Made by a program: the position numbers and the translations under genes
Part shown: one piece after another, positions 1 to 64,000 of the stretch
Numbering within the stretch: the stretch's first letter is position 1
How the letters are laid out: every line of letters starts with the position of its first letter
Notes under the pieces: generated by a model
Database searches by the model: none
The model's input: only the letters and a program-made list of their open reading frames with translations
What the model was told of the DNA's origin: nothing
From: a virus
DNA length: 64,000 nucleotides
Direction: 5' to 3' (one strand)
IMG/VR virus record: IMGVR_UViG_3300034284_001491
Span: 1 to 64,000 of that record

Positions 1-145
1 AATACTCTTTACCTTTATATTCCGTTTTCCAACTGTCTATCCAATAACATATCCTATTCATTTCTTTAAGGAAGTTTGGCATTTCATTTGAAAAACGTAG
101 TTTAAAGTTTACGCTTTGTCCTTGCATAGATACACCATGCTTCAT
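1..145 (-). CDS. Hypothetical protein, 3' part runs off the left edge (MKHGVSMQGQSVNFKLRFSNEMPNFLKEMNRICYWIDSWKTEYKGKEY...)
   Basis: ATG at 145-143 on the minus strand; frame stays open to base 1; lies downstream of a copy of the 16-bp motif like its neighbours. Confidence 0.6.
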   Translation of the reverse strand, partial: MKHGVSMQGQSVNFKLRFSNEMPNFLKEMNRICYWIDSWKTEYKGKEY

Positions 146-184
146 TGTTTTGTACATAAGAGTGAGTTTTAAAGTTAGTAACAA

Positions 185-200
185 TACAAGAGTTTCATTT
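185..200 (-). promoter_or_regulatory. 16-bp motif AAATGAAACTCTTGTA (minus strand), copy 1
   Basis: Exact TACAAGAGTTTCATTT at 185-200, 669-684 and 959-974, each intergenic and upstream of a leftward gene. Confidence 0.7.
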
Positions 201-223
201 AATTGTACTTGGAAAATGGGAGA

Positions 224-415
224 CTATTCATCCCCCATTTCTTCATCATACTCAAACTTGCCTGTAATAATAAAGTTCTTTACTTCCTCTTTGTAAGAGT
301 ATTCAATAACTTTATCATTAACTAATACATGATAGGTGGCCCTACCATCCACATCCCCTGCTGGTATCAACAGGAGAGTGGAAGTAATAAGACTATACAT
401 ATCAATCAGCATCAT
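224..415 (-). CDS. Small hypothetical protein
   Basis: 3' part of ORF 224..511; likely start at ATG 415, 412 or 400, next to the stop of the upstream gene. Confidence 0.55.
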   Translation of the reverse strand: MMLIDMYSLITSTLLLIPAGDVDGRATYHVLVNDKVIEYSYKEEVKNFIITGKFEYDEEMGDE

Positions 416-650
416 AAGGTACAGACTCTGGTCTTTCAAAGTATCTCCACCAAAAATCTTGGTCTTCTTCAGATAATTGAGTAAATTCTTCTGTCCATTT
501 AGCCTCCGCAATAATCATTTTGTCATTGATCATATCTCTATAATCACAGACATCTCCTCCTATTGGAGGATTAAACCATGCGGTGGTCAATCTGTCTAAC
601 TCCTCTTGTATATATACAAGATTCGCAAATTTTGGATTAGTGTGTAACAT
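402..650 (-). CDS. Hypothetical acidic protein (82 aa)
   Basis: ORF track; ATG lies 18 nt downstream of motif copy 2. Confidence 0.7.
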   Translation of the reverse strand: MLHTNPKFANLVYIQEELDRLTTAWFNPPIGGDVCDYRDMINDKMIIAEAKWTEEFTQLSEEDQDFWWRYFERPESVPYDAD

Positions 651-668
651 ATTGTGAATTATTAAGAT

Positions 669-684
669 TACAAGAGTTTCATTT
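669..684 (-). promoter_or_regulatory. 16-bp motif AAATGAAACTCTTGTA, copy 2
   Basis: Exact repeat; extends to 22/23 identity with copy 3 (669-691 vs 959-981). Confidence 0.7.
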
Positions 685-700
685 TATAGTTTGTAAGAGT

Positions 701-731
701 GAACAAGGCCAGGATCACCTGACACTTGTCC
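701..731 (-). terminator. Imperfect hairpin after the membrane-protein gene; possible terminator or processing site
   Basis: GAACAAG-GCCAGG-ATCA-CCTGAC-A-CTTGTCC inverted repeat just after the stop at 742. Confidence 0.35.
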
Positions 732-741
732 ACTTTACTTC

Positions 742-942
742 TTAGAAATCACTTTCATCAATTGCTTGAGCCAACAATATTCCTCCGGATAAGGCTATTA
801 TCCCTCCTAGGAATAATGTAACTGGGAACTGTGCTACCTCTTTGTATTCAAGGCAAAACACAAGTGCAATTAATGAAGATAGTACTGCATAGCACAATGC
901 TGTTCCTAGCACTGCACCCAAGAAACTTAAAACATTTTTCAT
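742..942 (-). CDS. Small two-transmembrane-helix protein
   Basis: MKNVLSFLGAVLGTALCYAVLSSLIALVF...FPVTLFLGGIIALSGGILLA; ATG at 942 preferred over the ORF-track start at 984. Confidence 0.7.
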   Translation of the reverse strand: MKNVLSFLGAVLGTALCYAVLSSLIALVFCLEYKEVAQFPVTLFLGGIIALSGGILLAQAIDESDF

Positions 943-958
943 AGTGGATTGAAATACA

Positions 959-974
959 TACAAGAGTTTCATTT
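959..974 (-). promoter_or_regulatory. 16-bp motif AAATGAAACTCTTGTA, copy 3
   Basis: Exact repeat 16 nt upstream of ATG 942. Confidence 0.7.
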
Positions 975-1068
975 GATAGTTCATGACATAGATAGATAGA
1001 TATTCTTTCTCAAAATATTTTTCTCAATCTAGATTACCTAATAGGTGATATGCACTCTGTCAAGTCAT

Positions 1069-1134
1069 AGGGGGTACACCAGTGGAGTGAGCTAGGCCGG
1101 GGGCGGTTCAGTATATCACCACTCCCACTCTCTT
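1069..1134. other. GC-rich non-coding island at the strand-switch point
   Basis: AGGGGGTACACCAGTGGAGTGAGCTAGGCCGGGGGCGG...CACCACTCCCACTCTC in otherwise AT-rich DNA; genes diverge on either side. Confidence 0.5.
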
Positions 1135-1205
1135 CTATAGTTGAATTTTTATATGGAAAAAAATTATGTTTATCAACACGGATGTTTATAAGATGTTATC
1201 CAAAA

Positions 1206-1236
1206 TTTGTTTGTTATTATATTATTCCTAACTTTG
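1206..1236 (+). promoter_or_regulatory. Bacteroidota sigma70-type promoter (TTTG-N19-TAACTTTG)
   Basis: TTTG at 1206-1209 and TAACTTTG at 1229-1236 match the Bacteroidota -33/-7 consensus. Confidence 0.6.
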
Positions 1237-1240
1237 TCAT

Positions 1241-1417
1241 ATGGATAATAAACTACTACTTGTTAAAGCTTATATGGCTTGGGAGAAAGTTGGATTTGCT
1301 CCCGGTCCTGAGAAAGATGAATATGATAGACTATCTAAGTTAGATATTCAGGATAATGTTGTTGTCCTCCCATCGTGTAATTTAGATGATGAGGATTGTC
1401 TTAGTTGTGGAAGCTAA
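1241..1417 (+). CDS. 58-aa peptide ending CNLDDEDCLSCGS (resembles the ribonucleotide reductase R1 C-terminal tail)
   Basis: Translated by hand: MDNKLLLVKAYMAWEKVGFAPGPEKDEYDRLSKLDIQDNVVVLPSCNLDDEDCLSCGS*; below the ORF-track cutoff. Confidence 0.65.
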   Translation: MDNKLLLVKAYMAWEKVGFAPGPEKDEYDRLSKLDIQDNVVVLPSCNLDDEDCLSCGS

Positions 1418-1447
1418 ATGTTCACTAATATTATTAATAAATAACAC

Positions 1448-1738
1448 ATGTGTAAATTTGAACCAATTCCTACAGGAATTATTGTTGAACTTGTTGAGGT
1501 GGAAGAAACCTCTTCTGGAATTATTCTACCTGATGGTAGAAAAGCCTCGGATCTTGATGACTATAAAGGTGAGATTATCCTTAAAGTGGGAAGTGATGTT
1601 GAGAGATTTAAAGAAGGAGATAGAGTGTATTTCTTTCCTTATGCTCAACCCTCCCTTATTAAAGATATGGATGCTAATGGTAAGGTTGTTACCTATATGT
1701 TTTTCAGGGAATCTGATATCATGGCAAAAGTTATTTAA
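1448..1738 (+). CDS. groES: GroES/Cpn10-like co-chaperonin
   Basis: FEP..IIVE..EETSSGIILPD mobile loop, KVG..V..FKEGDRVYF, and FFRESDIMAKV C-terminus. Confidence 0.85.
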   Translation: MCKFEPIPTGIIVELVEVEETSSGIILPDGRKASDLDDYKGEIILKVGSDVERFKEGDRVYFFPYAQPSLIKDMDANGKVVTYMFFRESDIMAKVI

Positions 1739-1765
1739 TAATCGGAATCTGTCATTATTTTAAAT

Positions 1766-1795
1766 AAAGCCTATAGTTTTCTATGGGCTTTTTTT
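1766..1795 (+). terminator. Rho-independent terminator
   Basis: AAAGCCTATAG-TTTT-CTATGGGCTTT followed by a T run. Confidence 0.75.
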
Positions 1796-1820
1796 GTATA
1801 TTAATTTTATAAGTGTATTT

Positions 1821-3146
1821 ATGAAAACATATGTTTGGGAATATTTAAACAGTACTGTTGCTTCTCTATTTAAAAATAGAGGTGGTGGCGGTATTGAATC
1901 AATTCAACCCGGAACAGGTGTGAACATTGATGATAGTGATCCTTCTAATCCAATTATTAATGTTGTTGGTGATGGATCATCTAGTTTACAAGATGTCACT
2001 GATCTAGGTAACAGTACCACAAATGATATTAATTTTAGTGGTGATAGTGTAGGATTATTGTTTGATAATGGAGCAAAATTTCAAAAAGGTACCACTGATG
2101 CAGGACTCGGAGGTTATAAAGGTGTAGCTCAAATTTGCTCAATTAATTATGAGCTAAAATGGGAGGCAGGTCGATTGTTTTACATAGAACAGGATGGATT
2201 CACTATTCGTGAGGTTACACATAATTTTACACAGATACCATCACAAAATGATGATGCAAGTAAAGGATTTGTTATAGGATCAAGGTGGGTATTAGATGAT
2301 GGTACAGTTTATCTATGTTCTGATAATACTAATGGAAATGCTATATGGGAATATGTTTTGCCTCCATATATTCCATTAACTGGAACAGTTAAAAATAAAG
2401 TAACTGGAAATATTCAGGTGGCTACTGATAAAAATGGTTTAATAAGTTTAGAGTATAACAATGGTGATATTATAGGTCTTGGAGTAGATTATGATGGATA
2501 TAGTGCATTATCATTTTACGATGCAGGTGCAAACCAAACTGCTTATTTGTATTTAAGAGGTGGGGATTTATATATTGATAATGTAGATACTGCTCAAAGC
2601 ACTGGAGCGATAATAAGCGTAATTAAGACTCTTCAAACCACCAAAATGACTTTCACCAATGGCACAAATCCTACTGCAACTGGTGCAAGTATTGGTGGAA
2701 ATGTTATTTACGAATTTGGTAATAAAGTATATTATAGCAATACTTTAGAAGCAACAAGTAGGGGATATTCAAAACTGCCATCATACTACTTTATTGATTC
2801 TGCTTCATATTTACAATCGGGAACAAATGCGCCAACGGAACAACAAGTGTTTGAAACTCAAGTAGGTGCTGGAATTGTAACCAAAACAATTAACTATGTC
2901 GCAGTAGGTCACTATCATATTATTTATGATGTTGGTTTATTTACATCATATATACCAAATGCATCATCAAAAGTTAAAGTAATGGTGACCAATGGCAATT
3001 CTGGCAATACAATCATCAATGCCTTTGTGAATACTCCATCCCTATCAACTATTGAAGTCACTATATATACGAGAAACGCTCAAACAGGCAATTTAACGAA
3101 TGGGTTATTGCTAAACACATTTATTGATGTAATGTGGTATGTATAA
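1821..3146 (+). CDS. Putative virion fibre/adhesin protein
   Basis: G/T/N-rich; IESIQPGTGVNIDDSDPSNPIIN and SLQDVTDLGNSTTN fibre-type motifs; ATG at 1821 preferred over TTG at 1794. Confidence 0.6.
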   Translation: MKTYVWEYLNSTVASLFKNRGGGGIESIQPGTGVNIDDSDPSNPIINVVGDGSSSLQDVTDLGNSTTNDINFSGDSVGLLFDNGAKFQKGTTDAGLGGYKGVAQICSINYELKWEAGRLFYIEQDGFTIREVTHNFTQIPSQNDDASKGFVIGSRWVLDDGTVYLCSDNTNGNAIWEYVLPPYIPLTGTVKNKVTGNIQVATDKNGLISLEYNNGDIIGLGVDYDGYSALSFYDAGANQTAYLYLRGGDLYIDNVDTAQSTGAIISVIKTLQTTKMTFTNGTNPTATGASIGGNVIYEFGNKVYYSNTLEATSRGYSKLPSYYFIDSASYLQSGTNAPTEQQVFETQVGAGIVTKTINYVAVGHYHIIYDVGLFTSYIPNASSKVKVMVTNGNSGNTIINAFVNTPSLSTIEVTIYTRNAQTGNLTNGLLLNTFIDVMWYV

Positions 3147-3174
3147 TATATTTAATTTCAGAAAAAAATAATTA

Positions 3175-3206
3175 TTAACTTTAAATAATATAATCATTCA
3201 AACAAT
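3175..3206 (+). repeat. 32-bp direct repeat, copy 1 (TTAACTTTAAATAATATAATCATTCAAACAAT)
   Basis: 31/32 identical to 3941-3972. Confidence 0.8.
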
Positions 3207-3326
3207 AAATTTTACAGAAGAAAAATTATTACAAATGCTTATTGCAAAATTTGCTTATCTTAATAATGATAATGCAAAAGCATTAGAAGTGTATAATAGA
3301 ATTATTAACAGTAATAAAAAATAATT

Positions 3327-3944
3327 ATGCCAGTAGAATTCAAATCGAAAATAAAATATGTTTATCAATTATTGAATAGACCTTTAAAAGAGTTTTATAA
3401 ATATATCTCTACTGGAACAGGTGGATTTCAGCATTATATTGGTGAAGAATTTGGAGGTGGGATTATTTTTAATCTTTGGAAAGATGAGAATGGTGAAGAA
3501 CATGGATTAATCATGGCTAAAAATCCTTTAAATAATTCTATATTTAATAATGCAAGATTTTGTTCTATTACAACATCGGCAGGTGCTTCGTCTTTAACAG
3601 ATGGTAAAGCAAATACAGATGCAATTTTAGCACTTCCTAATATTGTTCCTGGTGTAACATTAAGTTCAGCATTAGATTTACAAACATATTCCGAAGGCGG
3701 TTACACAGATTGGTATATGGGTGCAGCATTTGAATATGCTGCAATTTTAGATAATCGTTTTATTGTTGGACAAGCATTAGAAAGAGTGGGAGGTACACCA
3801 TTAACAAATGGTAGAGTTTTTATCTCTTCAACAGAAGTTACTACGTCATGTATTTCAATAGGTGTGCAAGCACAAAATACAGGTACTACAGTTCTAAAAA
3901 ATCAAGGTGTGCCTGATGGTTTTACACCAATTAGAAAATTTTAA
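3327..3944 (+). CDS. DUF1566/Lcl-like (C-type lectin fold) protein
   Basis: YIGEEFGGGIIF..EHGLIMA, GKANTDAIL, GGYTDWY, SSTE and terminal xRxF motifs typical of this family. Confidence 0.65.
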   Translation: MPVEFKSKIKYVYQLLNRPLKEFYKYISTGTGGFQHYIGEEFGGGIIFNLWKDENGEEHGLIMAKNPLNNSIFNNARFCSITTSAGASSLTDGKANTDAILALPNIVPGVTLSSALDLQTYSEGGYTDWYMGAAFEYAAILDNRFIVGQALERVGGTPLTNGRVFISSTEVTTSCISIGVQAQNTGTTVLKNQGVPDGFTPIRKF

Positions 3945-3972
3945 CTTTAAATAATATAATCATGCAAACAAT
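3941..3972 (+). repeat. 32-bp direct repeat, copy 2 (contains the ATG of the next gene)
   Basis: TTAACTTTAAATAATATAATCATGCAAACAAT. Confidence 0.8.
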
Positions 3973-4189
3973 TGACATTTTTAATTTTAAAAAGTATTTT
4001 AAACGTAATGGTGATAACAATACAGCCAGAATTGGACACGTAAATAGTGTAATGCCTATTATAGTTGAAGATAATCCAAACGAATTAGGTATTAAACCAG
4101 CATTTATTGGTCAGATTGCAATAGTTAAAGGAACTGAAGCTTGGATTGCTTATAATGATAATGCTTGGGGTAGATTTTTTCTAGATTAA
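3962..4189 (+). CDS. Small hypothetical virion-associated protein (75 aa)
   Basis: ORF track; PAFIGQIAI...AWIAY short fibre-type module. Confidence 0.65.
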   Translation: MQTIDIFNFKKYFKRNGDNNTARIGHVNSVMPIIVEDNPNELGIKPAFIGQIAIVKGTEAWIAYNDNAWGRFFLD

Positions 4190-4206
4190 TCTTTTAGTGG
4201 TTTACT

Positions 4207-6021
4207 ATGATTATAATACCTGGCATTTATAACGCTCAAACGCATATTCCTGGAGGAAATGTCCAAGGGCAAGTTATAACTGTAGGTGCTATATTAAAAG
4301 TAACTGAGAGAGATAGAAGACCATATCCATCTGATCCAGGAACGCCAAGTGAAATTTGGATTGACAATACTGCAGCAATTGGATATGTATGTAAAGAAGT
4401 GGGTCCTAACGGAACAGTATGGGATAGACTTGATGTATTAGGAGATTATGTAGCATTTGGTGATAATGATCCTGGAGTAAATGCTGATATAACTTGGGGA
4501 TATAGACCCGGATCACTAAGATATGCTAGAAATAGTGAAATCTTATGGATTTGTAAAGATAGTACTCAAGGTGCTGCTGTTTGGAATGTATTATCAAGTG
4601 GTGGTAGTGTAGTATCTGTAAATGGACAAACAGGTGTAGTTCAATTATATCTTGATGATCTATTAGATGTAGATGCTCCATTACCTACCAATGGTGATGT
4701 ATTAACCTGGGATTCAGCTACATCTACATGGATTGCTTTAGCTCCTACAGGTGGAGGTGGAACATATACTGTTAATAATGGTCTTATTGCAAATCCTACA
4801 TCTACTAACTTTCAATTAGGAGGTCAAACATTAGGTACTGGAAACTTAATAAGAAATACATATATCACTAATGATGGATATGAATTTAGAATAGATCAGA
4901 CAGGCTCAAGTACATATGCTCTTTATCTAAATCATTCGGGAACAGGTCTAAATACAGGTGCAGGTTTACGTGCAAATGCAGGTGGTATTGCGGTGAGAGC
5001 AAGTTCTCAAGAATCATATGCTTATGAAGGAATTTCGGGTCTTGACTACACTGCTTTTTTAATTAGAGGTAATCAAGTTCCACCTCTTTCTGCAGATAAT
5101 TCCGTTTTAGGAGTGATAAGATTAGATAGATCTACACAAGGAACTGCATTTGGTGGAATAGGTTGTAGTATAGATTTTTGGATTGAACCAAGAAGTTCAA
5201 CTCAAACAGTTCTTAGTACAAGTTTAGCAGCTATATGGGAAAACCCAGGACCAGCAGTTCTTAGCAGATTATCCCGATTTGATATTTATGGATATTCAAA
5301 CGGTGGTCAATTACTTAATACAAGTATAAGAGGTGATGGTAAATTTGTTTTACATCAATATGGACAAACTCCTGCTAATTTTCCAGGAACTCCTATATGG
5401 TCATTAGGTGTAGATGCTTTAGGTAATGTAATAGAATTTACACCAGGTGGAGGTCCTCCAATAACTTATACTGCTGATAATGGTATTACCGAAACTGCAA
5501 ATAATTTTCAATTAGGTGGACCACTTGTTCTTAATACTGTTATAAGTGGTGCTACTAGAGCATATGGAATTGATTTTAGTGAACTTAGTTATATCACTGG
5601 AACTACTGACCAGTTAAATGTAGTAGCTGATAATGGTACAGATAACACACAGCTAGACATATCTGGTGGAGGTGGTCAAATTATTCATACTAATACTGTT
5701 GCAGGATCTCAATCTGCTGTATTACTTCAATCAAGTACAGCAGCATTACAGCAAATTTCTGCTGCAAGTGGTGGATCTATTCAATTTACTTCAGCATTTG
5801 GCTTATTTGGATATTACCATACTCCAGTATTGACCCAAGTTCAATACCAAGTAGAAATTAATTCTGTTGGAATACACATAGTTACACCAAATGTTCAGGC
5901 TTCAACAGCTAGTGTTGGTCAGGTACTTACATTACAAAATGCTACAACAGGACAGGTAGAGTTTCAAACCCCAACAACATCAGGAGATAATATTTCACCA
6001 TTCTTATTAATGGGAGGATAA
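4207..6021 (+). CDS. Putative tail/head fibre protein (604 aa)
   Basis: VVSVNGQTGVV and LDDLLDV..PTNGDVLTWD fibre motifs; internal repeat TYTxxNG...NFQLGG; ends SPFLLMGG. Confidence 0.7.
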   Translation: MIIIPGIYNAQTHIPGGNVQGQVITVGAILKVTERDRRPYPSDPGTPSEIWIDNTAAIGYVCKEVGPNGTVWDRLDVLGDYVAFGDNDPGVNADITWGYRPGSLRYARNSEILWICKDSTQGAAVWNVLSSGGSVVSVNGQTGVVQLYLDDLLDVDAPLPTNGDVLTWDSATSTWIALAPTGGGGTYTVNNGLIANPTSTNFQLGGQTLGTGNLIRNTYITNDGYEFRIDQTGSSTYALYLNHSGTGLNTGAGLRANAGGIAVRASSQESYAYEGISGLDYTAFLIRGNQVPPLSADNSVLGVIRLDRSTQGTAFGGIGCSIDFWIEPRSSTQTVLSTSLAAIWENPGPAVLSRLSRFDIYGYSNGGQLLNTSIRGDGKFVLHQYGQTPANFPGTPIWSLGVDALGNVIEFTPGGGPPITYTADNGITETANNFQLGGPLVLNTVISGATRAYGIDFSELSYITGTTDQLNVVADNGTDNTQLDISGGGGQIIHTNTVAGSQSAVLLQSSTAALQQISAASGGSIQFTSAFGLFGYYHTPVLTQVQYQVEINSVGIHIVTPNVQASTASVGQVLTLQNATTGQVEFQTPTTSGDNISPFLLMGG

Positions 6022-6024
6022 AAT

Positions 6025-6354
6025 ATGGCAACAACATATAAAGTATTAGGACAAATAAGTCCTCCAGCATTAACAGAAGACTTACTATACGCAGTACCTG
6101 CTGCAACTTCAGCAATTGGAAGCTCTATAATAATAGCTAACAGAGGAACATCTGTAGCTACATTTAGAGTTAGTATAGCCGTTGGTGGGGCAGCAACTTC
6201 GAATAAGGATTACATTTATTACGATTTGCCTATTGGTGCTAATGATACATTCATAGCAACAATTGGTATTACATTGGCGACAACGGATGTTGTAAGGGTT
6301 TATGCATCAAACACAAACCTAAGCTTTTCACTTTACGGTTCAGAAATAAGCTAA
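6025..6354 (+). CDS. Small beta-sandwich virion protein (MATTYKVLGQ type)
   Basis: ORF track; resembles small phage structural proteins that follow fibre genes ending FLLMG. Confidence 0.65.
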   Translation: MATTYKVLGQISPPALTEDLLYAVPAATSAIGSSIIIANRGTSVATFRVSIAVGGAATSNKDYIYYDLPIGANDTFIATIGITLATTDVVRVYASNTNLSFSLYGSEIS

Positions 6355-6355
6355 T

Positions 6356-7603
6356 ATGCAGGGATACGCTTCATATAATATTATTGATTCAGAGGTATCA
6401 ATAAAAGACTCTGCAAACCTTGATGCGTTTAGCAGACTAAGGGTTAGTAACCCTCTTATTTTATTTAATTCTCAGCTTACTTATGACTTAGCTCCCATTA
6501 TACTAGAACAAATAACAAATGGTATTGGAGCTACAATTGCACATGATGCTACTAATAGATACGCATTAATGACATTTGCTTCCACTCCAACTGGTGGAAA
6601 GTCTTATATGCAGAGTTATGAGTACTTGCCATATCAGCCAGGTAGGTCGCAGCTAATCTTTGTTACATTTAACATGATTGCTGCTGTAGCTAATGTGTTG
6701 AAGTTTGCAGGGTATTCTGATGGAGTTAATGGTATAGAGTTTCAGTTAGATGGAACTACTAAACAGTTTGTTATTTATTCAGGCACAGGCAGTGGAAATA
6801 CCACAGTTGCTCAATCTTCATGGAACTTAGATAAGTTAGATGGCACAGGTGCTAGTGGAATTACTCTTGATATAACCAAAGTACAGATTTTAGTTATAGA
6901 TATTCAAGCATTATATGCAGGTAGGGTTAGAATAGGATTTGATATTGGTGGCAACATTATATATGCGCATGAGTTTCTTCATGCTAATAACATTGCTCCT
7001 CCATATTTACAATCAGCCAATCTTCCTGTAAGATGTGGAATGACTTGCACTGCTACAGTTAGTACAACAATGTACTTTCTATGTGCTGCTGTAATATCAG
7101 AAGGTGGTACAGAAGATATAAATGTATTTGGATATACATTTCAACAAGACTCAGGAGCTATTAGTGTAGGTACAGGTGGGACTCATATATTAAGCCTTAG
7201 ACCTAAAACAACATTTAATGGTATAACTAATAGAACAAGAGTAGCATATATAGATGTTGAGATTTACAATGCAGGTAATCAGCCTATTCAATGGCAGCTA
7301 TGTATAGGACAAGCCATATCAGGAACAACTACATATAATGATGTAAATAGCACATACAGCAGTTCTGAATATAATATACTAGGAACTCTTAGCGGAAGTC
7401 CTGCTGTAGTTATTGATGGTGGATATGTTGCATCATCAGGTGGTGCAAAAGGAGTTACTAATACAGCAATTGTTTCTAGGTATCCAATTACATTAAATCA
7501 AGCAGGTGCAGCAAGAGCATTAGGCACATTAACGTTAAAAGCTACTTCATTAAGTGGTACACAAACGGTTTATGCATCAATTAAATTTAGAGAAATCAGA
7601 TAA
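6356..7603 (+). CDS. Putative virion structural protein (lectin/jelly-roll-like)
   Basis: DAFSRLRVSNP, YQPGRSQ and QSSWNLDKLDGTGASG motifs seen in phage structural proteins. Confidence 0.6.
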   Translation: MQGYASYNIIDSEVSIKDSANLDAFSRLRVSNPLILFNSQLTYDLAPIILEQITNGIGATIAHDATNRYALMTFASTPTGGKSYMQSYEYLPYQPGRSQLIFVTFNMIAAVANVLKFAGYSDGVNGIEFQLDGTTKQFVIYSGTGSGNTTVAQSSWNLDKLDGTGASGITLDITKVQILVIDIQALYAGRVRIGFDIGGNIIYAHEFLHANNIAPPYLQSANLPVRCGMTCTATVSTTMYFLCAAVISEGGTEDINVFGYTFQQDSGAISVGTGGTHILSLRPKTTFNGITNRTRVAYIDVEIYNAGNQPIQWQLCIGQAISGTTTYNDVNSTYSSSEYNILGTLSGSPAVVIDGGYVASSGGAKGVTNTAIVSRYPITLNQAGAARALGTLTLKATSLSGTQTVYASIKFREIR

Positions 7604-8280
7604 TGGCACAAGGATTCACAAGAGGTACACCGATAGATACAGACCCTAACTTATCATTAGATAGTGACCTTGTTGTTCCTTCACAAAAGGCTATAAAGGA
7701 CTATGTAGACACGGGTCTTAATACTAAGCAAGATACTCTTACACTAACTACAAATTTCACAAGTGGTCCTGCTACATTAATAGGAGCTACGTTGAACATT
7801 CCTCAGTATAGTGGTGGTGGACCAGGAGGTGATTCTATAGGACAATTAACTGGGGATGTAGACACAGTTCTTGCGACATCACCAACTGAAGTTATGCCAT
7901 CCGCATTAAAAGCCAATCTAAAAACAGGCTCTTTTGGTGTTACAGTAGATGGAGTTACTGCTGTTGTACAAGTAGGCACAGTAGGATATGTGGTGATGCC
8001 ATATGCAGGTACAATAACAGGATGGAGCATCACTGCTAATGTAGTTGGAAGTATTCAGTTTGATATATGGAAAGCTACTAATGTTATTCCTACAGCAGCA
8101 AATACTCAAATTCCATTAGCTGCTAATAGACCTAAATTGACTGCTCTACAATATGTAAACTCTACAACATTGACAGGTTGGACAACATCATTTTTAGCTA
8201 ATGATGTTTATGGATTCTATGTAGATTCTGCATCAACAATAAAAAATGCAACATTAACAATCAGAACTACTAAGTCATGA
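7603..8280 (+). CDS. Putative fibre-associated structural protein
   Basis: DLVVPSQKAIKDYVD fibre motif; C-terminal beta domain; TAATG coupling. Confidence 0.6.
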   Translation: MAQGFTRGTPIDTDPNLSLDSDLVVPSQKAIKDYVDTGLNTKQDTLTLTTNFTSGPATLIGATLNIPQYSGGGPGGDSIGQLTGDVDTVLATSPTEVMPSALKANLKTGSFGVTVDGVTAVVQVGTVGYVVMPYAGTITGWSITANVVGSIQFDIWKATNVIPTAANTQIPLAANRPKLTALQYVNSTTLTGWTTSFLANDVYGFYVDSASTIKNATLTIRTTKS

Positions 8281-8438
8281 CACAGTATATAGAAATAATA
8301 AATTTTGAAAATCAAATAAGGGTTGTTACTAAAGACGAAGGAGCTACTGAGTTTAATGAGCCTATTATTATTGATGTAGAAATAGCTTGCATCTCATTAG
8401 ATGATATTTTAACAGAAATAAAAAAACATATTGAGTAA
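8277..8438 (+). CDS. 53-aa hypothetical protein
   Basis: Hand translation MTQYIEIINFENQIRVVTKDEGATEFNEPIIIDVEIACISLDDILTEIKKHIE*; ATGA and TAATG overlaps on both sides. Confidence 0.65.
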   Translation: MTQYIEIINFENQIRVVTKDEGATEFNEPIIIDVEIACISLDDILTEIKKHIE

Positions 8439-10729
8439 TGCCTATTTATTATAAAAGAGATGCTACAGGAACAGCTGATTGGAATTTAGCTTCAAGTTGG
8501 TCAACTATTAGTTCAATATCATCTTTTAATGGAGGTACATTTCCAAGTTCAACAACATTGGACCCTGTTATATTTGATGCAAATTCAAGTGCTTGTACTG
8601 TAAACGTGGCAGCTATCTGTACTTCAATAACATTTACAGGATATGCTAATACCATTACTATGACAAATGGTATATCAGTTAGTGGCAGTGTTACTCTTGC
8701 TAATACTGCAACATATCTTGGTCCAAGTGGAATTACATTAAGAACAACTTCAACATTTACTTTTGCAGGTGCTACTTATAATCTACCATTAACAATTAGT
8801 ACATTAACGAATACTGGAGCACAAACATTTACTTTTGCAGATAGTGGTCAAGTTAGTAATTTCTCTATTTCAAATGGTGGTAACACTACAATTACATTAT
8901 CTGGAGTAGGTCAAACATTATCCATTTCTGGAAATGCTTCTTTTGGTAGTGGGGCAAGTACAACACTTGCATCAAGTACACTTAGTGTATTGTTAAATGG
9001 AACAGGAGCAGTGACAGTAAATGGATATTGTGCCATGAATCTAACTATAAATGCTTCTGGAACAATAACATTAAATGGTCCTTTATATGTATTTGCACAA
9101 ACAGCTGTAGATAAAACTCTTATTTATCAAAATGGAACTATAAATTGGAATGGAAACGTCTTGGCAGTCCATAGTACAAGTGGCAGATTTGTTAGTGTAA
9201 ATTTCCCATATCCAATTTTAGACTTTAGAATAGAAGGATTATTTAATAACACAGGTAATATTACATTATTATCAGACTTAAATGTTACAAATCTTCAAGT
9301 AGCAAACTGGGCAGGTAATTCATCAGGTCAAATGAACTTAAATGGGTTCAATGTATATATTTCTGGAAATTTTACAGCTACCCAGTCTCCATTGTCTGGA
9401 ACTACTAAATTATGGATGGTTGGAACTGGAACAATTAATTGTACTGCTTCTTTGCTTAATAGTCTTGAAATAAATTCACCAAGTGGAAATATAATAGTAC
9501 AAAGAATTGCGTTTGGTGGTGCTGTACTCACATTTACATATACAACAGCAGCCACCTTTACTCAAACTGGATTAATATCATTTTTAGGTACAACGTGTAC
9601 ATTTAACAATCCTGGAAATGCAAATTTTACTAATTTACAATTCAGCGTAGCTACTAATATTAATGTCACTACTATTAACTTTAATCATAACATTAATTGT
9701 ACAGAAATATTATTTTTTCAATCTGGAGGTACTACTATAAATCTAAATGGTAATACTATTAATCTATCTGGTAACATTACAAGAGTTAACTCTCCAACTG
9801 TTAATGGAACAAGTACAATTAGATTTTTCGGAGGAGTAGGAACTGCAACTTGGGCAGGGCTTACCTATGGTTGTAATTTTTCAATAGAAAAAAGTGTTTC
9901 ATTTACTGAAAATATGACTTTTAATACAACTGGTAGAAGTGTTGTTGTAACTGGAAGTGGCTCTATTAATCCTAATACATCTTTAGTAACTATATTAGCA
10001 AGTGTTGCAATGACTATTTCAAATATGACATTTTTCAATTTGACATTAAATGGTAATAATACTATAACTCAAAATGCTTTAAATATAATTAATGGTTCTT
10101 TCCTTTGTAGTGGAAATGCAACATTTGCAGGAACACATGGTTGGACAGCAAATACGTTTACTGCTACAACAGCAGCTTCTGTTTTAACTTTTCAAAACAT
10201 AAATGCTAATCCGTTAGCAGAATATTTTGTAACAAGTTCCCTAACAATAATTGGAACATTATCATCAAGAATAACATTGCAAGCAGCTGGTTCTGCGTCA
10301 TATAATGGTACAATAACTCCTGTAGGACAATTAAATGTTACATCAGGAACTACTCCTACAGCAGGTATGACTGTTTCTCAAGCTGCAAATCAATCGCCTG
10401 TTGGTTTTATTGGATTGCTACCTAACAGACCTGTTATTACAGGAGGAGGTCCTACTGTATTTACAATATCTCCATCAGCAACTCAAACAATAACATCTCC
10501 ATTTGCAATGAGAGCTGGATTTAAGGCAAAATTCACATTAGGAAGTACAGCAACTCAAAATGTTGCATATACTACAACACAAGATATAGACTCAAGTGCT
10601 GGACCTACCGTATTAGCTTTTGGTTCTAATGGTGATAATGTATCAACAAATGTATCTTTATTTAGAACATTAAACTGGGGTCCACTTATTGCTCCATCGG
10701 GGAGTGTTTACTATACATTCGTAAGTTAA
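8438..10729 (+). CDS. Beta-helix/adhesin-like protein, putative receptor-binding protein (763 aa)
   Basis: W..ASSWS..P...D.V.FDANS N-terminal motif followed by T/N/G-rich beta-solenoid-like sequence. Confidence 0.6.
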   Translation: MPIYYKRDATGTADWNLASSWSTISSISSFNGGTFPSSTTLDPVIFDANSSACTVNVAAICTSITFTGYANTITMTNGISVSGSVTLANTATYLGPSGITLRTTSTFTFAGATYNLPLTISTLTNTGAQTFTFADSGQVSNFSISNGGNTTITLSGVGQTLSISGNASFGSGASTTLASSTLSVLLNGTGAVTVNGYCAMNLTINASGTITLNGPLYVFAQTAVDKTLIYQNGTINWNGNVLAVHSTSGRFVSVNFPYPILDFRIEGLFNNTGNITLLSDLNVTNLQVANWAGNSSGQMNLNGFNVYISGNFTATQSPLSGTTKLWMVGTGTINCTASLLNSLEINSPSGNIIVQRIAFGGAVLTFTYTTAATFTQTGLISFLGTTCTFNNPGNANFTNLQFSVATNINVTTINFNHNINCTEILFFQSGGTTINLNGNTINLSGNITRVNSPTVNGTSTIRFFGGVGTATWAGLTYGCNFSIEKSVSFTENMTFNTTGRSVVVTGSGSINPNTSLVTILASVAMTISNMTFFNLTLNGNNTITQNALNIINGSFLCSGNATFAGTHGWTANTFTATTAASVLTFQNINANPLAEYFVTSSLTIIGTLSSRITLQAAGSASYNGTITPVGQLNVTSGTTPTAGMTVSQAANQSPVGFIGLLPNRPVITGGGPTVFTISPSATQTITSPFAMRAGFKAKFTLGSTATQNVAYTTTQDIDSSAGPTVLAFGSNGDNVSTNVSLFRTLNWGPLIAPSGSVYYTFVS

Positions 10730-10740
10730 TATTAATAATC

Positions 10741-11202
10741 ATGTCAAACAAAATCACTAAAACAAGTAAAAAAGGAATTGATCTAATTAAAAAATATGAA
10801 GGATTTAGATCAGAACCATATCTCTGCCCTGCTAATGTAGCTACAATTGGATTTGGAACAACTTTTTATCCAGATGGAAGAAAAGTAAAATTAACAGATC
10901 CACCTATTTCAGAAACAATAGCAGAGGTAATATTAAAAAGACAACTAGAAAAATTTGAGCAATACGTTGATAGTTATTGTATTGATAGTATTAATCAAAA
11001 TCAATTTGATGCATTAGTTTCTTTTTGTTATAACCTTGGTCCCACTAATTTAAAAAGTAGTACACTACTAAAGAAAGTAAATAAGAATCCAAATGATCCA
11101 ACAATAAAAGATGAGTTTATGAAATGGGTTAAGGCTGGAGGAAAAACACTAAAAGGACTAGTGAGAAGAAGAGAAGAAGAAGCTCAATTATATTTCTCAT
11201 AA
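10741..11202 (+). CDS. Endolysin, GH24 lysozyme
   Basis: IKKYEG..YLCPANVATIGFG catalytic region, QNQFDALVSFCYNLG, GLVRRR..E. Confidence 0.92.
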   Translation: MSNKITKTSKKGIDLIKKYEGFRSEPYLCPANVATIGFGTTFYPDGRKVKLTDPPISETIAEVILKRQLEKFEQYVDSYCIDSINQNQFDALVSFCYNLGPTNLKSSTLLKKVNKNPNDPTIKDEFMKWVKAGGKTLKGLVRRREEEAQLYFS

Positions 11203-11225
11203 TCTAATTGTACATATTTTATAAG

Positions 11226-11255
11226 AAGTGTTAGTATAATACTAGCACTTTTTTT
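11226..11255 (+). terminator. Rho-independent terminator
   Basis: AAGTGTTAGTA-TAA-TACTAGCACTT followed by a T run, after the lysozyme gene. Confidence 0.7.
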
Positions 11256-11271
11256 ATTTCAAAACTTTTTT

Positions 11272-11279
11272 TAAATTTG
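11272..11279 (+). promoter_or_regulatory. Bacteroidota -7 element TAAATTTG
   Basis: TAnnTTTG between the terminator and ATG 11308. Confidence 0.45.
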
Positions 11280-11307
11280 TAATGTTTAACTTTTAAAAAT
11301 TATACAA

Positions 11308-11571
11308 ATGGAAGAAACTCTTGAAAAAGAACCAAGATTGTCTCAAGAAGAAATTGAAAACAATCGTCAGAAACTAATGGAATACTATGAACTAAATATT
11401 CCATTCTTAAAACTTCAATCTGAATATGAAGAATTAATTACAAAGATTCAAGAATCTAAGACACGTAGATTAATTGCTCAAGTTCAAATTGCTCAAATTA
11501 TGTCACCTGGGCAACAAGAAGAAGAAGAAAAAGAAGAAGTTCCAGTTAGAAAACTTAAAAGAGAGGAATAA
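11308..11571 (+). CDS. Coiled-coil hypothetical protein
   Basis: ORF track; E/K-rich helical sequence. Confidence 0.7.
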   Translation: MEETLEKEPRLSQEEIENNRQKLMEYYELNIPFLKLQSEYEELITKIQESKTRRLIAQVQIAQIMSPGQQEEEEKEEVPVRKLKREE

Positions 11572-11945
11572 TGGCTAAACTCACACTTATTGATAAAAAG
11601 GCACAAGTAGATTCTTGGACTATTGTTAAAGTTCAATTGATGCTTCATTGTGAACTTAATAAAATCAATATTAGTGAGGCCGACACTAATGCTCTAGTAC
11701 AATTAGTTAAACAAGGGGAAACCGAACTTAGTTCATTCTGTATAGATGCTAGTTCGGATCCCCGTATGTTTAAGTCTGCACAGAGTGTTAGAAATTTTGT
11801 ATCTAAAGCAGAAAAACAAAACTTAATTGTTAAATCCGGTAACACTAAAAAAAGAATTAAGATAAATCCGGAATTAGGTATAGTAACAAATGCGGATAAT
11901 ATAATGTTAGATTATAAGTTGTTGTGTAGAGACTTTAAATTATGA
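11571..11945 (+). CDS. Putative winged-helix DNA-binding protein
   Basis: SAQSVRNFVSKAEKQNLIVK helix plus wing-like hairpin. Confidence 0.5.
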   Translation: MAKLTLIDKKAQVDSWTIVKVQLMLHCELNKINISEADTNALVQLVKQGETELSSFCIDASSDPRMFKSAQSVRNFVSKAEKQNLIVKSGNTKKRIKINPELGIVTNADNIMLDYKLLCRDFKL

Positions 11946-12331
11946 TTCCAAAGAAATATAAAAATATACTAGCAGAATATTCAGAACAATTTGAAAATCC
12001 TGAAGTAATATCTGATATAGTTAATTTTTTTTGGGATGATGTATCTACAAATCTTAGAAGTATAAATTATCCGTCTATATACATTGAACAGTTAGGTGAG
12101 TTTAATATTAAGCACTGGATCCTCACTAAAAAAATTTTAGAATACACTGGATTAATAGAAAAAAATCCAGGTCAAACTTTTAATCAAAGAATCAAGAAAC
12201 AAGATTCAAAACTTCAACTTGATAAAATGATAAAACTGCAGAAAGAACTTGCAGATGAATATTCAAAAAAACTAAATAAAAAACAACAGAGAAATGACTA
12301 CAGAAGATCTAAAAAAGATTTGGAACAATAA
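11942..12331 (+). CDS. HU/IHF-like DNA-binding protein
   Basis: ISDIVNFFWDDV...SIYIEQLGEFNIK resembles the HU/IHF helix and V.I..FG.F strand; crAss-like phages carry such genes. Confidence 0.55.
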   Translation: MIPKKYKNILAEYSEQFENPEVISDIVNFFWDDVSTNLRSINYPSIYIEQLGEFNIKHWILTKKILEYTGLIEKNPGQTFNQRIKKQDSKLQLDKMIKLQKELADEYSKKLNKKQQRNDYRRSKKDLEQ

Positions 12332-12581
12332 AGAAAAGATTCTTGAAGGTTTCAAAAATGCAATTATTAAAGATGAATATGTTGAGTCTATTGCATCTAT
12401 TAGAAATGAGATTTGTAAAGGATGTGAAAAGTATGATACACAAGGATCATCTTGTTTAGTACCTGGAACACAACCTTGTTGTGGAGAATGTGGATGTTCT
12501 TTACATCTTAAACAACGTAGTTTAACATCATATTGTGATTTAGGAAAATGGAACGCAATAACAGAAGAAAGCGAGAACTAA
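12294..12581 (+). CDS. Cys-rich putative zinc-binding protein
   Basis: R.EICKGC...CCGECGC....K.....CDLGKW. Confidence 0.7.
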   Translation: MTTEDLKKIWNNKEKILEGFKNAIIKDEYVESIASIRNEICKGCEKYDTQGSSCLVPGTQPCCGECGCSLHLKQRSLTSYCDLGKWNAITEESEN

Positions 12582-12961
12582 GAATCAAAGAATTTAATAG
12601 TCGCAAAAGAGTGGATTATAAAAATCTTGATTTAGAATGTTTAACATCTAGTAGATTAGATACTGGTACTATTAGTTTAGTTGATATAAATAATTATACC
12701 ACTACTATTAGTGGAAACTCTTATCTTACAACAACTAGTACAGGCACATTCTATAATAATTATAATTCATATCCAATATATCAAGAAACAAAACTTGATG
12801 TAAAAAAACGTATAAGTAGATTATTTTTAGAAGAATATCATAAAAGAAAACAGATTGAATTAGATAATTATGAAACATTAAAACAAATGCTTGATTCAGA
12901 ATTAGATTGTGATGCTGAATTAGCATGTAGTATTATTGATACTTATCCAGAATTTGAATGA
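12548..12961 (+). CDS. Hypothetical protein
   Basis: ORF track; fills the gap in the operon. Confidence 0.55.
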   Translation: MERNNRRKRELRIKEFNSRKRVDYKNLDLECLTSSRLDTGTISLVDINNYTTTISGNSYLTTTSTGTFYNNYNSYPIYQETKLDVKKRISRLFLEEYHKRKQIELDNYETLKQMLDSELDCDAELACSIIDTYPEFE

Positions 12962-13302
12962 AGAAAACTAAAATTTATATAGAGAATGATTATGTATCTT
13001 TTACAATAGTTCATGTCACTGTAAAAAAGAAAACAAAAAATACAATTGCAGTAGATGAAAATGGTGAAAAGATGATTATTCCTGTAGAATATGAAGTAAA
13101 AGGTAAAACTCTATACTTAAATTATTCTTGCAGAATTGATGCAATTTCAGCAATATCTTCTCATATAAATGATAGAAATCAAGTGGTAAAATCTAAGTGT
13201 ATAATCTTTGATAGATATAGTGGAAGAGATTACTTAGTTAATAATTCTATGGATGAAGTTAAAAGTGCAGTTATTAAACAAAATAAAAAAATGGGTTATT
13301 AA
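12958..13302 (+). CDS. Hypothetical protein
   Basis: ORF track; ATGA overlap. Confidence 0.65.
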   Translation: MKKTKIYIENDYVSFTIVHVTVKKKTKNTIAVDENGEKMIIPVEYEVKGKTLYLNYSCRIDAISAISSHINDRNQVVKSKCIIFDRYSGRDYLVNNSMDEVKSAVIKQNKKMGY

Positions 13303-13303
13303 T

Positions 13304-14134
13304 ATGTCAGTATTTTTTAGAGCAGAAGACCACTCATATAAAAGTGTTAATTCTGAAGATAATATAAAATGGATTAGTGTTACATCATTTGTATCAAAAT
13401 TTAAAGAAAAATTTGATCCAATTGCTATTTCACAAAAAGCTTCAAAAAATAAAAAATCTAAATGGTATGGAATGACACCAGAAAATATACAGAAAGCTTG
13501 GTCCAAAGAAACAGATAGAGCACTTACATTAGGTACATGGTATCATAATGAAAGAGAATCTGATTTATTAAGTCTTGAAACCTTAACACAAGGTGGAGAA
13601 CCTCTAAAAATTATTACCCCAATTATTGATGAAGAAGGAATTAAATACGCCCCTGAACAAAAATTAGAGAATGGTATATATCCTGAACATTTTGTTTATT
13701 TAAAATCTGCAGGATTATGTGGACAATCTGATAGAGTTGATGTTATAAATGGTGTGGTCAATATAATTGACTACAAAACAAATAAAGAAATTAAAACAGA
13801 AGGATATAAGAATTGGGAAGGTATTACTAAGAAGATGTTATCACCTATTGCTCATCTGGATGACTGTAATTTAAACCATTATAGCCTGCAATTGAGTTTT
13901 TATATGTATATTATACTTAAGCACAATCCTAAATTAAAACCAGGAAAAATGAGTTTACATCATGTGATTTTTCAAGATTCTGGAACAGATGACTTTGGAA
14001 ATCCAATTAATAAACTCGATGAAAATAATAATCCTATTGTAAAAGAAGTGGTGTTATATAATATCCCATATATGAAGGATGAAGTAATTACATTGATTAA
14101 ACATCTTAATGATAACCGTGATTTTTTAATATAG
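13304..14134 (+). CDS. PD-(D/E)xK exonuclease, Cas4/RecB-like
   Basis: SVTSFV, GTWYH, GQSDRV, IIDYKT and YSLQLSFY motifs; ATG at 13304. Confidence 0.85.
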   Translation: MSVFFRAEDHSYKSVNSEDNIKWISVTSFVSKFKEKFDPIAISQKASKNKKSKWYGMTPENIQKAWSKETDRALTLGTWYHNERESDLLSLETLTQGGEPLKIITPIIDEEGIKYAPEQKLENGIYPEHFVYLKSAGLCGQSDRVDVINGVVNIIDYKTNKEIKTEGYKNWEGITKKMLSPIAHLDDCNLNHYSLQLSFYMYIILKHNPKLKPGKMSLHHVIFQDSGTDDFGNPINKLDENNNPIVKEVVLYNIPYMKDEVITLIKHLNDNRDFLI

Positions 14135-14136
14135 AT

Positions 14137-14784
14137 ATGAGGGAACGTAAAAACGATATAAAGTATTTATTGCAATTAAACGAAGAGCAAAAAAAGGCAA
14201 AAGCAGAAATTCTTGATAATGTAATTAGTGCTATATATGGTGCTGCTGGTTCTGGTAAATCATTATTAGCTGCACAAATAGCATTAGATCAATTATTTTT
14301 ATATGAAAAGAAAATAATTATAATTAGACCTGCTGTTACTGCACATGAAGATATTGGTTATTTAAAAGGTTCTGCAGATGAAAAGATGGCTCTATTCACT
14401 CAACCAACACATCAAAACATGTATAAACTTTATAATAAAGACAAGATTGATAAAGAGATTACTGCTGGTAATATTATTATCATTCCTGTTGGTTATACTA
14501 GAGGCTATACTTTTAACGACTGTACAGTAATTGTTGAAGAAGCACAAAACTTAACTTTCTCTCAAACAGAATTATTACTAGGAAGAGTGGGTAAAGATAA
14601 TTGTAGAATGATACTTTGTGGTGACTCTGCTCAAATTGACTTAAAAAATAAAAAGGATTCAGGTTTTGATTTTATTTGCAAACACTTGAAAGATATAGAA
14701 GGATTTTCTGTAATTAGATTAAAAGCAAATCATAGACATCCAATTGTGGAAAATGTATTAGAGATATTTAAAAACTACGCTTAA
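14137..14784 (+). CDS. phoH: PhoH-family ATPase
   Basis: GAAGSGKS Walker A, RPAV, IGYLKG, RGYTF, EEAQN, GDSAQID, RHPIV. Confidence 0.92.
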   Translation: MRERKNDIKYLLQLNEEQKKAKAEILDNVISAIYGAAGSGKSLLAAQIALDQLFLYEKKIIIIRPAVTAHEDIGYLKGSADEKMALFTQPTHQNMYKLYNKDKIDKEITAGNIIIIPVGYTRGYTFNDCTVIVEEAQNLTFSQTELLLGRVGKDNCRMILCGDSAQIDLKNKKDSGFDFICKHLKDIEGFSVIRLKANHRHPIVENVLEIFKNYA

Positions 14785-15302
14785 TGATTGTAAAACTATT
14801 CGATATAGAGAATGGTGTTGTAAAACCAACAGAACACTGTTTCGTAATTAAATTTTTAAAGGATATTATGGAGACATATCCGGATGAGTATTTGATAATT
14901 TATGCTTATCTGTTTTATATGACATGTCCTAATAATGATATAAATCCTTTTTTTAATCTTCCTGAATCTGAAAAGGAAGATATAATTCTAGAGCAAATAA
15001 ATGCTGAGTTTAGTACAGAAGATTCTTTAATTCTTGATGCTGTAAAGATGTGTGAAAAATTATATGAAACTCCCACTTCAAGAGCATATAATGGGATTAA
15101 AATTGCTTTAGATAATATGGCAACTTTTATGGCAACAGAAAAACCAACATCTGGTAGGGATGGTTCTGCATCTGCATTATTAAGAATTGCTGAAAGATTT
15201 GATCAAGTTAGACAATCATTCAAAGGTGTTTATAATGATTTAAAAGATGAACAAAAAAGCCACGTTAGAGGTGGTATAGGACTATCATATGATCAAGAAT
15301 AA
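14784..15302 (+). CDS. Conserved helical protein before terminase; possible terminase small subunit
   Basis: Position upstream of TerL; helical with C-terminal VRGG. Confidence 0.45.
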   Translation: MIVKLFDIENGVVKPTEHCFVIKFLKDIMETYPDEYLIIYAYLFYMTCPNNDINPFFNLPESEKEDIILEQINAEFSTEDSLILDAVKMCEKLYETPTSRAYNGIKIALDNMATFMATEKPTSGRDGSASALLRIAERFDQVRQSFKGVYNDLKDEQKSHVRGGIGLSYDQE

Positions 15303-15303
15303 T

Positions 15304-15480
15304 ATGCAAAAAGAACTTTATTACGATTGGTTGTTTCAATACAACCCATATGAAAAAGCATGGTATGCTTTTGAAAGAGAAAATTTTACTGGGTATTTTT
15401 CCGATAAAGAAAATACAAAGTATTTAAGAGGATCATCTGTTGATGAACTTATAGAAATCATTGATATGATTGATGGATAG
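15304..15480 (+). CDS. Small hypothetical protein
   Basis: MQKELYYDWLFQYNPY...; lies between coupled genes. Confidence 0.6.
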   Translation: MQKELYYDWLFQYNPYEKAWYAFERENFTGYFSDKENTKYLRGSSVDELIEIIDMIDG

Positions 15481-17668
15481 TTATTTAGAAATACCCACTT
15501 ATAATAATGGTGATTGGGAATCTACAATCTTCTATACAAAAGAAGGTTTTTTAGATTTTATTAAATCTTTATTTAAAGAACCTGGTCAATATGAATTTGA
15601 TAAGACTTCATTAGTATTTAATGAAGAGGCTCGTAAATTTAATAAATTACAATTCTATTGTTCGGCACCATATAAAAGTAAGGATTTTAGAAATTATTGG
15701 GATGATCAAAAGAATAAGTGTAGAAATGGTGTAATATATAAAAGTGGAGATAAGACATGGTATCTCACTCGTGATTATTACATGTGGCTTAATTTCCTAC
15801 CAATATTTGATAAGGAACAAAATAAATTTGGATTTGCTAAAGTACGTGATGCACAATATCATATGGCATTATATGAATTACTTGCTGAATTAAGTAATAA
15901 GCATTGTGCTATTTTAAAGAAACGTCAGATTGCTAGTTCTTATTTTCATTGTGCTAAACTTATAAATCAAATATGGTTTGAAGAAGGGGTGACATTGAAA
16001 GTGGGTGCAGAACTTAAAGACTATATAAATGATAAAGGTTCTTGGGCTTTCTTTAATGAATATAGAGATTTTTTAAATTCTCATACCGGATGGTATAGAC
16101 CGTTTACACCAGATAAAACTCTTAACTGGGAACAAAAGATTCAAGTGAGAGAAAATAACCAAAACAAAACTAGAGGTTTAAAAGGAAGATTAATTGGATT
16201 ATCTTTTGAAAAGAATCCAACAAATGGTGTAGGTGGACCTTGTAAATACTTCTTTCATGAAGAGGCTGGTATTGCACCTAAAATGAATGTAACATATGAG
16301 TTTATTAGACCAGCATTAAGTTCTGGATTTATAACTACAGGTACATTTATAGCAGCAGGATCTGTGGGTGATTTAGATCAATGTGAACCATTAAAGAAAT
16401 TAATATTATATCCAGAATCAAATGATATCTATGCAGTAGATACAGATCTAATTGATGATAAAGGTACTTTAGGTAAATCTGGATTATTCATACCTGAACA
16501 GTGGTCTATGCCACCATATATAGATGAATATGGTAATTCACTTGTACAAGAAGCATTAGATGCATTAGATAATCAATTTGAAATTTGGAAGAAAGAACTA
16601 GATCCTGAAGAATATCAATTACGTATTTCACAGAGACCTAGAAATATTGCAGAAGCATTTGCTGCAAGAAAAGAATCTAAATTTCCACCACATCTCGTCA
16701 CTAATCAAATTAGAAGAATAGAGGATAAAGAATATGGTTATGAAATTATTGACTTATCTAGACAAGAAAATGGTATAGTAGCCACTAATTCAAATAAACT
16801 TCCTATTAAATCATTTCCTATCAGAAAGAGTGAAGATGATAAAGAAGGAGCATTAGTGGTGTGGAAAAGACCCGCAGAAAATCCAACATTTGGAATGTAT
16901 TATGCATCTATTGACCCTGTATCTGAAGGAAAGACAACTACTTCAGAATCATTGTGTTCTATATATGTATATAAAGCTCCAATTGAAGTGATTAAAGAAA
17001 CATCTAATGGTAAAGAAACATACTATGAAAGAGATGAAATTGTTGCAGCATGGTGTGGTAGATTTGATGACTTAAGAAAAACTCATGAAAAATTAGAGTT
17101 GATAATTGAATGGTATAATGCCTGGACAATTATTGAAAATAACGTCTCTCTTTTTATTCAATATATGATTGAAAAAAAGAAACAAAAATATTTAGTACCA
17201 AAAAGTCAGATATTATTTCTAAAAGATTTAAATGCTAATGCTAACGTATATCAGGAGTATGGTTGGAAAAATACTGGAACACTATTTAAATCACATTTAC
17301 TTTCTTATTTAATACAGTATATTAGTGAAGAAATTGACCATGAAACAAAAACAGATGGTACAATTGTTAAAACTACATATGGTATTGAAAGAATTCCAGA
17401 TATTATGGCAATGAAAGAAATGCAAGCATATCAAGATGGATTAAACGTTGACCGTTTGGTTTCTTTAGCTGCATTGATAGCTTTTGCTAAAATCCAAACA
17501 TCTAATAGAGGGTATACAAGAAAATATGAAAGAGATAGGTCATTAGAATTGGAGAATTCAAATAATTTATATAAATTAAATAATAACCCTTTTAAGTTTA
17601 TAGGAGGCTCGAAATCTGCATTTTCAAATATTAAAGTTAAACGTAATCCATTTAAAAACTTTAGATAA
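15473..17668 (+). CDS. terL: Terminase large subunit
   Basis: ILKKRQIASS (KxR Walker A variant), FFHEEAG Walker B, YASIDPV RNase H-like nuclease motif, IIENN, NVDRL; precedes the portal. Confidence 0.88.
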   Translation: MDSYLEIPTYNNGDWESTIFYTKEGFLDFIKSLFKEPGQYEFDKTSLVFNEEARKFNKLQFYCSAPYKSKDFRNYWDDQKNKCRNGVIYKSGDKTWYLTRDYYMWLNFLPIFDKEQNKFGFAKVRDAQYHMALYELLAELSNKHCAILKKRQIASSYFHCAKLINQIWFEEGVTLKVGAELKDYINDKGSWAFFNEYRDFLNSHTGWYRPFTPDKTLNWEQKIQVRENNQNKTRGLKGRLIGLSFEKNPTNGVGGPCKYFFHEEAGIAPKMNVTYEFIRPALSSGFITTGTFIAAGSVGDLDQCEPLKKLILYPESNDIYAVDTDLIDDKGTLGKSGLFIPEQWSMPPYIDEYGNSLVQEALDALDNQFEIWKKELDPEEYQLRISQRPRNIAEAFAARKESKFPPHLVTNQIRRIEDKEYGYEIIDLSRQENGIVATNSNKLPIKSFPIRKSEDDKEGALVVWKRPAENPTFGMYYASIDPVSEGKTTTSESLCSIYVYKAPIEVIKETSNGKETYYERDEIVAAWCGRFDDLRKTHEKLELIIEWYNAWTIIENNVSLFIQYMIEKKKQKYLVPKSQILFLKDLNANANVYQEYGWKNTGTLFKSHLLSYLIQYISEEIDHETKTDGTIVKTTYGIERIPDIMAMKEMQAYQDGLNVDRLVSLAALIAFAKIQTSNRGYTRKYERDRSLELENSNNLYKLNNNPFKFIGGSKSAFSNIKVKRNPFKNFR

Positions 17669-17838
17669 TGTCAAATAGAAAAATTCAAATTATTAAAGAG
17701 CTCCTAGATAAAAAAGAAATAACATTTGAGCAAGCCTTATTATTACTCGATATAAAAATTGAAGAATCGAGTTCTCCTGTAAACTTGGGTATTAATAATT
17801 GTCAAGGTAATTGTGACAATTGTACTTGTAAAAAATAA
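17668..17838 (+). CDS. 56-aa protein with C-terminal CxxxCxxCxC
   Basis: Hand translation MSNRKIQIIKELLDKKEITFEQALLLLDIKIEESSSPVNLGINNCQGNCDNCTCKK*; TAATG coupling to terL. Confidence 0.6.
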   Translation: MSNRKIQIIKELLDKKEITFEQALLLLDIKIEESSSPVNLGINNCQGNCDNCTCKK

Positions 17839-17846
17839 AGATAGAT

Positions 17847-20600
17847 ATGCAAATATATAACGCTCTTCAATTGAAAAATGGTGCTAAAGTAGAGTACAAT
17901 AAAATGGGTACTCTAACTCAGCCAATTCAATTTTTACCGAGAGATAAGAAAGATCAGGAATGGGCAGCATGGAACTTAGATTGGTTGGAGTTGCAAGGAC
18001 AAAAACAATTAAGAAGAAATGCTAGAAGATTACTTAAGAATTATAAATTAGCAAAAGGTCTAATTGATAAAACAGATTATATTATTGAAGAGGATAATGA
18101 TTATGCAGATCTAGTAGAAACTTTAACTAAACAAGATGAGTCTGCATTAGAATTAAAGTTTTATCCTATTATTCCAAATGTAATTAATGTCTTAACTGCT
18201 GAATTTTCTAAGAGAGCTACAAAAGTTGCATATAGGGCAGTTGATGAATTATCATATAATGAACTTCTAGAAGAAAAAAGAGCACAAGTAGAAGAAGTGT
18301 TGTTAAAAGAAGCAGAACAAAAATTAATGGCTTCTTTGATGGCAATGGGTGCAAATCTAGAAGATGAACAAGTACAACAACAATTATCTCCAGATAATTT
18401 AAAAACTCTACCTGAAATTGAACAATTCTTTAAAAAAGATTATCGTTCAATGATTGAGCAATGGGCATGGCATCAACATTTAGTGGATGAAGAAAGATTC
18501 AAAATGCAAGAACTTGAAGAGACTGCATTTAGAGATATGCTTATCACTGATAGAGAATTCTGGCATTTTAAAATGATGGAAGATGATTATGATGTTGAGT
18601 TATGGAATCCATTATTAACTTTTTATCATAAGTCTCCAGATACAAGATATATTTCACAAGGAAATTGGGTGGGTAAATGCGAAATGCTAACTGTAGCAGA
18701 TGTTATTGATAAATATGGATATCTAATGACAGAAGAACAATTGCAGTCATTAGAAGCCGTTTATCCAGTTAGATCTTCTGCATATCCAATTGAAGGATAC
18801 CAAAATGATGGTACATACTATGATCCTACAAGATCACATGCTTGGAACACCAATTCTCCTTCATTACATTATCGCCAATTTACTTCTATGTATGATAATT
18901 ACATATCAGATGGTAATGATATTGTAAATATGATATTATCAGAAGGAGAAGATTTATTTGATTTAGGTAGTTCACATTTTTTAAGAGCTACAACATGTTA
19001 TTGGAAATCTCAAAGAAAAGTGGGTCATCTTACAAAGATTGATGAACTTGGAGATGTAATAGAAGAAATCATAGATGAAAGTTATATAGTAACTATTAAA
19101 CCAGAATATGATACAATGCTCTATAAACAAAAGACTAAAGAAAATTTAGTGTATGGTGAGCATATTGAATGGATCTGGATTAATGAAGTTTGGGGTGGTG
19201 TAAAGATTGGTCCTAATAGACCATCATATTGGGGTATGGAAAATCCAGGTGGTCTAACCCCCATTTATCTTGGGGTATCAACAAATCAAATTAAAAGATT
19301 ACCATTCCAATTTAAAGGTGATTCAAATTTATATGGTTGTAAACTTCCGGTGGAAGGATCTGTATTTTCAGATAGAAATACAAAATCTACTTCATTAGTG
19401 GATTTAATGAAACCATTCCAAATCGCATATAATATTGTAAATAATCAAATTGCTGATATTCTTGTAGATGAACTCGGTACAGTAATTTTATTAGATCAAA
19501 ATGCTATTCCAAGACATTCTCTTGGAGAAGATTGGGGTAAACATAATCTTGCAAAAGCTTATGTAGCAATGAAAACATTCCAAATGCTACCATTGGATTC
19601 ATCCATTACAAATACTGAGAATCCATTAGCATTTCAGCATTATCAAGTATTGAGTTTAGAGCAAACACAAAGATTGCTTTCTCGTATTCAACTTGCCACT
19701 TATTTTAAAAACCAAGCTTTTGAAACTATTGGTATTACACCTCAACGTTTGGGGTCTGCTGTAGAACAACCAACAGCAGAAGGTATTAGAGTGGCACTTA
19801 GTAATTCATATGCTCAAACAGAAGTGTACTTTACACAGCATTGTGATAATTTAATGCCAAGAGTACATACAATGCGTACAGATTTGGCTCAATATTATCA
19901 TTCTAAGAAACCATCTGTTAGATTACAATATCTAACATCTAATGATGAAAAGGTTGCTTTTAATATTACTGGTACAGATCTCTTATTAAGAGATATTAAT
20001 ATCTTCTGTACAACAAAAGCAAATCATAGAAATACTATTGAACAATTAAAACAATTAGCATTAAATAATAATACTTCTGGTGCATCTATTTATGATCTAG
20101 CAAATATTATTAAATCTCAATCAATTCCTGAGATTGAACATGTTCTTAAATCTGCTGAACAAAAACAACAAGCAGTTAAACAACAAGAACAACAAGCACA
20201 ACAAGAAATGCTTGATAAACAATTGCAAGCTCAAGCTCAAGAAAAACAAGCTCAAAGAGACTTTGATGCTGGAGAAAAACAAAAAGATAGAGAAACAGAT
20301 ATTATTGAAGCTCAAATTAGAGCTGCAGGATATGGAGCTATGCAAGATCAAAATAAAAATCAACAGAGTGATTACATTGATGCTTTAAGAGAGATAAGAG
20401 CTTCAGATGAATATCGTGCTAAAATGTCTATGCAAGAAGAAGCAATGCTAAATAAAAGTAATGCCGATAGAGAAAAAGCAAATATTAAACGTGAAGAACT
20501 TAGTGTTAAAAGAGAAATTGCAGATAAACAATTACAAATAGCAAGAGAGAATAAGAATAAGTACGATGATAAAAAATCTACTAGCAAAAAGAAAGGTTGA
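17847..20600 (+). CDS. Portal protein (crAss-like, 917 aa)
   Basis: Size and position after TerL; FYPIIPNVINVL, SLVDLMKPFQ, GITPQRLG; Q/K-rich coiled C-terminus. Confidence 0.85.
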   Translation: MQIYNALQLKNGAKVEYNKMGTLTQPIQFLPRDKKDQEWAAWNLDWLELQGQKQLRRNARRLLKNYKLAKGLIDKTDYIIEEDNDYADLVETLTKQDESALELKFYPIIPNVINVLTAEFSKRATKVAYRAVDELSYNELLEEKRAQVEEVLLKEAEQKLMASLMAMGANLEDEQVQQQLSPDNLKTLPEIEQFFKKDYRSMIEQWAWHQHLVDEERFKMQELEETAFRDMLITDREFWHFKMMEDDYDVELWNPLLTFYHKSPDTRYISQGNWVGKCEMLTVADVIDKYGYLMTEEQLQSLEAVYPVRSSAYPIEGYQNDGTYYDPTRSHAWNTNSPSLHYRQFTSMYDNYISDGNDIVNMILSEGEDLFDLGSSHFLRATTCYWKSQRKVGHLTKIDELGDVIEEIIDESYIVTIKPEYDTMLYKQKTKENLVYGEHIEWIWINEVWGGVKIGPNRPSYWGMENPGGLTPIYLGVSTNQIKRLPFQFKGDSNLYGCKLPVEGSVFSDRNTKSTSLVDLMKPFQIAYNIVNNQIADILVDELGTVILLDQNAIPRHSLGEDWGKHNLAKAYVAMKTFQMLPLDSSITNTENPLAFQHYQVLSLEQTQRLLSRIQLATYFKNQAFETIGITPQRLGSAVEQPTAEGIRVALSNSYAQTEVYFTQHCDNLMPRVHTMRTDLAQYYHSKKPSVRLQYLTSNDEKVAFNITGTDLLLRDINIFCTTKANHRNTIEQLKQLALNNNTSGASIYDLANIIKSQSIPEIEHVLKSAEQKQQAVKQQEQQAQQEMLDKQLQAQAQEKQAQRDFDAGEKQKDRETDIIEAQIRAAGYGAMQDQNKNQQSDYIDALREIRASDEYRAKMSMQEEAMLNKSNADREKANIKREELSVKREIADKQLQIARENKNKYDDKKSTSKKKG

Positions 20601-20808
20601 CAAAAAACAGTCAAATAATAATTGGGTCACAATAATATTAGTGGATGATTCAATTAATGAATTTTGCTTGGAAGATATACCGAATGATACCACTAAAATG
20701 AATTTCTTAGAACTAAAAGAATATTTAGAAAAAAATAGTTATAGTTTAAGAAAATCAAAAGGAAAAAATATAGCGATATATTTAGCTTTTAAAGAAAAAA
20801 ATAAGTGA
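20566..20808 (+). CDS. Small hypothetical protein (start uncertain)
   Basis: ORF track; fills the gap after the portal gene. Confidence 0.4.
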   Translation: MIKNLLAKRKVDKKQSNNNWVTIILVDDSINEFCLEDIPNDTTKMNFLELKEYLEKNSYSLRKSKGKNIAIYLAFKEKNK

Positions 20809-20853
20809 ATTTACAACTATTGTAGATTTACTTTTTTTATATTATATTATTAT

Positions 20854-20863
20854 TAAAACCAAA
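20854..20863 (+). promoter_or_regulatory. Leader motif TAAAACCAAA-N5-ATG
   Basis: Same 10-mer at the same distance before the ATGs at 20869, 23849 and 28009. Confidence 0.55.
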
Positions 20864-20868
20864 TTAAT

Positions 20869-22089
20869 ATGTCACAAGAAAGCACAATGCAAACAGAAGT
20901 TAAAGAAGTGGATGTAAATTTAGATGAGATCTTTGGATCTGCTCCTGGAGCTGAAAGTATTTTACTTCCAGAAACAGAAGTAAAACCAAGTATCTTTTCT
21001 TCTCCAAAAACTGATTTAACATTTCTAGATCCTCAATCTAAAACTCAAAAGAAAGAGGAAAAAAACGAAGAATCAACAATCACCACTGAGGAAGAAGTGA
21101 CTGAACTTTTAGAGTCCACTTTAAATCAGTTGGAAAATGAAACTGGAAAAGGTAGACCAAAAGTTGATAAAAGTGGTTTGGTGGAAACGTTCACTAAACT
21201 TATTGATGATGGTCTAATTATGCCATTTGATGATGATAAGGATCTCTCTGATTATTCAGTGAAAGATTGGAAAGAACTTATTGAGGCTAACTTCAATGAA
21301 AGAGAAAAAAAGATAAAAGAAGAAACTCCAAGAGAATTCTTTCAAGCTTTACCTCAAGAATTACAGATTGCTGCAAAATATGTGTCAGATGGAGGACAAG
21401 ATCTAAAAGGTTTATTTAAAGCATTAGCACAAGTTGAGGAAGTAAGAGAACTTGATATTGATGATGAACATGACCAAGAAACTATTGTACGTCAATATCT
21501 ACGTGCTACACGTTTTGGTAGTGAAGATGAAATTGATGAAGAAATTGATAGTTGGAAGGATATGGATAAACTTGGTGAGAAAGCAAGTAAATTCAAACCA
21601 AAGTTGGATAAGATGCAAGAGCAAATTATTGCTCAACAACTTGCAGAACAAGAATATAGAAGAGAGCAACAGAGAGTGGCTGCAGAAACATATATGGAAA
21701 ATGTATATGAAACTCTTAAACCAGGTGAACTTAATGGAATTAAGATTGATAGAAAAACTCAATCTCAACTTTATTCTGGTTTAGTGCAACCTAATTATCC
21801 TTCTATTTCTGGTAAACCAACGAATCTATTAGGACATCTTCTTGAAAAATATCAGTTTATTGAACCTAAACATGATCTAATTGCAGAAGTTCTTTGGTTA
21901 TTATCTGATCCAGATAGTTATAAAAATGAGATTAGAAAGCATGCTAAAACTGAAGCTACACAAGAAACTGTTCGTAATTTAAAAACAGAACAAGCTAAGA
22001 GTAAGAGTTCATTCTCTTCAGTGGAAGATAAAGAAGATAGAAAAGTTCCTAAAATTTCACGTAATAATAATTTTTTCAAAAGATTTTAA
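20869..22089 (+). CDS. Acidic helical scaffold-like protein
   Basis: Very D/E-rich coiled-coil protein between portal and MCP, as in crAss-like head modules. Confidence 0.65.
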   Translation: MSQESTMQTEVKEVDVNLDEIFGSAPGAESILLPETEVKPSIFSSPKTDLTFLDPQSKTQKKEEKNEESTITTEEEVTELLESTLNQLENETGKGRPKVDKSGLVETFTKLIDDGLIMPFDDDKDLSDYSVKDWKELIEANFNEREKKIKEETPREFFQALPQELQIAAKYVSDGGQDLKGLFKALAQVEEVRELDIDDEHDQETIVRQYLRATRFGSEDEIDEEIDSWKDMDKLGEKASKFKPKLDKMQEQIIAQQLAEQEYRREQQRVAAETYMENVYETLKPGELNGIKIDRKTQSQLYSGLVQPNYPSISGKPTNLLGHLLEKYQFIEPKHDLIAEVLWLLSDPDSYKNEIRKHAKTEATQETVRNLKTEQAKSKSSFSSVEDKEDRKVPKISRNNNFFKRF

Positions 22090-22139
22090 TATAAACAAAC
22101 AATTAATTAATAACTATAAACAATTAAATTAAATTCAAA

Positions 22140-23756
22140 ATGGCAACACCAGTATTAAACAATGGTATTTTTCTACGTGATACCAGCTATCAAGCTAGCT
22201 CACACGTAGATTCTTATCACCTGGTAAACATGATGAAAAGTGCAGAACCTATGGATATGGGTCCAGTTGATATCTGGGCAATGTCTCAAAAGGTTGAAAT
22301 GCCACTTTATCAAATGTCTTCTTTCGGTGGTAAGAATGTAATTATGGTTGACAACGCTCGTGGGGAGTGGAAATGGCAAACACCAATTGCTCAAGACCTT
22401 CCTTACATTGTTGAAGACATTGAATCTGCAAATGTTACAAAAGGTGTAGATGGACAAACTTTCCGTATTAAATTGAACAAGCGTGTATTTGGTCACGGTG
22501 ATATCATCACTTATGATAAATACAATGGTGCTGAAATGTACATTACTGCAGAAGATATTCTTCCTACAGGTGATGGTTTCATTTTCACTGTTCAACTTGT
22601 GAACAATGACAATACTAAGTTTTTGGATAATGCATATCTTGCTTCAGGAACAAAAGTATTCCGCAAAGGTTCTGCAAGAGGTGAATATGGTGAACGTTTC
22701 TCAGATCTTTCTACTAGTTCAGGATTCCGTGAATTCTATAACTATGTAGGTGGTGCAGAAGCTCACGTACACTATTCAATTTCATCTAGAGCAGATTTAA
22801 TGATCAAAGGTGGTTTGAATGCTGATGGTACTGTACCTGTAACAGAAATCTGGAGAAACTTTGATAACAATGTTGATCCTTCTGTAACTTCATTGGAATC
22901 AATGGTAGCTAAAATGGGTAAAGATTATGCAAAAAGAGCTATGGAAAATGGTTCTCTTAGCCGCACTTTCTTAACTCGTCTTGAAGCTGCTCACCTTAGC
23001 AAAGTTGCTAATGACATTGAAACTTACTTGATGTGGGGTCATGGTGGTAAGATTAAGCAAGATGGTCCAGATGATATGCGTTTATCTGTAGGTCTTTGGA
23101 AACAACTTGATAACTCTTTCAAGCGTATCTACAATAAAGCATCTTTCAATCTTGATGTATTCCGTAATGAAATTTATAACTTCTATAACGGTAAAGTTGA
23201 ATTTAAAGGACCAGATCCTCAGCGTCAACTTATTGTACAAACCGGTATGGGTGGTATGAAACTAGTTAATGAAGCAATTAAGAGAGAAGCAGTTAATTCT
23301 GGTCTAGTTATTCAAGCTTCTGATATTGGAGCTATCACTGGAAAAGGAATGGATCTTAATTTTGGTTTTGCTTACACTTCTTACGTTATTCCATTCTTGG
23401 CTAACGTTAAGTTTGTACTTAACCCTGCTTTTGATAACATCCACACTAATGACATTGAAAACCCAATTATTGATGGTTATCCTTTGTCTTCATATAACTT
23501 TATCGTATTTGATATCACTGATAACACTAATGACAATATCTTCTTGTTGAAATTGTCTTGGGATAATCAATTGAAGTGGTGGTATCAGAACGGTACTATG
23601 GATTATATGGGTAGATCACAAGGTTTCCAATCTTCTGGTCAATTCAATGGTTACCGTGTAATGATGACACAAACAATGCCTGCAGTATGGGTAAAAGACC
23701 CAACTAAAGTGTTGAAGATTGTTATGAAGAATCCTATTACTGGAGGATCATTCTAA
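22140..23756 (+). CDS. Major capsid protein (538 aa)
   Basis: Position; strongly biased codons (TTC, AAC, CGT, GGT); LMWG and GLWKQL crAss-type motifs; followed by a strong terminator. Confidence 0.85.
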   Translation: MATPVLNNGIFLRDTSYQASSHVDSYHLVNMMKSAEPMDMGPVDIWAMSQKVEMPLYQMSSFGGKNVIMVDNARGEWKWQTPIAQDLPYIVEDIESANVTKGVDGQTFRIKLNKRVFGHGDIITYDKYNGAEMYITAEDILPTGDGFIFTVQLVNNDNTKFLDNAYLASGTKVFRKGSARGEYGERFSDLSTSSGFREFYNYVGGAEAHVHYSISSRADLMIKGGLNADGTVPVTEIWRNFDNNVDPSVTSLESMVAKMGKDYAKRAMENGSLSRTFLTRLEAAHLSKVANDIETYLMWGHGGKIKQDGPDDMRLSVGLWKQLDNSFKRIYNKASFNLDVFRNEIYNFYNGKVEFKGPDPQRQLIVQTGMGGMKLVNEAIKREAVNSGLVIQASDIGAITGKGMDLNFGFAYTSYVIPFLANVKFVLNPAFDNIHTNDIENPIIDGYPLSSYNFIVFDITDNTNDNIFLLKLSWDNQLKWWYQNGTMDYMGRSQGFQSSGQFNGYRVMMTQTMPAVWVKDPTKVLKIVMKNPITGGSF

Positions 23757-23770
23757 TCTAAATGATAACT

Positions 23771-23803
23771 ATCTAGGGGGTGTAATAGCCCCCTAGATTT
23801 TTT
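23771..23803 (+). terminator. Rho-independent terminator after MCP
   Basis: ATCTAGGGGG-TGTAATAG-CCCCCTAGAT followed by TTTTT. Confidence 0.85.
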
Positions 23804-23816
23804 ATCTAAATATTTT

Positions 23817-23843
23817 TACATTTGCTAATAAACTAAAACCAAA
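23817..23843 (+). promoter_or_regulatory. Bacteroidota -7 element TACATTTG plus leader motif TAAAACCAAA
   Basis: TACATTTG at 23817-23824; TAAAACCAAA at 23834-23843. Confidence 0.5.
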
Positions 23844-23848
23844 ATAAA

Positions 23849-24865
23849 ATGAGTGAAATAACAATGGTGGAAAAGTATCAGACTAATAAGTCTAGTGCTA
23901 TCTCAATTAAACCCTACTTTGATTCAAGTATATCAAATATGGGATTAGAAAAATATGGAATGAATGTTTTTGAAGGAGTATTCCATGAAGAACAATTAAC
24001 CTGTATAGAAGTAAATGGTATTAAGAGATATGTTACAGGTTTAAATGAATTTGCTCCAGAAGTCAAATTACTTCCAGAATCTGAAAAAGAAGCAAAAATT
24101 AAACAGATTAGAGCAATAGTAGCAGAACTTGAAAGAGAGTTAGCTGCTAATGTTATTGAAACTGATGATAAAGAATTTTGGAATAAAGTAAAACTTCTTA
24201 AACCAGATAATCATTCTTTTTGGGAAAAGATTACTATTAGAGTGGGAAATGAACCCACCTTTTTAGATCCTAAAAAAGATCCTTATGATTTAATTAAATT
24301 GTATGCAATAGAAGCAGGTGCGTTTTCTCTAATTGCTAAAAGTTATGAAGCAGCAAAAAGAATGGCTAAACCACCTAAGTTCTACTTAGATAGAATTGAA
24401 TCTACAGTTAGTACAAAAACTGAATATAAGAAACTACGTAATAAAGCACTTGGAGAACTTCAAAAGATGTTTGATAAAAACACTAATAAGTTATTCTTAG
24501 TAGCTAAGATAGTAGATATGGATTCAATCCAATATAGAAAGTCTACACCAAATGATATTCTATTTGAAAATATGGATAGACATATTAATGGTGAAGGTTC
24601 TGAAGATAACAAGAAAAGAGCAGCAGAAAGATTCTTAGAAGTTGCTGCAATGGATATGGAAACTTTAAAACTTAAATCACTTGTTAAGGATGCAAACTAT
24701 CATAAAGTAATTGTTTCAAAATCTGATGGATTTATTTATCATATTGAAAGTAGTACTATGTTAGGACGTAATCAAACAGATGTTGTAGAGTTTTTAAGAA
24801 ATCCATTGAATGACCAGATTCTTTTAGACATCACTAAAAAAGTTGAAAAATACTGGAATTCTTAA
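23849..24865 (+). CDS. Conserved post-MCP protein of the crAss-like head module (338 aa)
   Basis: Long ORF; gene order. Confidence 0.65.
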   Translation: MSEITMVEKYQTNKSSAISIKPYFDSSISNMGLEKYGMNVFEGVFHEEQLTCIEVNGIKRYVTGLNEFAPEVKLLPESEKEAKIKQIRAIVAELERELAANVIETDDKEFWNKVKLLKPDNHSFWEKITIRVGNEPTFLDPKKDPYDLIKLYAIEAGAFSLIAKSYEAAKRMAKPPKFYLDRIESTVSTKTEYKKLRNKALGELQKMFDKNTNKLFLVAKIVDMDSIQYRKSTPNDILFENMDRHINGEGSEDNKKRAAERFLEVAAMDMETLKLKSLVKDANYHKVIVSKSDGFIYHIESSTMLGRNQTDVVEFLRNPLNDQILLDITKKVEKYWNS

Positions 24866-24891
24866 TATATTATATATAAATACATTCTATT

Positions 24892-25053
24892 ATGAAAAAA
24901 GGTTCCGGGTGTAAAACACCTAAAATGAAAGATGGTGGTTCATTAAAACCAGTTGATGCATCTAAGAATCCAGGACTTTCTAAACTTCCTACAGAAGTAA
25001 GAAATAAAATGGGTTATGCTAAAAAAGGTGGATCTGTAAAAAAGAAAAAATAA
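24892..25053 (+). CDS. 53-aa basic peptide with two xKxGG motifs
   Basis: Hand translation MKKGSGCKTPKMKDGGSLKPVDASKNPGLSKLPTEVRNKMGYAKKGGSVKKKK*. Confidence 0.75.
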   Translation: MKKGSGCKTPKMKDGGSLKPVDASKNPGLSKLPTEVRNKMGYAKKGGSVKKKK

Positions 25054-25217
25054 TGGCCACTAAAAAACATCCTGGCTTTAAAGCCGTACAAAAGAAAATA
25101 GCAAAACAACAAGGTGTATCTATGGAATCTGCAGGAGCTATTCTTGCAAGTTCAAGTAGAAATGCATCTGCTGCAGCTAAAAAGAAAAATCCCCGTTTAA
25201 AAAAAGTAAGGGGATAA
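25053..25217 (+). CDS. 54-aa basic peptide
   Basis: Hand translation MATKKHPGFKAVQKKIAKQQGVSMESAGAILASSSRNASAAAKKKNPRLKKVRG*; TAATG coupling. Confidence 0.75.
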   Translation: MATKKHPGFKAVQKKIAKQQGVSMESAGAILASSSRNASAAAKKKNPRLKKVRG

Positions 25218-25243
25218 TTATTAACAATTAATTTTTTATAACA

Positions 25244-25402
25244 ATGGCAACTAAAGGAAAAATGGGTCCAACTAAAGGACCTAAAAAAAAAGAAATGAAA
25301 AAAGAAATGAAAAAAGAAGAAATGATGATACCTCCTATGAAAAAAGGTGGTTCAACACCTTCTTATAAAAAAGGTGGGTCAATGGGTAAAAAAATGAAGT
25401 AA
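25244..25402 (+). CDS. 52-aa K/M-rich peptide with two xKKGG motifs
   Basis: Hand translation MATKGKMGPTKGPKKKEMKKEMKKEEMMIPPMKKGGSTPSYKKGGSMGKKMK*. Confidence 0.75.
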   Translation: MATKGKMGPTKGPKKKEMKKEMKKEEMMIPPMKKGGSTPSYKKGGSMGKKMK

Positions 25403-25405
25403 TAG

Positions 25406-26110
25406 ATGAATACATCAACTATACAGATTAAAGTTAAGCAAAGACTTAACAAGTTAGCTTCTAATGATTATGATAACATTGAATGCTGGCAAATTGTAGA
25501 GGCTTTTAATAAAGCCCAACTACAATGGTGTCGTAGACAATTACATGGTTATAATCTATTAAAAGAAGGTGACGAGCAATCTAAACGTAGAGTTGATGAT
25601 TTACAGATTCTATTAACACAAACTCCAACAAATGTAACAGATAGACAATTATTTTTTGAAACAACAAATTGGCCCTCTGATTATATGGAGTTTAAAAAAG
25701 TGGTGGCATCTGCTGAAAACAATTGTTGCCCTGAACCCAGAAAACTTATGATTTACTTAACTGAAGAAGCAAATGTTGACCTTCATTTAAAAGATGAAAC
25801 TAGAAAACCTAGTTTAGAATGGGGAGAAACATTTGCTACTTTAGTGGGTAATACAATTAGAATTTATACAAATGATGAATTTGATATAACTAACTGCTCT
25901 ATAATGTATTATAGAAAACCAGTGAATATACAAATTCAAGGATGTATAGATCCTTACACCGGTGTTGTATCTGCAATAGAAGTGAATCCTGAATTTAAAG
26001 ATGATATTGTTGAAGTTTTAATAGATGAAGCAGTGTCAATTTTAGCAGGAGATATTGAAGCAGTGATACAATATCAAAGACTTACAAATGAAACAGAAAA
26101 GAATAATTAA
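25406..26110 (+). CDS. Putative head-tail adaptor/ring protein
   Basis: FNKAQ, DDLQIL, YYRKP and EVLIDEAV motifs of tail-tubular/ring-type proteins; gene order. Confidence 0.6.
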   Translation: MNTSTIQIKVKQRLNKLASNDYDNIECWQIVEAFNKAQLQWCRRQLHGYNLLKEGDEQSKRRVDDLQILLTQTPTNVTDRQLFFETTNWPSDYMEFKKVVASAENNCCPEPRKLMIYLTEEANVDLHLKDETRKPSLEWGETFATLVGNTIRIYTNDEFDITNCSIMYYRKPVNIQIQGCIDPYTGVVSAIEVNPEFKDDIVEVLIDEAVSILAGDIEAVIQYQRLTNETEKNN

Positions 26111-26176
26111 AATTTGGATTTTAAATAAAAATCCATTATAATATAATATTGTCTAACAACTTAATTTTTATTTATT

Positions 26177-27376
26177 ATGGCTTATTTTAATCACGCATTC
26201 CAGAAAGTATTTATTGGTACTGCTGGATATCACAACACAGCATCTGAGACCACTGCAGATCTAGTAACTCTAGAATATGGTCTTTATGATGCTAAAACAT
26301 TTGAAACTTATACTACAGGTACAAGTTCACCTTTTATTCTAGCATCAGGTTCTATCTATGCTAATGATAAAATTGGTCCTCATCATGGTGGTTACACTGA
26401 ATCTAACAAATCCAAAGTTATTAATCCAAGATACATTAATAAATTTTGGAAAGTAGAAGAAAAAGCATCTGTACAAGCACTCACAATTATTGGTAAAACT
26501 GATGATGGAGGTGTTAGTGCATGTGAATGTCCAACATTTTTGTGTGGAAAAACTTATCGTTTGAGACTTGATATTAAAGGTTCTCCTGCACTTCGTTTCT
26601 TAAATCACCAAGTTTACACTACACTTGATGCATATACAGGATGTTGTGCAGATCCAGCTAGTCCCACTAATGTTGATCCAGTAAGTGTATTTGTACAATG
26701 GGCTAAACAAATTATTGAGCATCCTTATCTTTCTCAATTTATTTCTCCTGTAGTAAAATATACTACAGATATTACTGCTGGTTCTCCAACTTGGGAAACC
26801 CTTGATACCCTTAAATTATTGGAAGAATATACTGCTGAAACAGGAAGTACTGCAGATTACTGTGTAGGTCTTGAATTAACCGGTGCTTATGTTGATACAG
26901 TATTTGGAAATTGTTCTTTCAAACCCACTGATCATTTTGAAAAAGAACCTATTCAAATTTATGCATCATTTGTAGATGACATTAATGATCCTTGTCAACA
27001 TGAATCTTTATGTGTTACTCAAGTAACACTTGCTAAACAAGGAGAAGGATATGGTGAATCAGTTATTCGTGAATTAATTGTTTCTGAATCTTATTCTCAA
27101 AATTACTTTAGCTGTAATCCACGTATTCGTGAAATTACTCAAGGTGATGCAATTTTTAATGCGGTTGATCGTACTCTTAAATATGATGTATATTATTTAT
27201 TGCATAGTGTTCCTCGTTTTAATAATCCAACTGGAACATTTGATAATGATCAATATCTGTTAAAAATTGTAATTCCTACAGGAGCTAGTGCTTCAGCATT
27301 TGAAACAGTAATTCTTGATGCATTAGATGCTGTAAGTAATCCAGTATATAATGGAGGAGTTGTAGAAATTCTTTAA
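26177..27376 (+). CDS. Abundant structural protein, possibly auxiliary capsid protein
   Basis: Biased codons, own terminator, position in the crAss-like head block. Confidence 0.55.
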   Translation: MAYFNHAFQKVFIGTAGYHNTASETTADLVTLEYGLYDAKTFETYTTGTSSPFILASGSIYANDKIGPHHGGYTESNKSKVINPRYINKFWKVEEKASVQALTIIGKTDDGGVSACECPTFLCGKTYRLRLDIKGSPALRFLNHQVYTTLDAYTGCCADPASPTNVDPVSVFVQWAKQIIEHPYLSQFISPVVKYTTDITAGSPTWETLDTLKLLEEYTAETGSTADYCVGLELTGAYVDTVFGNCSFKPTDHFEKEPIQIYASFVDDINDPCQHESLCVTQVTLAKQGEGYGESVIRELIVSESYSQNYFSCNPRIREITQGDAIFNAVDRTLKYDVYYLLHSVPRFNNPTGTFDNDQYLLKIVIPTGASASAFETVILDALDAVSNPVYNGGVVEIL

Positions 27377-27401
27377 CTAAGTGCTACCTTAGAATAACAT
27401 T

Positions 27402-27438
27402 AAAGGGGAGAGAGAGTTTTACTCTCCTCCCTTTTTTT
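27402..27438 (+). terminator. Rho-independent terminator
   Basis: AAAGGGGAGAGAGAG-TTTTA-CTCTCCTCCCTTT followed by a T run. Confidence 0.75.
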
Positions 27439-27465
27439 GTTAAATAAAAATTTGTAAATTATAAT

Positions 27466-27996
27466 ATGGAACAGCACAGACTAGGTTTACACATTCCTGA
27501 TATATTAAATCAATGTGTAATGAAAATTGAAGATGTAAGTGACTATAGTGATTTAATGACTATAGATTGTGAGTTATTACAGATTACTCCTCCCGGATTT
27601 ACTTTTGCTGTTCATTTTAGAGATATCACTGAAGGATTTACAAAGATTATTAATGCAGAAGATCTAGAATTAGGGATTGCTGGAGATACTTTACCAGATG
27701 GTGTATATGTTATTAGATATAGTGTGTCACCTAATGATAAAGTATATGTTGAATATAACTATCTTAGGACTTCAGTGTTTCTTGATAAATATCACGCAAT
27801 ATTGTGTGAATTAGAATTAGCATGTTGTGAACCTGAAAGAGAAATGAAAGAGAAGTTTAAAGAACTTAGAGATATCAAAATGATGTTAGATGCAGCCAAA
27901 GCAAAAGTTGAGGTTTGTCATTATATCACTGAAGGAATGGATCTCTATAATTATGCTTTAAAACTTCTTAATAAATTTGAATGTAAAAACTGTTAA
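27466..27996 (+). CDS. Putative structural protein (176 aa)
   Basis: LPDGVYVIRYSV beta domain plus a helical Cys-containing C-terminus. Confidence 0.6.
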   Translation: MEQHRLGLHIPDILNQCVMKIEDVSDYSDLMTIDCELLQITPPGFTFAVHFRDITEGFTKIINAEDLELGIAGDTLPDGVYVIRYSVSPNDKVYVEYNYLRTSVFLDKYHAILCELELACCEPEREMKEKFKELRDIKMMLDAAKAKVEVCHYITEGMDLYNYALKLLNKFECKNC

Positions 27997-28008
27997 AACC
28001 AAATAACT

Positions 28009-28206
28009 ATGAGTACATGTCCAAATTGCGGTAAAAAATTATCATGCGGATGCCAAAAGACAAAAGCATCAGATGGTAGAATTTGTTGTAATAGTTGTGT
28101 AGCATTTTACAATAAATCTTTAAGGGATAAAACCGTAAATCCTAAAAGAATGATTTCTTCTGCTACTGTAACAAAAAGAATAATTGATACTCTAGATGAT
28201 TTATAA
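28009..28206 (+). CDS. Small Cys-rich zinc-finger-like protein
   Basis: CPNC...SCGC...CCNSC. Confidence 0.7.
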   Translation: MSTCPNCGKKLSCGCQKTKASDGRICCNSCVAFYNKSLRDKTVNPKRMISSATVTKRIIDTLDDL

Positions 28207-28460
28207 TGGATAAGAAAACAATAAATATCTATACAAAATTTGCTTCTGAAGTATATAAATACTTTTTAAGTAGGCGATATGGTATTGGTAGATGTTGTGA
28301 TGATGAACTAGATAGATACTACACTAAAAAAGAAAATTGCGATCTGGCAAGTAAAATATTACCAGATTATTGTCAGGAAGAAGTGGTTCCTCCTACACCA
28401 CCAGTTTGTAATGATAATGATTTTAATGATTTAGATTTTAATCCACAAGATTTTTTATAA
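28206..28460 (+). CDS. Small hypothetical protein with a DFN-repeat tail
   Basis: TAATG coupling; ends NDNDFNDLDFNPQDFL. Confidence 0.65.
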   Translation: MDKKTINIYTKFASEVYKYFLSRRYGIGRCCDDELDRYYTKKENCDLASKILPDYCQEEVVPPTPPVCNDNDFNDLDFNPQDFL

Positions 28461-29569
28461 TGGCTACACAATCAGAAATACAAGCATTAATAGATGAAAT
28501 TGTAACTAATGCTAACTATAGAGCAAATCAATTAAGACCACTATTAACTTCAATGCTAGATTTTGCATCAGCAGGTCAGACACAAGTTTTTGATGGCCTT
28601 GTTGCTAACAACACAACCTCTGCTACAACATTAATCCTAGACTATGGTGTGAATATAATTGACACATCTAGCGTAACAGATTATGCGGCTAAGTTACCTC
28701 AGCCAGTAACGGGGAAGAGGGTTATTGTTGTCAATAAATCATCATTGCCTATTTCGCTTTTCCCATCTAACGTGGGAGGGCAAATAAATAATTATCCCGT
28801 TGACACACCAGCGATAGTGCCTCCTGATGGTAAAGCTTATGATTTTGTTTGTGTAGAAAACCCTCTGCCTGGGGCATGGGTATGGAGTCCTCCTGCAACT
28901 AATCAATATGATTCAGGTGATATTGCTTTTACAACTACTACAGATTCTTTTACAAGTTATATATGTGCAGCATCGCTATCTGGAACCACATATGCTGAGG
29001 AGCGTACTAGTCTATTTAGTGGAACAGGTTTTGCTTTTAATGGATTAAATAGTCCACAAATAACCCAAACCACTCCAGCTGCAATGCCTAATTCTAATTA
29101 TCAGGCAGTTTTTAAACCAGCTACACCTTGGAATGCGATCACTAAAATAAAAGTTTATAGTAATATTGTTCCTAATTTAGGGGATACACCTACTTTCACC
29201 CTTACTGCTAATTCTCTATATAATAATTATGTAGCAGGAACAACAACTTGGATAAGCGATGGTATTGGGGGTGGAAGTTCTCCGTTTCTTATAAATCCAG
29301 TTTTATTAACAAATGTAATAGCTTATACTGGTCCAGCTCCTTCTCCCGGTATTACCACAAATATTGGTGATCCAGGTACAGTTTGGGGTGAATTAGTTCT
29401 AACTCCAAGTATGTTTTATTACGGAACAACTCCTCTTTCATTTGTTGGAGATCAGTTTATTTCAACAGATGGTGTTGAAGATATTTGGTTTACAAGATAT
29501 ATATCTGGGTTTTTTAAACATCGAGTTATAGGAAATGTTAAATTCCGTTTCTTCATAGAATATTATTAA
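28460..29569 (+). CDS. Putative fibre/decoration protein
   Basis: LPQPVTGKRVIVVNKS..I.LFP beta module; T/S/G-rich. Confidence 0.55.
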   Translation: MATQSEIQALIDEIVTNANYRANQLRPLLTSMLDFASAGQTQVFDGLVANNTTSATTLILDYGVNIIDTSSVTDYAAKLPQPVTGKRVIVVNKSSLPISLFPSNVGGQINNYPVDTPAIVPPDGKAYDFVCVENPLPGAWVWSPPATNQYDSGDIAFTTTTDSFTSYICAASLSGTTYAEERTSLFSGTGFAFNGLNSPQITQTTPAAMPNSNYQAVFKPATPWNAITKIKVYSNIVPNLGDTPTFTLTANSLYNNYVAGTTTWISDGIGGGSSPFLINPVLLTNVIAYTGPAPSPGITTNIGDPGTVWGELVLTPSMFYYGTTPLSFVGDQFISTDGVEDIWFTRYISGFFKHRVIGNVKFRFFIEYY

Positions 29570-29609
29570 TAGATTAAAAGTTTTTGTATATTATAATATA
29601 TATTATAGC

Positions 29610-31145
29610 ATGTTACCAACTAAATCAAATCATACTAAAGATGGATGTGTTACAACTTCATCTAACTGTGTAATCTGGCAAGGTCCAGATCTTACATGTA
29701 TTAATTTATGTAAAGGTGATACCGTAAGCGATGTAGTTGCAAAACTTGCCACTGAACTTTGTGAAATATTAGATTATGTAAATATTAGTGCATATGATTT
29801 ATCTTGTTTAGATTTATCAGTACAACCAGTAAGTTTTGATCAATTAATTCAGGTAATTATTACAAGATTATGTAATGCTGAAACTGCTATTGATAATATT
29901 GGTAGTGGAGGTTCTGGTGGAGGTGGAGGATCATCAGTTTGTCCTGATGATTGTTTAATTAATTTACCTTCATGTTTACAATATATAAATGATTCCACTG
30001 GTAGTTTAGTAATTACTACATCATTAACAGACTTTGTTCAGAAATTAGGTGTTAAAATATGTGAATTACAAAATACAGTTGGAATTCAAACTGATACTAT
30101 AGAACAGATTGCTGGTGATTTAGAATCATTAGAAACTACAGTAACTATTATACAAAATTCAATTGGTAATTTACCAAATGTTAATATTAATTGTATTACT
30201 GGAACTACAGCCACTCAATTAGATGATGCAGTAGAATTAATTGCTACTACACTTTGTGAATTAGAAACTACTGTTGAAAATTTAGGTGGTGATGATGTTA
30301 CACAAGCATTGTTAAATCAATGTCCAGGTTTAAATACATCTAATGTATTAGTGGGATCTGGTACAATGCAGCAAATAGACGGGTGGATAACTAATCCAAC
30401 TACTGTTGCAGAAAGTTTATCAAACTTATGGTTAACAGTTTGTGATATTAGAACTGCTGTTGGAAATATACTTACAAATTGTTGTTCATCTATTTGTAAT
30501 GGGTTATCAATTCAACTAGAGATATCATATAATTCTATATCTAATTTAGTATCTCTATCATTTACAGGTAATATTCCATCAGGATTAACCGCAAACCCAT
30601 TAAATACAGTATTAACAGTCTCACAATCTGGTTTTGGTGGACAAACTTTATCAATACCTATTCAGAATATTATTAATGGTGCTGCATATACATTTACACC
30701 TTCTAATTCTTTAAATGTTTTAGCACCATTTAGTATTTCAGGAACATTTTATGCAGACTCTACAGAAACTAGTTGTTCAACTTCAGTAGTTAGTATTTAT
30801 ACTCCAAGTGCAGAATGTCCAGTACTTACTCTATCATCTGATTCAAGTACAGTTGATTATTCATTTACTTCAATATCTACAATAACAAATTATCAAGTTC
30901 AACTCTGGAACTCCACTCAAACTACATTAATTAGTGCAACTTCACATAGTGGAACTTCAGGACCAATTACTGGAACATTTAGTTTATTAAATTCTGGTAC
31001 TACATATAAAGTAAGAATTGGATATGATCTTTCAGGTGGATCTAATTATACTTACTGTCCATATACTCAAATTTCAACTACAGTGTTAGCTTGTATTCCT
31101 GCTAATTCTGCAACTGCAACATTTAATATAATATTTGGAGGATAA
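29610..31145 (+). CDS. Cys-rich coiled-coil fibre protein with C-terminal FN3-like domain
   Basis: [19 protein letters not shown] repeats, coiled coil, [13 protein letters not shown]3 motif. Confidence 0.6.
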
Positions 31146-31153
31146 AATTAACA

Positions 31154-32674
31154 ATGAGCACAAATACTTGTAATCACGATCAACCATGTGGTTGTAATAA
31201 CGATGAACTAACAACATTACCAGATCCATGTGATACTACAGATTGTTCAGGTGAAGAATGTGAACAAATAATTAATTGTAATTGTGTTAGATATGATGGT
31301 GCACCTATCCCTCAAATTGGTGCTGAACCAGGAGATTCACTCTGTGACATAATTGTTGGATTAGTTAATTTAGGAGGAGTACCTGGAGAAAGAGGAGATG
31401 ATGGTGAGGTGGGTCCTCAAGGCCCTATAGGACCTGCCGGACCTCAAGGACCTATTGGACCAACTGGTCCACAGGGACCAATTGGCTTAACTGGATCGCA
31501 GGGTCCACAAGGTGAACAAGGAGAACAGGGAGAACAGGGTGTTAGAGGTAGAGCTGGTTTAGCTGGCTATTTACCTCAAGTTGATACTGGTTGGGTAGAT
31601 TTGTTAGGATTTGATTTTTTAGGAACAACCTATGGTTGGAAATCTGGTATGCCAAAACCACAAGTTAGAAGAATTGGAAGAACATTATATTTTAATGGAA
31701 ATGTTTGGATTCCATTAGCTACAGATTCTACAGGTAATACAATAGCAACTCCAGATAATAATGGAAATATTAATACAGTAAATTCTGAAGGTTATTTATA
31801 TAATAAATCAGGAAGAACATATGAAGGAACTACTCCTGCTGGTTGTACAGTTACATCAGATGGATTAATTAAACTCAATAACGGAAATACAGCAATACCT
31901 AGTAGTGTATTAAATGGTGCAACACTTGATAATGCATATACTACAAAAATAATTGGAAGAAGAAGAATTGGGTTATGGAATCTTGCTCTTACTACTAAAT
32001 CAACAAGTGAAAATGCGATATTAAATACATATTTTAATGTAGTATTATCAAATACTGGAGTTTTACAGGTAATCACTGAAAGAGATGTTGAAAGTTTAAC
32101 TACACTTCCAACTGAAAGTGGAAGTAATTCACTAAGATTTATTTGTTCAAGTATCATAGCTGGACAACGAGCATATGAATATAATAAAGGAAGTGTAACT
32201 TTAAATAGTAGTAATAGTGGTTCTATTTCTGACGTACCTCTTCCTGGTTTTGAATTATCTTCAGGTGCATACGGTTTTACTTCCGATTCAACTAATCCAG
32301 ATGATGTAGGAGGATTTTATTTTCCTCTTAATGGACTAGTTGCACAATTAAGTCCTGTTGGAACCGCAACTATTTCAACTACTCCTTCACTTGTATCAAA
32401 AACAGATACTACAATAACTATGAATTGTGGAAATATTACAACATTAGCTAATGGAACTGCATTTTATAAAGGTTTATGTTGGGCAGAAGGAACAATAATT
32501 ACTCCTACAGTTAATGAGGATTATATATTATCTACAGCAACAGGATTTTCTATTGGCAATTTGACTGCAAATGGTCTTAAAGCAAATACATCATATAGAT
32601 TTAAAGCATTTGTAGTTACAGAATCTGGAGTTCATTATTCAGGAATATCAATAACAATAACAACCAATCCATAA
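31154..32674 (+). CDS. Collagen-repeat fibre protein with C-terminal FN3-like domain
   Basis: About 20 Gly-X-Y triplets ([16 protein letters not shown]...); [15 protein letters not shown]3 motif. Confidence 0.75.
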
Positions 32675-32684
32675 ATTTTAAATT

Positions 32685-33800
32685 ATGATTATAGATATTG
32701 ACGTAAGTTGGACATTTGCAACACCACCTGCAACTACACCATATAGTGTAGATATATATTATAGAAAAGTGGGTACTACAACATATAATACACAAACTAT
32801 TACAAATGGTGAAAGTGGTTCTGCAACAATAAATGTTTGGAATAGTACAGAAGATACTATATCAGATAGATCTGAACCATGTTCATGGGAATATGAAGGA
32901 TATGTTGTCCCAACATGTGCAGCAAATGCTGTAGAACAAAGATTTTCATTTACTACAGATGCTCCACTTGATTTAACAGATTATATGCAATGTAGAGGAA
33001 TTCAAGCTGAATGTACTGCAGGTGGTATTATTGCAATTATTCCTGATAGAACTGTTCTATTTGGTACTGATTTATCTATTACCCCTACTATTGATTTAGG
33101 TTCATTTACAGGTTCTGGAAATTCTTCACTCTTACCTGGAATTCAAGTAACCTTTATAAATCCTTCTAACCCAATGTCTGGAATAGATTATATTCTATTA
33201 ACAGGTGTTGATTTTTCTGCTGGATTTGATTCTACAACTTCTTTTGATATTACTGGATTTGAAGATGATAAACTTACTCCAGTAACAATGACACCAACTA
33301 TTGTTACTGCATGCGGATCTCTTGATCCTCTTAATAGTATGTGTTATAGTGGAACTCCTACATATATACCTTTTGCAACCACTGATAATGGTGTAATTAA
33401 TACATGTACAAATAATGAAACTATAACAGATTATAATTCAGTATTTGATAATACATTAGAAGCATCTATTGGTACAGTAAATATTACAGAAGATTATACA
33501 TGTTGTCAGGCTTCAGAATGTAAAGTATATTATATACAAAATGTTGGAGTAGCATCAATGCCCTATATAACTAGTGTTAATCTAGGATATATAAGTGCGG
33601 TAACTGGAGAAGTTACTTATACCCCTAATATAAATGTTGGAAATAGTATAACCGTATTTGCTATTGAAGGCACAATTAAACCATATGCTACTGATATTTC
33701 AGCATTACCACCAATTCTTGGTGAAAATGTATTATACTCAATGGGAGCATTTTATATTTTAGGAGGTATTAATATTGTAGAAGCAGGATCTTGTGGATAA
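32685..33800 (+). CDS. Putative structural protein, T/Cys-rich
   Basis: ORF track; beta-rich acidic sequence in the structural block. Confidence 0.55.
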   Translation: MIIDIDVSWTFATPPATTPYSVDIYYRKVGTTTYNTQTITNGESGSATINVWNSTEDTISDRSEPCSWEYEGYVVPTCAANAVEQRFSFTTDAPLDLTDYMQCRGIQAECTAGGIIAIIPDRTVLFGTDLSITPTIDLGSFTGSGNSSLLPGIQVTFINPSNPMSGIDYILLTGVDFSAGFDSTTSFDITGFEDDKLTPVTMTPTIVTACGSLDPLNSMCYSGTPTYIPFATTDNGVINTCTNNETITDYNSVFDNTLEASIGTVNITEDYTCCQASECKVYYIQNVGVASMPYITSVNLGYISAVTGEVTYTPNINVGNSITVFAIEGTIKPYATDISALPPILGENVLYSMGAFYILGGINIVEAGSCG

Positions 33801-33816
33801 TAAATATATATATATA

Positions 33817-33877
33817 TGTTACGTTTTGTTGGTTTTTCGTAACAAAGAATCCCCGGTTTTCCGGGGTTTTCTTTTTT
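33817..33877 (+). ncRNA. Candidate small two-hairpin RNA
   Basis: Perfect 7-bp stem TGTTACG/CGTAACA with a 14-nt U-rich loop, then a terminator hairpin; preceded by a TA run. Confidence 0.25.
33845..33877 (+). terminator. Rho-independent terminator
   Basis: CCCCGG-TTTT-CCGGGG followed by TTTTCTTTTTT. Confidence 0.85.
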
Positions 33878-33888
33878 AATAAAAATCC

Positions 33889-33896
33889 TATATTTG
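33889..33896 (+). promoter_or_regulatory. Bacteroidota -7 element TATATTTG
   Basis: TAnnTTTG between the terminator and ATG 33916. Confidence 0.45.
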
Positions 33897-33915
33897 TTTA
33901 ACCAAATATTTAAAA

Positions 33916-35094
33916 ATGAAAAATTTAGAACAAAATCTTTTAAAAATGATGAGATGGAAGAAATCAAATGCTTACATCGCTAAAAAATTAAATGTCACTG
34001 AATCTGAATTAAAAAAAATTATGAGTGACTTTAAACTTAAAAGAAAAACATCTGAAGGAGTTATTGAATCTAAAGTTGATCTAGATAAAAATCAAACAGA
34101 ATTAAAAGGTATATCATATGATGAACCTAAAACTCCAGAAGAAATAATAAAATTATTAAAGATAGATACATCAAAGTGGAAACTATCTTCTTATTGGAAT
34201 AAACAACAATCTGATCATTGGGTAATATCTGCTCTAGTTACACAGAAGACACTTAGTAAAGAAGAAATCTTAACTGAGTGTCTTTCTAGTTTTAATCCAG
34301 AATATACTCCATTAAAAAAATCAGATATTCATATAAATGATTCTAAGGAAGAAGTGTGTGCAGTAATATCATTACAAGATTTACATTTTGGAAAAACTGG
34401 TAATGAAGATGTTAAACATAGAATAAAATCTGTACTTAATAATTTATGTTCAACTCTCTACACTAATTATAAAGTAGATAAGATAATATATGTATTAGGA
34501 GGAGATCTATTAAATACAGATACATTTAATGGAACTACAACTTCAGGAACTGTTGTTGATTCATCTTATACAGCAGTTAAGATGTATGAAGAAGCATTTA
34601 ATACAATGTATTTTACTATACATACTTTAAAACAATTCTGTGATATTCTCCATGTGGTATATATACCAGGTAATCATGATAGACTTAGTTCATTTCATTT
34701 AGCTCATGCATTAGAGAATTCTATTAGAGATGAAAAGATAGATTGGGATTGTCAATATTCAGAAAGAAAAGTGGCAACATATGGTATTAATATGTTTGGT
34801 GTAGAGCATGGTGATGTAAAAATAAATCCATTGATATATGCTACAGAGTTTCCAGAAATATGGGGTCTCACTAAAAATAGAGTGATATATACAGGACACT
34901 ATCATATTAAGAAGACAACAACATATATTACAGAAAACGAAATACATGGTGTTAGTGTAAAAGTAATTCCATCATTATCTAATGTAGATTATTGGCATTA
35001 TCACAATAAATATACAGGTGCTAAGAAAACAGCAGTGATGGATATTTATAGTGCTACAGAAGGAAAGATTGCAGAATACACAGTTTCATTTTAA
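33916..35094 (+). CDS. Calcineurin-like metallophosphoesterase with N-terminal HTH-like segment
   Basis: DLHFG, GGDL, GNHD, HGD and GHYH metal-binding motifs. Confidence 0.88.
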   Translation: MKNLEQNLLKMMRWKKSNAYIAKKLNVTESELKKIMSDFKLKRKTSEGVIESKVDLDKNQTELKGISYDEPKTPEEIIKLLKIDTSKWKLSSYWNKQQSDHWVISALVTQKTLSKEEILTECLSSFNPEYTPLKKSDIHINDSKEEVCAVISLQDLHFGKTGNEDVKHRIKSVLNNLCSTLYTNYKVDKIIYVLGGDLLNTDTFNGTTTSGTVVDSSYTAVKMYEEAFNTMYFTIHTLKQFCDILHVVYIPGNHDRLSSFHLAHALENSIRDEKIDWDCQYSERKVATYGINMFGVEHGDVKINPLIYATEFPEIWGLTKNRVIYTGHYHIKKTTTYITENEIHGVSVKVIPSLSNVDYWHYHNKYTGAKKTAVMDIYSATEGKIAEYTVSF

Positions 35095-35122
35095 AATATC
35101 CCTGTTTTTTAGTACATTATAT

Positions 35123-35704
35123 ATGAGATATTATAGCAAACCGGATCTTAATGCTCCTAGATATAGACATAAAAGATATAACATAATCAATGATGATTTT
35201 TTTAAAAGATTATATGAAAAATATCCTAGAGCAAAAAAATATAAAACAAAAGAAATAAGAAAAATTATAGGAGATTTAAATGAAAAGATGTGGAACCTAG
35301 TAATAGATATAAGAGATGGTGTAGAACTACCGAATAATCTCGGATGGATATTTATTGGTTCATGTCAAAGACCTACTAAGTATAATAAAGACTTTAACAA
35401 ATCAAACTCCTATAATGCAGATATAAGACATAGAAATTATGAAAGTGATGAAAAACTAGCTAAAATATTTTACAGCAATTATGCTAAAAAATATCTATTT
35501 AAAAATAGAGATCTATGGGCTTTTACAGCTCATAGAAATTTTTCTAGAACTACATCAAAGAAATTTAAAGATAACTGGAATAGATACATACAAATAGATA
35601 AAACAAAACATATTACTGCAATAATGAAAAAAGAAAAATATAAAGAGTTAATTGCTAAGAGTAGTATTATTCCTGATGATTATAATGAATTTAAACTAGA
35701 TTAA
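35123..35704 (+). CDS. Basic HU/IHF-related protein of the crAss-like tail block
   Basis: IIGDLNEKMWNLV...GVELPNNLGWIFI resembles extended IHF-like proteins; ATG at 35123 preferred. Confidence 0.5.
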   Translation: MRYYSKPDLNAPRYRHKRYNIINDDFFKRLYEKYPRAKKYKTKEIRKIIGDLNEKMWNLVIDIRDGVELPNNLGWIFIGSCQRPTKYNKDFNKSNSYNADIRHRNYESDEKLAKIFYSNYAKKYLFKNRDLWAFTAHRNFSRTTSKKFKDNWNRYIQIDKTKHITAIMKKEKYKELIAKSSIIPDDYNEFKLD

Positions 35705-35705
35705 A

Positions 35706-36380
35706 ATGACAACAATAGGTGATATTGTATCTAGACTAAGAGGTGTATTTAAAGCTAACACTGAAGATGCTTTTATAACAGATCGTTTATTCTACAGTGT
35801 TGTTTTAAAATATGCCCATCTATATATAAAAAGAGATAAGCAAATAGATAAACTATTAGCTTTTAGCTCAATGGTTCAAACTATTCCTTGTTTAGAATTA
35901 ATTGAAGTGGATAAAGTAAGTGATAGATGTTGTGCTGGAATTAAAAGTAATTGTAGAATAATGAGGAGTAAAGAAAAAATTCCAGACATTATTGAATCAA
36001 CAGTGGGGCCTTTATTTAGATCAGTGGCTAGTTTAGATAATTCAGTGGAGTTTACATTTACAACAGCTACAACTTTTACATCTATAAGTAAGACTACAAC
36101 ATTTAAATATAACTCTACAAAGTATTATTGGTATGTAGATGGTTATCTATATTTTCCTAATGTAGATTTTGATTTTGTGAAAGTAGAAGGATTGTTCCAA
36201 AATGATTTAGGATTAATCTCTTGTGATGAAAAAGAAAATTGTCTAATAAAACAAGAGAATACAACATTTATTCCTGAGTATTTATTAGCAGAAATAGAAA
36301 ATTCTGTTATAAAAGAACTCTCAATAAGATTACAAATACCAACAGATCAAGCAGATGACAAACAAAATGTAAATAGATAA
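35706..36380 (+). CDS. Putative tail ring protein
   Basis: KYYWYVDGYLYF..V.VEGLF; position before the tail tubular and muzzle genes. Confidence 0.55.
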   Translation: MTTIGDIVSRLRGVFKANTEDAFITDRLFYSVVLKYAHLYIKRDKQIDKLLAFSSMVQTIPCLELIEVDKVSDRCCAGIKSNCRIMRSKEKIPDIIESTVGPLFRSVASLDNSVEFTFTTATTFTSISKTTTFKYNSTKYYWYVDGYLYFPNVDFDFVKVEGLFQNDLGLISCDEKENCLIKQENTTFIPEYLLAEIENSVIKELSIRLQIPTDQADDKQNVNR

Positions 36381-37249
36381 TGAGCAGCTTATATAATTAT
36401 ACAATTAAGTATAGAACAATTGATGATTTGTTGGAAGACATTAATGTTGATTTAATGAATCCAGCAATGGATAAAACAATTGAACCTCAACAACTTATCA
36501 AAGTTGCCATTAGGGTAAATTATGACTTAGGTTTAAGAATTCAAGAAACAAGAGAAAGAGTGCTTGAGATTGAAAATGGTAAAACTAAGTTACCCACTAA
36601 CTTTTACACTTTGAATTTTGCTGTATTATGTGGATCATATACAGTGACATCTCCAGTTATCCAAGGAACACAAGTGGAAGAAGTGTTAGTAGACCAAGGT
36701 AATTGTGGCACTGATCCAGATTGTTCTGCACCTTATACTTGTGTAAATGATTGTGGAGGTTATGTACAACTAATTCAGAGATTTAAAACTGAAACTAGAA
36801 CTTATAATACAGTGTTTCCATTACATCTTACTTCATCTAAAGAAGTGAGTTGTGATTGCCCTAATACTAAAGTATCCGTTCAAACAAATAGTGGATATAT
36901 TAAAGATGGTTTTTTATATGTAAACTTTGATACAGGTAATGTATATATTAACTATCAAAGTACAATGGAAGATGAAGAAGGTAATCTTCTAGTGGCAGAT
37001 CATCCTATTCTAAATGAATACTATGAATATGCTTTAAAACAAAGAATTATTGAGAATAGAATAATGATGGGAGATCAAACTTCTGTACCTCAATTACAAT
37101 TAGTGGAGCAGAGATTAAGAGCTGCAAGAAATAATGCATTATCATTAGTGAATACTCCAAACTTTGCTGAATTAAAAAAGATTTGGGAAATGAATAGAGG
37201 AGCGATGTATAATAGATATTACGATATGTTTAAATCATATAAACCATGA
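36380..37249 (+). CDS. Putative tail tubular/ring protein
   Basis: KLPTNF, YIKDGFLYVNFDTG.V.I.Y...DEEG..L.D motif; TAATG coupling. Confidence 0.6.
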   Translation: MSSLYNYTIKYRTIDDLLEDINVDLMNPAMDKTIEPQQLIKVAIRVNYDLGLRIQETRERVLEIENGKTKLPTNFYTLNFAVLCGSYTVTSPVIQGTQVEEVLVDQGNCGTDPDCSAPYTCVNDCGGYVQLIQRFKTETRTYNTVFPLHLTSSKEVSCDCPNTKVSVQTNSGYIKDGFLYVNFDTGNVYINYQSTMEDEEGNLLVADHPILNEYYEYALKQRIIENRIMMGDQTSVPQLQLVEQRLRAARNNALSLVNTPNFAELKKIWEMNRGAMYNRYYDMFKSYKP

Positions 37250-37608
37250 GAGTTTCAAAACTATTCAATATAGATATATATTCCTGTAAAGTTCAACTTA
37301 TTGTAACTGATGATGTATATAATGAAGAAAGAGCATTATATGCAAAGAATGGTGAAGATCATGAAGACTATGTTGCTTCAGATGGTATTACATTAAACTT
37401 TGAGAATGATATCTATTATGTAGTTTTTTCCACTAATTCTGTATCACATAACCTTATTGCTCACGAGTTATATCATTTAGTATGTTCTATATGTGATTAT
37501 AGAAATATTGAAGAAGAAGAAAGTAGAGCATGGTTATGCGGATACCTTACAGAAATGTTTTATAAATTCTTAGATAAGAAAAATATCACTATTAAACATG
37601 GCTTCTAA
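37246..37608 (+). CDS. Small zincin-like metallopeptidase (HExxH)
   Basis: LIAHELYHLV followed by EESRAWLCG third-ligand-like helix. Confidence 0.6.
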   Translation: MRVSKLFNIDIYSCKVQLIVTDDVYNEERALYAKNGEDHEDYVASDGITLNFENDIYYVVFSTNSVSHNLIAHELYHLVCSICDYRNIEEEESRAWLCGYLTEMFYKFLDKKNITIKHGF

Positions 37609-40600
37609 AGATAAAAATACTGGACAAAATCTAAATATAGAATCGGCTGTATTTAATAAAGGAATGATGATGGACTTTGATGATCTCATTGTCCCAGAAG
37701 GTGTTTGGATTAGAGCCAGAAATGCAGTTAATAATTCCCAAAATGGGAACATAGGTGTTATTGGAAATGAACCTTCTAATGTTGAATGTTTAACAGTAAA
37801 CTATGACGTTATCGGTTTAATATATATTTCAGATGGTACATGGGTTATATTTTTAACTAATGATATAGCATCTGAAATTGGTATATATAGAGAAGATGGT
37901 TGTTCTTATACAAGATTATATAAAGAACTATCAAATACTTGTTTAAATTTTAAAAGAACAAATTTAATAACAGGGATATCAAGAGAAAAGGTTGATTGTA
38001 CTCGACAAATATATTTTGCTGATGGTTTAAATCCAGATAGATCTTTTGCAATTAAACAAGATTATTCTGGTATAGTAGATGATTATTATCAAGAAACCAT
38101 AACTAATGTTCAAACTGGAGAAGATCCTGATGAAGATTGTGAAATTGTTCAATATAATTTTAATCAATTAGATTGTGATAAGATTCGTTTAAATCCTTTA
38201 ATGAATCCACCATGTGTTAAATTAAAAAGAGCTACATATTCTGGTTCATTATTAAATGGAACATATCAAGTATTTATTGCGTATACAATTGATGGTCAAA
38301 GAGTAACGGATTATATAGGAAAAAGTAATCCACAATCACTATATAAACATGAAAATGCTAATTCTTCTTTAGAAGTTATTATTGAATCTATAGACGAAAG
38401 ATTTGATGAATTTGAATTAGTGGTTGTAAGTTTTTATAATGGTCAGACCCAAGCTAAAAAAATGGGTATATATAGTACTCAAGTTGGTAGTATATTTATA
38501 GATATTATAAGTAATGAATTATCTAATATTCCTACAGGATTATTACCATTAGTATCCACTATTTATGAAAAATCAGAGGCTATTTATAAAAATAATAATT
38601 ACGCATTAAGAGTTGCACCGACATCTAAATTTGATTTTAATTATCAACCTTTAGCTAATTTAATTGAAACCGAATGGTTTGCTGCTGCATACCCAGAAGA
38701 TTATTATTATAAAGGAGGAAATAAAGCTACATATCTAAGAGATGAAATTTATTCATTTTTTATAAGATGGGTATATGCTGATGGTCAAAAATCACCATCA
38801 TTTCATATTCCTGGTAGAGCAAAAAATACATTTGATTCTCAAATTATTGGACCATTACAATTAGCATTTTTAAATGATACTCCTGAAGAAATAGATAATC
38901 AAAGATGGAGATATGAAAATACTGCAACAAGAACTTCACCATCTCTTCCAAATCCTATTAATTATATTACAGGTCTAGGAATTAATACAGATGATGGAGG
39001 TGTTATAGTAGCAAAAGGAAAAATGGGATATTGGGAATCTACAGAAGAATATCCTAATTATAAACCTGATATTTGGAATTCAAGTGCACATAATTGGACA
39101 GGTGTAAATACACCAAGTCCAGAATATGATTTGTGTGGTCAAAGAATTAGACATCATAAATTTCCTGATACAGATATTATTCCACATTTTGCATCTGAAA
39201 ATGATACTATTGCACAACTACCACTACCTAATTTTAATAATGCAAATTGTAATGCTTCATATGAAGTATTACCTAATACTATTTTAGGATTCACTAATTA
39301 CTCAAATACAAAAATTATATTATTAGGTGTAAATTTTAATAATATTAAACCACCAGTTGATAATAATGGAAATCTTATACCTGGTATCATTGGATATGAA
39401 ATATTAAGAGGAAATAGATTAGGTAATAAAACTATACTTGCAAAAGGTGTTGTCACTAATTTACGAGAATATAATTTACCAGAATATATTGATTCTAATA
39501 TTCAAAGTCAATATAAACAGAAAGGATTATTTTTAAATTATCCATTTAATGATTTAAGAAAAGATGAACTTTTATCTACAATTAAAGTTGATGGTGGTGT
39601 AAATAATTCTTGTCGTACTAATGATTATCCTTTACTTGGACAAGATTCATCAACATTATTTTCAAATAAATTTATAGGTTTTCATTCTCCAGAAACAACA
39701 TTTTATAATTCATTCTTAGATATTGATGAAATTAAAATTACAGGAGAATTAAATGGAGTGGCAAATGGTAGATTTGTTGAAGTAAATAAACATCCTAAAC
39801 ATGCTTTACCTGCAGATATAGCATTTATATTATCATTATTCTTTGGATGGCTTACATCAAGAAATGCATTAGGATTAACTATACTTGGAATTGGTGGTGG
39901 TAATACACAATATTTAACTCAAGCAGGTTCAACACAAAGTGTAACTACAGATAATGATTTATTATCTGCTCCAATTGCAGGTGCAATTTCTAAACCTATT
40001 CAAAGAATATATTATACAATTATGTTTTCTCAGAGTTATCTGGATGCAATTATTAGTATTATGGCTGATAGACAGTATGCATTACAACATATAGCTCATT
40101 GTTACTATTCCAAGTATACACCTGGAATAAAGAAAACTAGAAAAATAAAAAATGCAAGTTATATAGGATCAAATAGACAACAAGTATCAGAAAAATATAT
40201 TATAAACAATATTTATAGAAATAGATTTCTTTGTATTGAAACAGAAAATAATTTTATTGAAAAACCTTTACTAACTGATACATCTAGATATTCAGTGGAT
40301 AAGGTTCTAGGAATAAATGATATAAGTTATGAAGATCCAACTAATAAAACTGTTAGTACAACATCATCATGTTTATATGCATCTTTAAAATTTAAATTAA
40401 GAAATATATATGGTCAATTAGATCAAATAAGACAATTACCAATATCTACTTGTATTCACACTATTAATCAAAATAATAGAAATGCTGTAAATTCTACAAA
40501 TTATACAATATTTGGAGGAGATAATTATATTGGTAGATACACTGAAAAAAATACTTTCTTTTTCTTTTATGATTGGTTAAGTGGACAACCAGATAGATTT

Positions 40601-42532
40601 GAATATGATTATAGAAAATATTCTATGATTCCATATCCAAGATATTGGATAAATACAGAAAAATATATTACATCAAAAGTAATTCAAGATTTAATTCCAG
40701 GACTCGGATGTGAAGAGGAAGGAGATGATAATGCACTTAATACTCTAACATATCAAGATAGATTTCCAAGCGATCAATCATCACTATCTAGAAAAAGAAA
40801 TGTAACTGGATTTAATTTAGAGGCTATTAGTGGTTTATTTTGTAATGGTGACGAAGTACTATTTAGAATAGATGGTTGGTTTTATTTATTTTATTCAGGA
40901 GTAAAAGATTTTTATGTAGAATCTGAAATTAATTTAGCTCAAAGAGATCATGATGATTTAATAGAAACAAGACATTATGATCATAAAGAATTCACTGATA
41001 TAAATCAAATGTTTAATTCTGATATAATTAAAGAATTAAACTATTATAAATATGATCAATCATTAAGTGTAGATAGATTTTATAATATCTACACCACTTT
41101 TTCTATAATTCAACCAAGATGGTATAATCCTATTGTTGCAGAATCATGTTATGTATATTCTCCAAAAAGAATTATATATTCTCTACCAATTAAAAAAGAA
41201 AATAGAATAGATTTTTGGAAATTTTATCTTGTTAATAATTATTATGAATTTAATTCTAAAATAACATCTGTTAGTCCAATATCTAAAAGTGGTGCTCTTG
41301 TTCATTTTAAAGATATTAGTCCTGTAGTATTTCAAGGAGTAGATGAATTAAAAACAGATCTTGGAACTAAACTTACAGTTGGAGATGGTGGATTATTTAG
41401 TCAACCATTACAAAATATTGTAAATACAGATGCACCATATGAATATGGTTCATGTCAAGATAGATATTCAATTATTAATACACCATTTGGAATATTTTGG
41501 ATCAGTCAAGATCAAGGTAAAATATTTAACTATGCTGGAAAACTTGATGAAATTTCTAATAAAGGAATGAGATGGTGGTTTAATAAATATCTTAAATATT
41601 TTTTATTAGAAGATTTTCCAAATTTTGAAGAAACCCAAAATCCAGTAATAGGTGTTGGGTGTCAAGCAATTTATGATAATAAGAATCAAATCATATATTT
41701 TACAAAACGTGATTTTAAACTTTTAACATCGGGTGTTTTAAGATATATAGGTAATGATGAATTTGAAACAATTGTAGGAAGATTACGAGTTAAACTAGGT
41801 GATCCGAGATTTTTTGAAGATGCTTCTTGGACAATATCTTATGATCCTAAAATGCAAATCTGGATATCATTTCATGATTGGCATCCTGAGTTAATGATTC
41901 CAGAAAGAAATACATTTACTACAATTAAAAATAAAGTATTCTATAAACACAATAATACATGTACAAGTTTCTGTAATTTTTATGGAGTAAATTATCCTTT
42001 TGAAATTGAAACAGCATTATCTACTGGGCAATCCGTGACTACAGCAAGAAATGTTGAGTATATGTTAGAATCATATAGATATACAAATAACTGTATAGAT
42101 AATCATCACTTACTTGATCATAACTTTGATAATATGATTATTTATAATAGTGAGCAAATTTCAGGTGTACTTAATTTAGTACCACATCCTAAAAATGATC
42201 CTATTACAATGATATCATATCCTATAATAAATCCCAATAGTATTGATGTTTTATATAGTAAAGAAGAAAATAAATATAGAGTAAATCAGTTTTGGGATAT
42301 TACTAGTGATAGAGGAGAATTTACTAGTAATACAAATATTTTATGGGAAACTGCAACTAATGGATATGCTAAAGCAATTAGACCAGGATCAGTGAATTAT
42401 GCTAAATCTCCATTAGAAAGAAAGAAATTTAGACATTATTCTACTAGAGTTATTCTAAGAAAAAATATCTCTAACAATATTAAGATGTTTTATAAATTGT
42501 TTAATCTTAAACAAGCACAGTCTTACCGATGA
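37598..42532 (+). CDS. Tail stabilisation/muzzle protein (1644 aa)
   Basis: F.KGM..D...ARNA N-terminus, YFADGLNP, YLRDEIYSF.I, WTISY..WISFHDW.P; size and position match crAss-like tail stabilisation proteins. Confidence 0.75.
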   Translation: MASKDKNTGQNLNIESAVFNKGMMMDFDDLIVPEGVWIRARNAVNNSQNGNIGVIGNEPSNVECLTVNYDVIGLIYISDGTWVIFLTNDIASEIGIYREDGCSYTRLYKELSNTCLNFKRTNLITGISREKVDCTRQIYFADGLNPDRSFAIKQDYSGIVDDYYQETITNVQTGEDPDEDCEIVQYNFNQLDCDKIRLNPLMNPPCVKLKRATYSGSLLNGTYQVFIAYTIDGQRVTDYIGKSNPQSLYKHENANSSLEVIIESIDERFDEFELVVVSFYNGQTQAKKMGIYSTQVGSIFIDIISNELSNIPTGLLPLVSTIYEKSEAIYKNNNYALRVAPTSKFDFNYQPLANLIETEWFAAAYPEDYYYKGGNKATYLRDEIYSFFIRWVYADGQKSPSFHIPGRAKNTFDSQIIGPLQLAFLNDTPEEIDNQRWRYENTATRTSPSLPNPINYITGLGINTDDGGVIVAKGKMGYWESTEEYPNYKPDIWNSSAHNWTGVNTPSPEYDLCGQRIRHHKFPDTDIIPHFASENDTIAQLPLPNFNNANCNASYEVLPNTILGFTNYSNTKIILLGVNFNNIKPPVDNNGNLIPGIIGYEILRGNRLGNKTILAKGVVTNLREYNLPEYIDSNIQSQYKQKGLFLNYPFNDLRKDELLSTIKVDGGVNNSCRTNDYPLLGQDSSTLFSNKFIGFHSPETTFYNSFLDIDEIKITGELNGVANGRFVEVNKHPKHALPADIAFILSLFFGWLTSRNALGLTILGIGGGNTQYLTQAGSTQSVTTDNDLLSAPIAGAISKPIQRIYYTIMFSQSYLDAIISIMADRQYALQHIAHCYYSKYTPGIKKTRKIKNASYIGSNRQQVSEKYIINNIYRNRFLCIETENNFIEKPLLTDTSRYSVDKVLGINDISYEDPTNKTVSTTSSCLYASLKFKLRNIYGQLDQIRQLPISTCIHTINQNNRNAVNSTNYTIFGGDNYIGRYTEKNTFFFFYDWLSGQPDRFEYDYRKYSMIPYPRYWINTEKYITSKVIQDLIPGLGCEEEGDDNALNTLTYQDRFPSDQSSLSRKRNVTGFNLEAISGLFCNGDEVLFRIDGWFYLFYSGVKDFYVESEINLAQRDHDDLIETRHYDHKEFTDINQMFNSDIIKELNYYKYDQSLSVDRFYNIYTTFSIIQPRWYNPIVAESCYVYSPKRIIYSLPIKKENRIDFWKFYLVNNYYEFNSKITSVSPISKSGALVHFKDISPVVFQGVDELKTDLGTKLTVGDGGLFSQPLQNIVNTDAPYEYGSCQDRYSIINTPFGIFWISQDQGKIFNYAGKLDEISNKGMRWWFNKYLKYFLLEDFPNFEETQNPVIGVGCQAIYDNKNQIIYFTKRDFKLLTSGVLRYIGNDEFETIVGRLRVKLGDPRFFEDASWTISYDPKMQIWISFHDWHPELMIPERNTFTTIKNKVFYKHNNTCTSFCNFYGVNYPFEIETALSTGQSVTTARNVEYMLESYRYTNNCIDNHHLLDHNFDNMIIYNSEQISGVLNLVPHPKNDPITMISYPIINPNSIDVLYSKEENKYRVNQFWDITSDRGEFTSNTNILWETATNGYAKAIRPGSVNYAKSPLERKKFRHYSTRVILRKNISNNIKMFYKLFNLKQAQSYR

Positions 42533-45500
42533 AAAAATCATTTAAAAAAAATACAAGAGAAGGATTACCAAACGGACCTAATGAAATAAAAACAACACAA
42601 TCTGGATTTATTATTTCAGAAAGAGGTCAATGGGATTTTCCAGGATTACCTACAATGATTCCTTCTAATAATATTACAATGAAGAATGTTCCATATCCTG
42701 TATTTGGATTTGATGATTTAGGATATAGTCAAATGATGTATCCTGGTATGGATTATAAATTTCCAGGAAATCAAGTGTATGAGTTACCTATAGCACAAGT
42801 TGGCAAGGAAAATAAAGTTCCTTCATATGAAGATTTATATAAAGAATATAATATTGTTCAATCTCAAGTAAATGATTATTTAAGAAATAATAAAGGACGA
42901 GAAGAAGAAAGAAATTATAGACTTAGATTAAATGATACAGCTAATAAACTTATAGAACAAGGAATAGATGTAAGAGAAGAAGGATATATTCCAGATCATA
43001 TAAAAAATAGTCCTGAATTTAGAGCTGATTGTATAAGTGGTACTTGTAGAATTTTAAATGAAATTGGAGAACCAACTAAATATTATAGCAACACTCTTTT
43101 GCAAGATGATGTAATTGCTGGAAAAGTTCCAGGAAGAACATTTGATTATAGTGTTAAAGGAATTGTTCCTGGGGATATTTTACAATTTAAATCAGATGAA
43201 AAAAGTTATCCGTTTCATGCTTATTTAATCCAAGATATTTCTGAACCGGATGCAAAAGGTAACAGAACAGTTAAAGTTGCTGGATCTTCAGGAAATGGAC
43301 CATTGAGAAATGAAATATATATATTAACCCCAGATAATAAAATTACAGATACATGGGGTAATCCAAGATACGTTCAAACTATAAGAAGAGAAAGATTTGA
43401 TAAAAATCCAGTACCTAATGATCTTTTAAAAAGAAGAGATGAATTAAAATCTAATTTAGAAAAATACTATCCTAATGCATTTAAAAATTTTGATGTAGAT
43501 ACTGATGCATTTAAACCAACAGCTTTTATAAGAAATAACAATAATAAATTAAATCTAGGTAATCCAGGATTCCCTTCAGAAACTATTAATTTAGATGAAT
43601 CTAAATTAGATGAAATATTAACTCAGTTTTCTGATCCAGATTTTAAAAGTAATTTTATGAAGCAACAAAAAGTCAGTAATGATGAGTATGATGCTATTGT
43701 AAAAAATGTAATTGGTATATATGGTGCAGAATCCAAATTTGGAACAGGATATGGTAGAGAGCCTTTATGGCTACAAAAATTTTTAGCAGGTCCAAAAGGA
43801 ATTCAATCAGTGGGACCTTTTCAGATTAATCCTAAAATGCTTAAAACAAAAAGATTTTCTAGAAATGATTTATTTGATCCTATTTTAGGTTCTGAAGCTG
43901 CTGCAATATTTCTTGCTGAAAATTTACCATTACTTAGAAATAGAGCTGGTTTAAAACCTGGAGATGATCACTATAGTGAAAATTTAAATAAAGATAACTA
44001 TTTAGAATATATTCCATATTTAATGAATCAACAAGGTTTATTATTAGGAGATAATTATACAGAGGAAGAAAAACCAGGAAGAATAGCAAGATTTTTTGGA
44101 GCTGACCCTACACCTACACCAGAAAATAAATTAACGGGTGATTCAGAATATAATCAAGCAGTAAAAAGATATATTGAAAATCTTGGTGTACAAGCAATTC
44201 CTGCTAGTATGTCTAATCCTGTTACAATATCTGATTATCAAGATGGTGGTATATTTAATCCCAATACAGATGAGTTTATTGGATTTGTTGATGAGTTGCC
44301 TAAAGCTCAAGATGGTGAAGAAACCAAAGCTAAACCCATAACTAATATTGATCTAGCACCTATTGAAATAACTGCTAAAAGAACAATTTGGGATAAATTA
44401 AAAGGATTTGCAAGACAATTCCCAGGAGTTGATTTTGATGAATATCAAAGATCTAAAGCATTACAAGAAAAATATCAAAATGCTTGGTTTCCTGAATCAC
44501 CTAAAAATTTACAATTTATAGAACAAAGAGCACTAGAAGATGGTAAAAGTGCTTATAGACCTAGTACACTACAATTTAATCCTATTACTGGTGAAATAAT
44601 GCCTGCTAGTGGAAGAATAGATCCTGATGATACTTTTGATTTAGCTTTATTACCTGCTAGTCTACCTTTTAAAGCTACAAGTAGATTAGGTAAAATAGGA
44701 TTAGGTGCTATTGAAATGGTAAATCCAATTAGTGGATTTCGTAATTTATTTCCAACTTATAAAAATATTTATAGAATAGAACCTACATCATGGTCTAAAG
44801 ATCCTACTGATGCTTTAAGTGGAAGATGGTTTGGTGAATTAGAGGAAATGCCTTTTTATGTAAAAAATTTAAAAGATAAAGATGCTGGTTATAGAATAAT
44901 GAGAAAAAAAGTAAGTGAAAAGAAGTGGAAAAAAATATCAGGTGAAAATATGCCAGATGAAGCAAAAAAAATGAGTATTGGTCCAGGAAAATATGGTACT
45001 TATGATAATGCTTCTAAATCTGGTGAATTATCTCAAGCACAAGCAAGAAGATTAACTCTTGGTGCACATATACCTTCTGATGTAGAACATGCTTCTTTAA
45101 ATAAAAATCTTATAAATTTAAATGAAGGAATTCTTCCAGAAGAAGTAGTTAGCAAAATTAGATTAGGAAATCCAAGAAAATTTTTATCTTCTTCTGGAAA
45201 AGTAGAATATCCTGCTGGAGAATTAGGAAAAGAAGGTGCAACAGATCATGTATTTCACTTATTATATCAGCAGTTTAAAAATCAAGGATATGAAAAACCA
45301 ATATTAGGAATTCCTAGAAAATACTTTCCATTTAAAAATGGAGGTTTATATAATTCATATATGTATCAGGTAGGTGGTCCTAAAGATGATGATGATAAAA
45401 AACGTGTGTTAGTAACTCCTAATGGATTAGTGGCCCCTACATTAAATACATTTGAAGTAATAGAAGAAAGAACACCATTACAAAAAATATATGATGAAGA

Positions 45501-48500
45501 ATTTCAAAAGAGACTAAATGCCGATAAAGCATTTCAAGAAAAATGGTATCCTGGTCAAGAATATGATCCCACTAATATAGAAAAAAGAGCTGTAATGGCA
45601 GCTAATGATAAAGTTTCTAAATATATAATAAATCAAAGAAATAAAGAAGGTAAGACAAGAAATAGTTATGCTAATAGACAAGAGTTTTTAAAAGCATTAA
45701 CTGATGAAGAAAAAAAATATATAGGGCAATCTAATTTAGCAGGTTATTTAGAACCCGATGCAGGTTCTAGATTTAGAGCAGCTTGGCATAATATAAATCA
45801 TTTAGGGCAAGGATTTTTAAACACCGATCCTGATTTAACACAAGAAGAAGCTAATAACATTAGTAGATGGAATGCATTTGCACCACTTGGTGTACCATTA
45901 AATGCATTAAGAGCTACTCTAACAGGAGATAATATTGGAGAAGCTTTTAAAGGAGAAACTTCTAGACCTTGGATGTCAGCAGATGAGCAACCATTAGCAA
46001 GTGGTATGGAATCAACTGTTCCATATTTAAATACAGTAGGAGATGTTGGAATGGATCCTCTTAATTTTTCAGGTATGGGTATTGGTCAAGGATTAAGTAA
46101 AGTATTAAATCCATTTAATAAATTCAAAAGATTAAATCCAAATATAACTTCTTCTGTAGATAATGTTGGTAAAGGTTTAACACAAGCATCTAAACGAGCT
46201 TGGCAAATGGAAGAACTTCCAGGATTACATTTAAAATCTACAATGGAAGGAGAAGCTATTTCTAAAATAGTAGAACCTAAAACAGGTTTAATAAATACAG
46301 AACAAGCATTAGCTATTATAGGTAAAGAATCAGGAGGTGCTGATAAAGTTGCTCTTATACGAAAAGGACTAGGAGATAAGATTCCTAAAAAGATGGACTT
46401 TAATGAGTTCAGAAAAATAACTCAAGAACAACTTATTCCTTTAGAAAGACAATTTAGTACACAAAGCAGTAATTATGGTATAGATAGAATTGGATATCCT
46501 GGTGCTACAGATGTAGAAGCAAATATTGATGGTACTTTTAATATTTTTGGAAATCCTACAAAATTTAAAACAAGAGAAGAGGCTGAAGAATTTTTAAAAT
46601 TACAATTACCATTAGAAAATCAAACTCTTATATTAGGAAACAAATCTAAATTTGGCAGAGGATCTCATGCTCATGGTAATCCAGAAGAAACTCTTGGTCA
46701 TGTTCACTTTTTAAGGGATGCTGAAACTCCTGATGTATTAACAGTAACACAAATACAATCTGATGCTTTTCAAGGTACATATAGAATAATGCCAAAAGAT
46801 TCTAAAAATTTAACTGCTTTAGAAAAACAACAAAAATCTTTAGCAAGAATGGAAGAATTACAAGAGCGTAACAAGGCTATTCTTAATAAAATGAAAACTG
46901 AAGGTGTTGATGAAGCAGGATTACCAGTTCTAGATTATCAAATAAGACAATTTGAAGATATAGTAAAAGCACAAGAAAACACTAACATATTTAAAAAAGC
47001 GGATATTGAAAACTTTACTCAAAAACAACTACTTGATAAAAACCATCAAGAAAGATACTTACAAGAACTTGTAGATTATGCAGGAAAAAGAGGTGATGTA
47101 AATAAGGTTAGAGTGCCTACAAGTGAAACTGCTGCTAAAGTTCAAGGGTACAATCCTATTCAAGAATCAACACTAGGTCCTGTAACAAAAAAACAACTTG
47201 ATGAATCATCTACATTTGAAGAATTTTTAACACTAAAGAAGGAACAAATAGGTAATTATAAATTAAATAATGAAGAATTAAACACATTTAAAAAAATATA
47301 CAATGATTATAAAGCTGGTAAGTTAGGAAAAGTGTATGATCCAGCTCATACAACTATTCTTAAAAAATATTCAGAGCAACCTAAAACTATTAAAAAATTA
47401 TTTGGTAAAGAACCTACAATAGTAACAGATAGTAAAGGTAATACATGGTATGAATTTGATATACCTGAAAAGTTTAAAAAAGGTAAAGGAGAAATTAAAG
47501 CTTTTGGACTAGCACCATATATAGGATTAGGAGGAGCAGGAGCATTAGGAGCAGGAGCATTACAACAAAATAACCAATCTAAAAAACAATCTAAAGGTGG
47601 AAATATATATGCTAATGGAGGATTAGTGAAAGCACAAATAGGTATACAAACGATGAGACCAGATGCAACATCTGTTAATATGAATTTACCTCAAATAGAT
47701 CTATCAAAAAAATTAAAATTAACTGAAGAAAATAAAAAACGTATACAAGAATTATTTCCAGATAAAAAACAAGCTTTGGAAGAATTAGAATCATTGTATT
47801 ATAATGCATATGAGGATTTTGGAAGTAGATTTAATAAATTAAATACTTGGCCTGAATTATCTGGTAAAACAATTAATCTAACAACAGATAGATATCGTGG
47901 TGCTAATATTCCTATTGAATATCTTAACATGTTAACTGATTCTGCTAAAAGATTTAAATTAGATCCTTATTTATTATATGCAATTGCTGGAAGAGAATCA
48001 ACATTCGGACAAGGTAAGAATAATGAAGGTAGAAATGTTTCTCCAATAAATCTTGTTTCAGGTTGGAATATAGATGAACCATATAGACCGTATTCATATG
48101 AAAGATTCTTAGCCGATAAGAATAGTCCCAATATAATAAAATCAAAAAGTAGTAGTGGACTTTTCTTTCATACTCCTGAAAAAGAAAATGAATTAAATGA
48201 ACTTAATAATTATATTATTGAAAATAATTTATTTGATGAATACAAAAATAAAATATCTAAATCTCCTAAACTTCAATACACTAATCCATTTGATTTAGTT
48301 TCAGAATTTATTGTTAATAAAGGAATTGAAAAATATAATCCAGGAGATCCAGATTATAAAAATAAAATCAATAAAGAAATTGAATTATTAAGAAGTGATC
48401 CTGAATTTACAAAATACTATAATAGTATGAATAAAAAATTTGGTGGTAGTCTAGAAAAATACCATAATCCAAATAAGTATGGAGGATCTATATATAAAAA

Positions 48501-48552
48501 TGGAGGAACGTATAATCCTAATACTGATGAGATAATAGGTTTTATAGACTGA
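42529..48552 (+). CDS. Multidomain putative cargo polyprotein (2007 aa): NlpC/P60-like domain, two lysozyme/SLT-like domains and other modules
   Basis: DCISG..PGDILQF..HAYL; GAESKFG..SVGPFQI..LFDP; LDPYLLYAIAGRESTFG; modules separated by xxxGG motifs. Confidence 0.7.
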   Translation: MKKSFKKNTREGLPNGPNEIKTTQSGFIISERGQWDFPGLPTMIPSNNITMKNVPYPVFGFDDLGYSQMMYPGMDYKFPGNQVYELPIAQVGKENKVPSYEDLYKEYNIVQSQVNDYLRNNKGREEERNYRLRLNDTANKLIEQGIDVREEGYIPDHIKNSPEFRADCISGTCRILNEIGEPTKYYSNTLLQDDVIAGKVPGRTFDYSVKGIVPGDILQFKSDEKSYPFHAYLIQDISEPDAKGNRTVKVAGSSGNGPLRNEIYILTPDNKITDTWGNPRYVQTIRRERFDKNPVPNDLLKRRDELKSNLEKYYPNAFKNFDVDTDAFKPTAFIRNNNNKLNLGNPGFPSETINLDESKLDEILTQFSDPDFKSNFMKQQKVSNDEYDAIVKNVIGIYGAESKFGTGYGREPLWLQKFLAGPKGIQSVGPFQINPKMLKTKRFSRNDLFDPILGSEAAAIFLAENLPLLRNRAGLKPGDDHYSENLNKDNYLEYIPYLMNQQGLLLGDNYTEEEKPGRIARFFGADPTPTPENKLTGDSEYNQAVKRYIENLGVQAIPASMSNPVTISDYQDGGIFNPNTDEFIGFVDELPKAQDGEETKAKPITNIDLAPIEITAKRTIWDKLKGFARQFPGVDFDEYQRSKALQEKYQNAWFPESPKNLQFIEQRALEDGKSAYRPSTLQFNPITGEIMPASGRIDPDDTFDLALLPASLPFKATSRLGKIGLGAIEMVNPISGFRNLFPTYKNIYRIEPTSWSKDPTDALSGRWFGELEEMPFYVKNLKDKDAGYRIMRKKVSEKKWKKISGENMPDEAKKMSIGPGKYGTYDNASKSGELSQAQARRLTLGAHIPSDVEHASLNKNLINLNEGILPEEVVSKIRLGNPRKFLSSSGKVEYPAGELGKEGATDHVFHLLYQQFKNQGYEKPILGIPRKYFPFKNGGLYNSYMYQVGGPKDDDDKKRVLVTPNGLVAPTLNTFEVIEERTPLQKIYDEEFQKRLNADKAFQEKWYPGQEYDPTNIEKRAVMAANDKVSKYIINQRNKEGKTRNSYANRQEFLKALTDEEKKYIGQSNLAGYLEPDAGSRFRAAWHNINHLGQGFLNTDPDLTQEEANNISRWNAFAPLGVPLNALRATLTGDNIGEAFKGETSRPWMSADEQPLASGMESTVPYLNTVGDVGMDPLNFSGMGIGQGLSKVLNPFNKFKRLNPNITSSVDNVGKGLTQASKRAWQMEELPGLHLKSTMEGEAISKIVEPKTGLINTEQALAIIGKESGGADKVALIRKGLGDKIPKKMDFNEFRKITQEQLIPLERQFSTQSSNYGIDRIGYPGATDVEANIDGTFNIFGNPTKFKTREEAEEFLKLQLPLENQTLILGNKSKFGRGSHAHGNPEETLGHVHFLRDAETPDVLTVTQIQSDAFQGTYRIMPKDSKNLTALEKQQKSLARMEELQERNKAILNKMKTEGVDEAGLPVLDYQIRQFEDIVKAQENTNIFKKADIENFTQKQLLDKNHQERYLQELVDYAGKRGDVNKVRVPTSETAAKVQGYNPIQESTLGPVTKKQLDESSTFEEFLTLKKEQIGNYKLNNEELNTFKKIYNDYKAGKLGKVYDPAHTTILKKYSEQPKTIKKLFGKEPTIVTDSKGNTWYEFDIPEKFKKGKGEIKAFGLAPYIGLGGAGALGAGALQQNNQSKKQSKGGNIYANGGLVKAQIGIQTMRPDATSVNMNLPQIDLSKKLKLTEENKKRIQELFPDKKQALEELESLYYNAYEDFGSRFNKLNTWPELSGKTINLTTDRYRGANIPIEYLNMLTDSAKRFKLDPYLLYAIAGRESTFGQGKNNEGRNVSPINLVSGWNIDEPYRPYSYERFLADKNSPNIIKSKSSSGLFFHTPEKENELNELNNYIIENNLFDEYKNKISKSPKLQYTNPFDLVSEFIVNKGIEKYNPGDPDYKNKINKEIELLRSDPEFTKYYNSMNKKFGGSLEKYHNPNKYGGSIYKNGGTYNPNTDEIIGFID

Positions 48553-48590
48553 GAAAATTTTTGTAAATTGTACAATTATACTATATAGTA

Positions 48591-51500
48591 ATGAGAAAAG
48601 CATTAGTTAAAAGAGGTGATAAAATTGTTGAGGTAACAATTGATGAAAACACCTATAAAACAGGGGGTTCTAATCTTATTAAAAGAAAAGATGGATCATA
48701 CTCCCAAAGAGGACTATGGGATAATATCAGAGCTAATAAAGGTTCTGGAAGGAAACCCACTAAACAAATGCTTGATCAAGCAAAAAAAATTACTAGAAAT
48801 AAAAAACAAGAAGGTGGTGAAGAAATATATGGTAATTATATGTTACCTGAATTTGAAGTAGAAGAAAATACAGGAATGTATAATCCAAATATTGTTGGAC
48901 CTTCTGCTCCAAGGTATATACCTTCTGAAACAGGATTTATACCAAATCCAAATTATACTACAGGAAGTGGATCAACTGAGTCTATTCCACTTGAATTATT
49001 TGCTGCACCTATTGCTAGAGGTTTAAGTTCAGCTATTGGTATGATTCCTCAAAGTTGGGTGACTACAGCAGGTACAGCAGGAAGTTTACTAGGATTAGAA
49101 TCTTGCTCTACAGGTAAATGTAGAGGATTAAAAGCTCATCCTAACTATAAAAAATCTTGGGGAAAATCTAAAAAAAGAAAAAGACAAGAAGGTGGTGAAG
49201 AAAATCAATTTGAAGAATTAGTTGATAAAATAGAAGATGCTTTAGAACAAGGTGCAAATCCACAAGAATTATTTCAACAACTAATTAAAATGGGTGTTGA
49301 TGAAAATTCTGCAAAGGAAATTATACAAACAGCTATTCAAGAGATTCAGGGTGAAGGAGAAGAAAATGAAGATGAAGAATCTAATAGAATGATGGCTTAT
49401 GGTGGATCAGCTGATCCATGTCCACCTAATTATTATTGGGATGAAGATGAAGGAAAGTGTGTTCCTATGTCACAAAGTCTTCCTAGTAGAGATGACTTAT
49501 ATAATAATCCTGAAATGCAAAAGGATTTAGATAGATTAAATTATAAAAGAAATATTCAACAATATAAAATAGATTATAACAATAATAAAAATAAATTTTA
49601 TGAAGATAATTATAAAGGACCAAAAATAAAGGATGAAAAGGGTAGAGTACTACCTGATTATAATTCTCCTGAATATAAAGATTTTAAAATATTATATGAT
49701 GAATATTTAAAAACTTTACCTAATCCTGATAGAAGTTCATTTAAACTTCCAGTAGATTATCAACAAAAGAATTTTTATCCTAAAGAAGGTGAATGGGATG
49801 AAGATTCTAAAAAAGAATTTAATAGATTTTTTAATCCTGAACCTACTCAACAAGAAAAAGAAGAAGGAATTTTAAAAGAATATTTAAAAAGTAAACCTCA
49901 AGTAAATCCGGATTTTTATTATAATGATATTCCAGCTGATGATCCAGTACAACAATATAAAATGAATCAGGATCAATTACGTGATTATAGATATGAAGAG
50001 GAATGGTGTCCATGTTATAAAATGAGGGAAGAACTAATTGCAGGGAGACCAGTTATGAAAAAAATCTGTGTACCTTGTGAACAAGCAAAGATGGGTGGGA
50101 ATCTTGATAAATTTATGCAAAAAGGTGGAGACAAAAAACAATTATCTTCATCAGTAAAAACTGCAAGTAACTCAGATGTACTAAGTCAAACTTATAATTA
50201 TCAAGATCAAAATAAAAGTAATACCACAAATGTAAGTAGAATTATAAATTCTTATGATGATGGTAGTCCAAATACAACTAGTTATTCTTATTTAAGTCCA
50301 GAAGAAAATTTCTTTTACAATACATCAACAGGAGTAAATTTTAATAACGCTGAACCAATTACTCCAGAACAAATAGATTTCTACAAAAGAAAAATTGCTG
50401 AAGGATTAAATATACCTTATGATTTTAAAGAAGGTGGATCTTATAGAGTTTATAAAACTAGTGAACGAAAAGGTAAAACTCATAAGGTAGTAGGTCCAGG
50501 TGGTGTCACTAAATATTTTGGAGATCCAAAACTGGGAGAAAGAAGTAAATCTAAATATGGTAAAAAAGCTTTTTATGCTAGACATAAAAAGAATCTAGAT
50601 AATAATCCGTTCTTTAGAGCATATGCTAGAGCAACATGGGCAGAAGGTGGTGAACCTTCATACATGAATGAACCAGAATATAAAACAAATTCATTCATTT
50701 CTAAAGTAAAAGAAATGGGTCAAATAGAAAATGATAAGAATTTGTATAATAACATTATGGAACAATCTCAGCAGATGCTAATGCAAATGGGTGGTATCCA
50801 AAAAATTGGATACAATGGTATTAGCAATAGTAATCTTGCAAGTATGCAAGCTATGGAGGGTGAGTATAATCAGAATTCTAATATATTTAAAGCATTTACA
50901 GATATTAATAAAGCTGTTATAGATTCTAAAGGAGATAAGATTAAGGCAGCAATGGAAATGGCTGGTGCAGCGGGTGCAGCATATCTAGGATTACCTCCTG
51001 GAGTTGGGAAGGAAGTAGGTAAGATTGCTGGTGAGGCTACAGTTGGTGCAATTAGTAATACAAATAAAACTACACAAAATGTAATAAAAAATCTTGAATC
51101 ACCAACAGCATATAGTGATTTTAAACAAGGAATAAATAATCAGAGTACAGCACAAAATCCTACACAACAACAGCAGTCTGCAAGTAGTGGTTCAAATTCA
51201 TTATCTGGACTATCTGGAATTTTAGGAGGAGCTGGTGGTGGTTCAGGTGGTGGATCTGGAGATGCTTTAGGATCAATGTTAAAAGGTGTAATGTCTAATC
51301 CTGAAATGTTAACAAGTTTAATTGGAGCTAGAAGAGGGGGTACACTACGTAAATTTGTAACCGCAGGAGAAAATCAAATAAATTTACCAACAAATAATTG
51401 GTGGGATATTGGTAATACAACATCTTTTTCAAGTAATCCTCAAAATATTACTGCACCAAATCAACCTCAACAATATACAATTGCAGATCAAAGTTTAAAT

Positions 51501-53777
51501 ACACCAGCTTTATCTGCAACTCCAGATAATCTTGGAGTATGGAGTGATGATCTAAAAACATATACTCCACCTTCATTTGGTCCTAAAAATCAAATGAATC
51601 AACCTGGAATTACGACAGACATAACTAATCCTAAACCACCAGTTCAACAAGATCAAAATAAAAATAATAAATCAACAGCTGTAATTGGTCCTGCTATAGC
51701 TGGTTTTGTTCAATCTTTTGGAGATAAAAAAAGAGCAAAAGAACAAGGTACTAATATAGGACAAGCAACGTCAAATTCTGATAGCGTATTTGGATATAAT
51801 AGAATAGAAGATAGAGGAGATTTTGAAATAAATACTGGTAGACGAAAACCTAATCAATATATAATGGGATCACTTCAAGGTGTACCAGCATTGTCATCTG
51901 CTAAATATGGTGGTATACAAAAACCTGGAGTATATATGTCTTATCCTACTGCCACTCCAGAATCTGTAGTATATGGTAAACCAGATAAGAAAATGTCTAA
52001 TACATTAGGTCCAGTAGATAGAGATAAAGCAAATCTAGAAGCTGAAGGTGGTGAAACAGTTATGACACCTGCAGGTGATGATGGTATTCCTAAATTCTTT
52101 AAGATTGGCGGTCAAAGACATAGCCAAGGAGGAACACCTTTATATCTTCCAGAAAATTCATTCATATTCTCAGATACTAGATCAATGTTATTAGGAAAGA
52201 ATATGCTTGAAGAATTTGGTATTACAGGTAAAAAGAAAAAGACACCTGCAGAAGTTGCTAAAATTCTTGGTAAAGGATATGAAAAATATGTAAAGATTAT
52301 TCAAGATCCTAATTCAGATTCTATTGAAAGAAGAACAGCAGAGATGATGATACAAACTCAAATAAATAATTTGGGTAAATTAGCATTAGCTCAAGAATCT
52401 AAAAAAGGTTTTCCACAAGGTATCCCAATGATATCTGTTCCATATATGGCATCAATAGGTGTAAGTGCAGAACAACTGTTGCCACAAATACCACAAGGTA
52501 TGCCACAAGGTAATATGATGCCTCCTGAAATGATGCAACAAATGATGCAGATGCAACAGATGCCTATGGCTAAATATGGTTTGCAGAAATATCAAGTTGC
52601 TGGAGAAACTAATGTGTTTGGAGACCCTAATGCACCATTTCCTACATCTAGTCCTTCAACTCCAGAAGATAGAAATATAGCACAATATATTTTAGGAAAT
52701 TTACAAAGTTATTTTACTTCTAAACCAGAAGAAGAATCTATTGAAGCTAATATTAAACCAGTTGAAATTGTTTCACCAGTAAAAGGATTTGAAACAATAG
52801 AAGATGTAGATGCTTTTATTTTAAAAGGTGATGAATTTGGACAAGATTTTAATGCTTTATATAATGCTTATTCACAATCACTTCAAGCAATTGATAAATT
52901 AAGATATGGACTACTTAATGGTACTGTTCCATTAGAAGAATATGAAAAAGAAAGAGATGCAATTAATAGTAGAATTGATGAAATAAAAACTGAATTAAAA
53001 AATAGTGGAAATCAAATTCCTTGGTATAAAAGTTCTGGAATTATCCATAATTCAACTGTAGATATACTAGAAAATATGCAAGGAATTATGAATGAAGAAA
53101 AAAATAAATTAAAAGTTAGAGCTGCTGATTTAAGAAAGTTTAGAACTCTTCAAAATAATGTATCTTTTCTTGAAACAGAAAAACAAAAGATTCTTAAACT
53201 TTTAAATTCAGATATAGATGATCTTGAAAAAGTACGCCTTAGAAGAAGATTAACAAATCTTAATGATGCTTTAAATTATGAAACTGATAGAACAAATCAA
53301 TTTGGAGAAAGAGCATTTAAGATACCTAAACCGACATTTGAGGATATAATAGAAGAAACAGAAACTTCAGCTAATCTCCCTGTAATAAATAGTCGCTTTA
53401 AAACTCCGCGAGTATATGGGGATGAGCATACTGCTCAATGGTTTGGTCCATTAGCTGCAGCAACGGGTAAATTAATTAAAAAATATACATATGATGATTA
53501 TATAAAAGATTATGAAAGTAATTCTATAGGTACTACAGTTAAACCATCATATGAATCACAACAAGGTACATTAAATAATATACTAAGTACAGCAACACCA
53601 GATACAGCAGCTGTACCTGTACAAAATACTGTTCCAACACAAACAGCACCAGCAACTACTCCAAGTCAACCTAGTAAACAAACTAAATCAAATAGTTCTA
53701 ATTCAAACAATAATAAATCATTTATATCTAAAATTAAAAAAGTAGAAGATAAAGATTTAGATTTATTTAAAAAATAA
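48591..53777 (+). CDS. Low-complexity modular putative cargo polyprotein (1728 aa)
   Basis: Eleven xxxGG motifs separating short modules; NLEAEGGETV..RHSQGG..IFSD domain. Confidence 0.7.
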   Translation: MRKALVKRGDKIVEVTIDENTYKTGGSNLIKRKDGSYSQRGLWDNIRANKGSGRKPTKQMLDQAKKITRNKKQEGGEEIYGNYMLPEFEVEENTGMYNPNIVGPSAPRYIPSETGFIPNPNYTTGSGSTESIPLELFAAPIARGLSSAIGMIPQSWVTTAGTAGSLLGLESCSTGKCRGLKAHPNYKKSWGKSKKRKRQEGGEENQFEELVDKIEDALEQGANPQELFQQLIKMGVDENSAKEIIQTAIQEIQGEGEENEDEESNRMMAYGGSADPCPPNYYWDEDEGKCVPMSQSLPSRDDLYNNPEMQKDLDRLNYKRNIQQYKIDYNNNKNKFYEDNYKGPKIKDEKGRVLPDYNSPEYKDFKILYDEYLKTLPNPDRSSFKLPVDYQQKNFYPKEGEWDEDSKKEFNRFFNPEPTQQEKEEGILKEYLKSKPQVNPDFYYNDIPADDPVQQYKMNQDQLRDYRYEEEWCPCYKMREELIAGRPVMKKICVPCEQAKMGGNLDKFMQKGGDKKQLSSSVKTASNSDVLSQTYNYQDQNKSNTTNVSRIINSYDDGSPNTTSYSYLSPEENFFYNTSTGVNFNNAEPITPEQIDFYKRKIAEGLNIPYDFKEGGSYRVYKTSERKGKTHKVVGPGGVTKYFGDPKLGERSKSKYGKKAFYARHKKNLDNNPFFRAYARATWAEGGEPSYMNEPEYKTNSFISKVKEMGQIENDKNLYNNIMEQSQQMLMQMGGIQKIGYNGISNSNLASMQAMEGEYNQNSNIFKAFTDINKAVIDSKGDKIKAAMEMAGAAGAAYLGLPPGVGKEVGKIAGEATVGAISNTNKTTQNVIKNLESPTAYSDFKQGINNQSTAQNPTQQQQSASSGSNSLSGLSGILGGAGGGSGGGSGDALGSMLKGVMSNPEMLTSLIGARRGGTLRKFVTAGENQINLPTNNWWDIGNTTSFSSNPQNITAPNQPQQYTIADQSLNTPALSATPDNLGVWSDDLKTYTPPSFGPKNQMNQPGITTDITNPKPPVQQDQNKNNKSTAVIGPAIAGFVQSFGDKKRAKEQGTNIGQATSNSDSVFGYNRIEDRGDFEINTGRRKPNQYIMGSLQGVPALSSAKYGGIQKPGVYMSYPTATPESVVYGKPDKKMSNTLGPVDRDKANLEAEGGETVMTPAGDDGIPKFFKIGGQRHSQGGTPLYLPENSFIFSDTRSMLLGKNMLEEFGITGKKKKTPAEVAKILGKGYEKYVKIIQDPNSDSIERRTAEMMIQTQINNLGKLALAQESKKGFPQGIPMISVPYMASIGVSAEQLLPQIPQGMPQGNMMPPEMMQQMMQMQQMPMAKYGLQKYQVAGETNVFGDPNAPFPTSSPSTPEDRNIAQYILGNLQSYFTSKPEEESIEANIKPVEIVSPVKGFETIEDVDAFILKGDEFGQDFNALYNAYSQSLQAIDKLRYGLLNGTVPLEEYEKERDAINSRIDEIKTELKNSGNQIPWYKSSGIIHNSTVDILENMQGIMNEEKNKLKVRAADLRKFRTLQNNVSFLETEKQKILKLLNSDIDDLEKVRLRRRLTNLNDALNYETDRTNQFGERAFKIPKPTFEDIIEETETSANLPVINSRFKTPRVYGDEHTAQWFGPLAAATGKLIKKYTYDDYIKDYESNSIGTTVKPSYESQQGTLNNILSTATPDTAAVPVQNTVPTQTAPATTPSQPSKQTKSNSSNSNNNKSFISKIKKVEDKDLDLFKK

Positions 53778-53787
53778 TAATTTTAAT

Positions 53788-55464
53788 ATGTATACTCCTT
53801 ATAATATATTTGATTATAATTTACCTAAATATAATCCAGGTGGTCAAAGTAATAATCCTGATAAACCAGATCCAGGTACCTATAAAATAGGTGATATTAT
53901 TGATATCAGTGGTGAAAAAAAAGTTGTAACTGGTTGGGATCCAGTAGCAGGTAAATACACTACAGAAAAATGGAATCCTTTAAAAGGAGATATTGGCGAC
54001 TATACAAAAGATTATGAAGCTTTAGAAAAAGCATTAAATGATCCGGATGTAAAAAAAGCATTATGGGAAGAATACAAAAAAGATAAAACAACTTATAAAG
54101 TTACAAGTACAGGTAGTAAATATATTAGAGGTATAAAAGATGCAGATGATCTTGTAAAAAAATATCTCCAAGCTGAAAAAGCCATAATGGCTATTAATGC
54201 TAATTATTCTGCTGATGAAATTAAAAAATTAAATTTAGATAACAATTCGGCAAATAGAAAAAAATTATTTGAAGAAGTAGGTATTAATTTTAATCCGGGA
54301 GATATTGCTATTTTTCAAAAAGCTTATTATGATTTAGCAGATATATATAATAGTACAAGTACACCAGATGCTATAAAACAAAAATTAGGAGACTTTGATT
54401 GGGAAGCAAAAGGAGATATAGACACTGATTCACCTGAATATAAAACATCAGGAAAAACAGGAGTTACTAAAGGATATGTTAGTCAAGTAGATGATGCTTT
54501 TGGAGATAATACTGTTTTTCAATTTAATAGATTAAAACAACCTACAATAACACAATCTACAATAACACAAAAACCACAACAAACCTCTCCACCAATTACT
54601 CCTGGGAAAATGGGTCCACCAGTACCTAGGGCAAAACCAGAATTTTGGACTCAAGATAAAAATCTTGTAACAAATGCATTAATAGATTATTTTCGTACTA
54701 AAAAAATTAATCCTTGGGCTCCACCTATTGATTTACAAGAACCTCAATATACATTACTAGATCCTACTTGGCAATTACAAAATAATGCTGCATTAATGAA
54801 TCAGCAATTACAAGGACTTGGGGCATTTGGTAATTCACAATCTTATCTTGCTAATGCTACAGCTTTATCTGGTAAAGCATCTGAACAATCACAAGGTATT
54901 TTAGCAGAATATGATGCTAGAAATGCAATGATTCAAAATCAAGGTGAACAAGCTAAAACAGCAATAAGGAATCAAGAAAATCTTGCAAATGCTGAAAGAT
55001 TAACAAATTTATATGATAAAAATGCTATTGCTGAACAACAATATTTAAATACTGAAATAGCAAGAAGAAAAAATATTGTTGATGCTACTAATAATGCTTG
55101 GACAAATAGAGGACTTACCCAATCTCAAAATATAATGAGTTATCCTTTTCAAGTGGATCCAGTAACAGGATATACTTATTATGATCCTAGACTTGCCACT
55201 GATATGCAACCTTCAGAAACAGATTTTGAAACTAGACAAAAAAGATTAGATGATTTATTAACAAGTACTAAATATCAAAATCAAGATATAGAAACTATAT
55301 ACAAAATTTTGTATCCTGATGAAAATATAGGAAATCCTTATTATAGATCGTCACAAAGAGGAAGACAGAGATATCAACAAAATAATTATGATCCAAGATA
55401 TGATCAATATTTTATGTATCCTGGAGCTTCTGGTGCTAATCCATATGGTTATCCATTTGGCTAA
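53788..55464 (+). CDS. Putative virion cargo/ejection protein (558 aa)
   Basis: Q/N/A-rich helical C-terminal half; N-terminal PKYNPGG. Confidence 0.6.
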   Translation: MYTPYNIFDYNLPKYNPGGQSNNPDKPDPGTYKIGDIIDISGEKKVVTGWDPVAGKYTTEKWNPLKGDIGDYTKDYEALEKALNDPDVKKALWEEYKKDKTTYKVTSTGSKYIRGIKDADDLVKKYLQAEKAIMAINANYSADEIKKLNLDNNSANRKKLFEEVGINFNPGDIAIFQKAYYDLADIYNSTSTPDAIKQKLGDFDWEAKGDIDTDSPEYKTSGKTGVTKGYVSQVDDAFGDNTVFQFNRLKQPTITQSTITQKPQQTSPPITPGKMGPPVPRAKPEFWTQDKNLVTNALIDYFRTKKINPWAPPIDLQEPQYTLLDPTWQLQNNAALMNQQLQGLGAFGNSQSYLANATALSGKASEQSQGILAEYDARNAMIQNQGEQAKTAIRNQENLANAERLTNLYDKNAIAEQQYLNTEIARRKNIVDATNNAWTNRGLTQSQNIMSYPFQVDPVTGYTYYDPRLATDMQPSETDFETRQKRLDDLLTSTKYQNQDIETIYKILYPDENIGNPYYRSSQRGRQRYQQNNYDPRYDQYFMYPGASGANPYGYPFG

Positions 55465-55523
55465 CCAAATATATAAACTTATAATGTTTAATAAACTTTT
55501 AATATTTTTGTCTATATTATAAT

Positions 55524-58223
55524 ATGGCAACCTATTTACCGAATGTAACAGATATAATTCCAGAGTATAAACCGTTTACTCCAAACTTTCAATTCTATAA
55601 TCAAGTATTGCAAATAAAAAATTCGCAATATCAACAAGGTTATAAAAAAATAAGTGGATTATATAACACTCTTCTTAATTCTCCTATGACAAGAGATGAA
55701 AATATTGAAAGAAGAGATAAATATTTCAAAGATATTGAAGGAGAAATTAAAAAAATTTCTGGACTTGATTTATCTCTACCACAAAATGTAAGTGCTGCTG
55801 GTGAAATATTTAAACCATTTTATGAAGATCAAGATATTAAAACTGATATGTATGTCACTAAATCAGCAAGAGATTCAATGACAGCACATGAAATTTTAAA
55901 AAATTGTGTTGGTAAAGATTGTGGTGAAGCAAAAGCTTGGGAAGACGGTATAAAAGCAGTGAATTATAAACTTCAAGAGTTTAAGAATGCTTCAACAGAA
56001 GAAGCAAGAAACTTTGGTAAAATTGGGTATACACCATACGTTAAGTATGCAGATGATGTAGTAAAATTCTTAAAAGATAATAAGATTGAAATTACCCAAG
56101 AAACAAGAAATGGAAGATATAATATCACCACTACTAACGGTCCATTGCTTGAAGGTCCTTTATATAATATGATTAAAACATTATATGAGGATGATATTAA
56201 TGTACAAGAAATGTATAAAACAAAAGCATATGTGCAAAGAAAAGATTTTGCAACAGGTAGAGCTCAAGAATTTGGTGGTATAGAACAAGCAGAACAAGCT
56301 TATATATCTGATAAATTACAAACATATTCTGGTTTATTAGATAATCAAATTGAAGATGTAAATACTCAATTAGAAATTTATACTGCACAAAAAGATGCAT
56401 TATCTAAAAAATCAAAACTCAATACTAAACAACAAGAAAATTTAGCTCAATTAGAAACAGCAATTCCTTTATTAGAAAAAAGTTTAAGTTCATTACAATC
56501 AGCAAAAAGTAATTACGATAATGTAGATCAAGTGGATATCAATACTCTAAGATCTAGAGTGGATAATGTTACAAGTGGTGTTTTGTTTGAAGGTGATATA
56601 AAAGGAATGGCAAAAGATTTTTCAAAGATTGGATTTAAACAAACATTTGAAGAAGATAAATATGCACTTGAAGCATATAGAAGTTCTTTAGATTTTAATA
56701 AAAGTGTAGCTTTAGCAAAAATTAAAGCTGGTATAGATTTACAAACTTTTAAAATTAAAGAAGATTATAAAGCACAAAAAGAATTTGAGAAAGAATTTAA
56801 ATTAAGAGGAGGAGAGGATCCATTAAGTATTAATGCCACAGAAACTACTGCAGAAAATGTAGAAAAAGTGAATGCTTGGCAATATAATATGGAGACAGCT
56901 AGTAGTGTTAATAGGCAATACACTGATGGATTAAAATCTACATTAAATAATATTTACTTAGCATTAAAATCAGATGGTGGTGCAGAAGCTAATGCTTTAT
57001 TAAAGCAAATATTTGCTAATAACAAGGGTGTAATTGGTGATGATAAAAACTATTTTGGATATGATGAAAATAAAGGATATCCAATACATCAAACATATTG
57101 GCAACAAGCACAAAAATTTTTATCTAAATCTGAAAACTTTAAAGGATTAATTAATTCTAATGCAGAACAATCACTTAAAATGTTAGAATTAAAAGTGGCT
57201 GCTGCTACAAAACTTGGATTTGAAAATAATTCTAAAGTTAGAAATGCATTATTAGCTGGTGATGATCTTGGTGATGATGAGAAAGCAGATTTAAGAACAA
57301 TGATGAAAACAGATGGTTCAGTGTTATCAAGAGAACAATTTATAAATGCAACAAAAGATAGATATGATGCTGAAGATGCAGGTGAAGCATATGATGATTT
57401 ATTAGAAGCATATAAAACTCAGTATGCTAATCCAGAAGCACCAGAAGGATTAAGAACTAAAATGTTTATTGGTGGTCCATTTGAAGATAGAACAGGTGCT
57501 GTTGGTATTAAACCAGGTATTGTTTCTGCAGATCCATTAAGAAATTTATCAGATAATTTTTCATTAGTGAATTCTGTTTTATCAAATGGTATGAATTCTG
57601 GTGAATTTGCTGATGAAGAAACTAAATCTTTATTTAAAGAACTATATAGAGATTTTAACACTTATCTAGATATTAAAAAAGAAAATCCAAATAGAGCTGC
57701 ATTAACAATGCAATATGAAGCAGTTTCAGATAAAGAAGGTTATGCAAAAGTCACTTTAAATCCAAGCAGAGAATGGTTGGAAAAAACATTAGTGGGAGGA
57801 GACAAGAAAGAAGAAGCTGCTAAATTCAAACAATATGAAAATGGAATATCTTTTTATATTCCAGATGAAAAAGTTCAAAACAGTTTTGATTCACAAATCA
57901 AAGGATTTGGTGATTTAATTCTTGAAGCAAATGGTGGATCAATAAGTATTGGGGATGATAAAGATCCAGAAAATGGCGGATCTATAAAAATTACAAAAAA
58001 TGGTGATGCTTTAACTGTAAATAGTAAAAACATTAAAGTTAATCCAAATACTGGTGATGCATATTTTACTCCTACAATTACAACCAGTGGTTTTGGACTT
58101 GATCCAGAAGATATTATTCAGGAAGCAATGAAAACAGTGTATGAAAGTAAAAGTACATATGCTAGAATTTTAGAACAATTCGATATAAAAAATAAAGAAC
58201 TATTAGGTAAAGAAGGTAAATAA
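55524..58223 (+). CDS. Putative virion cargo/ejection protein (899 aa)
   Basis: Y.PFTP.F.F...L..K...Y N-terminus and helical body; position before the giant protein. Confidence 0.6.
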   Translation: MATYLPNVTDIIPEYKPFTPNFQFYNQVLQIKNSQYQQGYKKISGLYNTLLNSPMTRDENIERRDKYFKDIEGEIKKISGLDLSLPQNVSAAGEIFKPFYEDQDIKTDMYVTKSARDSMTAHEILKNCVGKDCGEAKAWEDGIKAVNYKLQEFKNASTEEARNFGKIGYTPYVKYADDVVKFLKDNKIEITQETRNGRYNITTTNGPLLEGPLYNMIKTLYEDDINVQEMYKTKAYVQRKDFATGRAQEFGGIEQAEQAYISDKLQTYSGLLDNQIEDVNTQLEIYTAQKDALSKKSKLNTKQQENLAQLETAIPLLEKSLSSLQSAKSNYDNVDQVDINTLRSRVDNVTSGVLFEGDIKGMAKDFSKIGFKQTFEEDKYALEAYRSSLDFNKSVALAKIKAGIDLQTFKIKEDYKAQKEFEKEFKLRGGEDPLSINATETTAENVEKVNAWQYNMETASSVNRQYTDGLKSTLNNIYLALKSDGGAEANALLKQIFANNKGVIGDDKNYFGYDENKGYPIHQTYWQQAQKFLSKSENFKGLINSNAEQSLKMLELKVAAATKLGFENNSKVRNALLAGDDLGDDEKADLRTMMKTDGSVLSREQFINATKDRYDAEDAGEAYDDLLEAYKTQYANPEAPEGLRTKMFIGGPFEDRTGAVGIKPGIVSADPLRNLSDNFSLVNSVLSNGMNSGEFADEETKSLFKELYRDFNTYLDIKKENPNRAALTMQYEAVSDKEGYAKVTLNPSREWLEKTLVGGDKKEEAAKFKQYENGISFYIPDEKVQNSFDSQIKGFGDLILEANGGSISIGDDKDPENGGSIKITKNGDALTVNSKNIKVNPNTGDAYFTPTITTSGFGLDPEDIIQEAMKTVYESKSTYARILEQFDIKNKELLGKEGK

Positions 58224-61200
58224 TGGAAAATATTCTTGATAGCACCCAGGGTAGTATATCTCCAGAATTATTTGACTTTTATGATAAGTCTTTTATGGTT
58301 AATGGAGATCCTAATCTAGAAAATATATTACCATCTTCTAATCCTGATAATAATACTGGAGATAACGTTAATAATTTAATTACACAATTAAATAATAACA
58401 ATAAAGTATTTCAAAATAGAGTAACGAATATTCAAGATAGTTTTAATGATCCATTCAAAGAAGTGAAGATGTATGGTTTTAATCCTTCATTTAAAGGATT
58501 AAACATGGATCGTTATGATGATAAAGAATTAGGATTTGATCCATTTAGGGATAATGAAAAATTCTATAATGAAAACACTTCCATATTTTATGATTATGGA
58601 AGAGCTTTTAATGGAATGGGTAGATTGGCTGCAGGTGCCTTTGTTGATAGTGCCACTAGTTTAGGTAGAATGATACAAGGAGATTTTGATGTATCTCCTG
58701 AATTTGCTTTAGATAGTGAAAGAATCATGGCAGAAACCATGTCTACAAAAAGTGGGTTTTTACCTGGTGTAGCTAATTTTATGGTTAACACAGGATTCAC
58801 TGTAGGTATGTTAGCCGAAATGGTAGTAGAAGAAGGCTTGATTGCAGGAGCATCATTATTACTAGCTCCAGAATCAGGAGGAGCTTCACTTGGTGGTGGT
58901 GCATATTTAGCAGCATTAAGAGCTCAAATGGGTGCAACAAGAATTGCATCTGCTTGGAAAGGAATGGGAGCTTTAAAAAAAGCACTTACAAATCTTGATG
59001 ATGTAAATGAAGCAAGAAGATATTTTACACAATTTGGAAAAGGAACAGTAGACTTTTTAAATCCATTACGTAATACAACAGATTTATTTGCTGATGGAAA
59101 TAAACTAAAAGGTTTAGGTCAAATGGCTGCAGTATCTAAAGGATTTGGTGCATTCTTTAGAGATGTAAGAGATATAAATAGATCTTTATCTGAAGCTAGA
59201 TTAGAAGGTGGTTTTGTTCAAAACAAGATGTTTGAAGATCTTGTTAATGAACATATTGAAAGAACAGGTAAAGAACCAACAGAATCAGAGTTACAAGGAA
59301 TTAAAAATATGGCTCATACTGCAGGTATGACCACACAACTTATAAATCTACCGGTTATTCATTATACAAATAATATAGCATTTGGTAATCTAAGTAGACC
59401 ACTAACAAAATTTATTGGTGGAGCAAATGATCTAAGATTCTTAAAAGGTAAATTTGGATGGGTGGGAGATACCTTCCAAGAATTAGATAAAGGATTTATA
59501 CAATCTACTAGAAGATCTTTAAATCCAAGAAACATTAGTAGGAATAGTTTAAACTATTTTTCTGCAAATCTAGCAGAAGGTTTACAAGAAGTGTTTCAAG
59601 AAGCTACAGCAGTAGCAACAGAAGACTATTATAAAAATCTATACTTTAACGAAAACAGTATAGCCAGAAAAATGAATGAATTAAGTTGGCTAGATAGTTA
59701 TGGAAAAGGTATAGGGGCACAAATGAGTGGACAAGGTCTTGAAGTATTTGCTTCTGGATTCTTTATGGGAGGTCTGATGAATACGGTTTCTAAAAATCTA
59801 TTCAAAACAATTGATTATGTACATGAATCAGTTAATGATAGAAGATTAGAAGCAAGAGCTAAAAAAGATCCCGAATTTAAGATTGAATATGAAAAACAAA
59901 AAGCAGATAAGCAACAAAGAATAACGCAAGCTAAAAAAGATCTAGTGGAAGGTATTAATGCTTTATACCAAGACCCTAATAAACTATTTGCACCAGACTT
60001 AGAAAACTTAACTGCACAAGAAATATTAGATAGAAAAATTAGAGCAGCAGGTGCAAATAATGATCGTAAATTCTTAATTGATTTTACAGATGAATCATTC
60101 TTTAAACATGTTGAAACTGCTTTACGTGTTGGTAAATTTGAATCATTAATAGATAGAATTGAAGGAAGATTAAAATTAAATGATGATGAATTAGCTCAAG
60201 CAATGAATGTCAAAGATGGTGCTGCTGCAAGAGCTAGATTAGAAGTATCAATTGATAGAGCTAAAGAAATAAAAAGAAGATTTGATTTAGCTCCTAAGAA
60301 TCCTATAGATCTATCAAAATTTAATTCTAGTTTTTTTAATAAAAATAAAGCCACTGAAGAAGAATATTATCAAGCAAGAATATACAGTAAAGCATTTGAC
60401 GATGCTGTGAATGATATGATATTTTCTCAAGTTTCTTTTGATAGAAAACTTGAAAGAATGAGAAATATAACTGGTGACTTTGCTAAGATTAATATACTGG
60501 CAGATGCACCTGCAGCACCATTAATGCATTTATTTGGTGCATCTAATATGATGACTGAGATTGAGTTATTGATGTCTGAAATCCAAGCACTAGATCCAAC
60601 TGATGAAAAGAATAAAAAGACAATTGAAGAAAAAACTTCATTATTAAATAAACTAAATACTTTAGCTGAAACAATAGATGACTTCACTGAATATGATCGT
60701 GAAACCAGAACAAATGAAGAAATGGCTGGTGATGATATTCAGAATCCAAAGTATGCAGAAGCAATTAGAAAAGCTTTTGGAGAATACATGGAAGAATATG
60801 CTAAAGTAAATAAGACATATATTAAAGCAGATAATTTAGATAATGCATTTGATTTATTATATGATTATTATAGACTAGATGTTGATGCAGATAGATTAAG
60901 TAAATCTGTAGCTGTTGTATCTTCTCCAAGTTTTATTAATGATGAAGCATCAAGAAAGTTTAGAGCATTAAAGAATACATATGATAATCGTAAATCATAC
61001 ATTCAAAAATCTGTAGATAAATTTTTTGAATTAATAGGATTAAATGATGTATTCTCTAAATTAAAAGATTTAGATGTTGCAGTACATCCGCAAGAAGCAT
61101 TAGCCTTTAATCTAGCTCAAGGAAATTATAAAATCAAAAGATTTGTTAATGCTAAGACATTAGAAGAAATAAAAGAATCTGATCCATTAATGGAAAAGAT

Positions 61201-64000
61201 TAAAAATATAATGTCAGATTATGAGCAAACAATTGGTATAAAGGAAAAAGAAGAGGCTAAAGCTAAAGCTGAAGAAGAAAAGAAAAAAGAGGAGGAAGCT
61301 AAAAAAGAAGCAGAGGAGGAAAAGAAAGCTGCACAAAAAGTTGAAACAGATGTACTTGCAGGTCTTGATAGTAAAACAATTAAAGAATTAAGAGATGCTT
61401 ATAATGATATTGAAAGAGATGATAAAGAATCATTTGAAGAATTCTTAGATTCTCCTCAAGCACAAAGAATTATAGCTGCAGCTAAACGTGGTAAAGAACC
61501 TGAAGAAAAATCAGGTAAACAACCACCTCCTACATCTACAGAAAAAGTACCATTTAATGGAATTGAAACTACTGAGTTTAATATTCCAGGAGTTAGTATG
61601 GAAGGATTTACTATTGATGGTAATTATTATAATGTATTGAGTCATTACGGTAGAGCTAAAACATTAGTAAATATTAATGGTGTTATAGTACCTTTTTATC
61701 TAACATCTGGATCAGGTGGAAAAGGTCTTATACCTGGTTGGTATCCTTTTGGAGGAATTGGTGAAGATGGTTGGCTAAATAAAACAGGAAAAGCTGATAT
61801 GGAATCTTATTACTCAAGACTTATTGGTCAAGAGAATGCTGATTTACTTAAAGCTGTAGCTGCTAAACTTAATGAACAGTATGGTACAGATCCTGAAGTT
61901 TTTAAAAATCCAGATGCAGATCCTACAACAACAGAAAAACCTATAAGTAGTTTATCAGATAAAACAGAAGAATACATTAATAGTAAACTTCCTTTTACAC
62001 CAACATCTAATCGAACTGCAGAGACACTCAAAAACTTTGAAAGTAATATGACAAAGTTGGGAGAAGCTCTTACTAATGCAAGAACTACTACTCCTACCTC
62101 TACGGAAGCAGCTCCTACTACTACAGATCCTAAATCTGATATAGAAAGAAGAAAAAAAGAATCTTTAAATTCTATTGTAGAAAGTTACGATAAAGGAACT
62201 GATTTAACTATAGGTAAAGCAATAATTACTAAATCAGATGGCACTAAAGAATCAATATCTGATTTAAAAGATGTTGTTACAACTGGAGATCCATTTCAAA
62301 GATTAAAAGATAAAATAGAAGCCATATATAAACAAGAATTAGATGCTTTAGAAGGTAAAGGTACTAAAGTAGAAACAAATCTTAGTGCTAATATTGATCC
62401 TCCTAATGAAGGAGTAGAAGAAGAATTAACTCCTGAAGAATTAGATATACTTACAGATTTAGAACCTAAATCACCATTCTCAGAATTAGATCCTCTATAT
62501 TCTGCAGATGAATTTATTCTAACAGAAGATGGTAAATTCTATTTTAATCAAAACAATCCTAAACAAAAAGCAAAACGTGTATCAGAATTAAAACCTGAAT
62601 TTAAAAAAACACCAAGTAATAAAATTCAAGTTGAAATTGCTGCAGAAAGAGGAAATATAATTGACTTTTTGATTAGAAGATTTTTTGAAAATAGACTAAC
62701 AGCAGATAATGTTGATAATGCAGCAGCAGCATATAGAAAAGCATATGGAAAAAGAAAATTAAATTTTGATCCAAATTTCTTTACAGATCTATATAAAAAC
62801 TTTGAGACAATTAAATCAGAATTTGATTCAAAGGGTTGGACTATTGTATCTAATTTACCAACACTATTTGGTGTATTAGGTAAAGATCTTTATGCTGGAA
62901 CTACAGATTTATTAGCAAAAGATAAAGATGGTAATTATTTTATAATTGACCTTAAGACATCTAGTCAAAGTCGTAGAAATGATTATGAAAAACAATTACT
63001 TGGTGAAAGTAATTACGGATATAGCACTGCTGATAGAATTCAACAGAATGCATATAGAGAACTTCTTAAACAAAGAACTGGTATTGAGGTAAAAGGATTA
63101 TATATCCTACCTATAATTATAGAAGGTCAAGTTGGAAAAATATCTGGTAAATTTACATCTAGTAGAATTGATAGTTCTCCCACTGAAGGAAATCTATTAC
63201 AGATAGATATGTCTAAAACTATCTATGAGATAGTTCCAGATAAATTTACATTTCCAGAAACTAATGTTCCAGAATTTCCTGTATCTAATTTAATTGTTGG
63301 TAAGATTGTATATGCATCACCTGGTTTAGGTAAATCTAGATTAGTATCACAATATCCTAATCAATTTGCTGATATGGATCAATTACTTGCTGATGAATTT
63401 AATGCAGCAGGCTACACTGGATTTACAGCAGATAATGTAGGATCTAAAGTATTTGAATTATATAAAGGACAAGACTTTGATTCTATAGATGAGATAGTAA
63501 ATAATATCTATAGAAAAGCATTTGATAGAGCGAGAGAAATGACTAAAACTGGTGTTACAGTTTTAACAGGTAGTAGTAGATTCCTCTCAGGAAGAGGAAG
63601 TAATAGATATGTAGATGTTGCAATTAAAGCAGATTCTGATACTCTTATAAAAGATCAGATGAAAGCTAAAAATCCAACTATGTCTGAATCAGAAATTGAT
63701 AGTCTAGTTAGTAGAGTTAGACAAACTGAGGATAAAGCAAAAATATTAATTGAAGTGGATAATGCAGGTTTCTTAAACTTTATACAAGGAAACATTAATC
63801 TATCTCCATTAATTGCAAAAGCTAATTCAAATAAAGAAATAATGGCAATTGAAAAGTTAATTCCAATCACTGTTTCTGATGAAGATTTAGCTAACTTTAC
63901 TGCAAAGAATAAACTAATGCAAGACAGGCAAAAAATGTTTAAAGAACTTCAGCCTGGAGATTTAGTTGAACTAAGTATAAATGATGGTAAAAATACTGTT
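58223..64000 (+). CDS. Giant polyvalent virion protein, truncated by the window end (>1900 aa); contains a PD-(D/E)xK nuclease and a P-loop domain
   Basis: ATG at 58223 (TAATG coupling); same frame open at every point checked up to 64000; GTTDLL..IIDLKT..IQQNAY at ~62890-63060; IVYASPGLGKS at ~63305-63340. Confidence 0.8.
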   Translation, partial: MENILDSTQGSISPELFDFYDKSFMVNGDPNLENILPSSNPDNNTGDNVNNLITQLNNNNKVFQNRVTNIQDSFNDPFKEVKMYGFNPSFKGLNMDRYDDKELGFDPFRDNEKFYNENTSIFYDYGRAFNGMGRLAAGAFVDSATSLGRMIQGDFDVSPEFALDSERIMAETMSTKSGFLPGVANFMVNTGFTVGMLAEMVVEEGLIAGASLLLAPESGGASLGGGAYLAALRAQMGATRIASAWKGMGALKKALTNLDDVNEARRYFTQFGKGTVDFLNPLRNTTDLFADGNKLKGLGQMAAVSKGFGAFFRDVRDINRSLSEARLEGGFVQNKMFEDLVNEHIERTGKEPTESELQGIKNMAHTAGMTTQLINLPVIHYTNNIAFGNLSRPLTKFIGGANDLRFLKGKFGWVGDTFQELDKGFIQSTRRSLNPRNISRNSLNYFSANLAEGLQEVFQEATAVATEDYYKNLYFNENSIARKMNELSWLDSYGKGIGAQMSGQGLEVFASGFFMGGLMNTVSKNLFKTIDYVHESVNDRRLEARAKKDPEFKIEYEKQKADKQQRITQAKKDLVEGINALYQDPNKLFAPDLENLTAQEILDRKIRAAGANNDRKFLIDFTDESFFKHVETALRVGKFESLIDRIEGRLKLNDDELAQAMNVKDGAAARARLEVSIDRAKEIKRRFDLAPKNPIDLSKFNSSFFNKNKATEEEYYQARIYSKAFDDAVNDMIFSQVSFDRKLERMRNITGDFAKINILADAPAAPLMHLFGASNMMTEIELLMSEIQALDPTDEKNKKTIEEKTSLLNKLNTLAETIDDFTEYDRETRTNEEMAGDDIQNPKYAEAIRKAFGEYMEEYAKVNKTYIKADNLDNAFDLLYDYYRLDVDADRLSKSVAVVSSPSFINDEASRKFRALKNTYDNRKSYIQKSVDKFFELIGLNDVFSKLKDLDVAVHPQEALAFNLAQGNYKIKRFVNAKTLEEIKESDPLMEKIKNIMSDYEQTIGIKEKEEAKAKAEEEKKKEEEAKKEAEEEKKAAQKVETDVLAGLDSKTIKELRDAYNDIERDDKESFEEFLDSPQAQRIIAAAKRGKEPEEKSGKQPPPTSTEKVPFNGIETTEFNIPGVSMEGFTIDGNYYNVLSHYGRAKTLVNINGVIVPFYLTSGSGGKGLIPGWYPFGGIGEDGWLNKTGKADMESYYSRLIGQENADLLKAVAAKLNEQYGTDPEVFKNPDADPTTTEKPISSLSDKTEEYINSKLPFTPTSNRTAETLKNFESNMTKLGEALTNARTTTPTSTEAAPTTTDPKSDIERRKKESLNSIVESYDKGTDLTIGKAIITKSDGTKESISDLKDVVTTGDPFQRLKDKIEAIYKQELDALEGKGTKVETNLSANIDPPNEGVEEELTPEELDILTDLEPKSPFSELDPLYSADEFILTEDGKFYFNQNNPKQKAKRVSELKPEFKKTPSNKIQVEIAAERGNIIDFLIRRFFENRLTADNVDNAAAAYRKAYGKRKLNFDPNFFTDLYKNFETIKSEFDSKGWTIVSNLPTLFGVLGKDLYAGTTDLLAKDKDGNYFIIDLKTSSQSRRNDYEKQLLGESNYGYSTADRIQQNAYRELLKQRTGIEVKGLYILPIIIEGQVGKISGKFTSSRIDSSPTEGNLLQIDMSKTIYEIVPDKFTFPETNVPEFPVSNLIVGKIVYASPGLGKSRLVSQYPNQFADMDQLLADEFNAAGYTGFTADNVGSKVFELYKGQDFDSIDEIVNNIYRKAFDRAREMTKTGVTVLTGSSRFLSGRGSNRYVDVAIKADSDTLIKDQMKAKNPTMSESEIDSLVSRVRQTEDKAKILIEVDNAGFLNFIQGNINLSPLIAKANSNKEIMAIEKLIPITVSDEDLANFTAKNKLMQDRQKMFKELQPGDLVELSINDGKNTV

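Follow-up and report, generated by a model that had tools for sequence, protein, structure and literature searches.

The window analysed here comprises 64,000 nt of an 84,461-base viral record (84 kb, approximately 70% complete) and belongs to a crAss-like phage. All features described below are located on its plus strand. The muzzle (tail tip) gene at 37598..42532 (Pfam crAss_MUZ, E 1.6e-31; PHROG virion structural protein) lies directly upstream of two genes for giant proteins, namely cargo protein A (P0001, 2007 aa, 42529..48552) and cargo protein B (P0002, 1728 aa, 48591..53777). They are followed by ORFs of 558 and 899 aa and then by giant ORFs with the DYDID motif. In crAss001, the muzzle protein gp44 is followed by the cargo proteins C1 (gp45) and C2 (gp46) and, from gp47 onwards, by the RNAP proteins (PMC10172136; annotation). 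The cargo genes of the present locus are thus found in the C1 position, just downstream of the muzzle gene, and we infer that P0001 and P0002 are probably carried in the particle and injected.

Architecture of cargo protein A

The translation of P0001, for which neither a Pfam nor a PHROG family was found, begins with a leader, continues with four modules and closes with a C-terminal tag. Homology blocks shared with relatives have their edges at residues 92, 573, 945, 1700 and 1998. The conserved N-terminal leader (residues 1-92, 42529..42804), delimited by homology and an AF2 model, ends in the seam YELPIAQVG (AQVG at residues 89-92, nt 42793). Residues 1-130 are matched by 23 of 47 candidate proteins at E ≤ 1e-3, and the payloads of these proteins differ: among 22 leader proteins, VanY was found eight times and YkuD twice, while SLT, ART-PolyVal, DUF5872, DUF6321, Peptidase_M91 and Glucosaminidase occurred once each. 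The model of the leader shows a beta domain at residues 20-88 (pLDDT 87-94), with values below 50 at residues 91-95, the position of the leader seam.

Seam 1 (44236..44319) comprises YQDGG (residue 570, nt 44236), the sequence IFNPNTDEFIGFVD, which repeats the C-terminal tag internally, and ELPKAQDG (AQDG at residues 594-597). The 481-aa module in front of it is missing in the relative P0006, in which the leader meets seam 1 directly. Seam 2 (45331..45378) extends from FKNGG (residue 935) to YQVGG (residue 946), and a homology block of P0006 begins at residue 945. Seam 3 (47587..47643) is composed of QSKGG, YANGG and LVKAQIG, with a block of the relative L006_A beginning at residue 1700. The terminal seam cluster (48433..48549) contains KKFGG, NKYGG and YKNGG (nt 48433-48507) and the C-terminal tag TYNPNTDEIIGFID. 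This type of tag also closes P0005-P0007 and L006_A, and in 19 of 20 leader-bearing relatives the last GG is located 2-23 residues from the C-terminus.

Architecture of cargo protein B and the adjacent genes

P0002, likewise without a Pfam family over its whole length, carries about 1100 aa of small cassettes, followed by a C1-like domain and a C-terminal part. Its seams are YKTGG (residue 22, nt 48654), KQEGG (72, 48804), RQEGG (198, 49182), MAYGG (268, 49392), AKMGG (499, 50085), MQKGG (509, 50115), FKEGG (612, 50424), WAEGG (683, 50637), MQMGG (731, 50781), ARRGG (913, 51327) and AKYGG (1104, 51900); the variants AKYG and YQVAG occur near nt 52570. The cassette at residues 73-198 (48807..49184), enclosed by K[KR]QEGGEE repeats, is absent in P0026 and P0027 and represents a clean indel, each of whose edges is 2 aa away from a GG.

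The C1-like domain (51993..52472) was delimited by the matches of representatives, an AF2 model and structural alignment, with 1551 representatives matching at E ≤ 1e-3. Its predicted order is high (pLDDT >88 over model residues 41-200), and the 35 residues in front of it that hold AKYGG are, like the leader seam of P0001, predicted to be disordered (pLDDT <50). The best VIA-align match is chain M of the crAss001 structure (7qog_M; Z 6.5, rmsd 5.0, 100 of 126 residues aligned, 19% identity). In Foldseek, this chain ranks 42nd with an E of 2.0, and hhalign gives a probability of 3%. Pfam crAss_CARG1 (PF25725), which crAss001 gp45 matches at 2.3e-66, was not found in P0002 residues 1100-1310 at E ≤ 1, and neither BLASTP nor hhalign of P0002 against C1 (gp45) was significant. 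It is the middling structural score (Z 6.5), and not Pfam, BLASTP or hhalign, that points to a domain that is probably C1-like and portal-binding. In 127 of 150 representatives the domain begins at most 70 aa from the N-terminus, and an [LVMI]-P...G tag stands at the start of 86 of these 127. In the other 23 the domain is preceded by more than 200 aa, with a GG among the last 60 of these in 17.

The next cargo gene (53788..55464, 558 aa) has the N-terminus MYTPYNIFDYNLPKYNPGG, a half seam. The YNPGG that the first-pass annotation had placed at its opening was seen as KYNPGG at residue 15, and the positional homologue of this protein, L006_C, opens with MYTQYNMFYPELPKAQGG. The four further motifs noted at 24.9-25.4 kb were recovered as well, two in each of two small basic ORFs adjoining head genes: KMKDGG and YAKKGG in the first (24892..25053, 53 aa), PMKKGG and SYKKGG in the second (25244..25402, 52 aa).

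Enrichment of the seam motif

The first-pass annotation had described a motif ending in Gly-Gly as a marker of module boundaries in both proteins, and all motif positions that it gave were reproduced when recomputed from the translations. Its regular expression matches P0001 6 times and P0002 10 times (0.65 and 0.64 expected, respectively), counts reached by none of 2000 composition-preserving shuffles for either protein. Taken together, this amounts to 16 matches in 3735 aa (4.28 per 1000 aa), whereas the remaining 37 ORFs contain 4 in 15,998 aa (0.25 per 1000 aa). In agreement with the rarity claimed for terminase, portal and muzzle, these proteins and the MCP contain none. Since the expression was fitted on P0001 and P0002 themselves, independent support comes from the relatives. 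Representatives of the C1-like family (150 proteins) provided 1062 GG contexts beyond the conserved domain, and 50% of these have Met or an aromatic residue at -1 or -3 (background 11.8% per position). This count still includes some domain GGs, as the domain mask worked in only 98 of the 150 proteins. The three giant downstream ORFs, among them a 3616-aa ORF with the RNAP DYDID motif, have 0, 0 and 1 motifs in 8164 aa. As the giant ORFs, RNAP included, are nearly free of the motif, it is not a general polyprotein code.

Seams as module boundaries

The coincidence of motifs and module boundaries is supported by indel breakpoints. Pairwise alignments contained 236 gaps of at least 25 aa, of which 21 had flanks at least 50% identical, corresponding by our reading to about 16 independent events. 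Both edges lie at most 6 aa from GG in 10 of these events, one edge in 3 and none in 3; two of the last three are situated at AQxG or DEL|P variants of the seam. As a background value, 5-22% of positions lie no more than 6 aa from a GG. A cruder and weaker test, using all BLAST block ends, placed 3 of 10 in P0001 (p 0.02) and 6 of 21 in P0002 (p 0.1) within this distance.

The modules also proved interchangeable, as had been proposed: relatives gain or lose cassettes, and the shared leader is joined to differing enzymes. The suggested pairing of motifs at the end of one module and the start of the following one is supported as well: where modules are fused, the seam is made up of a C-terminal and then an N-terminal tag, and in stand-alone genes each end bears one of these halves. 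Gene boundaries thus fall within seams, with stand-alone relatives starting or finishing with a half seam and N-termini carrying 10-26 residues before a seam.

In the alignment of P0002, the glycines of the seams are retained in 67 of 71 aligned cells, compared with 208 of 436 for other glycines. The three residues preceding the seam GG are conserved in 72 of 107 cells (43% for other residues). In addition, clade-specific tags of 7-14 residues are kept at the very ends of proteins in distant clades.

Interpretation of the seams

The Gly-Gly seam pattern itself is real, and no published description of such a peptide in crAss-like cargo proteins was found. Its best explanation, to which we assign a probability of roughly 0.52, is that the seams are uncut hinge or docking joints of a modular virion cargo of the "polyvalent" kind. 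Protein A would be built from a conserved N-terminal leader, exchangeable enzyme modules and a C-terminal tag, and protein B from a string of small cassettes ahead of the C1-like, probably portal-binding, domain. The seam of this clade may be written as [aromatic/Met]-[K/Q/A]-x-G-G, a tag of about 14 residues (x-[F/Y]-N-P-N-T-D-E-F-I-G-F-I-D) and E-L-P-K-A-Q-x-G(G), so that glycines on both sides of the tag would act like hinges. Remaining uncut, the seams would serve as flexible joints, conserved as protein, between independently folding modules and would allow cassettes to be gained, lost or split into separate genes. They may double as short recognition or docking peptides that order the cargo chain, both for loading and for its N-to-C passage through portal and tail. 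Such a putative role in capsid loading or docking is plausible.

The first-pass annotation had inferred a signal for cleavage, capsid loading or both, and of these our analysis does not support cleavage. According to this alternative, a protease of phage or host origin would act behind the GG, or inside the tag, to set free modules and short tag peptides. Their release would occur in the capsid or once they have been injected, much as adenovirus and ASFV mature. We consider this alternative possible but rather doubtful. With its closing GG and a hydrophobic residue before it, the motif is similar to the sites of adenain, ASFV and ubiquitin-like proteins. GG with a short C-terminal tail resembles ubiquitin-like precursors, and both the C-termini with 2-23 residues after GG and the N-termini with 10-26 residues before a seam look like pro-peptides. 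The half seams at gene ends indicate that covalent continuity is dispensable, and cleavage accounts for them equally well; the motifs in the small basic ORFs beside the head genes fit this reading, too. In crAss-like phages, fused RNAP polyproteins are called "likely cleaved", and a zincin-like protease domain is described in a virion protein (Drobysheva et al., preprint). The tail barrel of crAss001 has an estimated capacity of 245 residues per copy (PMC10172136). The 1130 residues before the C1-like domain of P0002 far exceed this value, so that an uncut chain would need a different arrangement.

Against cleavage stands the sole homologous seam in a solved virion, A425-F426-G427-G428 of gp45, which is continuous with the domain in 7qog_M (residues 425..552), although this single case does not show that the other seams are uncut. 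The second ordered piece of gp45 (214-245) starts 4 residues past AYGG 209-210. A search for GG-type proteases in the 84-kb record revealed no match to Peptidase_C48, Peptidase_C5 or Peptidase_C39 at E ≤ 1; the prohead protease S78 and MPTase-PolyVal (PF18818) were likewise not matched there, and PHROGs named no protease among 30 ORFs scanned. As the record is only about 70% complete, a protease could be encoded in the missing part. Two giant downstream ORFs have HExxH motifs (two in total), which speak for a protease, but a zincin fold around them was not confirmed by Pfam, and the five cargo ORFs of the window contain no HExxH. Among 22 leader-type and 26 C1-type relatives, no protease family was detected at E ≤ 1e-3 beyond one weak match to Peptidase_M91. 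Only slight avoidance of proline was seen at the position following GG (41 of 861 seams or 4.8%, background 6.4%), and the scarcity of the motif in the RNAP giants points in the same direction. The virion gel bands excised for crAss001 include ones of about 150, 270 and >300 kDa, and the high-molecular-weight proteins detected in virions include the RNAP subunits gp47, gp49 and gp50 (PMC6235969). With predicted masses of 262.5, 154.5 and 276.9 kDa (PMC10172136), these subunits would fit the large bands uncut.

Much less probable is the view that seams are recombination scars or composition-biased linkers, that is, short repeats without peptide function which persist through cassette shuffling. 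Direct repeats do flank cassettes, as K[KR]QEGGEE on either side of residues 73-198 of P0002, the 18 nt for QEGGEE are identical in both copies, and seams have low predicted order. However, under the codon bias of the phage such identity is expected by chance in about one of six cases (our estimate from the codon table), and the two 14-residue tag copies in P0001 are identical in residues although half of their codons (7 of 14) differ, which argues for selection on the peptide. The conservation of the seam GG and its preceding residues and the retention of end tags in distant clades contradict scars as well. Equally improbable is a head-to-tail docking of separate cargo proteins into one chain that exits in gene order, the C-terminal tag of one pairing with the N-terminal tag of the next (e.g. 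as acidic and basic strands): fused seams do join a C-tag to an N-tag, the tag that closes split upstream proteins is acidic and strand-like (GGYIIEELD, ...EFIGFID), that at the start of many C1-like proteins downstream is basic (M..KVRIKKLPKA..G), and tag type co-varies with the N-terminus of the next gene in five loci, but these represent only two clades, so that the co-variation is confounded by phylogeny, and the N-terminus of the next protein here (MRKALVKRGDKIVEV...) is not a canonical basic tag.

Comparison with known systems

A close counterpart of the present cargo proteins is C1 of crAss001 (gp45; Bayfield et al. 2023, PMC10172136; PDB 7QOG chain M; PF25725). Like the present cargo genes, its gene lies just past the muzzle gene, and its domain is the top VIA-align match of the P0002 domain model. 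It also shares the motif, with AYGG/AFGG at 209, 332, 427 and 562 and AEGGG at 263 bracketing its two ordered pieces. P0002 differs in having about 1100 residues of cassettes before the domain, compared with about 420 residues in gp45, and in lacking a crAss_CARG1 match. The leader-bearing protein A has no counterpart in crAss001. The crAss001 paper does not mention the motif or processing, and its main text has no use of cleav-, proteoly- or protease (PMC10172136).

Polyvalent proteins (Iyer, Burroughs, Anand, de Souza, Aravind 2017, PMC5512222) are likewise large and have virion genes as neighbours; they are multidomain and presumed to enter the cell together with the DNA, as P0001 and P0002 may be. 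The payloads of protein A relatives also include ART-PolyVal and enzymes of the cell wall. Processing into units through an MPTase (zincin) domain has been proposed for polyvalent proteins (PMC5512222), and no such domain was found in the present record. Their definition includes no conserved seam peptide, and the words "linker", "glycine" and "crAss" are absent from that article (PMC5512222). With regard to the possession of at least two unrelated enzyme domains, P0001 and P0002 show no significant Pfam domain (best SLT_2, E 0.17), whereas leader-bearing relatives carry, among others, VanY, YkuD, SLT and ART-PolyVal.

Processing at GG-X is established for adenovirus adenain ((M/L/I)XGG-X), ASFV pS273R, ubiquitin-like precursors with their Ulp/DUB proteases and C39 double-glycine leaders. 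The seams share with these systems a Gly-Gly end and a hydrophobic residue before it, as well as their location between parts of virion polyproteins or just ahead of a short C-terminal tail. They differ in that the hydrophobic residue is at -1 or -3 from the first G and not confined to the P4 position of adenain, in that no cognate protease family was found in this record, and in the one homologous seam that is uncut in a solved virion.

Polymorphic toxins have junction motifs such as VENN in CdiA and pre-toxin motifs. Here as there, a short conserved peptide marks the exchange point of variable cassettes. In polymorphic toxins, a single junction precedes one C-terminal toxin, accompanied by an immunity gene, whereas each of the proteins described here has numerous seams, with tags at either end, in the setting of virion cargo.

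Genomic context of the cargo genes

The window comes from a crAss-like phage, in which PHROGs and Pfam identified the endolysin (10741-11202), the large terminase (15470-17668), the portal (17847-20600), the major head protein (22140-23756) and the muzzle protein (37598-42532; Pfam crAss_MUZ, E 1.6e-31). The parent virus record comprises 84,461 bases, with an estimated completeness of about 70%. The muzzle gene is followed on its 3' side by the genes of cargo proteins A (P0001, 2007 aa, 42529-48552) and B (P0002, 1728 aa, 48591-53777), by ORFs of 558 and 899 aa, and then by giant ORFs. This order matches that of phage crAss001 where, according to its annotation and PMC10172136, the muzzle gene (gp44) precedes the genes of cargo proteins C1 (gp45) and C2 (gp46) and of RNA polymerase proteins. 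No PHROG or Pfam family could be assigned to P0001 or P0002, whether searched whole or as five segments (best match SLT_2 with E 0.17, the rest at chance level), and a tblastn search of 50,697 phage records with both proteins had no matches at E <= 1e-5.

Three tandem small ORFs of 53, 54 and 52 aa (24892-25053, 25053-25217 and 25244-25402), located between an ORF of 338 aa and a structural gene, encode very basic peptides with a possible place inside the head or on the DNA. Between the portal and major head protein genes, ORF 20869-22089 (406 aa) lacks a PHROG family; its product is acidic, helical by eye and looks like a scaffolding protein, and was rejected as a protease candidate. Two glycine-rich ORFs (4207-6021 and 8438-10729), likewise outside the PHROG families, may encode fibre-like proteins. 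Further downstream, a 3616-aa ORF (64325-75175 of the record, 6325-17175 of locus L008) carries HExxH at residue 626 and an RNA polymerase-type DYDID at residue 2058 and may represent a fused virion RNA polymerase giant; Pfam did not confirm a zincin domain in it, and it contains no seam motifs.

Enrichment of Gly-Gly motifs

The term seam is used here for a short peptide ending in Gly-Gly between modules, for which the first-pass annotation had proposed the pattern [YFMAKW]-[KQA]-x-G-G. All motif coordinates reported there were reproduced from the translations. The pattern matches six times in P0001 and ten times in P0002, compared with 0.65 and 0.64 matches expected, and the observed count was reached in none of 2000 shuffles for either protein. 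Per 1000 aa, there are 4.28 matches in the two proteins and 0.25 in the other 37 ORFs (four matches in 15998 aa). The rarity claimed for terminase, portal and muzzle was confirmed, with no match in these or in the major head protein. The only matches elsewhere (FQLGG twice, AASGG and FQSGG) lie in the two glycine-rich ORFs. Four additional motifs were traced, as claimed, to two of the small basic ORFs (24892-25053 and 25244-25402), with two Gly-Gly motifs each.

Since the pattern had been fitted to P0001 and P0002 themselves, independent support was sought. The same Gly-Gly pattern is abundant in positional homologues from four IMG/VR loci. Furthermore, among 150 representatives of the C1-like domain family of P0002, an aromatic residue or Met occupies position -1 or -3 in half of the 1062 Gly-Gly contexts counted outside the conserved domain, the domain mask being effective in 98 of the 150 proteins only; the background is 11.8% per position.

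Structure and conservation of the seam

In this clade, the full seam reads [aromatic/Met]-[K/Q/A]-x-G-G, then x-[F/Y]-N-P-N-T-D-E-F-I-G-F-[IV]-D, then E-L-P-K-A-Q-x-G(G). P0001 contains one full internal copy (44236-44319), and its C-terminus consists of the first two parts (GGTYNPNTDEIIGFID). The last part, E-L-P-x-A-Q-x-G, is the closing peptide of the conserved leader (P0001 residues 1-92) in almost all relatives and is also found at the start of stand-alone genes. An opening of the form M..[KR]V[RK]IKK[LVMI]-P-K-A-x-x-G, or a close variant, is present in 86 of the 127 C1-like representatives with an N-terminal domain, and the gene following P0002 begins with MYTPYNIFDYNLPKYNPGG. In 19 of 20 leader proteins, the relatives which share the leader, the last Gly-Gly lies 2-23 residues from the C-terminus. 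Other clades carry other tags (the seam part of about 14 residues) in the same places: GG[FY]I[IV]EELD ends VanY-type proteins, and GGWLD... is found in loci L002 and L004 and in the related protein P0019. In relatives, the borders between genes thus lie within the seam itself. The earlier remark that motifs are paired, the first ending one module and the second starting another, is borne out by these C-terminal and N-terminal halves.

In two IMG/VR relatives (gene B, L002 12346-16647 and L004 12602-15319), the C1-like domain forms a separate gene. The protein before it ends in E-x-D-[IL]-x-E-D-E-I-x-x-L-x-x-x-G-Y-x-V-x-x-[YI], a tag which, judged by eye, may resemble a SAP/HeH-type helix-turn motif.

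Of the 14 residues identical between the two tag copies of P0001, only 7 share a codon. This indicates conservation at the peptide level, and an origin of the repeat by recent DNA duplication or gene conversion was rejected. A derivation of the tag from the last hairpin of the leader was likewise rejected: the common part is only VxELPxAQxG (score reached in 219 of 5000 shuffles), the upstream part is dissimilar (4679 of 5000), and BLASTP gave no match. When the variable region of P0002 is aligned by BLAST, giving non-independent cells, seam Gly is kept in 67 of 71 cells, compared with 208 of 436 for other Gly and 43% for other residues.

Leader, payloads and the C1-like domain

In a search of shorter proteins, the leader was matched by 23 of 47 candidates at E <= 1e-3, with differing payloads. 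Among 22 leader proteins, Pfam identified VanY in eight and YkuD in two, while SLT, ART-PolyVal, DUF5872, DUF6321, Peptidase_M91 and Glucosaminidase were found once each. The AF2 model of the leader is a beta-rich domain with pLDDT 87-94 over residues 20-88. At the seam itself (residues 91-95), pLDDT is under 50, and helices come after it. Comparison with 48,161 PDB chains gave no clear fold match, the best (Z 5.3) covering chiefly the helical hairpin after the seam.

Residues 1135-1294 of P0002 constitute a domain of very wide distribution (1551 representatives at E <= 1e-3, 742 at E <= 1e-30; AF2 pLDDT above 88). Foldseek of its model against the PDB gave no match at E <= 0.001; in a second look with VIA-align, the top match was 7qog_M, the portal-bound fragment of crAss001 gp45 (Z 6.5, rmsd 5.0, 100 of 126 residues). 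Because the link was confirmed neither by Pfam (no match to crAss_CARG1) nor by BLASTP (E of at least 6.6 to gp45) nor by hhalign with a 31-row profile (probability 3%), the predicted fold allows the domain to be called C1-like with moderate confidence only.

The 594-aa database protein P0028 matches P0002 residues 1135-1728 (window 51993-53777) with 100% identity, starting at an internal Met just 5' of the C1-like domain; this short form may stem from gene prediction on a truncated contig or point to an internal start. Basic mini-domains considered for P0002 residues 1-270 were not supported by Pfam, with no match to DUF5872 or DUF6321 there or in a 100-aa translation of 50400-50700 outside the frame of the gene.

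Module exchange at seams

Homology blocks shared between P0001 and its relatives have edges at residues 92, 573, 945, 1700 and 1998, all of them no more than 5 residues from a seam, and two more ends, at 649 and 1223, away from seams. Binomial tests on all BLAST block ends were weak, both for P0001 (3 of 10 near Gly-Gly, p 0.02; 4 of 10 when AQxG is counted, p 0.006) and for P0002 (6 of 21, p 0.1). For this reason, clean indels were analyzed instead, defined as gaps of at least 25 aa with flanks at least 50% identical in pairwise global alignments within four groups of relatives. From 236 gaps, 21 were kept (215 were redundant or had flanks below 50% identity), and these rows were merged by eye to about 16 independent events. 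The breakpoints agree with the role of module boundaries which had been assigned to the motifs: both edges lie within 6 aa of Gly-Gly in ten events, one edge in three and none in three, two of the latter being located at the seam variants AQxG or DEL|P. As background, 5-22% of positions in these proteins are within 6 aa of Gly-Gly. Among the related database proteins, P0006 lacks the first module of P0001 (481 aa) and its leader joins the seam directly, P0026 and P0027 lack P0002 residues 73-198, with K[KR]QEGGEE at both flanks, and P0027 has a 352-aa insert exactly at FKEGG|SYR.

Function of the seams

Our interpretation, to which we give a probability of about one half, is that the seams join the modules of the cargo proteins and tag their ends, and that they stay uncut and flexible with a conserved sequence. 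The glycines would be hinges on either side of a short tag with a probable role in recognition or docking during loading or threading, and through the repeated seam cassettes could be gained, lost or divided between genes. The presence of P0001 and P0002 in the virion, their injection and any docking are presumed.

Cleavage of the seams by a protease, one of the roles proposed in the first-pass annotation, is less likely but a live rival. GG-X sites are known from adenain, ASFV pS273R and ubiquitin-like precursors, and the seam motif resembles them; in addition, tails after the last Gly-Gly are short, covalent continuity at the seams is dispensable, and P0002 has a very long N-terminal part. 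The preprint by Drobysheva et al. calls the fused RNA polymerase polyproteins of crAss-like phages likely cleaved and describes a zincin-like domain in a virion protein. However, residues 425..552 of gp45 are contained in the deposited crAss001 portal assembly and the gp45 sequence reads A425-F426-G427-G428-W, so in the mature virion this seam and its domain form one unbroken chain. Peptidase_C48, C5, C39, S78 and MPTase-PolyVal had no match in the 84,461-base, about 70% complete record. With this continuous AFGG seam and no cognate protease family in the record, the cleavage claim was not upheld. Furthermore, HExxH is absent from the five cargo ORFs of the window, and 48 relatives are without a protease family save for one weak M91 match. 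The three giant downstream ORFs, including the one of 3616 aa with DYDID, hold 0, 0 and 1 motifs in 8164 aa, and Pro follows 4.8% of 861 seams versus 6.4% in the background. Bands excised from gels of crAss001 virions include those of ~150, 270 and >300 kDa (PMC6235969), and the RNA polymerase subunits gp47, gp49 and gp50, with predicted masses of 262.5, 154.5 and 276.9 kDa (PMC10172136), were detected as high-molecular-weight virion proteins; the high-mass bands would pair with these subunits. Processing is nowhere discussed in the main text of the crAss001 structure paper (PMC10172136).

Less likely than cleavage are a head-to-tail docking variant and a pure linker or scar. A complex prediction pairing P0001 residues 1940-2007 with P0002 residues 1-70 scored 0.13, below the mark of 0.32, a value to which the tool attached no verdict either way.

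Implications

In the human gut, no phages are more abundant than Crassvirales, and a seam at the module joints and protein ends of C1-type and leader-type cargo would give a handle on the loading and ejection of megadaltons of protein. It predicts sites of cassette exchange, the placement of experimental tags or truncations, and candidate peptides for docking or cleavage tests, and it provides a sequence signature for spotting injected effectors in uncultured phages. No paper that connects crAss-like cargo to a Gly-Gly motif or to processing at seams came up in our literature search; the review PMC10136315 does not mention protease or proteolysis in connection with cargo, and the polyvalent-protein paper PMC5512222 mentions neither linkers nor glycine nor crAss.

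If the seams are cut, they would constitute a new maturation system in tailed phages. Bolder, and quite improbable in our judgement, is a two-purpose code common to thousands of crAss-like cargo proteins, in which the seam would be both a particle address and a site cut after Gly-Gly by a protease in the virion or the host, one gene thereby giving several free effectors. Such a code, if true, would be the phage counterpart of adenovirus and ASFV polyprotein maturation.
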